DNA of 63,829 nucleotides, the filler included, from Reclinomonas americana ATCC 50394 (Eukaryota): assembly GCA_048213135.1 (NCBI GenBank). It is 17 parts of 17 records of this genome, joined end to end, with 100 filler letters (N's around TTAATTAATTAA, not from the genome) between each part and the next. Parts side by side here need not be neighbours in the genome. Positions count along the whole stretch, not along the records: positions 21,554 to 27,555 come from AFZH01020680.1; positions 27,656 to 33,604 come from AFZH01020681.1; 15 more parts are not named here. The stretch is one strand, 5' to 3'. The notes beneath the pieces were generated by a model that ran no database searches, was not told the origin of the DNA, and saw nothing but the letters and a program-made list of their open reading frames with translations. The position numbers were made by a program, and so were the translations under genes. The number at the start of each line of letters is the position of its first letter. Position 1 is the first letter of the stretch. Shown here in pieces: positions 1 through 63,829 of this stretch.

Positions 1-3000
1 GCTCGACAGGTGCCGTGCGTGTTGGGAAGTTGTGTGACGTTTTCTTCTCGTCTCACTCTGTTGTCCGCCGCAGACGAACCGGAGCCGGTCAAGGTGACGT
101 ACAAGACCAAGGTGTTGCCGCCGATTGGCTACTTTCCCGATCACGGGAGGTCTGCCATTACTGCTGTCCTTTTCTCTTTTCTCCAATCCTTTGCTCACAG
201 CCTTCAACAACGCTACAGGAAAACCTTCTCCGTCGTCACCGACTCGAGTGAGCGATTCGCGCTCATGGCTGACGCATTTGGTCGCGTGTTCCTCGTCGAC
301 ACGCACACGTTTGTCGTGTTGCGTGTGTGGAAGGGATACAGAGAGGCGCAGTGTTTGTGGGTTCCACATCCCGACCCGCAGCGCGCCGTGCGAGGTACAT
401 TTTTTGCGAATGATGAAGACGGGGAGAGGGGAGGGGAGGGAAGAGTATGGTCAAGGAAGATGAGCGGAGGATGTCTTGAGAGTGAAGGGGAATGAGGAAC
501 AGGTGAAGGGAGTAGAAGCGAAGAGGGGTTGTCGTAGAAGGGAGTGTTAAAAGGTGTCATCTTTCTCTCTCACCCCCTCACTCTTCCTCGCTTCAGGCTC
601 CCAGTGCGTGTGCATCTACGGTGCACGGCGTGGTGTGTTGGAGCTGTGGGAAACTGGAGGAAAGCGACTGGCCGCCAAGAAGTTTGTGCCCCGTGCGCAG
701 CTTCTCCGACTGTACCCACACGTCGGTCGTTCGCATAGTGATCACGCTAACGGTTTGTGTGTCTGCTTGACTGTCCTTGACATGACCTTCCTTGCTTATT
801 GGCGTGTCGTCTCAGCCAAGGCACATTCCGCGAGTCACGTGATATTTGCCTGCCCGGACGGCAAGCTCATGGAGGTCGTGTTTGAGGTCCCGCGACAGCC
901 AGTGAGCAACCCGCAGAACAGGTGTGTACCACATCAAGCAGCTTTGGCGTTTGGTGCTGCGTTTTTCACATGTACTCGACAGTGACTTGGCCGCATTCGG
1001 CAAGCTGGAAGACGACAAGGCCGTGTACGCTGCATTCCTCACGGCGTATTCGCGACTCAAGCAACCAGAATCGCGCTTCGGTGCCTTTCTCGTCACCAGT
1101 GACGTGCCTGACTTGTCGGCTGGTCAGCGGTGTTTGGAAGATTTCCATCTCCTCGCCGTGTCTTCTTCTCACCCAACCGCATGCATGCAGATCTGAGCAG
1201 TGAGGCTTCGAGTGCCAGCAGCGGAAGTGGCAGTGGTGCTGCGTCGGCATTGCTCACGCAGCTGCTGGATCTGCTGGGCATGTTTCGCGATCCACTGGCT
1301 GTGCTGCACTGCGTCAACATTACCCTGGATAAGGTGAGCGCGGGGTGGAGGGATGGTCATAGTGGGCGAAGCAAGGAAGAATTGCTTTTCATTTTTGAAC
1401 GCACGCCTGTGCCTCTCTTTTCATTCCGTTCGCTTGCATATCTTGTTCAAACCCTTTTCAACCCGTCCCTCAATTACTTCTTTCCCCCACCGTTGAGTTT
1501 CTGTGTGCATTCACTCCTGCTCTTGAGTTCTCCCAGTCGCTCTTCCCTTCACCTCCCCTTCCCCTTCCTTCCCTTTCCTTTCCCTCCCTGTTCCTTCCCC
1601 CTTCCCCCCTTCGCCTTCCCCTTCCCCTTCCCCTTCCCCTTCCCCTTTCCCTTCCCTTCCCCTTTTCCCCTCCCCTCCCCCTTTCCCTTCCCCGTCCCCT
1701 TCCCCTTCCTCTTCCCTCCCTTCTCCTCCTTTCCCTTCCCTTTTCCTCTTCCTCACCATCCTCCCTTCCCCTATTCAGCTGGGCGACGCCGACTCCACCA
1801 TCCGCGTGCTGCGCGCCGGCATTCGCTGCCTGGAGAGCATCGAGCGCACGGCGGAGCGCGAGGACGAGGATGTGGTGACCACTTTCCACGAGTACTGGGC
1901 TGATGTGGCGGCCGCCACGATGAAGCGGCGAGGTGAGGAAGGCTCCCCGACACGCCGTCGCTCATCTCCGTCCAAGAAGCGCGAATCGCGTCGCCCGTCG
2001 CCGCGTGCCGTTGTCGACGTGGAGCGGGTGATGGCGCCGCTGCTGTTGCGCCTCAACATGGTGCAAGCGTACTCGCTGGTGGAGCAGTCGAGTCAGGATG
2101 GCGGCTCGAGGATGAGTATGATGCAGGGCACGCAAAAGGTGCGAGCGTGGCTTCTCCGCCAGCTCTCACAGAATGGCGACGAGGCTCGTGGCGCACGACT
2201 GATGCGTCTGTTTGGGTGTGAGGCACCGCCGTCGCGCACACCTGCGGCGAGTGCGGGCGATTCTCCAGAGAGAGCCGCCGCCGGTGCCTCGGCGGCTGAT
2301 GCTGACGCGGTGGGCGAAGGCGATGGTGGTGGTGGTCCGGAATCCGAAGAAGACGCACGTGAGCTGTTTGGAGACGACGCAGACGGCGGTCACGCCAGGC
2401 TGTTGGCGGCTGTGGGTGCCGATGTGTCGCCCGACTTGTCGCCCGACACCGTCAACGCAGCGGAGCTGAGACGGCTGGACAGCATGCCGCTGAATGTGGC
2501 CGAATTCCTGCGCTGCTTCGAGGTCGAGAAGACGGCGGAGTTGGGGCCGGAGGCGTTTGCATTCCGCCAGCGGTGAGCGAACCTTACCCGCTTTTCTTGT
2601 GCGCTCAGTGTGCTTACTCTTTGTGTGTATGTTGCAGTGCCGTCACCGATGACGGCGGATCCGTTGTGCTGCAGGCCGCCTTGGATATTGAAGACATGTG
2701 CGTGTGTGTGTGTGCCATGAGAAGAGAAGCGGGGGAAGAGAAGGAGAAGAAATGGGAGAAGAGGGGGGCGAAGAGAGGGGGGAAAGGGAATGAGGAAGAG
2801 AGGGGGAAGAGAAGGGGAAGAGAGTGGGAAGGCGAAGGGGAAGAGAGGGGGAGGAGGAGGGGGAAGAGAGGGGAAGAGAAGGGGGAGGAGGAGGGGAAGA
2901 GAAAGGGGAATGAAAGGGGGAAGGGAAGGGGGAAGGGAAGGGGGAAGACATGTGCGTGCGCGTGTGCCATGGGGTAGTGGCACATGGAAACTCATGCACT

Positions 3001-5658
3001 CTCTGACTGCAGTGAGAGACGGCGTGTGGGTCTGGCCGAGAAGATCTCTCCGGCGCAGCAAGTGTGGCTGGCGCGCATGATCCTCGGTGTCTGCCGGCTG
3101 GGTCCTGATGCGCTGAAAGAGTGCCTCGTGTTGTGCGGACTGGATGGACCGAGTGCCGAGGTGTGACATGTCGAGTGGGAGGTCGATGTGAGTTGTCACG
3201 CACGCCTACTCACGTTTTCGCACAGCGTCTGTTTTGCATGTGGATCCTGCACTCGCCACTCCACGTGTTGCTGGACGAGTACCTTGTGGAGCAAGTGATG
3301 CACGTAATGGAGGCCGCCTACTCGCTGCAACAGCTGCTCATGAGTGCGTGCCTCCTGGTCGTGACAGTCGCATGTGTGTAGTGCGCTGACGATTTCGATC
3401 TTGTGCGCAGTGCCCGACGCCATGTCGCCACCCTCGGAGGATGCTGTCTCCGTGTTCGTCACGTCCATGGGCATTCTCGCCACCACCACCGTGTACCCGC
3501 AAGCGCTGGTCCTCGGCAAGCTGTTGCATCAATTCTGCAAGGACAAGGTGCGTCGCCAAGTGCAATTGATGTGTCTGGATAAACCCTGCTGCTCACTCGC
3601 TGCAGGCCGATCGCATGGCCACGGCCGAGTCCATGGCCGAGGTGTGGTCTCACATCATCACTCAGCTGGAATGCTGTGCCGCCGTGCAGCACTTTGTCGG
3701 CCCCCTGGAGCAGCTGTCGGTGCAGTCGCTGCGCGAGATCTCCGTCTCCGAGGTGCTCTGTCGGTGCCTGATGGAGCGCGGAAACACGCGACCGGAGGCG
3801 CTGCAGGTATTGTATCCACATCTATTCTTCGGGGGATTCGCTTCCGCCTCGTTCTCATTGCGCTCCCGCAGGAATTGGTGACGTACCTGGACCACACCAC
3901 CTCGTACGAGCTGATTCACTTCCACACCATCGAGCGGCGCATCATGTTGTACACGCAGCCGGTGCTCGAGCGTGGTCAGTCGGCATTCCTCACTCTCGGC
4001 CCTTCTCATTCCCCTCCTCATCTGTGGTTGACAGCCGAGTTGGAGGAGCGCCAGTCGTTCCTCTTTGGCGCCAAGGAACTGTTCAGTGGCACCGACACGG
4101 TGGATGGCCTGGTGGACCGCGCATTGAAGAGCGTGCTGGCGCACTCTCTGTGGGAGTACGTGTACAAGCACTTGTTCCAAGAGATTCTGCATGACCTGGC
4201 GACGCTGCACTCGCCCATGGCGGCTTCACCGGTGCGGGGCAAGGGATCCAGTGCAGCCGCCGCCGCTGCGGCGAATCGGCAGAGGCTGCCGGAAAGCACC
4301 GAGTTGCTGATCGAGTTGCTCACTGTCGGACCGCATTTTGACTGTTGCGTCGTGATGCTGCACTGCTTTCTCTCACTCTTTCTCAAGTGTGCTTCGCAGT
4401 CCTGGAAAGCGTTCTCGAGATGCTCGAGGACGGATCACTTGTTGTGGAGATTTTGGTGCGCCTCACTGCGGTCTTTTGCCTGTGTTGGTCGCCGTGTCAT
4501 GACAAGAGCTCGCAGGAACAACAACTCGGAGTGCTTACCTTCCCCGATGCACATGTCTCCGACTGCCTGTCGGTGTACACCAGCATGTCGATTCACAAGT
4601 TGCGAATCATCGAGAGTGGGAGATGAAGGAAGAAAGGAGTTCTCACTCACATTCTCCATTGACGTCGCAGGTCGCTGGTGACTCAAACGCACGCATTGCT
4701 GCTCTTCCTTCGCTTCGGTGCCCTGCATCACAAGGAACTGCCGCATGGATGGGCGCACTTTGGCGGCAGCACTGTGAGTCAGCTCTTCCGACCTCCAGTT
4801 GTTCCCGACGCACTCGTCAGCCTGCCCAACGATGCCGCAGCGGCTGGTGAGTGAGTGAGTGAGTGCAAGCAGAGTGTTGATCGCATGCCTCTCCTCCTCA
4901 CATCTTGCCTCCTGCACAGCTCTTCTGCCTTCGCCCGCCGCAGTGGCGGCGGCGGCAGCAGATCCACACTGCACGGCGGCGAGAACAGAGTGGCTGGAGA
5001 CGTGTGGGCATGCCAATCCAAAGACGGCACTGCAGATTGCGTTCTTGTGGAAGGTGCCGGAGCATGCCACACGCGTGTCGCTCCTTGCGGCCGCCTGTGC
5101 CCAGGGTGACGCCGACAAGTTGCAAGAGGCCCTCATGCGTGTACCGGAGAGCGAGCGCGCGGCCGACGTGATGATGGAGGCCGCCAGAGCCAATGTGGCG
5201 CGTCACATTGACGGCATCTCCAACAAGAAGCGAGTATTGGAGATCATGTCGGTGGTGCCACTCGATGTGTTTGAGTGGTTGAGCGAGGTGGCGCCGTCGA
5301 AGATGGCCGAGAAGCAGAGCGGTGCGGGCGGCAGCAGCAAGCGCAGCAAGGGCGGCAAGGTGGGTGTTGGTGACGAAAGGGGAAGGAGGTGGGGGCGATT
5401 ATGCTCACCACGTGTTTGTCACAGGGATCGTCGTCATCGTCGTCACCCACCAAATCAGCGCCGGCGGCAGCCCCCGTTCGCGTGCTTCCGCTGGACGTGA
5501 CACTGGACTTGTTGAATCGGGCGGCCGATATTTACTCGTCGGTGGAGTCTGGTCGCGTGCCGGCCACCGCTGCAGGTGTGGCCACGATTGAGCAGCGACT
5601 GCGGTGGTGCCACGAGACCAGCAAGGTGGTGGAGGTGGTCAGGGAGAAGATCAAGTGA
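1..5658 (+). CDS. RAB3GAP2: Rab3 GTPase-activating protein non-catalytic subunit, multi-exon, 5'-partial
   Basis: DAFGRVFLVD...LRVWKGYREAQCLW and IYGARRGVLELW match the RAB3GAP2 N-terminal signatures (RxWKGYRDAQ; IYAPRRGxLEVW). Many short GT-AG introns join in frame. Stop TGA at 5656-5658. Confidence 0.85.
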
Positions 5659-6126
5659 AGAGGGGAGAAGGGTAATGGGGGGAAGGGGGAAGGGGGGGAG
5701 GGGGGAAGGGAGGGAGAACACAGGGGGCTATTCGCTATGGGCTTTGCATTTCCTTTGTCTGTCTTGCAGCACAAACTGCTGACATATCGCGATCGACGTC
5801 GACGTCGCGATAGATTGCAATCGCGTGACCTGCAGTTGTGACAGACAGCATGTGCTGCTGCGGCTGCTACGCGCAGAGGGCAATAACTGCCACCCAATGC
5901 CCTACTTAGCTCGGCGTGCAGCGACGACGGACACGCCACAGCGGACAGTGCAAATCTCCAGGCGGACGGACGATTTGGTCAATATAGAATATGTCGGATG
6001 ACGCGGTGCAGCGGCTGAAGCGCGCGCTGCTCTACCAGCAAGAGATTCTCTTCCTGCGTCAACGTCTCCGGTCTGTTTTGCGGCATTTGCACTCACTGCA
6101 CAGCTGCTGCTGCTCACCATAATATG

Positions 6127-6226
6127 NNNNNNNNNNNNNNNNNNNNNNNNNNNNNNNNNNNNNNNNNNNNTTAATTAATTAANNNNNNNNNNNNNNNNNN
6201 NNNNNNNNNNNNNNNNNNNNNNNNNN
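6127..6226. other. Artificial contig spacer (N44-TTAATTAATTAA-N44), first of 16
   Basis: Identical 100-nt six-frame-stop linkers also start at 9040, 11122, 15682, 21454, 27556, 33605, 37063, 38479, 42242, 44196, 46960, 52254, 55251, 60345 and 61960. Several genes continue across them, so the contigs are ordered. Confidence 0.98.
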
Positions 6227-6278
6227 TTTCCCCCTTTCCCCCTCTCCCTTACCCACTTCCTCTCTTCCCTCCCCGCAG

Positions 6279-8074
6279 TGAAGCAAGGAGCGGTGCACGA
6301 CGCCAAGTGGAACCCGAACGGCCGCGAGTTCATTGTGTCGCACGGCGCCATGCCTGCCAAGGTGGTGGTGTACAACGAGCGCGCAGAACCGACTTTTGAG
6401 TTTGGCACCATTCCGCGCAACACGATATTGTGGTCACCGCACGGCCGATTTGTGCTGCTCGGTGGTTTCGGCAACATCCCCGGCTACATGGACTTTTGGG
6501 AGAGGAAACGCGCAGGGCAGTTCAAGAAGATTGGCAGCGCGCAGGCTGCTGGCGCGTCTGTCCAGGTGTGGAGTCCGTGTGGACGATATCTGCTCACTGC
6601 CGTGACGGCGCCGCGCATGCGCGTCGAGAATGGGTGAGAGGAGTGGGAATGGAGGGCGAGGGCGAGTTGTCGCTCGGCGTGGAGCTGACCTTGTGTGATG
6701 CTTGCAGTTTTGCACTCTGGAAGTACAATGGCGAGAAGGTCGGCAGCCAGGACTTTGACGAGTTGCTCGACGCGCAGTTTGTGCCAATGGAGAGAAGCCG
6801 GTTCCCGGACAGACCCTCGTCTCCGGGGTCGTCGCGTGATGCGTCGGATGGAGCCAGTTCGTCGGCCCCAGGTGATTTTGGGAAAGGGGGAGAGGGAGGG
6901 AGGAAGGGGGAGATGGAGGGAGAGTATTTGTGTATGTGTGTGTAAGAGAGAAGGGGGATGAAGAAAGCGCTCGTTTCTCCCACTATGCCGCGGTTGATCC
7001 GATCGCCTGTTCTGTTTGTGTCGTTTCATCGCCATGTGAATTTGATTAATTCCGCTTGTCGCTTCTTTCTGTCCTCCCCTCTCCCAACATTGTCGTTACT
7101 GGCGTGTGCAATTGTCTTCTCATTCCCATGTCGCGGCTTCCCGTCCTCGCATCTCCCTCTAATTTCGTTGCTTGTGAATGCATCCGCCTTCTCAGTCCCA
7201 TTTACCGCTTCTTCCCGTCTCTGTCTTCTTTAGTCATTGCGTTATCTTCTCATTGTTTTTCACTTTTTCCCGTCGACGTTCATTTCTTGGGCCATCGTCT
7301 TCCGTGTCTAATTTTGCTCCTTCCCGTCCTTTTATCTCCCTACTCTGTCGTTGTTTGCGTGTACATTCGTCTTCTCCTTCCAAAATGTCGCGTCATCCCG
7401 TCCTTTCTTTGCTGCTACTCATTTCTTCTTTTGTCGTTTTTTCTGTGTCTGTTCGCCTCTCATTCCCTTTTCCCCTCCCTTCCCTTTCCCTTTCCGCAGC
7501 CGCTCCCGCCAAGTACATCCCGCCCGCCTTCCGCGGCCGCGAAAAGGAGTACCTGGAGAGCATCAAGTCGGCCGACACGGGACCGAAGAAGATCGCCAAG
7601 GGCGCCACCATCACCCCCGAACTGAAGCGCACGGCTGTTCTGCAGGCCGCGCCGCCTGCGCCGCTGATGCCGTCGGTGCCACCTGGATACGACTCGGACG
7701 ACGACAAGCCGACGGGCAGACGGCGTCGCAAGCGTCGTGGCAAGGGCGCCAAGCAGGAGGCCGAGGACGGCGAAGAGGAGGGCAATGGCGCGGCGTCGGG
7801 TTCTGGCAGCGCCTCTGCGGCTGCTCCAGCGGCGGCCACCACAACACCCGCTACTGCTGCTGCCACTGCTGCTGCTGCCGCCGCCTCTCCCGACGACGGG
7901 GAGGAGGGCGACGATGTGCAGAGGCGCATTCGCACGTTGACGAAGAAGCTGCGCCAGATCACGGCGCTGCGTGAGCAACAGGCGGCGGGAGAAGTGCTGC
8001 AGCGGACGCAGTTGGCCAAGATCGAATCGGAGGCGCAGCTTCGCGAACAACTGCGCAAGCTGGAGCTGCGGTAG
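6279..8074 (+). CDS. EIF2A: Translation initiation factor eIF2A, 3' portion (exons 6279-6633, 6708-6871, 7500-8074)
   Basis: GAVHDAKWNPNGREFIVSHGAMPAK...PRNTILWSPHGRFVLLGGFGNIPG...WSPCGRYLLTAVTAPRMRVENG, then KYIPPAFRG and the C-terminal RRIRTLTKKLRQI...QLAKI helix typical of eIF2A. Confidence 0.93.
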
Positions 8075-8281
8075 ACAAGGAGGGGCCGGTGACTCTCTGC
8101 GAGCACGCACATGATGACAAACTTGTTGCAATAGACACACATGTGATCATGTTGCTCTCTTATCAATCGACAGCAGCATTGCGGTTACACACACAAACGC
8201 GGGCCTCGGCGGTCATTTAATCCAGCACCCACCCACTCATACACCAATACACACACAGACTCGGGGGGGAACTCCTCTACC

Positions 8282-9881
8282 TCAGGCAGTCGCCTGTTGG
8301 TGCTTGCGCTGCACGTGCGCGTGGAACTGCTGTTGCTGCGCGCACGACAGAGTCGCCGTTGGCGACGACTCGTCCTTCGCCTGCAGCGTCGACAGCGCGT
8401 GTTGCGCACGAGCATGGCGCGCCACGTGATCGACATGCGGACCGGAGAGCAGCGGCAGCGACAGGCGCTCCCACACCGCGCACAACGAATCCAACAGGTG
8501 CTCAGTTTGCTCGGCCGTGTGAACAGGGCCGGGTGTCAGTCGAATTCGCTCGGTGCCCTCGGGCACCGTGGGCGAGTTGATCGGCTGGCAGTAAATGTTG
8601 AAGTCGTTGAGCAGCATGTCGGTGGTCGTGCGGCACAAGTCGGCGTTGTTGACCATGACAGGGATGATGTGCGAGGGGTTCTCCAGCACCGGCAGACCCA
8701 ATTGAGTCAGTCGCTGCTTGAGCTGCCGTGCCGCGTGTTGCTGCATCTCGCGCTCCGCGTTGGAGGTCTTGAGATGGCGCACCGAGGCCAGCGCGCCGGC
8801 CGCGATAACAGGGGAGACGGCGGTGCTGAAAATGAAGCCGGCGGCGTGCGAGCGGATGGCGTCTATGATCTGCGCGGGGGGAAAGGTGATTAGCAAGGGG
8901 GGGGTGGGGGGGGAGGGGAGAGGGAAAGGGGGAAAGGGGGAGGGAAAGGGGGAAAGGGGGAGGGAGAGGGGAAAGGGGAGGGGAGGAGAGGAGAGGAGAG
9001 GAAGAGGAAGAGGAAGAGGAAGAGGAAGAGGAAGAGGAANNNNNNNNNNNNNNNNNNNNNNNNNNNNNNNNNNNNNNNNNNNNTTAATTAATTAANNNNN
9101 NNNNNNNNNNNNNNNNNNNNNNNNNNNNNNNNNNNNNNNGTAGAGAAAAGTTTTTGAGTACAATCATGCAGTTGCACAAAACCACAATGATCACTGCACA
9201 CTGACCATCGCACGGCTCCAACTCCGACTGATGCAGCACCGACGAGGGCACCACTGCTGCAGGAGGCGTCTCCAGCACCTCAAACAAGCCGGGGTTGGCT
9301 GTCACAAACAAACAAACAAACACGCGCAATGTCAGTGCCATGTGCGCGCGCAAAAACAACACAACGAAAGTGATAGGAGAGAACTGCTTGCTTGCTTGCT
9401 TGAGAGAGAGGGAGAGAGTGAGGGAGAGATGGGGAAGAGAGTGTGATGCAGCAGATGCGTGTTACCAATTTGAAAGATGCGCTTGGTGTGAGAGAGATGC
9501 AACGGTTGCACACGCACACACAAAGGCGAGTGTTGACACACACAGAAACAGAGAGAGAGAGTGCAGCACATAGGAGGGAGACAAGACGAGCATGCACACT
9601 CATGCAACGCAACGGATTGACATGCACACGCAACAACATGCAAAGCAGCGATTGTGCACACAAGAGAGAGAGAGACAGAGAGAGAGAGAGAAAGAGCATG
9701 TGTGCGTCTGTGTGTGTGTGTCTCTCTCACCTGCCAAGAGGCGACTTGCGTGTGGGCACTGCTTTGCCAGCTCGCGCAGAGCAAATGGAGGCGGCGGGGC
9801 CATGCCAGTTGCGCCAAGGGCGCGAGTCAGGATCGGGCAGCGCGCGGCGAGGCGCGTCACCGGTTGCACAGAAGCACACAT
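8282..9881 (-). CDS. ALAS: 5-aminolevulinate synthase (exons 9881-9731, 9298-9206, [gap], 8869-8282)
   Basis: The last exon reads IDAIRSHAAGFIFST...SHIIPVMV...IYCQPINSPTVPEGTERIRLTPGPVHT. The adjacent contig encodes a presequence MCASVQPVTRLAARCPIL...AKQCPH with two CP motifs. Linkage across the gap is inferred. Confidence 0.9.
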
Positions 9882-10809
9882 TTCACTAACAGAGAGAGAG
9901 AGAGAGAGCAGAGAGAGAGTCAGCATGTTGTTGAGAAAGGCACATGATCTCTGTGTGTTGCTCACCTCTGCTTGTTTGTCTTTGCGCTCTCACGCCTCTC
10001 TCAGCTCACAGATTGATGACTGTTGTGGTTCGGTTTGTTTTTGTGCCTTCGCGGGTCGGTTGCTGTGGTCTTCGCGCTGCGATGACTGAGCGATTTAATT
10101 GAACTCCGTCACGGCGGCAAATTTGAGGCCAATGCCGGACACAGACTCAAACAGCTGCGAGAGTGTTGCTGTGTAAGGAGGAGGAGGAGACGGAGGGGGG
10201 AGGCGCATGGTGAAGACGAAGCAGTGATGACAGTCATCAAAACGTTGTCGCGATCGATTTATTGATATTGCCACGCGGGGTCTAATTCATCTGTGCACTC
10301 TGTCTCTGATGTTGAATTCGAAAGCAGCGGCGAAGGCGATCGAGAAGGCAAGGGCGCCGTACACGGGGCGGAGGTTGGCGATGTGGTTTCGATCGATTCG
10401 AATTCGAACAACACAAAACAATTCACCAACAAACAAGCAGCTTCAAGTACTTCGCTGATCCAAACTGCGACTCAGCTCCATGATGATCACCATCGTGCGT
10501 GAGTGGGTACCAGAATCTGAGACATCACGGAAAGAGTCCGAGAAATTGTAATGCTGGCGTTTCTGCAAGAGAAACCACAAACTTCTGATTCATCGGTGAT
10601 CGCCAACAACTCTCGTGTGCTTTCCTTCAACGACTAAAAACTGCGATCGTACCGCAACGCCAGCTGCAACCGTCACCAGCGACAGGATCGGTCTGACAGG
10701 AAGGCAACAAAAACTGCGAATGCTACTTCATAGAAACAGTTCACACAAATCAAAAACCTATCTCACTAGCACCACCTCTAAGGACACCCACTCCTTCGCA
10801 TTCTCTCAC

Positions 10810-11443
10810 TCACAGACCAAGCAGTGCCAGCGCACCACCTACATCGTCCCCCTCGCCACCCTCACCGCCTTCGCCTCCACCCGCCACGTCCCCGTCGAGA
10901 AGGTCAGCGGCGTGCGGCACAGCGGCCGCCACGGGGAAGCCGCGTGGGAAGTCACGCATGGCGGTTTCCATGTCGTCCACCAAGCGGAAGTAGTCGTCGA
11001 CGGTTTGCGCCTGACCGCACCGAGCGAGCAGTGGTGGGTAGCGCGGGAATCTGTGGATGGGGGGAGAGAGAGAGAGAGAGAGAGAGGAGGAGGAGGAGAG
11101 AGAGAGAGAGGAGGACGGACGNNNNNNNNNNNNNNNNNNNNNNNNNNNNNNNNNNNNNNNNNNNNTTAATTAATTAANNNNNNNNNNNNNNNNNNNNNNN
11201 NNNNNNNNNNNNNNNNNNNNNGGAGAAAGAGAAGGGAGAGAGTGTGAGAGAGAGAGAGAGAGGAAAGGGAGGGGAAGAGCCACAAGATGCATGCGGAAGT
11301 GCATGAGTGTAGAAGAGAGAGGGAGAACGATGTGAGCAAGTGAGTGTGTGTGTGAGAGAGTGAGACAGAGAGGGAGGAAGACAAGAGGTGTCATGCGAGA
11401 TGAATGTGATAGGCAGGCAGAGGGAGTTGCACTCTTTCTCTTC

Positions 11444-11483
<40 letters not shown>

Positions 11484-11828
11484 TTCTCTCTCTCCACCTC
11501 ACACTCTCTCCTCTTCCCTCTCATCTCTCCACCCAAATATAGATGCATTCCCCCCTCCCTCCCTCCCTCCTTCCTCACACACACCACTCACCATCGGCGC
11601 CACCATAAACCTCGGCGACCCCCACGCCCTAAACACCTCCCACCCGCGATGCACGACCTCACTCAGCGGTCTCTCCACGCGCATCACACTCGCCACAAAC
11701 GGAACCGCCTCCGCAGCGGCTTCGGCCTCGGCTTCGGCGGCTTGAGCGGCAATCGAGGCAGCGAGAGCAATGTCGGCGAGGGCGGGAAGAGGGGCGGCAG
11801 CTGCAGAGGAAGATGGCGGACTGCTCAT
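10810..11828 (-). CDS. DUS1: tRNA-dihydrouridine synthase 1-like (first exon 11828-11592, last exon 11050-10810, middle in gap)
   Basis: Exon 1 ends GWEVFRAWGSPRFMVAPM followed by a GTGAGT donor, matching the DUS1 N-terminal G(F/W)EF...VAPMV motif. The last exon is assigned by position and strand. Confidence 0.7.
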
Positions 11829-12203
11829 TCAATGAGGCAAAAGAGTGATGCAGCAGGACTTCGTGAAGTGCACATATCAACAAAAGCTCTCCATATGCTG
11901 AAGTACAACGTGCTTGAGACTGTGACTCTGAAAAAACGACGAAGCAAGCAGATCAGGAACGGAAGAGATCAGCAAACATGTAAATGTATTCGAATTCCTG
12001 CTGTACTCATGTGCACAAGGACGACGAGTGGAGACCATAGCGTGTTGAGAACCTGTGTGTATATGACCACAAGCATACCCCACTCGCAGTGAGCCACGAT
12101 GTCCTTGAGACTGTGACAGGAGTAAACGAAGAAGCTGGCAATATCGAACATGTACTGTACATGCTTGTGTTTTGTCTGCGGTCTCTCAACGCGCGTCACT
12201 CTG

Positions 12204-12402
12204 TCGCCACAAACAGAACCGCCTCCGCAGCAGCTTCGGCGGCTTGAGCGACAGCGAATGCAATGTCGGCGAGGGCGGGAAGAGGGGAGGCGGAGGAGGA
12301 CGGACTGCTTTTAAATGAGACGAGGCCAAAAAATCACGCAACTTGAAGTGTACTTGTCAACTAATGCTCTCCATATGCTGAAGTACAACGTGCTTGAGAC
12401 TG
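12204..12402 (-). pseudogene. Decayed duplicate of DUS1 5' flank and exon 1
   Basis: Aligns with 11690-11922 and shares an identical 37-nt block (11886-11922 = 12366-12402). The start codon is lost and there are deletions. Confidence 0.8.
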
Positions 12403-12646
12403 CGAATGCGAAGAATGAAGAAGCAAAGTGATTTGATTGCGAAGTTTTCGCAGTTGTTTCACTCAAGTGGTGGGCGTGAGTCGGAATTTCTGCCAATTTG
12501 CATGGTAGCATCAGGATCGACGCTCCTGTTGTTTTCCACCATCAAGGGGACGTTCAACGACACACGGATTCAGCGTCGACCATTCATCCGTCAACGCATT
12601 CGATAACGGGCGCCCACCCGCCCTCCTTGTCCATCAAAGCTGTTCA

Positions 12647-20194
<7,548 letters not shown>

Positions 20195-20468
20195 ACACCC
20201 ATTGCTTTGTTGTTGTTGTTGTAGTTGTCAAAATCGTTCACTGCATTCCTCCCCCTTTCCCTCCCTGCCTTCTCCTGCTTGATTGATCGTCCGCACGAGT
20301 TCCCGATTGTGATCTCTCTTCTCACCTGAACAGCAAGCAAGCAGGCATCGTCGGCAACAATAGCAACAGCAACAGCAACAACAAGATCGGAGATGGGGGC
20401 TGCATTCTTTCTCGCTGTGCCTCCTGCTGTCTCTCTCTCACACACATACATACACACACGTGTTGTCT

Positions 20469-23400
20469 CTACAACGAAGCGCTCAACTTGCGGGCATCCA
20501 GCGGCACAAAGTCCTTGGGCTCCGGTCCTGCTCAGCACACAAACGACAAAGGTGAGCAGATTGATCTTGATTCCGTACCCCGCCCTTCCCAATCGCACCA
20601 TTGTAGAGCGCCGAGGGCCGAATGAGTCGGTTGTTGGCGCGCTGCTCAATGATGTGCGAGGCCCAGCCGGAGGTGCGGGCCACCACAAACACCGGCGTGA
20701 AGAGATTGGTGGGGATGCCTGCTCCAGCGAGTCAGTAACTCATTCGCCCACAGAAACAAGCGCTCTGCACTCACCGCACTGGTGGTAGGCACTGGCGCAG
20801 TAAAAGTCCAGGTTGGGGAACATCTTCTTCTCGCGGCTCATCACGTGCTCGATGCGCTCGGAGACAGCGTAGAGAGCCGGGCAAGCGCCCTGCTCGGGGC
20901 GGCGCTCCGCCAGCTGGCGCGAGCAGTCCTTGATGATGGTGGTGCGCGGGTCCGAGGTCTTGTAGACGCGATGGCCAAAGCCCATGATCAGCTCCCTCTT
21001 GCGCAGCATTTCCATTACCTGTGACAAGACAGACATCAACACCACATGGGCGAGAGGTGCGGTGGAAGGTGAGAGAGTATTACGCAACGGCAGCCTCGGC
21101 CTCCTCGGCATTCGCAAAGCGCGACACGAGGTGCATGGCGGCCTCGTTGGCGCCGCCGTGCAGCGGGCCGCGAAGGGTGCCAATGGCGGCAGTGATGGAC
21201 GAGTAAAAGTCGGAGAGGGTGGAGGCGGTGACGCGTGCCGAGAAGGTGGATGCTGGGCGGTCAGGGGTATGAGCGGGAGGGGGGATAGGGGGGAGACGGG
21301 AGAGTGCAACTCACCGGCGAATTCGTGCTCAGCGTAGAGAATCAGAGAAATGTCCACCACGCGGACGCAGAGGGCGTCGGGCTGAGCGTCGGCGTGGACA
21401 GTGAGTGAGTGGGGATTGGGGGGGGGGGGGGGGTAGGGGAGGGAGGAGGAGAGNNNNNNNNNNNNNNNNNNNNNNNNNNNNNNNNNNNNNNNNNNNNTTA
21501 ATTAATTAANNNNNNNNNNNNNNNNNNNNNNNNNNNNNNNNNNNNNNNNNNNNAAGCGATGGGGAAGGAGTAGGAGGAGTGACATGGGGGAAGAAAAACG
21601 GACACAAAAGGGAGAGGCTAGGTGAAGACATCGCAGTAGAGCGAAGGCGCACTAATCAACGGAGCAACATGCTGGGAGCGCAGGATAACAGCCGAGACAT
21701 GAATGCCAGTCTCGCCATTTGGAAGACATTGCGTTGGCTCTCACAGCGTTGGCAAGTCGATTTTCGACTGCGGACAGTTCACCCATCACTCACGTAACAC
21801 ACAGAGGGGATGAACGGAAGCAAGTCGAGAAACAAAAGAGAGAGCGGAGCCAAAGAAGACGCTGAGAAAACAGAGAGTCGAGGCGAGAATGGTGGAGGAC
21901 GAAGAAGCTCCCAAAGGAAACGTGCAACGCGAGAAACCGCAATGTTTTTCTCTTCTTCCTTCCCCCTCTTCCTTTTCCCCTCTCTCTCTCTCGGTGAACA
22001 AACCTCCTCGGTTGCTGGCAAGCGCTTCAACAGCTTCATGAAATTGGTAGCAATTGTGTCCTTCTCGTCAGTGCGCGTCTCGATGCGCACACCCGACTCG
22101 TGGTAGTGATGCCAGTACAGCATGATCTGCAACAACAATGTGCTGCATTTTCAGCGACAAAGCAGATGGCAAGCGTAGGCGATGGAGCAGAACTCACCGG
22201 ACCGAAGCGCGCCATCAGACTGTCAGCCACATCGTACTGCGAAGGGAGCGCTGAGAGATAAGCCGGAAAAATATGCAGCGCACTGGCAAATAGAAACTCA
22301 CACACCTGCGACAGACCCTCGTCACTCGACACCAAACGATCAGCATTTTCTGGCTCCGAGCAACCGAGGAACGACGCCGCCGTGCGCAACACGTCCTGAG
22401 AAAGCAAGTAATGAGTGAAAGCAGGAGGGACGGCATGCGAGTGAGTCTCGGTGACTTGGATCAATGGAGAACTCAGGCATCGATTCTCTTCCCACCATCT
22501 ACAACAGTCTCACTGCAAAGCCCTCTGCGACCGCACATTCCCAGCTGGCAACTGTCAAGTACTTACAGCAGGCATCAATTCTCTGCGCAGCCACAGCCGC
22601 ATTCCACAACAAATCTCATTCTCGGTGGTGTGTTGCAAAGACTCGCTCACGCATTCTGCTCAAACCCAGCGACCACCAATCCCATCTCCCAGCTTGCAAA
22701 AGTATTGAGAAGACAGTCGGCAGGGACTCTCTCTGCTTCTTACTGCTTCTGTCTCACAATAGCCCCAGTGATCGTGTCTATCCTCGCTTGCACAACTGGC
22801 ACACTCACTTCAATCACCGATTCGACAGCTCACTCACTTCTCCGCCTCACTGCCAGCATACTTCTGCTAGGCGATGCTCTACAACTCCTGTTGCATCATT
22901 CTCGCTGTGCAGGACTGCACATCCCATCTCCCAACTTGTATCAGTGTAACGCAGAATGCAAGCATGCTTACTCCTTACTCCGCCGGAGCGACAATATACT
23001 CGTAACTTGCAACTCTCATGCTGCATCAGTCTCACTGCCCTCCCGGACCACACGTCACGCTTGCACCACTGTCACGATTGAAGACAGCATGGATTTCTCC
23101 GCAGCTCACTGACCACTCCGCCCAGTGCGACTCACTTCCTACTCGCATCTATGACTCCACATATCGATCCTCTGACACATCAGGAAGCCGAATTCTGCAG
23201 AGCCCCACTGACAACAACCCTATCTCCCAGCTTTCAACAGTGTGTCACGCTGAATGCAAGCACAGACTCTTCTCCCACTACTCTTCATACAGTTCCTGCA
23301 GCTGCATCAGCCTCACTTATCTCCCCGCGCACCCCCTCAACTCCGCGCCCTCTCTCCTTCCCCTTCCATTACGCACCATCGGATGCGACGCCGCCGGCAA

Positions 23401-24194
23401 CAACTCCAGCATATGCCTCAACTCCGGCGACAAGTACCGAAATCGCGCCAATCGCACAATGTACTCGTCCAACTCACTCCGCGTCGGAAGTCGTCCATAC
23501 ACCAACAAGTATGCAATCTCTGCATAAGAACAACACAAACACAAACAAGAAGAGGCCGACATGTCACAACATGCACACAAACAAACTTGCACAAGCACAC
23601 ACACACACACACACACTTGCACTCACTCACACACTCACACACACACACTCACTCACACTCACTCACACTTGCACACACACACTCACACACTCTCACTCTC
23701 TCACACACACGCACTCGCACACACTCACTCACACACTCACTCACTCACTCACTCACACTCTCACACACACTCTCTCTCTTCTCTTTCTCCCTCTCTCTCC
23801 TCTCTCTCCTCTCCCGCCTGCTGCATCAGCTGCTCACCTTCAAAGATGCAGTTGTTTGCCAGATCCTGTGCGCACGCACATGTGAGACACGCATTGCTGC
23901 ATCAGTGTGCCAGTGTGAGCGTGTGACGCAACACTGATGTTGTACCCGCGATAGAGCAAGCCGAGGCCGGCCTGGCCTACAGTGCAGATGCCGGTCTCAC
24001 CAGCAATCACGCCTGCGTGTGTGTGTGTGCGAGTGTGTGTGAGAGAAGAGTGAGAGTGTGAGGGAGAGTGTGTGCGACGTGCCTGCAAGTCCCTTCGAGT
24101 ACGCTGGGGGTGCGGCGGAAGGTGATGCAGCACCGGCCACTGGAGAGGCCACCAGTGGAGTGCTGTCAGAGGAGGAGGCGGAGGAGGAGGCCAT
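20469..24194 (-). CDS. prpC: Bacterial-type 2-methylcitrate synthase / citrate synthase, multi-exon
   Basis: [90 protein letters not shown] and [23 protein letters not shown] closely follow proteobacterial PrpC. Stop TAG at 20471-20469. Confidence 0.9.
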
Positions 24195-24801
24195 TTCACA
24201 CGATTTGACTGGATGCGGAGATTCTTACTGGGACGTGGTGTGTTCGATGTTCCACGAAGTCGCTTGCCGTGATTCGTGCAGAGAGTGAAAGAGAGAGAGC
24301 GTCTTTGTTCGTCGTGTTGACAATCGCCATGTGGATGAGTTGTCGACGTCGACGTTGATTCTGATATTGTCATATTGTCGCGATCGAGCGTCCACCAAAC
24401 CAAAAGCAGCCAGTGGCATGCGCAGCTGATGTGATGGCCTAGCCCACCCATATCCAAAGTGTAATCCCAAACGCCAGTCTCGACGTACGCGTCGACATGC
24501 GCGACTTTTCATGCGCTGCGGGCATGTGGCCGGTGCACGTCGCGTTGGTTTCAGCCACTGCAGCTGCCGCATGCCGCGTGCTGCGACCGTTCGAGCGCTT
24601 TGGAGGAGCACTGATACCACCTTGCGTTCTCGCTGCACATTAGCAAGCGCCAACTGCGCGCGGTCGGCGCCGGCGATCGCCACGCTTCGCTCGGGAATCG
24701 ATATCCGGACCCCGATGCCTGCGGACTACAAATCACTCAAATGCACGTACGAAAACAACGTGGGACCCGGCACTCCGACCTTCCGAGAAATACTGTTTTG
24801 T

Positions 24802-24833
24802 TCGGAGCCAAAATGCATTCCGATTGGCTCCGA
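24802..24833. promoter_or_regulatory. Perfect 10-bp inverted repeat (TCGGAGCCAA-N12-TTGGCTCCGA) in the divergent prpC/peroxiredoxin intergenic region
   Basis: The dyad is seen directly about 110 nt upstream of the ATG at 24941. A regulatory role is inferred. Confidence 0.4.
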
Positions 24834-24940
24834 CGTTCGGATTTATAGACGCCGCGTTTGCAGACGAACCATTCGTTTTATTCAACGCTTTCTGTCGAGC
24901 ACTCACCACTCACACACATTATCAAACAACTCTCCTCGCC

Positions 24941-25785
24941 ATGTCAACCTTCGCTTCTGAGAACGCCGCGCACACCGCGCAAGTCTTTGCCAGTTTCGGT
25001 GGTGGACTGCCAGCACCATTCAACGATTTCATTGCCGACAGTGGAGAACTTGTCGGCAAGATCGGCGTTGCCGTCGGCAGTGAGGTGTGTACGCGACAAC
25101 TTGCACGTCCATCTGTCTCTCTCTCTGTCTCCGCTTCGTCACTGACCCTTGTACATGCAGGTTCCCGACTTCACCGTGACAAAACTCGACGGATCTCCCG
25201 TCCGTCTCGGCGACCTGACGGCCTCGGGCCCGGTGGTGGTCGTATTCTTCCGCGGCTCCTGGTGCCCGTGGTGCAACTTCCACTTGAAGGCGTTGCGTCG
25301 CGCGTTGCCCGAGCTGCGCGCCGCCAATGCCACACTGCTGCTCGTGTCGCCCGAGAGCCCCGACCGTCAGAGCGCCTGGGAAGAGGCACGTACCTGAACT
25401 TCACCACCACCACATGATACTGATCGCGCGCTGTGCTGACTCCCTCCTCTCCCCCCACTTTGTAAATGTACAGTTGTCAGCCGCTGATCACGACGACGGT
25501 GTGATTGTCGCACAAGATCCGCAGCTGCAAGTCGCCAAGCAGCTCAACATTGTGGTCAACGTCCGCGAGGACCTGAAGCAGGTGTATTTGACAGCGTTGC
25601 ATTTGGACCTGACCACGATCAACGCCAGTGCTGCTGGTGCAAGTGACTGGGCTCTGCCAGTTCCGGGTGCACTGGTCATTGATCAGCGCCGGGTGGCGCG
25701 CCATGTTGAGTTTTTCGGCGACTTCACCACGCGTGTCGATCCTGCCGGTATTGTGGCCGCACTCCAGGCTCTGCAAGCCTTGTAA
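24941..25785 (+). CDS. AhpC/TSA-family peroxiredoxin-like protein (3 exons: 24941-25084, 25161-about 25385, about 25474-25785)
   Basis: VPDFTV...GPVVVVFFRGSWCPWCN (CxxC) and WALPVPGALVIDQ...DFTTRVDP match the mostly bacterial PRX-like subfamily. Confidence 0.85.
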
Positions 25786-25946
25786 AAAATGAACTGAGCC
25801 ACAGCATTGCAATTCTTGATCTTATCACTCACCAGTAAGCTGTCAAACGATGTCAACGACAATGAGGGAGCATCGTCTGCTGTATGCGATTCCACACTCC
25901 CTGCCACGACTACTTCGCATCGTACAATACAGTATTATAGAACAAG

Positions 25947-28900
25947 TCACCTTCTTCCCTTATGCGGCGGAACCACAAATGTGTGGAATCCATATCCTTC
26001 GCCCGCATCCACGCCCTCCACTCGCACGCGGCACACGGGACACTCGCCGCTCTTGTTCGCCAGCCGCTCCGCACACTCCCGACACAACACCTGGTGCATG
26101 CACGGACGCAGTCGCGTCTCGCGCAGTCCGTCGCACACCATGCACGCTCGCCGGCACGACAACACCGTGAGATCGCTCAACTCGCTCGCCAGCTGCTGAG
26201 CGGTCGGACGACGTGCTGGTCGACCGTCCAGGCATCTGCAGATTGACCATGCATGTCAGTCAGCGTGTCTCCTCTCAACTCTCTTGGAGACACACAAACC
26301 TCAGTGCCAATCGCACAATCCTCTCGCACACAGGAGCCGGCCACGGTCGACCGACACCACCGTCGGCCAGTTCCACAGCGGCTTTGAGCAGTGCTTCGCC
26401 ATCGTCGCCATCCTCTATCTCCTCCAGTGCCTCCACTCGTCGATGCACCTCCTCAATCGGCAGGCCGCTGAACACTTGCAGCAGGACGAGACCGAGAGAG
26501 AACACATCCGAACTCAGTCGTAGCTGTCCGTGCATGGCCTTGGGATCGGCGTACTTGGGGTCGCCAGCAAAGTGCACTGACAGATGCGTCTGTGGCACGA
26601 GGAGGGGAAGGGATGAGGGGAGGGGAAGCGAGAGACAGAGCAAGATCTAGAAAACGTTACTCACCCCCTCAGTGCGGAACCAGTGCGCCACTCCCAGGTC
26701 CGAGATGTACGCCATTCCACTGTGGTTGAACAGAATGTTGGCTGGCTTCAGGTCGCGGTGGATCACTGAGAGAGAGAGAGAGAGAGCAAGTGAGTGGAAC
26801 GAAATGAGCAGAGAGTGCAGAGCAGACACGCGTACCATTCTGCGCATCCAAACAAGCGCACAAAATAGACAGGCGTCAGTTAACAACGAGAAGATGAAGC
26901 AAACACACATGCCACATCTCTCACTCACATGCCTGCATCATCAGCAAGAACAATGTGAGTCCGATAGCATGAAGAAGGAAACAAAAAACAACGAGACATG
27001 TGACACGCAACTTGTGCAGGGAGGCAACCGCCTCGGCACATCGCAGCATGCACGTCATTCGTGCCTCAATCGACATGGCTGGCAGTCCACGCTCCGCCCA
27101 CTGCAGCAGTCGGTGCTCCAAGTTGTGCTCACTGCGAATTACGAGGGAGTGAGAACACAAAAAGAAATCTCAGGAAAGACCATGAGATGCGGTGGTGGTC
27201 ATTGATCAAGACAGAGAGACAGAGCAAGACACGTCCAGAATAAATTAGCAGAAAGCACTCTCTCTCTCCCTCTCTCCCCTACGTTTGTCTCGATCGGTCA
27301 CTCTGCATCACACTTCCACCTGCTCATGATCACTCTTCTTTCTTTCTTACTTGCTTTCTCTCTCGCTCACACTCCTTTCTCGCTCCGTTTGTCTCAACAA
27401 TCTCTCAGTTAATGTCAGTCACTCTGCGAAACACCTCCCGTTGCTCAATGCAATATCTTTCTTTCTGTTTTACTCTCTCTCTCTCTCTGCGCTTCCACTA
27501 GTTGTTCTCGTTGCTCTTAACAGTCACTGCTGATACCATCTGTACTCACTCCCTCNNNNNNNNNNNNNNNNNNNNNNNNNNNNNNNNNNNNNNNNNNNNT
27601 TAATTAATTAANNNNNNNNNNNNNNNNNNNNNNNNNNNNNNNNNNNNNNNNNNNNTTGCCGAGAGCGCACACCGTAAGATCACATACATGCTCCCGCCCA
27701 CGCAAATACCCCCTCCTCTCTCTCTCTCTCCCTCTGTTTCCCTCACACTCACCTCATCGCCTCGAGCACCACGCATCGCTTGCCGTCGTCCGACTCCGCA
27801 AATCCAATCAGTGGCACAACACCAGCCACACTCACCGCCTTCAGCTTCTCCAACTGACATGCAACCCGAGTGATGGTGAGTGGAACACATTTTCTCTTTC
27901 TCTCTTCGTCACCATCCCCCACTCTCACCTCATTGGAGAACGACTCGATGCACCACGGCAACGCGCTGTCAAACACCTTGATCGCCACACTCTGTCCGGC
28001 CCACTGCCCACAAAACACCTGACCCTGTCCGCCGGCGCCGCCCAGTCGCTCTGCAAAGTTGCTGCTCATCGACACCACTTGCTCCCACGAAAACGCCGTC
28101 AATGGCGCTGCATTCATCGTCATCAAACAAACAAAGTGAGTTTCCCATCATCATTCTTTCCCCTTCACCTCCTCCTGCTGCCTAACGCACCTCGGTGGGT
28201 GAGATCGCGCTGCACGGCAGCCAGGTCGGCCTCGAGTCGCTGAGCTCTGTCACGCTCGCGCTGTCGCTGCTCATCCACTCGATCCAGTGCCTCCTGCAGC
28301 GCGGTACGCGCGATTTCGTGCTGCTGGAGAGAGGCAGCGTGCTGAGCAATAATGCTCTCGTTGGCCTGCACGCGACATTCCCACTCGCCCATCCTCGCTT
28401 GCTGCTCGTCCAGCTGTCGCTGCAATTCCGCCATTTGTTGCTGCACCCGCTGCACAGATTCCTCCTGTTGTCGCACTCGCTCCTGCCACTCGCTTGCTCG
28501 CTGTCGCCACTCCTCCTGCTCTCGGTGTGCCGCCTCGACCTCCTGCCGCAGCTGCGCGGCGGTATGCTCGTAGTGCTGCACACGCGCCTGCCACTCGCTT
28601 GCCCGCTGCCTTTGTTCCACGAGCTCCTGTTGCACCGCTTCGGGCGGGGGCAGAGCCTGTCCTTGGCCGCCTGCCTGGCCGATGGGGCCACCATTCTCGA
28701 GCGGAGAGTGCGAGGAGGCGGCGACGGATGTTCCGGATGCCTGCGGAAATGCATGCCAGATAAGCGATCGTAAGGCAGAGAAGGCTGGGGTGGACGCCAA
28801 CGAAACAGATGTTCCAGTGGACGATTGAACAGCATCGACAGGCACTGCGACCACAAACACATAAAAAGAGTGAGCAAGGAACAGCCTGAGGTGACAAGAC

Positions 28901-30528
28901 ATGCACTCACCGGCAGAAGAGCCCGACTGGTCCTGTTGCAGCTGTGCCTTCTTCTTCTTCTTCTTCTTGTTCTTCTTCTTCTTCTTCGTTGCCTCTTGGT
29001 CGTGCGGCACTCCTTCCTTGCGCCGGGCTTCCTCAAGAGCTGCACGAACATCTTCCAGCTGCTTCCGATCACTATGTTGTGTCGAGTATCGAGCGCCTAG
29101 CAGCCGCTCCCGCCTGCTCACGATGTGCTCCATCAAGCGCACGGCTTCCTCCAAGTTCTCAATGCCACCGAGTTGGAAGAGATGAAGCGCATGGCACTGG
29201 CTGTCGCGCAGCGTAGTTGGATGATCATCGCCAAGGTCCTCTTGTTGGTGTGGGAGAAGTTCTCGACCGAGTCGAACTGCCTCTTCGTAGTTCCCGCACG
29301 ACCCAAAAGCGAGAGCAAGCTCGTACATAGCCTGCGCCAAAACGACAGGATTCGATACGACCTCGTATGCTCGGTTGAACTCATCCAGTGTCTCGGCAAG
29401 CAGTGCAGCGGCTTCCTCCGCTCGGCCAATCTGGAACATGGCGCGACCAAGTCGTGCCGACACGGAGAGGCTAAGGGAGCTGACAGTGTCTATCTGCTCC
29501 AGCGTATCCTCAAGCAGATCAATGGCCTCCGTCACACTGCTGTCGCCACCGACGGCGAGAAGAAACTCGCTGAGTTCGAATGTGTTGTCAAGTTCATCAG
29601 CACTATAGTCGTCGTCGTAGCCGTTGTCGAGAAACTCACGCTCAGCTGCCACAAACTCGCGCATCATGTCAACTGCCGCCTGGCTGTCGCCGCTGCAGTG
29701 GAGTACACAGGCGAGATCGTGCATCGTATACAGTGTCTCATTGTCGTCTTCTGGCAACACGCGTTTCTGACGCTGCAGAGTGTCACGAAACAGAACAACG
29801 GCTTCGTCGTACCGACCAAGCTCACGCAGTGCGTCACCGAGCCCCCACGCCACCATCAGCGTGGTACTATGGTCCACACCAAGGTGCTTCTGCATTCCTT
29901 GAAGGGCACGCTCAAAGGTAGTCACAGCCTCAGTCAAATTTGCAGTGCCACCGACTTCGACGAGAACTATGGCAAGGCTGCGCAAGGTTTCGCACCTGTC
30001 GACTGCACCCAACACGTGCTTGTCTCGTCGCAGCAAGTCGCGGAGAACTAGGACTGCCTCGTCGTACATGTGGGCTCCCTGCAGCGCCGTCGAGAACCAA
30101 TCCAACACCTTCACCAGAGACACATCGCTCTCTGGCAGAAGGCGTTTCATCTTCTCTGCTGTGGCTCGCAGCAACGCGATACCCTTATTCGGTCGACGGG
30201 TTTCATACAGTAATTTGCCCTGCACGCCCGACGTCAACATCGTCAACACGTGGTCGTCGCCGTACACCCGGCTGTAACGCTCCGACAGCTCCTCAAGCAC
30301 TCGAAGAGAGTGCCCGCGCGCATCTGACAACGCCAGACTCCGCAGCTGCTTCTGTGCAGACGAAATCGTCCACTTTTTGTTGTCGGGGCCGAACAGCTCA
30401 GTAAAGTCGCGCACGCACTCGGCAAAGAGCGACGCCGCCTCGTCGTGCTCTTCGTCTTTCTCGGCCTTCTCTGCCGCAGCGTATCGCTCAGTTGCCGTCG
30501 CCAGTCGCTGACGTTTTCCAGAATCCAT
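25947..30528 (-). CDS. TPR-repeat / coiled-coil / RLK-Pelle(IRAK)-like kinase / RING protein, copy 1
   Basis: About 42-aa TPR_12-type repeats (LGxDHxxTL) and a Q/E-rich coiled coil. The kinase reads FSWEQV..NF.ERLGGAGGQGQVF, VAIK, HRDLKPANIL, DLG, SDVFSLG, WP...LALRC...RRP. The C-terminal RING reads CMVC..PCMH..CREC...CPVC. Confidence 0.85.
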
Positions 30529-30948
30529 AATGTTGGCGTGCGTGAGCGGAAGACAGTATGTGTGTGTGTAAGAGGGTATGTGGTGTGTGTGTGTGTGTGT
30601 GCAAGCGCGTGTGTGTCTTGTGCGGTGGCGGCAATGTCTTCTCTATACTCCTTGTGTGATGACGCAAGCACCCTTCGATGTCTGTGGGACATCGGCGAGA
30701 ATGACTTGGAACACACCGCACATGCCCTTCTGATTCCAAGCAACAGCGCAGTGCGTGCTGTAATGATCACCGACTCGATGGAGATCGCAGCGCAACATAG
30801 ACAAGGAACAAGGAGAGCCAAGTAATGTCGACGTCGGCGAAGCCACTTGCACGGTCTCCGGGAGTCTGCCTGCGTGTCTGCGAACCCACATCCTCTTCCG
30901 CGACTCCATCGCGTCGTACAATACAATAAAAATACAACAATTCATTCT

Positions 30949-33604
30949 TCATCTCCGCGGCGCCGGCGGAGCCACATACGTGTGGAACCCGTATCCCTCG
31001 CCAGCATCCACACCCTCCACTCGCACGCGGCACACGGGACACTCGCCGCTCTTGCTTGCCAGTCGCTCTGCGCACTCCCGACACAACACCTGGTGCATGC
31101 ACGGACGCAGTCGCGTCTCGCGCAGTCCGTCGCACACCATGCACGCCCGCCTACACGACAACACCGTGAGATCACTCAACTCACTCGCCAGCTGCTGAGC
31201 GGTCGGACGGCGTGCTGGTCGACCATCCAGGCATCTGCAGATTGACCATGCATGTCAGTCAGCGTGTCTCCTCTCAACTCTCCTGGAGACACACAAACCT
31301 CAGTGCCAATCGCACAATCCGCTCGCACACGGGAGCCGGCCACGGTCGACCAACGCCACCGTCGGCCAGATTCGCAGCAGCATTGAGCAGTGCTTCGCCA
31401 CCCGCATCGTCCATCTCCTCCAACGCCTCCACTCGTCGATGCACCTCCTCAATCGGTAGACCGCTGAACACTTGCAGCAGGACGAGACCGAGCGAGAACA
31501 CATCCGAACTCGGACGCAGCTGTCCGTGCATGGCCTTGGGATCGGCGTACTTGGGGTCGCCAGCAAAGTGCACTGACAGGTGCGTCTGTGGCACGAAAAA
31601 GGAGAGGGAACTGTGGATTGAGGAAAGGGGAAGGGAGTGACAGGGCAGGAAAGTGTCACTCACCCCCTCGGTGCGGAACCAGTGCGCCACTCCCAGGTCC
31701 GAGATGTACGCCATTCCACTGTGATTGAACAGAATGTTGGCTGGCTTCAGGTCGCGGTGGATCACTGAGAGAGAGTGAGAGAAAGTGAGTGAGTGGAACG
31801 AAATGAGCAGAGAGTGCAGAGCAGACACGCGTACCATTCTGTGGAACCAAACAAGCGCACAGAAAGGCACGAGTTAGTTACCAAGGAGAAATATTACGCA
31901 AACGCATACCTCGTATACTCTCTCTCACTCACATGCCTGCATCATCAGGAGGCACAAAGTGAGTCCGATAGCATGAAGAAGGAAACAACAAACAACCAGG
32001 CATGCGACACACAACTTGTGGAGGGAGGCAACAGCCTCGGCACATCGCAGCATGCACGTCATTCGTGCCTCTATCGACATGGCTGGCAGTCCACGATCCA
32101 CCCACTGCAGCAGTCTGTGCTCCAAGTTGTGTTCACTGTAAATCACGAGAGAGTGAGTGCACATGAATCGACGAATCCCCCCTTCCGGGAGAAAAATAAT
32201 GAGGTGTGGCGGTGGCTATCGGTCAAGACAGAGAGACAGAACAAGTCACATCCAGAATAAACTAGCAGAGAGCACTCTCTCTCTCTCTCACTCTCCTACG
32301 TTTGTCTCGATCAGTCTCTGCATCACACTTCCACCAGCTCACTTTTCTTTCTCTGTCTCTCTCTCGCACTCTTTTCTCTCGTTCTCTCTCTCTCTCAGTC
32401 TCTCGATCTCTCTCTTTCTTTCTCTCTCCCTCCCTCCCTCTCTCTCTCTCTGTTTTCCTTTCTCTCTCTACGTATTCTCAATCAACCTCTCCGCGTCACA
32501 CGTCCACCTTCTCACTGCAATCTCTCTCTCTCCCGCTTCCTCCATCTCCCGCTCTCCCTATCCCTCTCTGTTTCCCTTTCTCTCTCTGTTTCCCTTACAC
32601 ATGCATGCTCCCGCCCAGCAAATCCCCCCTCTCCCTCTCTGTTTCCCTCACACTCACCTCATCGCCTCGAGCACCACACATCGCTTGCCGTCGTCCGACT
32701 CCGCGAACCCAATCAGTGGCACAACACCAGCCACGCTCACCGCCTTGAGCTTCTCCAACTGACATGCAAGCATGAAGAGAGTGAGATGCACACATTTTCT
32801 CTTTCTCTCTTCGTCACCATCCACCACTCTCACCTCATTGGAGAACGACTCGATGCACCACGGCAACGCGCTGTCAAACACCTTGATCGCCACACTCTGT
32901 CCGGCCCACTGCCCGCAGAACACCTGGCCCTGTCCGCCGGCGCCGCCCAGTCGCTCCGCAAAGTTGCTGCTCATCGACACCACTTGCTCCCACGAAAACG
33001 CCGTCAATGGCGCTGCATTCATCATCATCAAACAAACAAAGTGAGTTTCCCATTATCATCGAACTTCCCCTTCCCCTTCTGCCTCATGCACCTCGGTGGG
33101 TGAGATCACGCTGCACGGCGGCCAGATTAGCCTCGAGTCGCTGAGCTCGGTCTCGCTCGCGCTGTCGCTGCTCGTCCACACGATCCAGCGCCTCCTGCAG
33201 CGCAGTGCGCGCGATTTCGTGCTGCTGGAGCGTGGCAGCGTGCTGAGCAATATTGCTCTCGTTGACTTGTGCACGCTGCTGCCACTCGCTCATCCTAGCT
33301 CGCTGCTCGTCCAGCTGTCGCTGCAAGTCCGCCATTTGTTGCTGCACTCGCTGCACAGTCTCCACCTTTTCACGCTTCGCCGCCTCGACCTTCTGCCGCA
33401 TCTGAGCAGTGGTCTGTTCGAGGTCCTGCACACGTGCTTGGCATTCTATTGCCCGCTGTCGCTGTTCCTCAAGCTCCTGCTGCAGTGCACTGGGCTGCGG
33501 CAGAACTTGTCCTTTGCCGGCCTGCTCGTGTGGAGCGCGGGAGGAGGAGAAGGCGGCGGCGACTACGACAACTGGAGGGGAAGATGAACCAGATGCCTGC
33601 GGGG
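30949..33604 (-). CDS. Coiled-coil / kinase / RING protein, tandem copy 2 (5' end lost in gap)
   Basis: Exons and intron positions are near-identical to copy 1 across the kinase and RING. Confidence 0.85.
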
Positions 33605-33704
33605 NNNNNNNNNNNNNNNNNNNNNNNNNNNNNNNNNNNNNNNNNNNNTTAATTAATTAANNNNNNNNNNNNNNNNNNNNNNNNNNNNNNNNNNNNNNNN
33701 NNNN

Positions 33705-34030
33705 GTTTTCCACTCGCTGTTGCTTCGTTTTCCGCTCGCTGCTGCTTCGTTTTCCACTCGCTGCTGCTTCGTTTTCCACTCGCTGCTGCTTTGTTTTCCG
33801 CTCGCTGCTGCTTCGTTTTCCGCTCGCTGCTGCTTCGTTTTCCACTCGCTGTTGCTTCGTTTTCCACTCGCTGCTGCTTTCGTTTCCACTCGCTGCTGCT
33901 TGTTTTCCACTCGCTGCTGCTTCGTTTTCCACTCGCTGTGCTCCTTGCTCTCGCTGTGCTCCTTGCTCTCGCTGTGCTCCTTGCTCCCGCTGTGCTCCTT
34001 GCTCCCGCTGTGCTCCTTGCTCTCGCTTCA
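33705..34030. repeat. Compound minisatellite: about 22-nt unit (TTCGTTTTCCACTCGCTGCTGC) followed by an 18-nt unit (TGTGCTCCTTGCTCTCGC)
   Basis: Direct tandem copies with no unique spacers. Confidence 0.9.
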
Positions 34031-34280
34031 CTCCATTCCACGCGCTGTGCTGCCTTCTCTCATTGTGCTCTCAATCTCTCTCTCCCTTTCCCTCCCTTTC
34101 CCTCACCCTTTCCTTCTCCCTTCCTTTCCCTCTCCCTCCTCCCCCTCTTCTCCCTCTTCTCCCTCTTTTCCCTCTTCTCCCTCTTCTCCCTCTTCTCTCT
34201 CTTCTCCCTCCCTTCCCCCTCATCTCCCCCTCATCTCCCCCTCTTCTCCCCCTCTCACCCTCCCTTCCCTTTCCCCGCAG

Positions 34281-37200
34281 GCCTCACCCTCCCCTCCATG
34301 ATGCTCCCGGCATCCATCCGCGCCCGTCTGAGTGCTCGTGGCGGTGCACCGTCCCCATCCAGCTCGGCCAGTCGACCCGGCACGGCAACTGGTGTGGTCT
34401 TCTACTCTCCTTCACTCTACGCCCTTACCACTGTTTCTGACAATTGGGATCCCGTGGCAGGATCACGATTCCTGGCGCAACACGAGGCGAACCCGGATCA
34501 CTCGCCGAGCGAGTCGGAGAGTGATGGTCACGGCGCCGCAGCGACTGCACGAGATCGACCTGGCTCCGCTCCCACGCACTCGTCGGCATCCAACGCCGCA
34601 CGCACCGCCTTGCGTTTGCTGCGTGGCGCCGGTCAGCCGCAGCAACCGGGCGACAGTCCTCGCAGCGGCACGCCAGCAAGTCCTCGCCCCAACAGCTCCA
34701 CCTCGATGGCCTCTGCGAGACGTGCACGAGCCGCAGCGGCGGTGAGTTTGTGGCAAAGCGTGGTGCTTTTTTGATGCCTCTTTCTTATCTTGCGAGCAGG
34801 ACGGAAGCGACGACAGTGATGACAGTCTTGACCGAGCTGTTGCTCCGCGACTGTCGACCCCGTTGGAGCAGTATCGGCGGCGACTTGGCGGGTGAGTCAA
34901 CTGCCTTCGTTTGATAAAGGTGTGGCGTCATGTCTCACCATCCACTGCAGGAGTGATGTGGCAGCCGACGCTGAAGCTCGTGAGTGCTTGTGGCAATCCT
35001 CACTCTCTATGTTCTTGCTTTTCTCATTCTTCTCTTTCGCAGGCCGTCAACGCAACCTGGTTCCGCGAGCCTATGCTGTGTATCCTGGCCTGCCGGGTCG
35101 CGGTGGATTCCTGCAGAGTTCGATTGTGTTCGACCTCTCCATGTTTGAGCGGCAACCAGGCACGCGACAGGTCGACAGTTCTCGACGACCTCCAAGTTGA
35201 GTAACATGGGTCTCATTCCCTTCTCAGTTTGTGATCTCAACTCCTCTTCCTCCACGCCAGTGCCTCTGGATGAGCCACATGTGAACGGCGATGCACATGC
35301 CCTTCCGCACGATGAAAAGGAGGAGGAATTCGTCGTGCCCGGCGGTCTGCAGCGCATCGTGCACAGCAATGTGGAGGAGACCGAGCGACACTTGCAGTGG
35401 ATGTGTGCGCCGAATACTGTCCCCTTGGTGATGGCGCTGGCGGCCACGTTCCGCACGCCCGTCATGATGCACAATATTCACCTGTTTGCGCCAGCCTCGG
35501 GTTCGTGCTGACGAGTTGCGAATCCAAGATCATGGGTGGTGGTGACTCACGTGTGCGAGTGAGCAGGACTGACTCCACGCGATGTGGTCTTTGGCGGACT
35601 GGTGGCCTCGGTGTGCCCGGGTAACGTGCACGGCGGACGCATCGGCTCACTGAGGCTACGTTACGAGCCGACGGATCTGGTCGGCGGCGAGCACGTTGTG
35701 GATTTGCGGGACGGCAGGTGCGCTCACTTTGGTCTGTCGCGCTTTCTTCTCGTTCGCTGATCACCTCGCCCGCAGCAATGTGTTCGAGCCACTTCGCGTG
35801 CTGCTGGTGCCACTGCTGTTTGCCAATGCCGCGGCTGATGTGGTGGTGATTGGCAACACGATTACACCACGCGGACCGAATGTCGAGGCCGTGTATGGAG
35901 TTGCGGCTGAATCACATGCACTCGTGCGCTGCTCTCCTGGTTGCTTACTGGTGGATGCAGATTCTGTTCCACATGCTGCGGTGCACGGGCGCGGAGCTAA
36001 CGCTCGACATTGAGAAGCGGTGAGTGGCGACTGTGGTGGCAGGTGAATGCACACCCTGCGCTTATGCTTCCGCTCGCAGATCATTCCCACCGCATGCCAC
36101 TGGTCGTATCCGTGTGAAGCTTGGCGAGCCAGCGCGCGCATTGCGTGCTTTCAAGTACCACGTGTTTGGCGACGTGATGCGTCTCACTGGCAAGGTTCTG
36201 GTCGGCGGCCAAGTACCCTTCAAGGTCTGTCTTGGCGATTGATAGCTTTCGTGGAGCGCTGCGGGGCTCATAGTGTGACGAACAGGTGGGTCGCGAGGTC
36301 TGTCGCGCCATTCAAGAGATCTTCCAGCAAGATGAGGATTTGCGGGAGATTCCGCTGGATGTGAGTGTGCACAAGTACCCAAAGGAGCTCAACGATGGAA
36401 CTGGATGTGCTGTGTTGTTGCGTGGCGCGAGAAGGGGAAGGGAGGGAGGGTGGGGGCGAGAAGGGATGTGCTCATGTGGTGTGGTGTGCAGTCTGCTGGG
36501 TGAGACGACGACGGATGTGGCGTTCTTCTCGCAGGCGTTGCGAACGGAGCAAGGTTTGTGGCGCTGCAGAGAGGGAGGAGAGGAGGGACGGCAAGGGAAG
36601 AGTGATAGGAAGAGAGGAGGGAGAGAGGAGGGAGAGAGGAGGGAGAGAAGAGGGAGAGAGAAGAGGAGAGACAGAAAGAGGCTAATTGTGCAGTGGTGAG
36701 AGAGAGAGAAAGAGAGGGAGGGCAAGAGAGGAAGGAGACGCACACCATCCCGCAGCAGAGACAGACGTAAGAGGGAAAAAGAGGAAGAGGCAGAAGAGGA
36801 GAGAAGGGAGAGACGGAAATCAAGGAGAGACGAAGACGTGCAGTGCTGAGAGAGAAGGAGTGGAAGAGATGAGTGTGTGAGAGAGAGAGAGAGATGAAGG
36901 AGACCAAGCCTTACGTCATCCTGCAGCAGAATAGAGAAAAGAGGAAGGGACAGAAGAGGAGAGCAGGGAGAGACGTAATTCAAGGAGAGACGAAGCCGTG
37001 CAATGCTGAGAGAGAAAGACTGGAAGAGATGAGTGAGAGAGAGAGATGAAGGAGACCATGCCNNNNNNNNNNNNNNNNNNNNNNNNNNNNNNNNNNNNNN
37101 NNNNNNTTAATTAATTAANNNNNNNNNNNNNNNNNNNNNNNNNNNNNNNNNNNNNNNNNNNNCGGAAGAGGGAAAAGAGGAAGAGGCAGAAGAGGAGAGA

Positions 37201-38311
37201 AGGGAGAGACGGAAATCAAGGAGAGACTGAGACGTGCAGTGCTGAGAGAGAAAATGTGGAAGAGATGAGTGTGTGACAGAGATAAAGGAGACCAAAAGAA
37301 GAGAAAACATGAGAGGGGAAGTCTTGCAGCTGGAAGACAGTTACCCACCGGTCGCAGTCACTGTTGAAACATGTAAAATTGTGAGACGCTCCGCGAGTGA
37401 TTAGAGACCAGGAGGAAGAGAGGAACGCACAGACGGAAGAGAGGAGAGGAGACGTGGTGAGGGACGGAACCATACAGTTATTGCGGTAGAGAGGATGCGA
37501 GGACACTAGGGACAAGACGGAGAGGATCTGTGATCACAGAATAGTGTGAGAGAGAATGAAAAAGAGAGGAGGGCAAGAGTTTAGGGAGATACAAGTTATC
37601 CTGTAGCAGAGAAGATTGAAGAGAGGCTGGAAGGAGGAAATCCTCCGGAGAGCATTTTTGGAGGCACAGTGCCGGACGGAAGGACGCAATGTTTGCAGAA
37701 GAGAAAGGGAGAAGAAGACAAGAGGGGTGACGGGCAGATACAGTATTATGAGAGAATGCGTGTGAGAAAAAAGTGCAATTGAGTGGAGACACGCGCTCTA
37801 CCTTGTGGAGCACCGTTTGTGAACTCGCACCTCTCGCAGACGGCGTGTTCCACTCACACGAGCTGGCTGTGGAGATTGCCAACGACGTCAAGATGCGCAT
37901 CACTCGCGCTTTCTGTGTCGACAAGTTGCGCACTCCTGCCTCTCTCGTTTTCTCTCTTTATCATCACACTCACCTCTTCCATCCCCTAGCGATTTTGTGG
38001 AGCTGCTGGTGACACTCATGGCGCTGGCCGACGGGCAGTCGCAGCTGCTGGTCGCACAGGAGGCGCTGACTCAGGAGGTGTTGCAACTCATGTCGGTGAT
38101 TGAGTTTATGACAGCGGTTCGTGAGAGGGTGGTAACTTCGTGATTACGTCGTGTGAGCAGAAAGGCTGACTCGCGTTGTGATGCATAGGTTCGCTTCTCG
38201 GTGCAGCACAACAACGAGAAGCAGACGGCATTGATCGAGTGCGAGGGCGTGGCCTTTATTAACCCGGTGTGGTCGACGGCCTCGATCGATTTGCTGGATG
38301 CTGGTGTTTGA
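34281..38311 (+). CDS. RNA 3'-terminal phosphate cyclase (RtcA)-like protein lacking catalytic motifs, with low-complexity N-terminal extension
   Basis: The spliced product ALAATFRTPVMMHNIH..ASGLTPRD...VCPGNVHGGRIGS..YEP..LVGGEH..D...PLLFA...GTGCAVFLLGETTT...CVDNDFVELLVTLMALADGQS...IECEGVAFINP aligns in order with RtcA/RTCA. Stop at 38309-38311. Confidence 0.75.
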
Positions 38312-38707
38312 GGTGGGGAGTGAATTAACTACGGCAACTACTTTATCCAAGCAGCATGATGTGGGTGAGCAATCGGAACTGATGAGAAGACTGGCGCTTA
38401 TGCAAGAGAAAGCACTAGGTAGATAGCAGAGGTCAAATGGAAGCTGGGGAAACAGAGGGAGAGGGCAAAGACACTGCANNNNNNNNNNNNNNNNNNNNNN
38501 NNNNNNNNNNNNNNNNNNNNNNTTAATTAATTAANNNNNNNNNNNNNNNNNNNNNNNNNNNNNNNNNNNNNNNNNNNNGCCTTTTCTGATCAGAGGACGT
38601 CGGTGGCTTCTAACGACTGATGTGAGTGGCACTAAATGTGCGCGCTACTGACTGCAGCCCGTCGATTGTGGGCGGCGCAAATACTGTACTCAGCTCAAAA
38701 CCGACAT

Positions 38708-40701
38708 GTCGAGGAGCCAAAACCGGACCCATGCTGCTCTCGTTGTATCACTACCGTAGAGCAACCGACCAGGTGGCTAGTTCTCCGAAGAGAGGAAGCC
38801 AACAGAAGCGAATCGATAGGGAGAGGGGAGAGGACAAAAATTTAAATGTCTCGATCGACGTCTGGTCTCGCTGCGCGGTCGCGATCAATGGCGAGAACGT
38901 GGCCCTCTCCCACTGCAATGCTGTCCCGATCGATCGACATTGCTGGCATCACGGGCCCGCTGGCCGATGCATATAGAATGTCAATGGAAGAGACACTCTC
39001 GAGGACCACGCTGTCGCGATCGGTCGTCCGTCTCACGAGCATGCTTGCGGTGGCCGGCACACTATATTTGGGAGACGTGGCGGGTGGCTCTCCTGTCGGT
39101 GTCGTGCACGATGACCCCATGGAATGCGTGTCCCCCTTTCCTCTGTCATTTAGGTATATGTGTACTCATAGCAGATGTCTCATTATGCTGAGGGTGGACT
39201 CTGCACACCCTGATAGATGGTCTCCCCTCGCGGCGAATGCGCGGATATGCTCGACTGCGCCGCGCGCCTGGAGCTCTCGCGACTGCCGGAAGTGCAGTGT
39301 ATACGCGTACGCGGCCTTAATCGCCAGGAAGTTGATCCGCGCGTCGTCCGAAACAAGCCCTGTGACAATCGTGTCACAGAGCTGGTCGAAGCTGGGGCGC
39401 CCGTGGGCGTATCCCGTGGTCAGGTATAGGATAGCGGCGAGCGCATCCGCGAGGTGCAGGCGTGCATGCGCCGCGATCACGTCGATCGCAATTTCGTACC
39501 CAGGTGCACACCCCTTCGCAATGGCGTCGAAGGCCATCCACGAAAGGGCGGGGTCATCCAGGGCGTTGTAGAACATATCGTGTAGGGCAGATGCGGCAGG
39601 GGGCAAAAAGCAACCCCACGAGATATTCTTGAGTGCGGATATGGCATCCTCGCGGATCTGTGCTCCGGGCACCGACGCGAGGCATCCTAGAGTCTCCAGG
39701 AGGTCCTCGTCATCGGCAAGGAACTCTGCATTTGCCCGGGTCGTCGTGAGCCCGGCGAGCGCAGATGCAGCCGTCGCGCACGTCTCTGGAGTGCAGAGGA
39801 GCTTGTACATGATGTCGACATCCGTCCTTCTGATCGTGGCAGTGCAGTCCGACGCAATGGTGCGCAGTACATACGCCCCCTCGCTCCGCGCGGCATCAAT
39901 GTCCGAGGTCATGAGCCGCGCGGCGATATCGATCGCGTGGGATGGGAGATCATTGAAGATGGCGAGGGCCAGTAGAGATGCCTCTGCGACCGTGTCGTCC
40001 GCGAGGGCGACATTTTCGATGATTGCCCGAAGGAGCGTGGAGCGATGGGTGACGGACTCTGGGCGCGTCGCAAGGGCTGACAGTGCGATTGCTATCGGTG
40101 CCCTCGTGGTCACACCACCTTGCATGAGTCTGGCCTCCCTCCGCAGGAAGCCCTCGTCCGGGCTCCGGGCGACCCGGAAGCTCTTCGGCGGTGCGTTGGC
40201 CTGCAGTGGCTTGAGGAAAGAAGCCATGTTTGTCTCCGCTCGCGGAATGAGTGTGAAGAACAAACAATCAAAGTCAGGACAGACGGAGCTAAACCTGGCC
40301 CGACAGGTCGACGATGACCCGACGTCGAACGTCATGGTGAGGTAAGCGGAGCTCGAGGACGTCGTGCCATTCGATGGCCCACGTGAGTGACTGCAGCTCG
40401 TCGAAGAGCCAAAACCGGACTTCCTTCTCTCAACGAGCACGTTCTCTGACTGGTACGGCATGCAGGCAAAGGAAAAGGAACCGTCACCAGCCTCAGTCTT
40501 TCGCGACCAAGAGTTGGCTAGGCCGCAGACGTGGAGCCCACCCGCGCTGCCCCGCTCTTCCGCATCTGGAGAGCGTCGGTGCCCTCCAGGTGGTGCACGC
40601 AAGTGGCACTATGTGTGCGCAGTGCCATCTGCAGCTCTGCATTTGTGGGTTGTGTACAAACGTAATTATAAAGTGGACCAGTCGAGGAGCCAAAACCGGA
40701 C
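38708..40701. repeat. Three dispersed copies of the 21-nt motif GTCGAGGAGCCAAAACCGGAC within longer diverged direct repeats
   Basis: Copies at 38708-38728, 40400-40420 (1 mismatch) and 40681-40701. The stretch 38579-38728 also aligns loosely with about 40555-40701. Confidence 0.85.
39166..40227 (-). CDS. Intronless ARM/HEAT-repeat protein, diverged importin-alpha-like (353 aa from MASFLKP)
   Basis: An uninterrupted helical ORF. The N-terminal KSFRVARSPDEGFLRRE resembles the IBB start (YKVAVDAEEGRRRRE). ARM H3-like segments include RSEGAYVLRTIA, TAASALAGL and REDAISALKNI. Confidence 0.55.
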   Translation of the reverse strand: MASFLKPLQANAPPKSFRVARSPDEGFLRREARLMQGGVTTRAPIAIALSALATRPESVTHRSTLLRAIIENVALADDTVAEASLLALAIFNDLPSHAIDIAARLMTSDIDAARSEGAYVLRTIASDCTATIRRTDVDIMYKLLCTPETCATAASALAGLTTTRANAEFLADDEDLLETLGCLASVPGAQIREDAISALKNISWGCFLPPAASALHDMFYNALDDPALSWMAFDAIAKGCAPGYEIAIDVIAAHARLHLADALAAILYLTTGYAHGRPSFDQLCDTIVTGLVSDDARINFLAIKAAYAYTLHFRQSRELQARGAVEHIRAFAARGDHLSGCAESTLSIMRHLL

Positions 40702-40997
40702 CCGCAATCGACTTGTCCAGTTTCTCGGAGAATCGAAGAAAGAGCCCACAATAGACCCCGCTCCTGTGGGAACTGCACACATGTCATCTCGCATGCTTAA
40801 CTCGTTCAGTGACGCCGGTACCCTCCGCGCTGGATGGGACTCCTCCGCGCTGGATGGGTGTGGGCAATGCGGGTGGGTTCCACGTCTGCGGCCCTACATC
40901 AACCTTTCGCCAGACTGGTCATAAGGATTGGTGACGGCAACAACTCTTTTGCTGCTTCTCACCCACGCACGGCCGATTCATTTTTTGGAGACCTCAA

Positions 40998-43900
40998 TCA
41001 AGGCGCCGCGGCCACAGCCGACACCGTGCCCGCCACCACGGCATGCCGCGAGCCAGAACCCGACGCACCACCCGATCCACCCTCGTCGTGCTGCTGAATC
41101 ACGAGCATGACTGGACTCGCGACTCGCACCACCCTGCTCGAGTCGAGCATCACCAACTCGATGCCGTCCAACGGGTGCATGCCGGGCGACACGGCCAGCA
41201 GCGTCAGCAGGCAGTCGATGTAGCCGCCGGCCGCCACGACACCAACATTCTGTTGGGGAGGGAAAGGGTGGTTGAGCAAGGAAATTGGAAGAAGTGTGCG
41301 TCTCTCTCTGTGAGTGAATGAGTGACTCTCTTCTTCTCTCCACTACGAACAGCGCAGGTCGCCGGCGAGAAGCGCTTCCGCATGTGGGTGCCGGAGACGG
41401 GCTACCACATGAACACCTTCCGCGGCACGTCTCGCAGATCCACCACGCCGAAGACCTCTCTCTCTCTCTTTGTGTGAGAGAGTGAGTGTGCATCACAACT
41501 CTCACCAATGCAGCATTCTCATACGCGCGGATCTCTGGGAACGACGAGTCGTTCTTGCGCAGCATTAACCGGTGGCTGATGGCGGTGCGGTTGATCACGC
41601 GCAGACGCGCGGTGAATGGTCGCTCCACCTCCGCCTCCGCCACATCCGCATAGCCGAGGAACTCGACGGCCAAATCCACGGGTGCCACGGCCTGGCGGGC
41701 GAGGGAGAGAGTAAGAAAAGGGAAGTGGAAGGGAGATGGTGGTGGAACGCACCCGATACTGAATGGGGGTGACGAGGATGCGGCCAGTGTCGAAGAATGA
41801 CGAGCGCCACTCGATGCGCAGGTCGCCGAGGACCACAGTGCCGGCGGATGTGCGGCCCTGCAATATGGGAAGAAAAGGGGAAGGGGATCGACAGTGAGGG
41901 GGAGGATAAGGGGGCAGAGAGAGGGCAAGGGGGAGAAATGAGGAAAAACATGGAGAGAGAGAGAGTGAGAGAGAGAGAGAATGAGGGGAAGGCGGAGGAG
42001 AAATGGGAGAAGGAGGAGGAGAAATGGGAGAAGGAGGAGAAGGGAGAAGAGACAGAGATACAGAGAGACAGAGAGATAGAGAGACAGAGAGACAAAGACT
42101 GAGACAGGGACAAAGAGAGGGAGGAAGACAGAGAGAGACTGAGAGACAGAACAGAGACAGAGAGACAGAGGAAGAGACAGAGACAGCGAGAGAGAAGCAG
42201 AAACACATGACAGACTCAGAAACAGAGATAGAGACAGAGACNNNNNNNNNNNNNNNNNNNNNNNNNNNNNNNNNNNNNNNNNNNNTTAATTAATTAANNN
42301 NNNNNNNNNNNNNNNNNNNNNNNNNNNNNNNNNNNNNNNNNGGGAGAGAGGGAGGGTCAGAGGCAGAGAATAAGAAGGGGAAGAGACAGAGGTAGAGGTA
42401 GGTCAGCACGAGAGACAGAAACAGACAGAGAGAGAGAGAGAGAAAGGCAGCGACACAACGACAGTGATTCAGTCAGAGACAGAGAGACAAACACACACAG
42501 AGAGAGAGAGAGAGAGAGAGCGTGGAACATACCGGAACCGAGGCATCCTTCAGCGACCGATCGATGAATTCGTACACGTAGCTGCGAGCCTCGTCCTTGC
42601 CCATGATCTTCTCGGCGGCACTGTGGTGGGCATGTGGTAAGCAACGAGAACAACACATGCATCAGACAGTAACAAGAAAGAGTGCGGGACAAGAGACAGC
42701 CACCAAGTCAGGAGACCAAACAACAACTCCGAGGCACTCACTTTTCCTCATTGTGCGACCTCAGTTCGAACTCGGGACTGGCAAAGAACTGCAGCGACTC
42801 GAGATACAAGGCCTGGCCCGACACGTTTTGCAGATCCACCGTTAGGTACACGTTGCCCTGTGCCAGAAGAGGGTCAGACGCGAACAAACAGCACATGCGA
42901 CAATGCCGCTCACCTTGCCCAGATTAACCAACGTGTTGAACTGCAGCGCGTGTTCGACGGTGAACTTGAAGGAGCGCTCGTATCGTCTGGCCAGGTGGGA
43001 GGCGTCGTTGAATGACAGCGCGCATTTCATGCTGGGAGGCGATGAGCATGCAGACAGTGACAAAAGGCGATGAGCAAGCGGGACGCAACACATAGTCGCC
43101 GGCCTCGTTGAGGGGGAACTCAATGGGCACGCTGATGGTGTGGCCGGAGAGGAGGGACACGGGGTCGGTGGCGGGCACGGTGGACAGCTTTTTGGAGGGG
43201 GATTCGATTTGAAGCTGCGCACAGGGGGAAGGGTGGGGGGAAGGGAAAAGGGGAAAGGGGAAAGGGGAAAGGGCGAGAAGGGAGGAGAAAGAGACAAGGC
43301 ATAAAGAGAGGCATCAGCCGAGCGAATGCAGCGAGGAAGGGAAAAGAGACAAGGGGTGGAACACAATCGGCAAGGCATAATGAGAGAGAGAGGCACGAGC
43401 GAGTGCAGGGAGGAAGGGAAAAGGGACAAAGGGGAGAGCACAATCAGCAAGGCATAAAGAGAGAGACAGAGAGGCACGAGCGAATGCAGGGAGAAAGGGA
43501 AAAGGGACAAGGGGTGGAATACAATCGGCAAAGCATTATGAGAGAGAGGCATTAGCAAGAGCGAGAGCAGAGGAAAAGGAGAGAATGCAAGCATGACTCA
43601 AAATCAACTCAGCAAACGAACGTACCACCACCGTAAAGGCGCTGACATCAAAGTTGACCAGGTTTTGGAACGAGAACATGGCCTTGAAGATCTCGCCGAC
43701 AAACAGCTTTCTGCAAGTGGGCAATGAGAACAGAGGAAAGAGAGAGCTGACACGTGGCTGCCTGTTGTTATCGAGTAGCTTCTTGCCACGCGCTCGACTC
43801 TTTTCTTCTCCTCCCGCTCATCTAGCATGCGTCTATTTCCATGGATCTGTGCTCTTCTTCCTTGCGTGCTCGTGTTGCCCAACGAGACTAATTGCCACAC

Positions 43901-44299
43901 TGGTAGCTTATTTGCATCTTTCGCTCCCTCCCTCTTCCCTCCTCTCAGCATGCGTCTATTTCCATGGATCTCTGTGCTCTTCTGCCTTACGTGCTCGTGT
44001 TGCCCACCGATTCTAATTGCCACGCTGGTAATTTATTTGCATCTTTCGCTCTCCCTCCCTCTTCCCTCCTCTCGCTCGACCAGCATGCGTCTGTTATTAA
44101 CCCCCTGGCTCTACTGCCTTGCGCCAAGCTGGACGCCTTTCTCCTCTCGCTCGTCAAGCTGGCAGGTTATTGCATCTCTCCCTCCCTCTTCCCTGNNNNN
44201 NNNNNNNNNNNNNNNNNNNNNNNNNNNNNNNNNNNNNNNTTAATTAATTAANNNNNNNNNNNNNNNNNNNNNNNNNNNNNNNNNNNNNNNNNNNNACTA

Positions 44300-44373
<74 letters not shown>

Positions 44374-44458
44374 CTTTCACTTGCACAATCTGATCACTGC
44401 GCAGGTTGGTGTGTTGTGGCACATGTGGCGCGCCACTGCCAGCACCAGCAGTCGCCAT
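40998..44458 (-). CDS. TRAPPC13: Trafficking protein particle complex subunit 13-like, multi-exon across two gaps
   Basis: LFVGEIFKA..SFQN, E(A)GDYVMKCALSF...ERSFKFTV, EARSYVYEF, LGDLRIEWRSSFFDTGRI.T, VERPF...VIN and LLAVSPGMHPLDGIELV follow the TRAPPC13 motif order. Confidence 0.75.
43260..44100. repeat. Diverged intronic tandem repeats in TRAPPC13
   Basis: ACAATC(G/A)GCAA(G/A)GCAT recurs three times (43363-43540). AGCATGCGTCTATTTCCATGGATCT recurs at about 43824 and 43947, with a partial third copy. Confidence 0.7.
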
Positions 44459-44537
44459 GTTCTCGCAAAAAGACAAAGAGAGAGAGGAGAGGACAAGTGT
44501 GTCCTGTGAGTGAGTGTTGTCAGCGAGTGAGTGAGAG

Positions 44538-44666
44538 ATGGCGTTTCTCAAGGCGGATACTGTGCAAGTGGTGGCGCAGACAATGGGCATTGGTGTGTGT
44601 GTGAGAGAGAGAGAGTGGGAAGAGTGTGATTGAGTGAGAGATTTGCTGTTGTGTGTGTCTATCAGT

Positions 44667-44719
<53 letters not shown>

Positions 44720-44810
44720 GAGAGTGAGTGAGAGACGCGCGAGTTTGCATTGTGACTGTGTGCGTGTCTCTCAATGTGTGTTTGCTTGTCTGTCTGTGTT
44801 CATGTGTGTG

Positions 44811-44847
<37 letters not shown>

Positions 44848-45110
44848 GTGTGTGAGAGAAAGAGAGAGTGAGAGTGAGAGAGAGTGTGCGCGAGAGACAA
44901 GAGAGTAAGAGTGACAGAGACAAGAGATTGCATTCCTGTTGTCACTAACTCTTCACTCACTCTCACTCTGTCTCTGTTGCATGTATGCGACACACACGCA
45001 CACACACACACACAAAGCTCAAGAGGACTTGTGAATGTGCAAGTGAAAGAGAATACATACGGACTCACTCACACATGCACACACAGACACCTCTTTCTTC
45101 TTCTTCCTGT

Positions 45111-45141
<31 letters not shown>

Positions 45142-47121
45142 ACTTCGTTTCTTATTTTGCAGAGCGCCTTGACGATGAGATCGCCAAGCATCTTGCGCAC
45201 GATGTCGAGTTCCACATTCGCCTGATTGTGCTCGAGGCACTCAAGCTGATGAAGCACGGAAAGGTAAGCCAGCTCATTCTCACATACATGCACGCTCACT
45301 CTCTCACAAGTGACTTTACTGCAAGTTGGTTCTCACTCTCTCCCTCAGTGTTCCTCTCTTGTTCTCTCCTTCTCTCTCTGTCGTGCTCTATTCTTCTTCT
45401 TCACTCGCTCTGTTGCTTTTCCTTGCACACTCTTGCAGGTTGTTCCTCTCTTTCATTGCTCCTCTCGTGTTCTCTTCGTCCTCCCTCTCCCCCTTGCACT
45501 CTCTTGCATCCCCCTCCCCCATCTCCCTCTCTCTTCCTCGCTTGTTCTCTTTTTCTTTCGCTCTCCTTTGCAACTTCGCATTGTGTTCCTTTTTGAATCG
45601 GCTGCTTCGGTCCTCGCTCCCTTCTTTCTCCCTATTGCGCTCTTTCTGTGCGTTCACTTCCGCTCTCGAAACGCTAACTGCATTCTCTGTCCCCTTCGCC
45701 TTTGACAATCACAGGCAGTGCATCTTCGCTTTCTTACTCATGCCCACTCTCCTGCTCTTCCATTGCACCCTGCATTCTGTCCCTCCTGGCGAGGTTCCTC
45801 GTCTTTCCTCTTGCCAAGCAACGCCCTCTTTTTGTTCTCATTTCTGGAATCGCTGTCTTACACTTCTCGGTTGCATCCTCACCCACGTCGCTCCTCTGCT
45901 CGCCCCCTCCCCCTTGCCCCCTTCCCCCTTCCCCCTTCTCTCCCCTTCCCCCCCTTCGCCCCCTCCAGCGCACCCGCCTCACCACCGACGACGTCAACCA
46001 CGCCCTCCGCCTTCTCAACGTGGAAGGCCTCTACGGCTTCTCCGCCACCGAAAGCATGGATTTCGTGCGCGCCGCCCCCGATCTCTTCTTCATCCCCGAC
46101 GAGGAGCTGGAGACGCGCACGATTCTCACCCAGCACATCCCCAACGTGCCGCTGGAGCCGACCTTCCACGCGCACTGGCTGGCCGTCGACGGCACACAAC
46201 CGGTGATTCCCGAGAATCCGCTTCCCGAAGAGTTTGAGAAGCGACTGCGGCGGAAGCGTGCGCGCGAGGAGGCGGGCTTGCCGCCGGCGGAGCCACTCGT
46301 GCCGCTCTCCAGCACGCCCGAGGTGATGACGGCCGATCAGGGACCAGTGCTCAATCCGGTCACGGGGCTGCCCGAGCCGGCGGGTATGTGTATTGGGAGG
46401 AAAGGGATGAGAGGAAGTCAAGAGTGACTCACTTGCTTTCGCTCGCCAGCACCACCGCTTGTACGGCACGTGCTGTCGCAAGAGTTGATTGAGTATTACG
46501 AGCGTGTGACGGACGCGGTGCGGTCGTACGCCTCGGCGGCAAGTGGCGAGTCTGCGGCAGCGGAGGGCTCTGGTGCAGCGGCAGCGGCGTCGGCAGCGGC
46601 ATCGCAGCGGTCGTGGGGTGCGGTGGCTGATGGTGAGCTGAAATAAGAGATTCTGAGACCATTTGGGAGGCTTGTGCTCACGGAGAGTGGCAGATCGCGC
46701 AAGTGGCGCAGCGCCTGCGGTGCCCACTCCACGCTCCATCGACGTGCTCAAGCTGGCCTTTATGAGTGTGGCGCACGACCCCGGTCTGCAGAGCCTTGTG
46801 CCGTACTTTGTCGACTTTATCGCAAAGGAGGTGAGGGGGAGGGAGATAAGGGAAAGGGTGAGGGAGAGGGAGAGGGAGAGGGAGAAGGAGAGGGAGAGGG
46901 AGAGGGAGAGAGAGAGAGTGAGAAGCAATCGTGCTTTTCACTACGGTCGCTCCTCCACTNNNNNNNNNNNNNNNNNNNNNNNNNNNNNNNNNNNNNNNNN
47001 NNNTTAATTAATTAANNNNNNNNNNNNNNNNNNNNNNNNNNNNNNNNNNNNNNNNNNNNGCACTCCCTCCGCTCCACTCCCTCCGCTCTCAAATACCCTT
47101 CGTCTGCACTCTCTCGCCTCT

Positions 47122-47157
<36 letters not shown>

Positions 47158-47949
47158 CTCCCTCGTTCGCTTCCTCTCTCTCCCTTCTTTCTCTCACCTT
47201 TCCCTTCACCTCATCGCAGGTCATCACCTCCCTCGTGCGCGCCATGCTGGACCCGAAGAACTCGCTTCCCATGCGATACGGCGCCATTGTCGGCATTGCC
47301 GAGCTGGGACCGGAAGCCGTGCAGCAGCAGCTGCTGGAACCCATTGGAGAGTCCAACATGCTCTTTTTGCATCACATGGTAGGGCATCCTCTTCATGACC
47401 CATGCTCCTTCTCGTAATTCACGTCCTCGTCTCCCAGTTCCGCCGCGAGTACGAAACCACCAGCAGCATGTCGCTCCAGGTGCAAATCACGTACTGCCAG
47501 GCGGCGCTGATGAAGGCCGCTGGAGTGTTCTTCCGAAAAGTGGTGCACACCACCTCCACCTCGGTGCAGCCGGCCAGAGCAACAGGTCGCACCAGCAAGA
47601 CTGCAGCGGCCGGCCCCTCGTCTGCCGCCGCCGCTTCCGCAATGGAGACACCGGAGCAGGAGTTGCGTGCCCACGCTCTCTTCCTTATTTCTCTTCTCTC
47701 TCTCGCCTCACGCTTGTCGTCGACAGGCAACTCGCGGCGGAGAGTCGCGCACGTATGAAGGCACAGCTGACGAAGAACATGAACATGTCGGATCATTATC
47801 AGGAGCTGTACCGGATCTTTGGTGAGTGGGAAGCCTCTTGTGATCACTCTGCTTGTTGCTGACGCTCGCATGCAGGCCACTCGGTCACGGCACTGGCGTC
47901 GCCACACGTGAGCAACGGGCCGTCGGAATTGAGGAATCTGCTGGTGTAA
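44538..47949 (+). CDS. TAF6: Transcription initiation factor TFIID subunit 6
   Basis: [87 protein letters not shown]..YYE and DPGLQSLVPYF. Confidence 0.95.
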
Positions 47950-48046
47950 AATTGAGAAGGGGGAAAGCAAGGGCGAGAAAAAGCAAATCATTGAAAGGCG
48001 TCAAAATATTTCTATGACTCTGTGCGCGTGTATTATTCTATTCTTT

Positions 48047-49733
48047 TCACAGCTTGTCTTCGTCGTATTGCATCCAGTGTTGCCAGTCGAGCATGTCGCG
48101 TGCATCCAGCTGGTCCGTCACCTTTCGTAACCGGTCGGTCCAGTCGCGTGCTTCTTGGATGCGTTCTTGAACGACCTGTGACAAGGGGAAAAAGGCGGAA
48201 AAGGGAAAGTAAGGAAGGGGAAGGGAGGGAGGGAGGGAGGGAGAGAGGGAAGCAAGAAGAGGAGAGGGTAAGGGAGAAAGAGAGGGAGAGAGGGAAGCAA
48301 GAAGAGTAAGGGTGCAGCAATTTCACAACGGGCTGAGTGAAGAAAGAAGAGTGAGGGCGGGTTTGCGTGTGAAGGAGGCGATCAGGAAAATGCAACAACT
48401 CCTTTCCTGTGAGACAACAAGATGCCAGAAGACAGCTTCTCAATTGTACGGAGAGCAACTCGACGGCATTCTCAACTGCTGTCAGACGATGAAAGAAGAG
48501 CTGAAGCGAAATCGACAAGTCTCCCAATCCACAGACAGACAACTTCAAAATTCCAAGGACGATGTCAAAATGGAGAGACGAGGGCTCAGTGATCCGAGAC
48601 AATGGCATGGACAAAGAAACATGCGATCCGAGACAATGGCAAGGGCAAAGAAACATGCAAACCTCTCAGTAGTCGTCTCGTTCTTTCATACAAAGCGCAA
48701 CGAAGCAAGTGTGCAAGATGCACAGCTTCTTGATTGTATCGGAGCAAGAAGAGCACAGAAACATGCAACCCTCCCTCCCGTCTCGTTCTCCGATCACAGA
48801 GCAACGAAGCAAGTGCCAGACGGGCTCTTGCAGAAACACAAAGACAATCAAATCTACATCGCAGTCTCGAACAAGGTGCAACGAAGGACGTGTGCACGAC
48901 AGGTGACAAGAGCACGAAAAAACATGCAACTCTGTGTCGCCCTCGTCTCATTCTGTCACCAGATCTCTGACGTCGTGGAAAGAAGTGGGAGTGCAAGAGT
49001 GGCATTCACGAGTGCAAGGACACCGGTACAGCACCCGATTGTCTTCCTCATACAGAGTGCACAGAGCGACCTCGTAAATACACTCTGGCGCAGAAGGTAG
49101 ACAGTCTGTCTGTTACTCTCAAGACAAAGAAAGGGAATATTCGCGAGATCACTCCCCTTTCCCTCCTCCTTCCTTCCCCCTTTTCTCACCTCAATATTAT
49201 TGTGCCCTCGCCACCGAATCATGCGAAACAGTCTCCTCTCGTTTTGATAGTTGCTTCGCTCGATGAATTCGTCGGCCCAGTACCGCCCGTAGATGACCGA
49301 GACCTTGCGCGCCACATCTTCTTGTGCGTCCACCAGACTCTCCGTCATCACGTGCAGTCTGCGAATACACAGTCGGACACTGCACACCTGCGAATCTGAA
49401 AAAATGGACAATGACGCAACACTTTCACAGCTTCGTTCAATCGCTCCTCGTCGACCTCGGTCAGCGGCGGTGCCTCCGCCGTCTTCCACTCGTCAATGTC
49501 GGCCGGCAGCTCGTAACCCTCCTTCTTCGCACGTTCGTGTGCGAGGTCCAGCATGCTATCCACCAGCTGCGGAGTGGGGGAGTGAAAAAGGAGAGAAGAA
49601 TGAGGGAGAGGGAGAATGAGAGGCAGGCGTCCAATAACTTCTGTCTCTTCTCTCTCCACCAACATATTCTCGGCGCCTGAAACATTCTGAAAGTAAATCC
49701 TGCTGCATCTTCTTTCTTGAATCGAAGGCTGCA

Positions 49734-49772
<39 letters not shown>

Positions 49773-52045
49773 GCACTCTCCCAACAACAAATTCTCAACG
49801 CCTGAAACATTCTGAAAGTTAATCCTGCTGCATCTTCGCTCCAAAATCGAAGGCGGCATTCTCTCTCTCTCTCACGCAAACACTCGTGCTGCGACTTCTT
49901 CAACAAGTAAGCGACTGAATCCTTCACTTGTCAGTCACCTCTCTATCACAGCAGTGCATCTCCCCTCTCTCCATCTCCCGTCAAACCTGCGGCATTTCCT
50001 CTCCTGAACTGAAGGCAGCATTCTCTCTCTCTCTCACGCACAAAGCACACGCGACCCTCCTGCAGTACCCTCGCCAACAAACAAATGACTGAATCCTTCA
50101 CTTGCCAGTCAGCTTTCTCAGACTCAGCGAACCCTCATGGTGTGCAGGCACCAATGAACAGTGCATCTCCCCTCTCTCCATCTCTCGTCAAACCTGCGGC
50201 ATATTCTCTCTCTCTCTCTCTCTCAAACACACTCCGATCCTCGTGATGCGACTTCTCCAATAAACAAGACTTAATCCTTCACTTGCCAGTCACCTCTCCC
50301 AGACTCATCGAACTCTCATGGTGTGCAGGCACCAAAGAACAGTGCATCTCCCCTCTCTCTATCTCTCTCGCGTAAACGAAATCTCTTCTCGCTCTCGTCT
50401 CCACCACAAGGACTCAACATCTGCAGCTACATAATTGCGTCTCTCGTGAATCTAAAGCTGCCTCCAATTACCCTCTCGTGCAACCCTCTACGAACAAGTG
50501 CTTCTCTCACTTCGCTCACTTCTCTCTTAAAGCTGTCTGCCGAAGCCTCCCTTTTCCTCTCCCATCCCCTTTCCCATCCCCCCTTCCCCTCCTCCCCGTC
50601 GCGCAACTTGCGGATCCATCCACGGCGCATCGGCAATCCTCAACAAGATATCCTCGTGCGAAAACTTGCGCTTATACCCTGCCTCCAACAACTCCTTTGC
50701 CGTCTCCTTCAACTCCGCCTCCGCCTTGGCCCTCACCTCCTCCTCATTCACCTCCTCCCGCTCCCCTTCAACACCACCCTCTTGCTCCTCGGCCTTCTCT
50801 TCATCCTGTTCACCCTGCTCGCCCGGCATCCATCGCTCCCTCTGCGCAAACAAACGATCGTGAATACAAACAGGTGGCAAAGGGGGGGTAGAGAAGGGGG
50901 CAAGCAGAACGTAAGACAGACGACGAGGAGTAAGACTGCAGAACGTCGGCGATTGAGCGAAAGATGAAGAGAACGACAGAGACAGCGCCCGAGAAAGATA
51001 GAGAGTGCAAGTGAGAGAGGAAGAGATGGAGACAGAGCAAGAGGCAGAGCAAGAGACAGAGCAAGAGGAAGAGCAAGAGGCAGAGCAAGAGACAGAGAAT
51101 GAGGCAGAGAAAAAGGAGAGAAAGAGGCAGAGACAGAGGCAGAGGCAGAGGCAGAGCAAGAGGCAGAGCAACAGGCTGAACAAGAAGCAGAGCGAGAGAC
51201 AGAGCAAGAGGCAGAGATTGGGAGAGAGGCAGAGCACGGGGCACAGCAAGAGGCACAGCGAGAGGCAGAGCAAGAGACAGAGCAAGAGGCAGAGCAAGAG
51301 ACAGAGCAAGAGGCAGAGCGAGAGACAGAGCAAGAGGCAGAGAAAGAGGCAGAGCACGAGGCAGAGCAACAGGCTGAATAAGAAGCAGAGCGAGAGACAG
51401 ACCGAGAGGCAGAGATTGGGAGGGAGGCAGAGAAAGAGACAGAGACAGTGAAAGAGGAAGGAGACAGATCAAGAGGCACAGCAAGAGGCAGAGCAAGAGA
51501 CACTGCAGTCATCACAACAGACCACCAACAAGCAGCCCTTATGTAAAACAACCTCTCTCCCCCAAACACACACACACCTGCGCGACCGTCTCCGGGAATC
51601 GAAAATCCAACGAATACGGCGACACCCGCTCCGCCGCCGCCTCATCCGGCCTCAAAAACCCTCGCATCCACACCTTATCCTCCTCCTCACCCTCACCCTC
51701 ATCATCTCCATTTCTCACCGCACCCTCTCCACGCAACACCCTCTGCGCATCCTCATTACTCATTGGCGCATCGCCATCATGCGGATCGCTCTCGTCGGGC
51801 GACTGCGCCTCTGCGCCGCCCTCTTCCCAGTCGGCGTTGTCGACTTGCACGGTGCCTTCGCGGGCGACTTGCAGGTGCTCGCCTGTGGCGGTTAAGGTGC
51901 GCCGTGTGGTGTCGGCTTCGGCGTTGGCGCTGCGCGAGTGCTCGTTGGTGTCGGGTGGTGTTTTGGAGAAGAGGCGGTGGTGGAAGGGGAGGCGGAGTGG
52001 TGGAGGGCGGGGGAGTAGGGAGCGCAGTGCGCGCAGGAGGAGCAT
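48047..52045 (-). CDS. Uncharacterised multi-exon protein with probable mitochondrial targeting peptide
   Basis: The N-terminus MLLLRALRSLLPRPPPLRLPFHHRLFS is Arg-rich and acid-free. Frame-compatible exons lie at about 50610-50850, 49421-49567, 49191-49360 and 48047-48175. Confidence 0.55.
49670..50400. repeat. Diverged intronic tandem duplications
   Basis: CCTGAAACATTCTGAAAGT occurs twice, AATCCTTCACTTG three times and CAGTGCATCTCCCCTCTCTC three times. Confidence 0.75.
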
Positions 52046-52084
52046 TGGCGAAGGACAGGACGATTTGTGTGTTGGTGAAGTTGT

Positions 52085-52124
<40 letters not shown>

Positions 52125-52593
52125 GAGGAGGAGAGAGAGAGAGAGCGACCACAACAACTACGACGACGTACCGTCGTCGTTACGGTAACCGGACCGGAAC
52201 GGGACGGTAGTTACGGTTAACGGTAACGACGAACGAAAGGAAACGTCGTACGGNNNNNNNNNNNNNNNNNNNNNNNNNNNNNNNNNNNNNNNNNNNNTTA
52301 ATTAATTAANNNNNNNNNNNNNNNNNNNNNNNNNNNNNNNNNNNNNNNNNNNNAGGGAGAGAGAGAGAGATGCACCACACAATCAGCGACGAAAGACGTC
52401 TGCAGCTGAAGTAATCCATTGTGGACAAGACGCACAACATAGACATGATTTCATAGACACCCTTTGCCCTTCGAGAACCCTTGTGCACATGTTCGGGATG
52501 GTTCGGCAAAGGCTGCAAAAATTTAACGAGCGCTGAAAACCACCAAAGCCCTGCCCTTTCCTCCGTATTCCACTTCTCTCCTCCTCCTCACAC

Positions 52594-54814
52594 TTAGACC
52601 TTGTTGTAGGTGGCGCGGCCGCAGCAGAAGGTGAACTTCAGGCCGTCCATCAGCAGACCCGGCAGCTGCTTCCAGAAATCGGTGTTCGGGACCAACTCGC
52701 AGCCTGGGCAAAGGGAGAAAAATGAGGGAAAGTGGGAGGGCAAGGAGGACAGAGAGGGAAAGGGAGACGGGGAGAGAAAGGAGGAAATTGAGGACACGGG
52801 CAGGGAAGTGAGCTGAATTGAAGAGGAAGGCGTGGACAAGCGCAATGAGGGCGAAACGAAGACATGAGACGGAATGCAAGGGGAGAATAGTGGCGAACAA
52901 TGAAGAGGCGATGAAGAGCACAGTAACAGAGAGGAGAAATGTAAGAGAGCAGCGGAAAGGGTGAGGATGCATGAAAACCAAGCACGAGAAGAAATAAAAA
53001 AAGATGAGAAGAAGAAAGAAGAGGAGAGCAATGAAGAGAAAAGTGAGGATGCACGAAAACTAGGCGACAAAAATGAGAGGAGGAGCGTCAGGAAAGGACA
53101 CAAAAAAGAGAGAGGCGAGGAATGGAGAGAAGCGACATGCGGATAGATGCACAATGTGCGCGACCAAAGCATAGTAGAAACGGACGAGAACGAGTTGATA
53201 GGAGACAAGGATGGGGCGAGCAAAGATACTCGAATAACACGCACGTGGAAGAAAGAATAACGGAGAGCGAGAAGTAAATGCTCAAGAACAGGAATGCAAC
53301 AGATTTTCTTCACCCTTTCCCCTTCCTCCTTCCCCATCCCGGTGACTCACCCGACGCCTTGTAGAACTTCCACTTGACGAGCATGCCGACGCCAACGTAC
53401 ACGGCCGCACCGCAGAAGAAGCTGCTCTCCAAACAACAATCAGTCACCTTCCATCCCTTCCCTTCACTTCCCCGATCATCCATCGACGCAACATGATGAG
53501 GAAGATGGAGCCGCCAGAGAGACCGCCACCGTTGTTCGGGTTGGGTCCCGGTCCCGGGCCTGGGCCGCCACCGCACACAACGTTCGAGTAGAACTGTGTG
53601 ACATCGCAAAGAAGTCAACACCAACTGCCTTTCCAAGCCAAGAAGAAATGCAGAGAGCGCAACGTTGAAGCCGTAGTAGCGGTTGGGAGCAGGCTAATCG
53701 CAGAAGCAAACACACGCACACACATGAGATCCCGAGTGCCGCTCAATCGTGCATGCGGAAAAACCCTGCACACGCGGTCACGCAACGTACTCCTTGTCGA
53801 ACTCCAGCGTGCCCTCGGGCTTGTTGGCGTCCTTGGCGCACGAGATCTTCACCTGCGTCTTACGCGGAGTGCCGTCACTGTACGGCGTGCCCATGTCGTA
53901 AATGAACTGCATTCACAGTCAGAATCCCGCGGGTGTTCGGTCGCAGTTTTCAGCACAAAAAGTCACCGTCGCGCTCTTCTCGTCAGTGGCACCGGCAATC
54001 ATCGGCAGCTGTCCGAGCACCTTGCACGTGTTGCTGCTCGACACCCACTGCACAGCGGGCGCAGAGGCAGTCGTGCCGCACTTGCTGCTCCATCACACAA
54101 ACACACATGAGCGGAAGAACCTTTGCGTGCGTGAGTTGCACAAAGGAGACGCAACGAGACCGAGTTGGCGTTGGCGCAAAAGTTCAAGAAGAACTCCCAC
54201 TGGCCCTTGGAGTCGAACGGATCCTGAATCACGTCCGTCACACCACTGAAAAGAGGACGTGTGTGAGACAACAGAAGGAGATGCCCATGTCACGGCCAAA
54301 CCGACGCGCACAAACAACACCACAATGCACAGAGAAGTGAGTGGAGACAAAGGGGAAGGAGTGTGCACATAGACACACAGCAGAGGAAGCAAGTGAGAGA
54401 GTGTATTCGCACATCTCCAGTCATGGCGCCACACACAAACACAGACACAAACACGGCATGTCTACGCACGTCTCTCACGAGCAGACAAGAGCATACGAGG
54501 AAGGACACAGAGAGAGAGAGCACAGGCGCGCGCACACACGCGGGAAAAAAGCGTGAGACATGTGCGGGGCATTTTTGTTCCGCGACACAAAAAAACACGC
54601 GTGCGCGTGCACACTCTCTCGTTGTGCGCTCTCAGTGCAGACTTTGTGCGTCTGTGCGCGTGTGCAAGTGCGTGTGTACGTGTTTCTGTGGTCAACGCAA
54701 CTCCGTTGTCTTGAGTGAGGAAAGATCAAAGTTTCCGACCTTGCAGCTCTGTGCGTTGGCGCCGACGGCGACCAGCACGAGCAGTGCAAGCACCGCCACG
54801 ATGACGGCGCGCAT
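52594..54814 (-). CDS. Mannose-6-phosphate receptor / ATG27-like type I membrane sorting receptor (8 exons)
   Basis: Signal peptide, FDLSSL, FLNFC, MRH-type cysteines and the TM segment GLSGGSIFLIIFFCGAAVYVGVG. The tail reads ELVPNTDFWKQLPGLLMDG..F and ends in YNKV (YxxPhi). Confidence 0.85.
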
Positions 54815-55381
54815 GGTGTTAAACAAAAAAAAAATGCTGTGGGACAAGCGCGCGACCCCGGCATGAAAATTCGCGTTGTGCGGAAATCTCTTGTGCTTTT
54901 GTGATAATGAGCGCGAAAGTGGCAAAGGGATTGTCGGAGGCGCAAGTGGAGGCGCTTTCTGTGTATTTGACGCAGAGAGTGCGGGCGAGGAATGTTGAGT
55001 GAAAGAGGGGAAAGGGAAAGGAGAAGAGGGGGAGACAGAGGGGAGGAGGGAGGGGAGAAGTGAGGGGAGAAGGGAGGGCAGAAGGAAGGATAAGAAGGGA
55101 GGGGAGAAGGGCAAGAGAGAAGGACAAGAGAGAAGGGAGGCAAAGGAAGAGAAAAAGGACTGCATTTGCAATGCATGCATTTCAGCAATGTGTTCCACTG
55201 TATCTCTCTCTCTCCTCTCTCTCGTCTCTCTCTCTCCTCGTCAACTCGTCNNNNNNNNNNNNNNNNNNNNNNNNNNNNNNNNNNNNNNNNNNNNTTAATT
55301 AATTAANNNNNNNNNNNNNNNNNNNNNNNNNNNNNNNNNNNNNNNNNNNNCTCTCTCTCTCTCACTCCTCCTCCCTCCCTC

Positions 55382-55420
<39 letters not shown>

Positions 55421-55460
55421 CACACACTCTGATCTTTACGCAACTCGCTTTACACAACAG

Positions 55461-57601
55461 GATCTGTGTGTTCCGGACTTTGTGCTTTGCGCCAGCGAGT
55501 TGCACCACCTGTGTCGGTGAGTGAAAAAGAGCAGTGTGCTCCGTGCTGGCTTCCTGACCAGTGTGACGCGCAGTGAGCACGTGACGGAGGCTGAAGTCGA
55601 TTTGTGTGGCGATGGGAGAGTCACATCGCTGGCCACGCTCAAGGAGGCCTCGCGACGGAACCACATATCATATGGCAATGTCAAAGTTATGCGTTCTTGC
55701 TGTCCGCCGTGCAAGTCGCCAGTGATGTTGACATGATGAAACACCACATGTACAGGTCACATGCCCGCGGTGCCTCACACTCATGGTATGCAATGATAGA
55801 AACGTCACTGATCCATACACTACAATGAGCATCTGCCAATGATCGCCAACAAGTCTCGTGTGCTTTCTTTCTAAATGTTGTCACGGAGAGTTGATTTTGT
55901 TGTTCTGCTCTCTCTCGCTCTCTCTCTCTCTCTCACTCTCTCTCTCTCTCACTCACCTCACTGTTGGATAAACAGACGGTGGGCGACTATTACCGCACAC
56001 ATGGCCCGTCGCAGTGCCCGCGTGCATGTGAGAGGTGTGGAGAGCAGATGACTCCGGATCACATGGCGGAGCATGAGTGGAGTGGATGCTTGCGGGAGTG
56101 CCCGCTCGGATGTGGAGCGAGGATGGCGCTGAGTGAGTTGATGGAGCACAGCAGGAGTGGGTGCATGCGAGCGTGTCCGCGTGGGTGTCAGCAGCAGTGT
56201 TTACTGGCGGATATGCAGCGGCATCTTGGTGAGCGCTGGGGAGGAGAGAGATGTGTGACATGACATTGATGTGGTGACTCTTCTTCACTTGTTGTGGCAG
56301 AGACCGAGTGCCGACAGCAAAAGACAGCGTGCCGTGGTGGTGAACTGGAGTGTGGATGGCGCGGTGTTGTTGACGAGAAGGAGGAGCATGAGCGAGTGTG
56401 CGATGTGCTGCGAGTGGAGCGGCCACTGCGTGAGGTGAGCTGGAATGATGAGCGGTGGATGCTGCTGGTCTTTCATGCAGTTGTGTTTGTGGGCACAGCT
56501 GCATGGCCGAGTGCAAGAGCTCTCTCAGCTGGTGGTTCAGGAGAGAGAGGCGAGGCGAGTGACTGATGAGCGACTGGTCGATTGTATGGGGCTGCTTGTC
56601 GAGTGTCGCCAGCAACTTGCAGAAGAGCGACAGGCGAGGCAAGCAGAGATTCAGGCGACTCGTGAGCAACTCGCCACGTACTCTGAACAGCTTGGATCAG
56701 AGCAACAATTGCGTGAGGCAGTCGACAAAGGATTGGCTGAGGTCTGTTGTGATGGGTTTGATGTTTACGTCTCTCCTCCCAACTCATTCTTGATCATCTG
56801 CAGCTACTCACCCATTTCGCGATCGGAACACTGGAGTTTCATGTACGAGCAAACCAGAAGCAGGAACGAGAGGCAATTGAACGCGAGCGGCAGGCCAGAG
56901 AGCAGGAGGAGCGTGAGCGGGAGGAGCGAAAGCTGCAGACCAGGGAACGCAAAGACCGCGAAATGACGGAGGAGAAGGTCATTGACAGCGACCTGCTGAG
57001 TGCAGCCGATGGACGAGTGGTGCTGGAGTGGGTGCAGCAAGCGCGAGGAGGCGATGGTGGGAGTGTGCCCAAGTTGACGTTGCTGTTCAAGGGCAGTCGA
57101 GATGGATTTGCAGGATGCGCATTTCATGGTCTATGTGACAAGCGCGGGTGAGTGATTCAGAAATGAGGGAGAAGGTGCTTGTAGTGCGCGATGACTGATG
57201 AATGAGTGGCTGTGCATAGCGCGACGCTGACAGTGATCAAATCGTCGACGGGACGAGTGTGCGGTGGATACACGCCTGTGCCGTGGCAGTCTCGTGGGAT
57301 ATGGGGCGCCGATCCTTCTGGCACCAGTTTTCTATTCTCGGCGTCGCGGAGTGGTGCGAGTGCGCGAAGATTTGCGCTGAAGGCCGATGGGAAAAGGCAT
57401 GCCGTCTACCACTACTATGATTATGGGCCCAACTTCGCCGGTGGGGACCTTGTATTGTGTGAGTATTGCAATACCAATAGCAACAGCTACAGCGACCCTC
57501 GTTTGTACCAGAGCACCGACGGTGGAGCATTTGACAAGAAGACGCTGATGGGAAAGAGGAACTTCCAAGTGGCAGACTTCGAAGTCTTTCTTGTTGAGTG
57601 A
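55461..57601 (+). CDS. TRAF-like zinc finger / coiled-coil / TLDc protein, copy 1 (5'-partial)
   Basis: Repeated CPxGC...EH...C fingers and GCGWRG...EHERVC. The TLDc domain reads LLFKGSRDGF...FHGLCDKRGATLTVIKS.GRVCGGYT..W...D.SFLFS...GPNF.GGDL...FQVADFEVF. Confidence 0.85.
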
Positions 57602-57755
57602 GTGAGCTGTACTGGAGAGTGATCTTTCTGTATGAACATCACAATCTTTATGCACCAGCGCCCCATCTTCCATTCTTTCTCGACGTTCAGTGGATTGAAA
57701 CCATCGCAGGACACGATCAATCACCATTCATCACAGGGCGGAGAGCAAGGGTGAT

Positions 57756-58204
57756 ATGGGGTTCGAGGACGTGCGCGAGGGCGTGGGCGTAGGCAGTGGG
57801 TCTGTCTCTGCTGTTCCTCCTCTTCCTGCTGAGGATGCCAGTCAGATTGTTCTCGAGCAGCAAGTGATGCGAGTGAGGAATGCACTCACTGATGAACAAC
57901 ACGTGTTTCGTGTGGTGCGCGCTGTGCATCGTCGTCCTCCATCGAAAGTGGGAGAGGAGGACGATGTGAAGCCACCGCGTGTGTGGATGGAGCAAGTGGC
58001 GCCAGAGTCGCGCGAGAAGGCGGACGATTATCTGTGTCCAGTTTGTTTGGTGAGTAGAGAAGAAGGGCAAGAAACAGAGCACATTCCATGCTCCTCTCTC
58101 TCTCTCTCTCATGTGTGTGCATTGATGACACTGAGAGAGACAGCGCCGTGAGATGATGATGACTTGCACAACAACAACAGCAACAATATACGACGTCATG
58201 CTCC

Positions 58205-58236
<32 letters not shown>

Positions 58237-60262
58237 CCTGCTATTGAGAGACACTGATCTCTGCATCGCGCAGGATCTGTGTGCTCCGGATTTCGTGTTG
58301 TGTGCCAGCGAGTTGCACTTCGTCTGTCGGTGAGCACGTAAGTGTGCGAAAGGACGTCGTCTGTCTTATGCGCACTATAACGGGTGGCAATTGCTGGCAG
58401 TGAGCATGTGACAGAAGCGGAATCGGATCTGTGTGGTGATGGAGTCACATCACTGGCCACTTTGAAGGAGGCTCAGCGCCTGAACGTTATCAAATACGGC
58501 AACATTAAGGTTGGAAGATGATTGCGTGTGCATGGAGATGGCTGTCTGATTGCTGAAGTCGACTTGGACCGCAGATAACATGCCCACTGTGCCACGCTCC
58601 CATGGTTAGTGTCTGTCATGGAGAGTTGTTCGTCCGTGTTTCTCTCTCCTCATCGTGGATGAACAGACGGTGGGCGACTATTACCGCACCCATGGCCCGT
58701 CGCAGTGCCCGTATGCATGTGAGAGATGTAGACAACATACTACTCTCGATCGCACGGCGGAGCATGAGTGGAGTGGATGCTTGCGCGAGTGCCCGCTCGG
58801 GTGTGGAGTGCGACTGGCACTGAGTGAGATGGTGGAGCACAGCTGGAGTGGGTGCATGCGAGCGTGTCCTCGTGGGTGTCAGCAGCAGTGTTCACTGGCG
58901 GATATGCAGCAGCATCTTGGTGAGCTTGCTTGCTTGATTGAGAGAGAGAGAGAGAGAGAGAGAGGTGTGAATGCTTGCGTAATGACACTGATCTGGTGTT
59001 TCTTTATTCTCTTATGGCAGAAACGGAGTGCCGACTGCAGTACACAGCGTGTCGTGGTGGTGAACTGGGGTGTGAATGGCGTGGTATTGATGGAGATCGA
59101 GCGGAGCATGAGCGAGCTTGTGATGTGTTGCGAGTGGAGCGACCGCTTCGTGAGGTGAGTTGTAAATGATTGTGCGTGGTTAATGCAGGTGGCTATTCGT
59201 GCGGCTGACGTGGATCCTGTTCGTGTCGCAGCTGCATGGCCGAGTGCGAGAACTGTCGCAGATGGCGGCTGAGAGCAGGGAGCAATTAGCGCAGGAGAGA
59301 GAGGCAAGACAGATCACTGATGAGCGGCTGATCGACTGTGTAGGAATGCTTGTTGAGTGCCGCCAGCAGCTTTCCTCAGAGCGTCGCTTGCGTGAAACTC
59401 TCGAGAGAAATGTTGCTGAGGTCTGCATTGCGGAGTATGCAAGTGCGTTGCCCCTCTCCTGCTCATTCTGTTGCCCGCATTCTGCAGTTGCTTGATCGTC
59501 TCAAACCACTGGAGATGCGTGAGCGAGCGAAGCAGGAACGCGAGGCGGCTGAACGCGAGCGGCTTGCCAGGGAGCGGGACGAGCGCGAGCGGCTGGCCAG
59601 GGAGCGAGAAGAGCGAGAGCAGGAGGAGCGTGAGCGGTGCACGAGGAGTAGCGATTTACTGAGTGTGGCAGATTTACGAGTTATTCTCCAGTGGGCTCAA
59701 CTGGCGCGAGGTGGCGGCATTATGCCCACTCTAAGGTTGCTATTCAAAGGCAGCCTAGATGGCTTCGAGGCAGCCACATTCCATCAGCGATGTGATAATC
59801 GAGGGTGCGTAACACATGAAACTGGAGAGAGCCTGGTGTGCTCGGTGACTGGGCTGAGTAATTGTGCACAGGCCAACTCTGATCGTTGTCATGTCGTCGA
59901 CGGGACGAGTGTGCGGCGGATACACGCCTGTTTCGTGGCAGTCTCCTGCATCAGCTGCATATGTCGTCGATCCGTATGGCGCAAGCTTCTTGTTCTCGGC
60001 TTCGTGGAGCGGTGCGCGCATGCGTCGCTTTGTACTGAAGGACGACCAGAGAGCCACTGCCGCTCAACATCACTCTGGAGCTGGTCCAATCTTCGGCCTA
60101 GGGTACGACCTTTTCTTGAGCGACAACTGCAACGTCAACAACAGCAGCTGCTGTGCTCCGCAATCGTATCGGAGAACCAAGAGTGGATCATATGACGAGA
60201 CGACACTGATGGGAACGAGAGACTTCCAAGTGGCAGACTACGAAGTCTTTCTTGTTGAGTGA
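57756..60262 (+). CDS. RING-like / TRAF zinc finger / coiled-coil / TLDc protein, copy 2
   Basis: DDYLCPVCLDLC...C...H..C..H RING-like start, the same exon structure as copy 1, and a TLDc domain ending FQVADYEVFLVE. Confidence 0.85.
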
Positions 60263-60559
60263 ATGAGCACTGCTGGATGGAGTAGGTAGTTGTGCAGTGC
60301 AAGACTACCTTCAATAACAAACAAATAATGCTGCTCCCCCCCCCNNNNNNNNNNNNNNNNNNNNNNNNNNNNNNNNNNNNNNNNNNNNTTAATTAATTAA
60401 NNNNNNNNNNNNNNNNNNNNNNNNNNNNNNNNNNNNNNNNNNNNCGTCGGTCGGACGTAGGTGGTGTGGGGACGAGAGAGAGAGAGAGAGAGAGGAAAAC
60501 AAAGAAGGATTGAGAAAGGTGCAGAAGAGCAGAGAGAGAATACAATCGTGGCTGCCAAC

Positions 60560-60679
60560 GAAGCACTGCAATCAAACACGCTACAAGCAGGGGGGATGCA
60601 GAACTGGTTAGAGAGGAAGACATCTGTGGCATCATACAACACAAGAAGAGGCGCAATCTATGATCATGTGAGCGAGTGA

Positions 60680-60712
<33 letters not shown>

Positions 60713-62059
60713 TGCAACTAGCCTGCAAAAAACACAAGGAAGCTGAGCAGAGACACAGTCCGAGGGTCACACAATGCAAAACAGAAAGAAAGAAAGAAAG
60801 AGCGAGAGAGAGATGCAAAAAATACACAGACAAGACCAGCAAAGGGCAAGAGTGCTCGAGTCTTGTGTGCATAGTTGTGCACAGGTGCGCATGCGAATGA
60901 GAACGATCTGCCCTGTCTGACAAACAAACCAGCTGCGGCATCGGGGCACATGGCCTCATCCTCCATGCTCTCCGTGTGGAGCGAGAAGATGCGAGTCATG
61001 GTCTTGACCACGGAGCCGGTGGCTTGCGAGGCCACGGAGGCGGGCAGGACGAGACCCACTTGGCTGCCGTTGGAGTAAAATGCGCCATTCTCCAGTGCCG
61101 TGGATGGGAGCTTCATGGGAGCGGGTTGAGGAGCTGCAACAGGGGGAAGGGGGATGAGGGGGGAAAGAAGAATTATGCACAGAACGAAAGAGCAAATCGG
61201 GTGATATGATTATCTAACTCTCTCTCTCTCACTCCTTCCCTCTCTCTCCCTCTCACTCTCACCATCGCGAACAGCTGGAGTGGAGAACGGGAAATCATCG
61301 ACATCCACCCACGCGGCCGCGGCTCCCTTGATGGTTCCGCAAGGCGCACCCTCCACGGCGTTCGAGACGCTGCAGCCCCACCTGTAGATGTTGCACGCGC
61401 ACCACTCGTGAGCACAGAAACACGCATGAAACGAGCAAGTATCCGTGCACAAACCCATCAGTCATCGGCCAGTAGCCCAGCAGGCCCTCCTCGTTGCCAC
61501 GCGGCGGTCGCTTCATGCCGCTGGCGATCTGACCCTCGCTGCGCGCGTGATTCCAAATGCGCACATCCACAATCTGTCCGTAGAACCAGCCGTAGGTCTC
61601 GCTGGATTGCACGCCGAGGAGAATGGGGGCGGATTTCGGGAAGCGCGCCGTGCCGGGGGTGTCGACGGTGAAGATGGTCTGTCCGTTGCGCATCATTTGC
61701 TGGCGATTGCCGTCGTAGGTGTAGGCCAAGTGCGTCCAGCGGCCGGTGGAGTCGCCGACAGGGGCGCGCTGTGACAGGGAGAAGAAGGGAAGAAATGGGA
61801 GGGTAGGGTCGTGAGAGAGGGGAGGGAGACGAGAGGGGAGAGCGAGAGGGAGAGACGAGAGGGGAGAGCGAGAGGGGGAGCGAGAGGGGAGAGCGGCAGG
61901 GAGAGCGAGGGGGAGAGAGACGAGAGGGAGAGAGACGAGAGGGAGACGAGAGGGGAGACNNNNNNNNNNNNNNNNNNNNNNNNNNNNNNNNNNNNNNNNN
62001 NNNTTAATTAATTAANNNNNNNNNNNNNNNNNNNNNNNNNNNNNNNNNNNNNNNNNNNN

Positions 62060-62097
<38 letters not shown>

Positions 62098-62988
62098 GAG
62101 GGAGAGAGAAAGAGAGTGAAAGAGAAAGCGTGTGAGAGAGTAAGACAAGAGCTGCGCAGCAACCGGATGTCTGGAGGAAGCACCTATTTCTTTTCCGCTG
62201 TTTCTACTCTTCTCATCACATTCCTTTTATGCATTCTCCCATTTGTCGAGTGTGCAAATACAAAGAGAGAAGGACAGCACAATGCAGACGAGCAGAAGAG
62301 CAAAGAGGGGACTGCATGATTGGAAGAAGGACAGTGACGAGACGAGCATGCGAATCGAGAGAACCGACGGGTGGACACCTTGCAGTGGGTGCAGAGTGAT
62401 GCAAGGAAGCAAGAATCTCACCAGGAACAGGCGCAGCCTTGCCATGCGCGACGAACAAGAGGCGACCATCAGTGAAGACGGCAGTCTTGAACTGGCCAAC
62501 AGCGGCATCTGTGACGGCATGGCGACGTGTTAGCGATGGAACACAGAGTCGTCACATCACCACTGCGCACCACTCTTTTCGATTTCTGCAGCACGCAGGC
62601 TCGTCTCACGCAGGTCGTGCGAGGTAAGAGAACCAGAGCCGTCTGCAACAATGTCGCCGAGCACCTGCGGGGAGGGGAGGTAAGAAAACGAGGGGAAAGA
62701 AGGTGAGTGGGGAGAAGGGGGAGCAGAGACAAGTGGGAATGCCAGCGCGAAAGAGAAACCAATTAGCGAAAGATAGAGAAAGACTGAAAGAATAGAGAAT
62801 GAGACAGAGTGAGAGTGTCTGCAAGAGATGCACAGAGAGGAGGAAGTGAGAGGAAACGAGAAGCCGAGTGGGACAAGAGAGCGATGAGCAAAATCGACAA
62901 TACACAAACCGTTCTCATACAGCATGTACACACAGAGAGCGACGAAGATTGGCAGGTGAGAAAACATGAGTGAAATGTGATATCAAAA

Positions 62989-63023
<35 letters not shown>

Positions 63024-63829
63024 CTAAATGAAAGAGAGACAGACAGAATGCAAGAGGATGCAGAGACACATTTTACAGATATCATGCCAACGACAAACGC
63101 ACCTCCAGCGTCTCAGCGTCCACCACTCGCAACACAGCGGGTGCCACCGCCGGCGAGCGGAAATACAACCGACCATGCACGAATGCCATCGTGCCGCGAT
63201 GACCGAGTGCGAATTCGGGCTTGTGAGCGAGGACGGCGCCTGAGACAGAAGCAAATAAGACATGCTGCTAAGCCCATCTTCTCCATCACGCGCACACACT
63301 CACCCGGCGTGGTTCCCTTGCTTCCGGTGCCGACTTTAACCAGACCCGACACGGACGAGTGCACAAACAGGTGCTTGCCATCCGTGGCCAACGCCACCTC
63401 GCCCATGGCGGTGCTCACGGGCCAGCCAAATGAGCCGCTCTTGAGCGTGTCACGCAGTGGCGAGAGCGCGAGGCTCGGTTGAATGGCAGCCAGCTTGCCC
63501 AGCAGGCCACCCAGACGCAGCTGGAGTGCGGAGTCGGCGGGCGACGACGCGGCGAGCGGGTACTCGAGGTCTTGCAGCAGTTGCAGAGAGGCGACCAGCG
63601 AGCCGCGAGCAATGCCCAGTGCCAGAGTGAGCTCGATGCCGAGGGCGCGTGTCCTGTAGAGCGGTATGAGTGACAGCAGCAAGAGGGAAAAGAGATGTGA
63701 GCAGAAAACTCAACTTGACATCGCCCTGCACAATCAGCGAGCGACAAAAGGCGGCCGCCGTGTCAAAGCCCTTGACGTACAACTCAGAGGTCAGGCGATC
63801 CTCGCCGAGTGCGAACGGCTCCATTTGCT
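60560..63829 (-). CDS. Fragment of a giant HECTD4/MYCBP2-like protein containing a LamG/concanavalin-like domain
   Basis: ATDGKHLFVHSSVSGLVKVGTGSKGTTPG..AFVHGRLYFRS...VVDAETLE resembles the N-terminal region of giant E3 ligases. WTHLAYTYDG...FYGQIVDVRIWNHARS..I...EEGLLGYW is a LamG_3 signature. Confidence 0.55.

What the first reader, a model, noticed from the sequence alone, without database searches (positions are those of the whole stretch)
26765..27011. Two consecutive 4-nt microexons build the kinase catalytic-loop entry (copy 1)
On the minus strand, CAC AA|GTTGCG..CAG|GCAT|GTGAGT..CAG|AATG|GTACGC..CAG|TG ATC CAC CGC GAC gives LHK-H-N-VIHRDLKP, a textbook kinase sequence. The microexons are 26932-26929 and 26839-26836. 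Skipping either or both frameshifts just before HRD and removes the catalytic loop and RING. This could act as a splicing on/off switch that leaves a TPR/coiled-coil-only product (inference). Gene predictors would probably call this a pseudogene.
Basis: partly seen in the sequence, partly recalled or inferred. Interest (0 to 1): 0.75.

Follow-up and report, generated by a model that had tools for sequence, protein, structure and literature searches.

The report
Two 4-base exons in a kinase gene
A protist-like kinase gene, present as two tandem copies, most likely needs two back-to-back 4-base exons to keep its reading frame into the catalytic loop; this is a rare but known kind of gene structure that automatic annotation tends to miss.

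Summary
On the minus strand the exon ending ..CACAA (27012) is followed by a 79-nt intron, GCAT (26932-26929), an 89-nt intron, AATG (26839-26836), a 70-nt intron, then TGATCCACCGCGAC (from 26765). This reads LHKHNVIHRD. A paralogue 5 kb away has the same structure.

No RNA data could be obtained, so the splice path is inferred. The support:
- Both copies are under strong purifying selection on both sides of the junction (dN/dS 0.03 and 0.02). An in-frame path must therefore be used.
- Of 691 (copy 1) and 1034 (copy 2) stop-free in-frame GT/GC-AG paths, the two-microexon path scores best against kinase profiles in both copies.
- All 26 internal signal bases are identical between the copies, against 17.8% divergence of the intron interiors.
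- Only 2 of 3000 shuffles gave any in-frame path through two strong internal exons.
- The odd first donor, GTTGCG, is also the homology-best donor of two introns in the neighbouring citrate-synthase-family gene.

Rivals remain: an 8-nt single exon, a single 241-nt intron (LHKLLIHRD), or use of one microexon only. The "on/off switch" idea is untested. This is a new member of a known kind, the constitutive coding microexon. I put about 0.72 on both microexons being used.

The parts
28191..30528 (-). Copy 1, exon 1: ATG, TPR repeats and coiled coil. Ends ..CACCGAG before donor GTGCGT.
   Evidence: Open frame 28165-30642. TPR_12 E 3.8e-27 and TPR_10 E 2.4e-19. Exon end read.
27929..28107 (-). Copy 1, kinase exon Ea (glycine loop, VAIK lysine).
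   Evidence: Coordinates and translation.
27753..27853 (-). Copy 1, kinase exon Eb (helix C to hinge). The intron that follows spans the contig linker at 27556-27655.
   Evidence: Linker.
27012..27131 (-). Copy 1, exon Ec: SEHNLEHRLL...CAEAVASLH-K(AA). Ends ..CACAA.
26933..27011 (-). Intron 1, 79 nt, donor GTTGCG, ACTCAC branch-like motif, acceptor CAG.
   Evidence: The same donor hexamer is the homology-best donor at 23932 and 21088.
26929..26932 (-). Microexon 1, GCAT. With the preceding AA|G it gives K and H.
   Evidence: Identical in copy 2.
26840..26928 (-). Intron 2, 89 nt, donor GTGAGT, branch-like AACTGAC (AACTAAC in copy 2), acceptor CAG.
26836..26839 (-). Microexon 2, AATG. Gives N and the first base of V.
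   Evidence: Identical in copy 2.
26766..26835 (-). Intron 3, 70 nt, donor GTACGC, ACTCAC motif, CT tract, acceptor CAG.
26665..26765 (-). Copy 1, exon Ed: (V)IHRDLKPANILF...DLG...WFRTEG, covering the catalytic loop and the start of the activation segment.
   Evidence: Pkinase E 6.5e-08, 32.7 bits against a cut-off of 31.7..
26300..26589 (-). Copy 1, exon Ee: kinase C-lobe.
   Evidence: Nearest solved chain is IRAK4, E 1.4e-07.
25947..26235 (-). Copy 1, exon Ef: end of the kinase, RING finger, stop codon at 25947-25949.
   Evidence: zf-C3HC4_3 E 2.3e-10..
27006..27007 (-). Alternative donor. The GT of TTGC|GTGTCA starts at 27006 on the minus strand. Spliced directly to 26765 it is in frame and gives LHKLLIHRD.
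31933..31936 (-). Copy 2, microexon 1, GCAT.
31835..31838 (-). Copy 2, microexon 2, AATG.
31664..32135 (-). Copy 2, exon Ec (32135-32016), introns of 79, 94 and 70 nt, and exon Ed (31764-31664).

Best explanation
The locus is a working eukaryotic gene of about 1141 codons: TPR repeats, coiled coil, an IRAK/Pelle-like protein kinase and a RING finger. It is present as two tandem paralogues.

Between the end of helix E (..SLHK) and the catalytic loop (VIHRD), the coding sequence is cut by three ordinary short GT-AG introns of 79, 89 and 70 nt. These lie so close together that the exons left between them are only 4 nt each (GCAT and AATG).

I infer that both microexons are constitutive. Each short intron would be recognised as a unit (intron definition) through its own donor, branch-like CT[C/G]AC motif, pyrimidine tract and CAG. 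The three would probably be removed one after another, because a 4-nt exon is too short to hold 3' and 5' splice-site factors at once.

The result is the canonical spacing L-H-x-x-x-[V/I]-[V/I]-H-R-D. The precise first donor could be 3 nt further downstream in copy 2; both microexons would still be used.

Shown: the sequence, the open frame, selection on both sides of the junction, and the ranking of paths. Inferred: that the mRNA uses this path, and the order of splicing.
For: 1. An in-frame path must exist. Between the copies, the kinase exons Ea-Ed differ by 16 synonymous and 2 non-synonymous changes (dN/dS 0.034). The RING exon downstream of the junction differs by 17 and 1 (0.016).

2. 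I scored all GT/GC..AG paths with at most 3 introns of at least 40 nt: 691 stop-free in-frame paths in copy 1 and 1034 in copy 2. Scoring used kinase profiles built only from database hits (26 + 52 domains).
- The two-microexon path ranks 1st in both copies with the pooled profile (175.9 and 175.6 bits) and with set 1.
- With set 2 it ranks 2nd in copy 1 (0.1 bit behind) and 1st in copy 2.
- The single-intron path scores 167.4 and 167.1, ranks 78 and 88.

3. Only 27 junction peptides are obtainable in both copies, and this one scores best.

4. The closest relatives by the C-lobe, P0047 and P0050, read ..AIHAHKFIHRD and ..TIHAHNIVHRD. That is the same spacing and the same H-N as the microexons encode.

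5. Signals:
- The internal donors are GTGAGT and GTACGC, and all acceptors are CAG.
- Each intron has a CT[C/G]AC motif 20-40 nt upstream of its acceptor.
- 2 of 3000 shuffles gave any in-frame path via two strong internal exons.

6. All 26 internal signal bases are identical between the copies, while intron interiors differ at 39 of 219 columns (P = 0.006).

7. Intron lengths of 79, 89 and 70 nt match the other short introns resolved here: 75, 75 and 64 nt in this gene, and 67, 70, 62 and 56 nt in the neighbouring gene.

8. The weak-looking first donor GTTGCG is the homology-best donor of two introns of the neighbouring citrate-synthase-family gene, at 23932 and 21088. In both cases the runners-up listed were GC donors or scored far lower.
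Against: - There is no transcript evidence. No RNA run was listed, and no relative close enough to compare gene structure was found.
- Score margins over some rivals are small: 2.4 bits over the donor+3 variant, 3 to 5 bits over the path using microexon 2 only, and 4.3 bits over the single 8-nt exon.
- The first donor differs between the copies (GTTGCG and GTTGTG) and matches the usual consensus only at GT.
- Intron identity between the copies is very uneven (72% to 98%), so the conservation test is only approximate. Gene conversion could also preserve the signals.
- Relatives of the wider RLK/Pelle group tolerate insertions of 2 to 6 residues at this spot, so spacing alone does not exclude the longer variants.
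Confidence: 0.72

Rival explanations
1. One 8-nt microexon. The first microexon uses the tandem donor 4 nt downstream (GCATGTGA|GTGAGA, donor at 26924) and splices directly to 26765, skipping AATG. This gives LHKHVMIHRD, which also has the canonical 5-residue spacing.
For: The path is in frame, free of stops and available in both copies. Its donor is good (GTGAGA). It scores 171.6 and 171.4 bits, ranks 17 and 11.
Against: - It scores 4.3 bits below the two-microexon path.
- The upstream GTGAGT is the better donor.
- It needs a 159-nt intron, whereas the other short introns are 56-89 nt.
- It leaves the fully conserved CAG-AATG-GTACGC and its branch-like motif unexplained.
Confidence: 0.07
2. 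No microexons. A single 241-nt intron (246 nt in copy 2) runs from donor TTGC|GTGTCA (27006) to 26766, giving LHKLLIHRD, one residue shorter than usual. The AG-N4-GT sites inside it are chance.
For: The path is in frame in both copies. The C/T difference at the last exon base would be synonymous. It is the simplest model, and a gene predictor might well pick it.
Against: - It scores 8.5 bits below the top path, ranks 78 and 88.
- A 4-residue spacing has no clear example among the 78 related kinase domains. By the nearest-His rule 30 have 5 residues. The 2 listed as 4, and 3 of the 7 listed as 3, carry a second His and read as 5 by my reading of the printed strings. The rest carry insertions.
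- Two strong internal exons arise in only 2 of 3000 shuffles.
- The 26 internal signal bases would have no reason to be conserved (P = 0.006).
- The donor GTGTCA is not among the donors resolved here.
Confidence: 0.07
3. One 4-nt microexon only. Donor CGT|GTCACA (27004) plus AATG gives LHKLRNVIHRD (LHKLCNVIHRD in copy 2), a one-residue insertion.
For: The path is in frame in both copies. It scores 172.9 and 170.3 bits, ranks 8 and 20. Insertions at this spot occur in related kinases.
Against: - The junction peptide would differ between the copies (R and C), although the kinase core is otherwise almost identical.
- The donor is poor.
- The perfectly conserved CAG-GCAT-GTGAGT would go unused.
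- The intron would be 165-170 nt.
Confidence: 0.04
4. Regulated switch. Inclusion of the two microexons is conditional. Skipping gives a premature stop and either a TPR/coiled-coil/N-lobe fragment or mRNA decay.
For: Skipping either microexon creates an immediate TGA, and skipping both shifts the frame. A +5 donor offers an in-frame bypass.
Against: Nothing observed here bears on regulation. From general knowledge (recalled), genomes with short introns that use intron definition mostly show intron retention, and cassette-exon skipping is rare in them. Every multi-intron gene is 'switchable' in this trivial sense.
Confidence: 0.1
5. Decaying pseudogenes whose kinase frame is broken at this point.
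For: A naive join of the two long flanking exons is out of frame.
Against: dN/dS is 0.034 upstream of the junction and 0.016 downstream, at dS of 0.15 to 0.33. Both copies keep a complete open frame from ATG to stop under the microexon model.
Confidence: 0.02

Closest known systems
Constitutive coding microexons of plants, 1-15 nt (Yu et al. 2022, Nat Commun 13:820, PMC8831610; passages read through 'find')
   Same: - Very short exons (1-15 nt) lie between ordinary GT-AG introns inside conserved protein-coding regions and are needed to keep the frame.
- They are usually missed or misannotated.
- A size-4 cluster (RECQ3) is reported.
- Two adjacent microexons (5 and 12 nt, Peptidase M1, validated by RT-PCR in rice) are reported.
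   Different: - Here two 4-nt exons are consecutive, and neither is a multiple of 3.
- The host is not a plant by any evidence here: the nearest proteins are only 27-67% identical.
- There is no RNA support and no cross-species conservation, only two paralogues.
Neuronal alternative microexons of animals, 3-27 nt (abstract of PMC8378409 in the search listing; the wider literature is recalled)
   Same: Tiny exons that challenge the splicing machinery and alter protein surfaces.
   Different: Those are mostly multiples of 3, alternatively included, lie in long introns and depend on dedicated regulators. These are 4 nt, set the frame, lie between 70-89-nt introns and are probably constitutive.
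Microexons as short as 3 nt reported in the dinoflagellate Amphidinium carterae (PMC12584245; passages read)
   Same: A protist genome with tandem gene arrays in which microexons hinder annotation.
   Different: That paper describes them in general terms only. I saw no kinase example and no pair of 4-nt exons in the passages. All splice sites here are canonical GT-AG.
IRAK4 / Pelle / plant receptor-like kinases (TKL group)
   Same: - The C-lobe exon matches IRAK4 chains best (E 1.4e-07), then SymRK.
- The nearest database relatives carry ..IHAH[K/N][F/I][I/V]HRD.
- The kinase has HRDLKPAN, DLG and a GDPKYADP-type P+1 region.
   Different: The architecture is TPR, coiled coil, kinase, RING. No death domain or receptor part was seen. 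Identity is only about 36-45% over about 50 residues.

Membership tests
Coding microexon (15 nt or less) in the sense of PMC8831610 | Exon of 15 nt or less, flanked on both sides by spliceosomal introns with canonical ends | tested here: met
   GCAT and AATG each lie between ..CAG and GT... The flanking introns are 79, 89 and 70 nt.
Coding microexon (15 nt or less) in the sense of PMC8831610 | Needed to keep the reading frame and the conserved protein motif | tested here: met
   With both microexons the frame is open for 1141 codons. Skipping either gives a stop. This path is the best kinase-profile path of 691 and 1034.
Coding microexon (15 nt or less) in the sense of PMC8831610 | Junction-spanning transcript reads | not testable with these tools
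Coding microexon (15 nt or less) in the sense of PMC8831610 | Position and phase conserved in homologues | tested here: inconclusive
   Conserved in the 2 paralogues, with 0 differences in 26 internal signal bases. No orthologue was found: 598 pattern matches, 0 confirmed; 0 matches; best 36% identity.
Protein kinase domain (Pfam PF00069) | Profile match above the curated cut-off, with catalytic HRD..N and DFG-type motifs | tested here: met
   The stretch holding exon Ed scores 32.7 bits against a cut-off of 31.7, E 6.5e-08. Exon Ed alone scores 30.8 bits, just under the cut-off. The spliced model shows GxGxxG, VAIK, HRDLKPAN and DLG. My own profiles score it 175.9 bits.
IRAK/Pelle/RLK-like kinases (TKL group) | Closest similarity to IRAK/Pelle/RLK catalytic domains | tested here: inconclusive
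   The best solved match for one 96-aa exon is IRAK4 at E 1.4e-07, then SymRK at 0.0012. No tree was built.
RING finger (Pfam PF13920, zf-C3HC4_3) | Profile match above the cut-off | tested here: met
   40.5 bits against a cut-off of 27, E 2.3e-10.
TPR_12 / TPR_10 repeats | Profile match above the cut-off | tested here: met
   TPR_12 scores 94.7 bits against 30.1. TPR_10 scores 69.1 bits against 27.5.
Regulated (alternative) microexons of the animal neuronal type | Length a multiple of 3, so that both isoforms stay in frame, with condition-dependent inclusion | tested here: not met
   Each exon is 4 nt. Skipping one or both gives premature stops. Inclusion levels could not be measured.

The most novel reading that the evidence does not exclude
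The pair of 4-nt exons is a conserved, regulated frame-setting device. Full inclusion makes the active kinase-RING protein. Skipping makes an immediate stop, leaving a TPR/coiled-coil/N-lobe fragment or causing decay. The donor 5 nt downstream gives an in-frame isoform with a catalytic-loop entry one residue shorter. One short stretch would then encode three outcomes in both paralogues.
Probability: 0.08. Interest if true: 0.65.

Novelty: new member of a known kind. Interest (0 to 1): 0.4.

Why it matters
If transcripts confirm it, this would be a clean example outside plants and animals of two consecutive 4-nt exons, neither a multiple of 3, in the core of a catalytic domain.

- It would illustrate how far intron definition can shrink exons.
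- It would be a concrete test case for annotation pipelines. They would otherwise output a wrong catalytic-loop entry or a broken gene, and this whole kinase-RING family in a poorly sampled eukaryote could be mis-modelled.
- It also flags GTTGCG as a usable donor in this organism.

It does not open a new mechanism.

Tried and rejected
- **RNA evidence.** No RNA holder was listed for window:25940-33604.
- **Whole genome.** None is held.
- **Related loci.**
  - The metagenome scan with the C-lobe exon gave 598 pattern matches and 0 confirmed relatives.
  - An exact-pattern scan for the two-microexon arrangement gave 0 matches.
- **Close homologues.**
  - TPR exon: 45 proteins at E <= 1e-5 among 8000 candidates, best 27% identity.
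  - C-lobe exon against 1.84 billion representatives: 46 hits at E <= 0.001, best 36% identity.
- **Taxon.** An exon of the neighbouring citrate-synthase-family gene gave a best identity of 65-67% and no close named relative. I did not pursue the source further.
- **Earlier findings of this scan.** Nothing by place or by sequence. The word search returned one unrelated note.
- **Origin of the three introns by duplication.** Rejected. Local alignment scores were reached by 18, 108 and 120 of 300 shuffles.
- **Overall enrichment of GTTGCG.** Not seen: 47 observed against 41 expected.
- **Pfam on 28 long stop-to-stop ORFs elsewhere in the window.** 0 of 28 had a family at E <= 0.001.
- **Paths rejected as main models.**
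  - Donor 26997 (GC in copy 2), LHKLRVTLIHRD: rank 74 in copy 1. The copy 2 equivalent (LHKLCVALIHRD) ranks 73.
  - Retention of any of the three introns gives a stop.
- **Heuristic His-to-HRD spacing count.** It mis-assigns domains that have a second His, so I rely on the profile scores instead.
Full report
**What is there**

| Element | Coordinates | Length | Ends |
|---|---|---|---|
| Exon Ec | ends at 27012 | – | ..CTG CAC AA |
| Intron 1 | 27011-26933 | 79 nt | GTTGCG..CAG |
| Microexon 1 | 26932-26929 | 4 nt | GCAT |
| Intron 2 | 26928-26840 | 89 nt | GTGAGT..CAG |
| Microexon 2 | 26839-26836 | 4 nt | AATG |
| Intron 3 | 26835-26766 | 70 nt | GTACGC..CAG |
| Exon Ed | starts at 26765 | – | TG ATC CAC CGC GAC |

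Joined, this reads ..SLH-K-H-N-V-I-HRDLKPAN.

A six-frame motif search finds only two HRDLK sites in the window, at 26760 and 31759, both on the minus strand. The second belongs to a paralogue with the same structure, with microexons at 31936-31933 and 31838-31835.

**Context**

The window is not one continuous molecule. It holds 32 runs of 44 N in 16 pairs, each pair flanking TTAATTAATTAA, which means 17 contigs joined by linkers.

The gene nevertheless continues sensibly across the linker at 27556-27655. The neighbouring citrate-synthase-family gene continues across the linker at 21454-21553. The contigs therefore seem to be in genomic order.

The gene has these parts:
- One long exon with TPR_12 and TPR_10 repeats and a coiled coil (28191-30528).
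- Kinase exons Ea, Eb, Ec, Ed and Ee.
- A last exon with a C3HC4 RING finger.

The Pfam evidence is TPR_12 E 3.8e-27, Pkinase E 6.5e-08 (32.7 bits against a cut-off of 31.7) and zf-C3HC4_3 E 2.3e-10. With both microexons, the copy 1 CDS is 3423 nt, or 1141 codons. That length is my sum of the exon coordinates. The frame is open through the kinase and RING exons to the stop, and exon 1 is a single open frame.

The other introns of this gene start GTGCGT, GTGAGA, GTGAGT, GTGAGT and GTTTGT. One is about 520 nt and purine-rich. The others measured are 75, 75 and 64 nt, and the first, read, is about 85 nt. Each has a CT[C/G]AC-like motif about 20-40 nt before the CAG.

**The genes are functional, so an in-frame path must be used**

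Between the two copies the exons are 93.4% identical (1006 of 1077 columns) and the introns 84% (396 of 471). The exon differences are almost all silent:

| Region | Synonymous | Non-synonymous | dN/dS |
|---|---|---|---|
| Ea-Ed (upstream of and across the junction) | 16 | 2 | 0.034 |
| RING exon (downstream) | 17 | 1 | 0.016 |

Both reading frames, before and after the junction, have therefore been translated since the duplication. This excludes the pseudogene reading.

**Which path**

I enumerated every path through the junction that uses any GT or GC donor and any AG acceptor, with at most three introns of at least 40 nt. This gave 691 stop-free in-frame paths in copy 1 and 1034 in copy 2.

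I scored each complete kinase domain against profiles built only from database kinases. Set 1 holds 26 domains from the hits, and set 2 holds 52 domains from the hits.

The two-microexon path ranks as follows:
- First in both copies with the pooled profile (175.9 and 175.6 bits).
- First in both copies with set 1.
- Second in copy 1 (0.1 bit behind) and first in copy 2 with set 2.

Because the kinase core is almost identical between the copies, the junction peptide should be the same in both. Only 27 junction peptides are obtainable in both copies. Their order is:

| Junction peptide | Path | Bits (copy 1 / copy 2) |
|---|---|---|
| LHKHNVIHRD | two microexons | 175.9 / 175.6 |
| LHKLHNVIHRD | same microexons, donor 3 nt downstream (a GC donor in copy 1) | 173.5 / 173.2 |
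| LHKHVMIHRD | one 8-nt exon, GCATGTGA | 171.6 / 171.4 |
| LHKLLIHRD | tenth: single 241/246-nt intron | 167.4 / 167.1 |

The protein profile knows nothing of splice signals. Even so, the path it prefers is the one with the strongest signals.

**Relatives**

Nothing close exists in the databases searched:
- The TPR exon's best hit is 27% identical.
- The C-lobe exon's best hits among 1.84 billion representatives are P0047 and P0050, at 36-37% identity with E 2.4e-19 and 2.6e-10.

Those two read ..CAEALAAIHAHKFIHRD and ..CAKALATIHAHNIVHRD, against ..CAEAVASLHKHNVIHRD here. The helix end and the spacing are the same, and H-N sits where the microexons put it.

Among the 78 related domains, 30 have exactly five residues between the nearest upstream His and HRD by a crude rule. 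The 2 scored as four, and 3 of the 7 scored as three, have a second His and read as five by my inspection. The rest carry insertions of 7-11 residues, as in receptor-like kinases. So a deletion (the single-intron model) has no clear precedent, while insertions do.

The nearest solved structure for the C-lobe exon is IRAK4 (E 1.4e-07), followed by SymRK.

**Chance and conservation**

- CAG-N4-GT[AG][AC]G occurs 25 times on the two strands of the window, four of them here.
- In 3000 dinucleotide-preserving shuffles of the intron core, with the donor zone and the last 30 nt held fixed, the results were:
  - 306 offered some in-frame path through at least one strong internal exon.
  - 2 offered a path through two or more.
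  - 51 gave the five-residue spacing.
  - 0 gave that spacing through two exons.
- Between the copies, the interiors of the three introns differ at 39 of 219 aligned columns (17.8%).
- The 8 microexon bases and the 18 adjacent internal splice-site bases show 0 differences (P = 0.006).
- Counting all 35 signal and microexon bases there is 1 difference, at position +5 of the first donor (P = 0.009).
- The branch-like motif of intron 2 changes from AACTGAC to AACTAAC, which keeps the consensus.
- Caveat: intron identity is uneven (72% to 98%), so these P values are rough.

**The weak first donor**

Every model has to leave exon Ec through a poor donor, because CACAAGTTGCGTGTCACATGTCTCG holds no consensus site. 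The donor the microexon model needs, GTTGCG, turned out to be used elsewhere.

I enumerated junction paths in the neighbouring citrate-synthase-family gene (24016 to 20487, minus strand) and scored them against a profile of 104 homologues:
- The best donors of two introns are AGT|GTTGCG (23932; 49.8 bits against 43.7 for the next path) and GCC|GTTGCG (21088; 245.3 against 240.4).
- At 21088 all four listed runners-up are GC donors.
- At 23932 three are GC donors, and the one GT alternative scores 34.5.
- Two control junctions gave GTGAGT.
- The intron lengths there are 67, 70, 62 and 56 nt.

GTTGCG is not enriched overall (47 observed, 41 expected). It is a tolerated donor, not a dominant class.

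**Mechanism (inferred)**

Three ordinary short introns sit within 8 coding bases of one another. In a genome whose introns are mostly 55-90 nt, each intron is presumably recognised as a unit, so exon length matters little.

A 4-nt exon cannot hold U2AF at its AG and U1 at its GT simultaneously. This follows from established knowledge of splice-site recognition. The introns are therefore probably removed one after another.

The three introns are not detectably similar to each other. Alignment scores were reached by 18, 108 and 120 of 300 shuffles. There is thus no sign that they arose by duplication.

- Skipping microexon 1 gives HKM-stop, skipping microexon 2 gives HKH-stop, and skipping both gives a stop after 32 or 79 residues. 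Retaining any of the three introns also gives a stop. The frameshift statement is therefore correct. The truncated product would still include the kinase N-lobe.
- Whether skipping is ever used as a switch cannot be judged without RNA data. I give it about 0.1.
- The statement that predictors would call a pseudogene overlooks the in-frame single-intron path.

**Comparison with what is known**

- Coding microexons of 1-15 nt that keep the frame in conserved domains and are widely misannotated are documented in plants. The examples include a 4-nt cluster and an adjacent 5-nt + 12-nt pair validated by RT-PCR (PMC8831610, passages).
- Microexons as short as 3 nt are reported in a dinoflagellate (PMC12584245, passages).
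- Animal neuronal microexons are alternative and mostly multiples of three (PMC8378409, abstract in the listing).
- My three literature searches turned up no report of two consecutive 4-nt exons at a kinase catalytic-loop entry. They cover only the held library.

This is therefore a new member of a known kind.

**What remains open**

No RNA run was listed, no whole genome is held and no related locus was found. The splice path therefore rests on indirect evidence.

| Reading | Probability |
|---|---|
| Both microexons used in the main mRNA | about 0.72 |
| Single 8-nt exon | 0.07 |
| Single long intron | 0.07 |
| One microexon only | 0.04 |
| Pseudogene | 0.02 |

Noticed in passing
whole window; e.g. 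27556-27655, 21454-21553, 33605-33704: The window is 17 contigs joined by 16 linkers of 44 N + TTAATTAATTAA + 44 N, which puts stops in all six frames. Two genes continue sensibly across linkers, so the contigs appear to be in genomic order.
   Followed up: partly
24016-20487, minus strand: A citrate/2-methylcitrate-synthase-family gene (best hits 65-67% identical) is split into at least 10 short exons. Two of its introns use the non-consensus donor GTTGCG (23932, 21088). One intron of about 300 nt is almost pure GT/GA microsatellite.
   Followed up: partly
28191-29000 compared with 33084-33600, minus strand: The coiled-coil region of the two paralogues has diverged strongly at the protein level, including an extra heptad-like block in copy 1. 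The kinase and RING parts are almost identical in protein but differ at silent sites, which points to different selective regimes within one gene.
   Followed up: no
27752-27132 and 32657-32136, minus strand: The intron between kinase exons Eb and Ec is about 520 nt of purine-rich (GA)n-like low complexity. It is the only long intron of the gene, and copy 1's assembly gap falls inside it.
   Followed up: no
55963, 19037, 12788 (minus strand) and others listed: There are further CAG-N4-GT[AG][AC]G sites with good flanks, for example CAACAG|TGAG|GTGAGT at 55963. They could be other 4-nt exons or simply acceptors followed by GT. The one at 22308 lies at an ordinary exon end of the citrate-synthase-family gene.
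   Followed up: no
P0047, P0050 (database proteins): The nearest kinase relatives are database proteins with 3-5 repeated partial kinase domains, and MORN repeats in P0047. They look like fused gene models of tandem kinase arrays in another eukaryote.
   Followed up: no
28 long ORFs across the window: None of the 28 stop-to-stop ORFs of 240 aa or more that I tested outside the two studied genes has a Pfam family at E <= 0.001. Long open frames here are mostly not exons, and real exons are short.
   Followed up: partly

Follow-up and report, generated by a model that had tools for sequence, protein, structure and literature searches.

Innate immune signalling includes two-protein kinase/E3 pairs such as IRAK with Pellino or TRAF6 and, in plants, RLK/RLCK kinases with PUB ligases. 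The closest studied analogue of the genes described here is the plant PUB-VI/RLCK-IXb group (Arabidopsis PUB32-35, PUB50-53 and PUB61; tomato and N. benthamiana RLCK-IXb). According to a preprint, PUB33 acts as a kinase and as an E3 ligase, with regulation by autophosphorylation, it homomerises and also heteromerises with a paralogue via its long helical domain, and proteins of the group are bound by pathogen effectors, one of which PUB33 ubiquitinates (bioRxiv 10.64898/2026.02.10.704836). The same source states the link between RLCKs and PUB ligases, and gives no clear immune signalling defect for pub32/pub33/pub50 mutants (bioRxiv 10.64898/2026.02.10.704836).

We analyzed 63,829 nt from Reclinomonas americana ATCC 50394 (the window), in which fixed linkers connect 17 small contigs. 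Two neighbouring tandem genes lie on its minus strand, copy 1 at 25947-30528 and copy 2 at 30949-33604, with only 420 nt separating the stop of copy 2 from the ATG of copy 1. A preliminary description had placed both at these positions, of which 25947 is the final base of the copy 1 stop codon and 33604 the last base ahead of an assembly gap. The host DNA is that of an intron-rich eukaryote. Copy 1 is predicted to have eight exons, with GT-AG boundaries at 7/7 introns and a single open frame of 1118 aa, encoding in order about ten TPR units, a low-complexity linker, a coiled coil, a Ser/Thr kinase and a C-terminal C3HC4 RING (Table 1). The ORF at 28168-30528 (787 codons) is open throughout and contains both the TPR array and the coiled coil, with intron 1 either spliced or retained, and a single contig (27656-33604) holds the TPR array, the linker and the coiled coil as well as the two exons with which the kinase begins. 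One 100-nt linker (27556-27655) sits within copy 1 intron 4; neither this, nor the contig structure, nor the second gap (33605-33704) that removes the 5´ end of copy 2, had been remarked on before. The flanks of that intron are collinear with the intact, microsatellite-rich intron of copy 2 (32136-32657), the exon 4/5 junction spanning the linker aligns gap-free to relatives, and the splice junctions of the two genes align gap-free to intron-free database relatives. The single-chain TPR-coiled coil-kinase-RING protein first proposed for copy 1 is upheld by the common frame of its TPR array and coiled coil and by junctions common to both copies.

Table 1. Features of the two kinase-RING genes and the adjoining assembly gap (window positions).
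Feature	Position	Strand	Evidence or remark
Copy 1 exon 1, residues 1-539, ATG 30526-30528	28911..30528	-	gene model, Pfam
Copy 1 TPR units, residues 43-505	about 29014-30402	-	Pfam, 42-residue self-similarity
Copy 1 poly-Lys tract after TPR units, encoded by (CTT)13	28948-28987	-	TRF
Copy 1 intron 1, 66 nt, GT-AG, in frame	28845..28910	-	gene model
Copy 1 exon 2: low-complexity linker and coiled coil	28191..28844	-	gene model
Copy 1 coiled coil, residues 608-757, 150 aa	28192-28641	-	composition, periodicity
Copy 1 exon 3: juxtakinase motif, glycine loop, VAIK lysine	27929..28107	-	gene model, alignment
Copy 1 exon 4: remaining kinase N-lobe	27753..27853	-	gene model, alignment
Copy 1 intron 4, holds 100-nt linker	27132..27752	-	collinearity with copy 2
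Copy 1 exon 5: kinase hinge to alpha-E	27007..27131	-	gene model, alignment
Copy 1 exon 6: catalytic loop HRDLKPAN and DLG at DFG position	26665..26765	-	Pfam Pkinase
Copy 1 exon 7: activation segment to alpha-I	26300..26589	-	alignment; IRAK4 best solved match
Copy 1 exon 8: kinase subdomain XI, RING, tail ending in T-F-V motif, stop	25947..26235	-	Pfam, zinc ligands
Copy 1 C3HC4 RING	26031-26144	-	zf-C3HC4_3
Copy 1 stop codon	25947-25949	-	gene model
Copy 2 exon 2, partial: linker and coiled coil	33092..33604	-	gene model; frame open to contig end
Copy 2 exon 3	33012-32834	-	gene model; kinase/RING region 30949..33012
Copy 2 exon 4	32758-32658	-	gene model
Copy 2 exon 5	32135-32011	-	gene model
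Copy 2 exon 6	31764-31664	-	gene model
Copy 2 exon 7	31585-31299	-	gene model
Copy 2 exon 8	31234-30949	-	gene model; zf-C3HC4_3 1.5e-10
Scaffold linker N44-TTAATTAATTAA-N44	33605..33704	.	conceals copy 2 5´ end
Minisatellites opening next contig: 22 bp x 10.9 copies and 18 bp x 7.7 copies	33705..34070	.	TRF

Exon 1 matched TPR families only in Pfam, with no USP domain; TPR_12 scored E 3.8e-27 (94.7 bits, with the gathering cut-off at 30.1), and E 2.4e-19 was obtained for TPR_10 (69.1 bits, cut-off 27.5). Self-similarity peaked at a lag of 42 residues, at a value about equal to the top maximum of 200 shuffles. The best-matching solved structures are kinesin light chain TPRs (E 5e-8 and weaker). 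A Podospora TPR-like repeat protein (4y6c/4y6w), which we take to derive from an NLR, is also among the best solved matches. The coiled coil is real: its 150 residues include no Pro, one Gly and 97 residues that are E, Q, R or A, and its hydrophobic residues recur most strongly with a period of 3.5 residues (power 3.26, versus at most 0.33 at seven other periods). In copy 1 it holds three copies of an R-x-x-E-W-x-x-R-V-Q unit. We also noted sub-threshold matches of this segment to SMC/Rad50/JetC coiled coils.

The 33-aa exon carrying HRD matched Pkinase at E 2.5e-7, and both copies have the glycine loop, the VAIK Lys, the alpha-C Glu, HRD, the Asn and D(L)G. A Lys replaces the APE glutamate and DLG replaces DFG, so regulation may be atypical. 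The N-lobe exons gave no significant solved match (best E 0.07), and the best solved match to C-lobe exon 7 was IRAK4 (1.4e-7), followed by structures that include SymRK, IRAK1, ScRIPK, PBL2, BIK1 and BRI1. Chains of Myt1 and ULK4 came after SymRK but ahead of IRAK1. For a profile of the whole family, the closest solved structures (ranks 1-52) were RLK/RLCK/IRAK chains. In a tree whose references were two plant RLKs and a mixed set of TKL and bacterial kinases, the window kinases fell, on a long branch (1.92), into a starred clade (100/98) with 16/17 kinase-RING kinases and both plant RLKs, with the 10 ankyrin-TKL/RIPK-like kinases and the 10 bacterial ones placed elsewhere. The family HMM scored the window kinase at 161-165 bits, below a plant RLK at 249. 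Judged by these sequence comparisons, the kinase is closest to the RLK/RLCK/IRAK type (TKL group), in keeping with the IRAK/RLK-like label it had been given. The last exon matched zf-C3HC4_3 (E 1.7e-10 in copy 1 and 1.5e-10 in copy 2, each scoring 41 bits where the cut-off is 27) and other RING models in Pfam, with no U-box. All eight Cys/His zinc ligands were found by regular-expression search, the RING begins nine residues past the alignable kinase end, and its solved matches were RNF141, MGRN1, MEX3C, cIAP and MYLIP.

Copy 2 was modeled as 529 aa in seven exons, the first one cut by the gap, with the same coiled coil (one 17-aa unit shorter), kinase and RING; all its splice sites and its frame are intact, and junctions and phases are those of copy 1. 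Its frame runs open to the contig edge without an upstream ATG, and since it is still open at 33604, the N-terminus of copy 2 is merely unassembled; because that end lies beyond the contig, the variable N-termini suggested for the family cannot be judged from this pair. The break itself was likely caused by the minisatellites that open the next contig, a contig in which we found no recognisable domain. CT-rich low complexity follows these repeats, reaching ~34262. Between the copies, protein identity is 96.5% in the kinase and 98.3% in the RING (96.8% for both together), versus 81% in the coiled coil and 68% in the linker, which matches the gradient described at the outset. Kinase plus RING gave dN/dS 0.079 over 342 codons (dS 0.20), and the stretch of copy 2 ahead of its first Met is conserved as coding (dN/dS 0.23-0.51). 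Both copies are under purifying selection.

Among 50 RING-exon relatives checked in public protein libraries, 16 are kinase-zf-C3HC4_3 proteins (for example the uncharacterised protist proteins P0053, P0093, P0116, P0162 and P0167). The best RING-exon match is 39% identical, and the kinase-RING relatives among the matches are 32-48% identical. Their annotated N-termini are ankyrin (4/16), WD40 (1/16), UBA, CUE, dynamin-like or none, and TPR_12 was found in none of the 16. As far as the domain assignments go, the kinase-RING core is already known from public libraries, where the coiled coil-kinase-RING module recurs with different N-terminal domains, and the TPR_12-bearing form did not appear in these relatives. 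We read copy 1 as a putative new TPR-bearing variant of this kinase-E3 fusion family. The seven relatives compared over their full length have three features in common with the window genes: a helical or coiled-coil stretch ahead of the kinase, the juxtakinase motif and a [TS][FY] tail. This tail is seen across the 16 kinase-RING relatives, lying exactly 11 residues after the last Cys in 12 of them; the window copies have a small insertion. At least part of the kinase is carried by 29 of the 150 family HMM matches listed, and the Atlas cluster of these relatives has 97 members (Pkinase 100%, zf-C3HC4_3 74%), with Haptophyta the commonest phylum. We found no paper naming the coiled coil-kinase-RING family in the literature.

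On balance, we favor the view that the window genes are tandem paralogues from a protist family of cytosolic, dual-function kinase-RING E3 enzymes, probably with an oligomerising coiled coil and, in copy 1, TPR docking. If PUB33 is a guide, the coiled coil would drive homo- or hetero-oligomerisation, in which the two paralogues might join each other, and this would permit trans-autophosphorylation. Phosphorylation might then balance kinase output against RING-dependent ubiquitination of self or of a bound substrate, with the TPR array acting as the docking or regulatory surface that chooses the partner. The analogy spans a domain swap at each end of the protein, where the plant U-box is matched by a RING and the plant USP domain by a TPR array.

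The preliminary description had preferred single-chain innate immune receptors, in which a diversifying N-terminal sensor, here the TPR array, recognises a molecule from a pathogen and sets off a fixed kinase-RING module. We consider this unlikely, even with the occurrence of the TPR_12/TPR_10 class on many STAND/NLR proteins, TPR-based matches that include NB-ARC-TPR proteins, a sub-threshold FxSxx_TPR match, the tandem arrangement, the ankyrin and WD40 repeats of some relatives and the effector binding of the plant group noted above. No NB-ARC, NACHT or other switch NTPase was present among the 15 Pfam families matching the 787-aa TPR-coiled coil frame at E <= 0.1, nor was an NB-ARC/NACHT NTPase among the Pfam matches on any exon, and the closest solved TPRs belong to cargo adaptors, the kinesin light chains. 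The UBA, CUE and dynamin-like N-termini of other relatives are not sensor types, the plant mutants of the preprint cited point the same way, and the one TPR copy in the window provides no gauge of hypervariability. The receptor label is thus not supported as stated, for want of the NTPase and with a TPR class that kinesin light chains share; any immune role of these genes is speculation.

It is quite improbable that copy 2 is a 5´-truncated duplicate, either a pseudogene or a short isoform starting within the coiled coil, such that the pair is a functional gene plus a relic. The window has no other TPR-like sequence and the contig past the gap has no recognisable domain, as this would predict, but the dN/dS of kinase and RING is far below the ~0.5 expected if one copy had drifted neutrally, the splice sites and frame are intact, and the open, conserved stretch before the first Met continues to the contig edge. 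That the TPR array is a separate gene, or was mis-scaffolded onto a coiled coil-kinase-RING protein, is very hard to credit: the linkers between contigs, one of them inside copy 1, and the lack of TPR_12 in the 16 relatives would fit such an artefact, but the shared contig and frame, the collinear intron flanks, the gap-free exon 4/5 junction and the short distance from the copy 2 stop to the copy 1 ATG speak against it.

A broader conjecture, to which we give little weight, is that accessory domain-coiled coil-RLK/Pelle kinase-RING/U-box might be one ancient eukaryotic module with PUB-VI/RLCK-IXb as its U-box branch. Protists would have exchanged the N-terminal repeat sensor, with TPR in the present case and ankyrin or WD40 in others, to give single-chain, NTPase-free surveillance proteins coupling ligand binding directly to phosphorylation and ubiquitination. 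The two neighbouring genes would represent an expansion at this locus, cross-regulating through their diverged coiled coils as PUB32 does PUB33. Kinase-E3 fusions unite two major signalling modifications in one protein, and the plant kinase-U-box group was only recently shown to be dual-active and targeted by pathogen effectors. A matching design, with a coiled coil, an RLK/Pelle-type kinase, a RING for the U-box and swappable N-termini, exists outside the studied plants and offers a comparative handle on the age of the RLK/Pelle kinase-E3 ligase partnership and on how such modules are re-targeted. The window genes are a well-defined new architecture variant in a poorly assembled genome; were the TPR form to act as a sensor, it would represent a receptor built without an NTPase.

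Compared with known systems, the window genes come nearest to the plant PUB-VI/RLCK-IXb proteins, which have the same order of N-terminal accessory domain, long alpha-helical or coiled-coil domain, RLK/Pelle-type kinase and C-terminal RING/U-box fold. In structural comparison, the Atlas model of P0053, one of the relatives, fits plant kinase-U-box clusters best (TM 0.79 over 362 residues), consistent with the parallel, RING in place of U-box, that had been drawn. The plant helical domain is annotated 'Smc', and the window coiled coil likewise matches SMC models below threshold. The plant U-box corresponds in position to a zinc-binding C3HC4 RING in the window genes, and the plant USP domain to the TPR_12 array of copy 1. 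The protist kinase-zf-C3HC4_3 relatives share an RLK/Pelle-like kinase with a RING within ~25 residues of the kinase end, but at low identity (kinase phmmer at most 83 bits). The best sequence matches to the copy 1 TPR array, bacterial-type Ser/Thr kinase-TPR_12 proteins (P0001-P0003 and others), also combine a kinase with TPR_12/TPR_10 arrays, but in reversed order (kinase N-terminal in 9/9 checked), with a RING in 0/45 Pfam lists and with kinases in a clade separate from the window's. STAND/NLR receptors (fungal and bacterial NB-ARC/NACHT-TPR proteins) carry the same TPR_10/12 repeat class, but at the C-terminus rather than the N-terminus, together with an NTPase that the window genes lack, and their output is a death or effector domain instead of a kinase-RING. 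Finally, the IRAK-Pellino/TRAF6 and RLK/RLCK-PUB pairs join an RLK/Pelle/IRAK kinase to a RING/U-box ligase across two proteins, whereas the window genes, without a death domain, receptor or membrane anchor, combine both domains in one chain.

Splice junctions of the two genes were read on the minus strand and then tested by script. For copy 1, the minus-strand gene at 25947-30528, GT-AG boundaries were found in all seven introns, and the eight exons join into a single open frame of 1118 aa. Exons 3-8 of copy 2, the minus-strand neighbor at 30949-33604, have the same junctions and phases and encode a product of 529 aa, the 5´ end being unassembled. The TPR array and coiled coil of copy 1 lie within one 787-codon open frame (28168-30528), which stays open with or without the in-frame 66-nt intron 1. 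An alternative intron 1 acceptor at 28741 was rejected, since the resulting 170-nt intron would disrupt the frame. The exon 5/6 junction carries a synonymous difference between the copies, with Leu encoded in both. The spliced kinase could be aligned to database relatives over every junction, including exon 4/5, which spans a scaffold gap, indicating that no exon has been lost at this point. In addition, intron 4 of copy 1, which contains the gap, is collinear with the intact, microsatellite-rich 522-nt intron of copy 2. The shared 787-codon frame, the same junctions in copy 2 and the alignment of the kinase over its junctions uphold the proposal in the preliminary description that copy 1 is a single-chain TPR–coiled coil–kinase–RING gene.

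The window comes from the nuclear DNA of an intron-rich eukaryote and has a G+C content of about 50-61%; it is made of 17 contigs of roughly 1.4-6 kb, joined by 16 identical 100-nt linkers, each composed of N44, the six-frame stop spacer TTAATTAATTAA and N44. Features crossing any linker need a collinearity check, and two linkers touch the kinase–RING gene pair. The contig at 27656-33604 holds the whole assembled part of copy 2 together with the TPR array, the coiled coil and the first two kinase exons of copy 1. No match was obtained in an Rfam search. The RAB3GAP2, citrate synthase, TAF and Laminin_G_3 fragments are ordinary neighbors with no relation to the kinase–RING pair. We also noted an AhpC/TSA (peroxiredoxin-type) exon (Pfam E = 1e-16), convergent with copy 1 and ~550 nt past its stop codon. 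A 5-aminolevulinate synthase C-terminal fragment, cut by the gap at 9040, has at most 59% identity to any library protein, with an alphaproteobacterial best named match, and implies a Shemin-pathway enzyme in the organism.

Coordinates of the features in the window
Feature	Position	Strand	Remark
Copy 1 exon 1	30528-28911	-	
Copy 1 exon 2	28844-28191	-	
Copy 1 exon 3	28107-27929	-	
Copy 1 exon 4	27853-27753	-	
Copy 1 exon 5	27131-27007	-	
Copy 1 exon 6	26765-26665	-	
Copy 1 exon 7	26589-26300	-	
Copy 1 exon 8	26235-25947	-	
Copy 1/copy 2 homologous segment	25877-27381 / 30870-32378		86% DNA identity
Copy 1/copy 2 homologous segment	27681-28674 / 32598-33525		83% DNA identity
(CTT)n tract of copy 1	28948-28987		Poly-Lys run
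Longer tract, same trinucleotide	18723-18799		
RAB3GAP2 (N-terminal domain)	1-492	+	Exon fragment
5-aminolevulinate synthase	8285-9037	-	C-terminal fragment
Citrate synthase	20743-21453	-	Exon fragment
AhpC/TSA	25146-25397	+	Exon
TAF histone-fold protein	44949-45593	+	Exon fragment
Laminin_G_3/concanavalin-like protein	61298-61957	-	Exon fragment
Minisatellites (22 bp x 10.9, 18 bp x 7.7), then CT-rich low complexity	33705-34262		Contig start beside copy 2
Linkers touching the gene pair	27556-27655, 33605-33704		
Other linkers	6127-6226, 9040-9139, 11122-11221, 15682-15781, 21454-21553		
Other linkers	37063-37162, 38479-38578, 42242-42341, 44196-44295		
Other linkers	46960-47059, 52254-52353, 55251-55350, 60345-60444, 61960-62059		

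The copy 2 frame is open to the contig end at 33604, with no stop and no upstream ATG, and the next contig begins with 22 bp and 18 bp minisatellites, which probably caused the assembly break. A tblastn search of the whole window with copy 1 revealed no second TPR-like stretch, residues 1-572 matching their own locus only, and no Pfam domain was found in the minus-strand frames upstream of copy 2. The N-terminal part of copy 2 lies outside the assembled sequence and may hold a TPR array, another domain or none.

Pfam analysis identified TPR_12 (E = 3.8e-27) and TPR_10 (E = 2.4e-19) in copy 1 exon 1, Pkinase (E = 2.5e-7) in the 33-aa exon 6 and zf-C3HC4_3 in the last exon (E = 1.7e-10 for copy 1 and 1.5e-10 for copy 2), with no NB-ARC, NACHT, U-box, USP or death domain. 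The TPR array of copy 1 spans residues 43-505 and comprises about ten degenerate 42-residue units, with self-similarity strongest at lag 42. Among solved chains, kinesin light chain TPRs and a Podospora TPR-like repeat protein come nearest, and a search of the Atlas, a resource of modelled protein clusters, gave generic bacterial TPR clusters only. In the linker of copy 1, a (CTT)13 tract codes for poly-Lys; this tract matches a longer one of the same trinucleotide elsewhere in the window. Residues 608-757 have the composition and 3.5-residue periodicity of a textbook coiled coil and include a short unit present in three copies; copy 2 has one 17-aa unit fewer. This region has sub-threshold matches to the coiled coils of SMC, Rad50 and JetC, and PADLOC returned TPR and coiled-coil matches only, all sub-threshold. 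Complex prediction for two chains of copy 1 residues 600-757 gave a score of 0.02 (mark 0.32). The kinase retains the glycine loop, VAIK Lys, alpha-C Glu, HRD and Asn, with DLG in the DFG position and Lys in place of the APE glutamate. All eight ligands are kept in the RING, which is followed by a 27-residue tail.

DNA homology between the copies extends from ~70 nt past the stop codon up to the linker-encoding region, with 90-98% identity in exons 3-8 and 71-87% in introns, except for intron 7 (98%). Nei-Gojobori estimates of dN/dS were lowest for the RING (0.028, dS 0.27, 59 codons) and kinase (0.094, dS 0.18, 283 codons) and higher for the coiled coil (0.20, dS 0.55, 133 codons) and linker (0.51, dS 0.37, 28 codons), bearing out the earlier impression of a conserved kinase and RING behind a more divergent linker and coiled coil. 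These values indicate purifying selection on both copies, such that neither looks like a relic. Partial gene conversion may account for the lower dS in the 3´ half, but the identity profile is mosaic and does not settle this.

We examined the kinase class by structure matches and phylogeny. Among solved structures, the C-lobe exon best matched IRAK4 (1.4e-7), with further matches including SymRK, IRAK1, ScRIPK, PBL2, BIK1, a Pto-type kinase and BRI1; the N-lobe exons had no significant match to solved structures. When a profile of 13 kinase–RING proteins was compared with solved structures, rows 1-52 were RLK/RLCK/IRAK chains, EGFR (row 53) being the first other kinase. In the protein library, plant RLKs scored best after the query itself with the kinase–RING alignment profile; this search was swamped by ankyrin and kinase, and RING was found only in the first query protein itself. 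A tree was built from 41 domains picked from 272 proteins and the two spliced window kinases, the rest being left out: 17 kinase–RING, two plant RLK, ten ankyrin-TKL/RIPK-like, ten bacterial and the two window kinases. The window pair groups with both plant RLKs and all but one of the 17 kinase–RING kinases, in a clade that is starred (100/98), and is sister (80/80) to nine kinase–RING kinases on a long branch (1.92); P0101, a library protein, lies outside the clade (branch 3.04). The proposed RLK/Pelle affinity holds as far as the solved-structure matches and the grouping with plant RLKs and kinase–RING kinases go; strict family membership is tentative on a tree whose references are these two plant RLKs, the ankyrin-TKL/RIPK-like and the bacterial kinases.

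A search with the TPR–coiled coil frame gave 45 matches, all distant TPR_12 proteins, the best-scoring at 27% identity; none of the 45 exceeded 35%, a value whose alignment covered just 16% of the query, and none carried a RING. The kinase was N-terminal in all nine kinase-bearing matches checked, an order opposite to that of copy 1. The last exon (95 aa, comprising the kinase end and RING), searched against 1.84 billion representatives, gave 301 matches at E <= 1e-3. The best had 58 bits and 39% identity, indicating that the library contains neither the source genome nor anything closely related to it. Pfam was run on 50 of the 51 proteins of at least 350 aa among the matches listed, and kinase plus zf-C3HC4_3 was found in 16 of these 50. 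Accessory N-terminal domains of the 16 were ankyrin (four), WD40, UBA, CUE and dynamin-like (one each) or none (seven), the remaining protein having C-terminal armadillo repeats; TPR_12 was present in 0/16. A family HMM detected the kinase, at least in part, in 29 of 150 last-exon matches listed. The window proteins and the kinase–RING relatives share a pre-kinase helical or coiled-coil stretch and a juxtakinase motif, and in all of them the kinase is followed shortly by a RING and then by a [TS][FY] tail at the C-terminus. The taxa of these relatives rest on a single Atlas cluster, that around P0053 (97 members; Pkinase 100%, zf-C3HC4_3 74%), in which Haptophyta is the commonest phylum (known for 41 members). 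P0053, the closest kinase–RING relative, has hydrophobic residues at about 15-31 that by eye resemble a membrane anchor; if they are one, some family members would be membrane-tethered.

An architecture unlike that of the window, TPR_1/TPR_2 plus zf-C3HC4_3 without a kinase, was seen in 12 of the 50 checked RING-exon relatives (P0065, P0069, P0071, P0073, P0083, P0099, P0122, P0141, P0142, P0146, P0178 and P0184). Our literature search found no description or naming of a protist kinase–RING family, and the word RING is absent from the accessible part of a Phytophthora kinome paper. As to whether the architecture is already common, the kinase–RING core is present in public libraries, but the TPR_12-bearing form was absent among the 45 TPR-based and 50 RING-based matches checked. 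Judged from sequence, what is new is this TPR_12-bearing variant.

These data also bear on the initial suggestion that the copies are immune receptors with sensor N-termini, which we consider unlikely. The TPR_10/12 class is frequent on STAND proteins but is equally that of cargo adaptors, and the switch NTPase is absent. While N-termini differ among family members, in several relatives they are ubiquitin-binding or dynamin-like. The genes stand in tandem and the plant analogues are tied to pathogen effectors, but a single TPR copy is visible in the window. We favor the reading that the copies are protist kinase–E3 counterparts of plant kinase–U-box proteins.

Among systems that have been studied, plant PUB-VI/RLCK-IXb comes nearest. 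According to the available part of one report, these proteins combine USP, a long alpha-helical region, an RLCK kinase and a U-box; PUB33 has both kinase and E3 ligase activity, regulated by autophosphorylation, and associates with itself, its activity is damped in heteromers with the paralogue PUB32, a bacterial effector is ubiquitinated by PUB33, and mutants have no clear defect in immune signalling (bioRxiv 10.64898/2026.02.10.704836). In the accessible portion of a second, effector binding by a tomato member is assigned to its helical 'Smc' domain, and two N. benthamiana members are negative regulators of immunity (PMC12803775).

No signal or membrane segment was seen by eye in copy 1, whose product is predicted to be cytosolic, with an intact kinase and RING behind the coiled coil. 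If PUB33 and RING E3s in general are a guide, the protein would form oligomers through its coiled coil, possibly mixing both paralogues, whose coiled coils have diverged. Oligomerization would allow trans-autophosphorylation and bring the RINGs together, phosphorylation would set ligase versus kinase output, and the TPR array would be a dock for a partner or substrate. Dimeric RINGs of the IAP/MDM2 type use an aromatic C-terminal tail, and the conserved tail behind the window RINGs appears compatible with one of this type. For the Atlas model of P0053, the clusters giving the best superposition were those of plant kinase–U-box proteins, with a TM of 0.79 over 362 of 398 residues.
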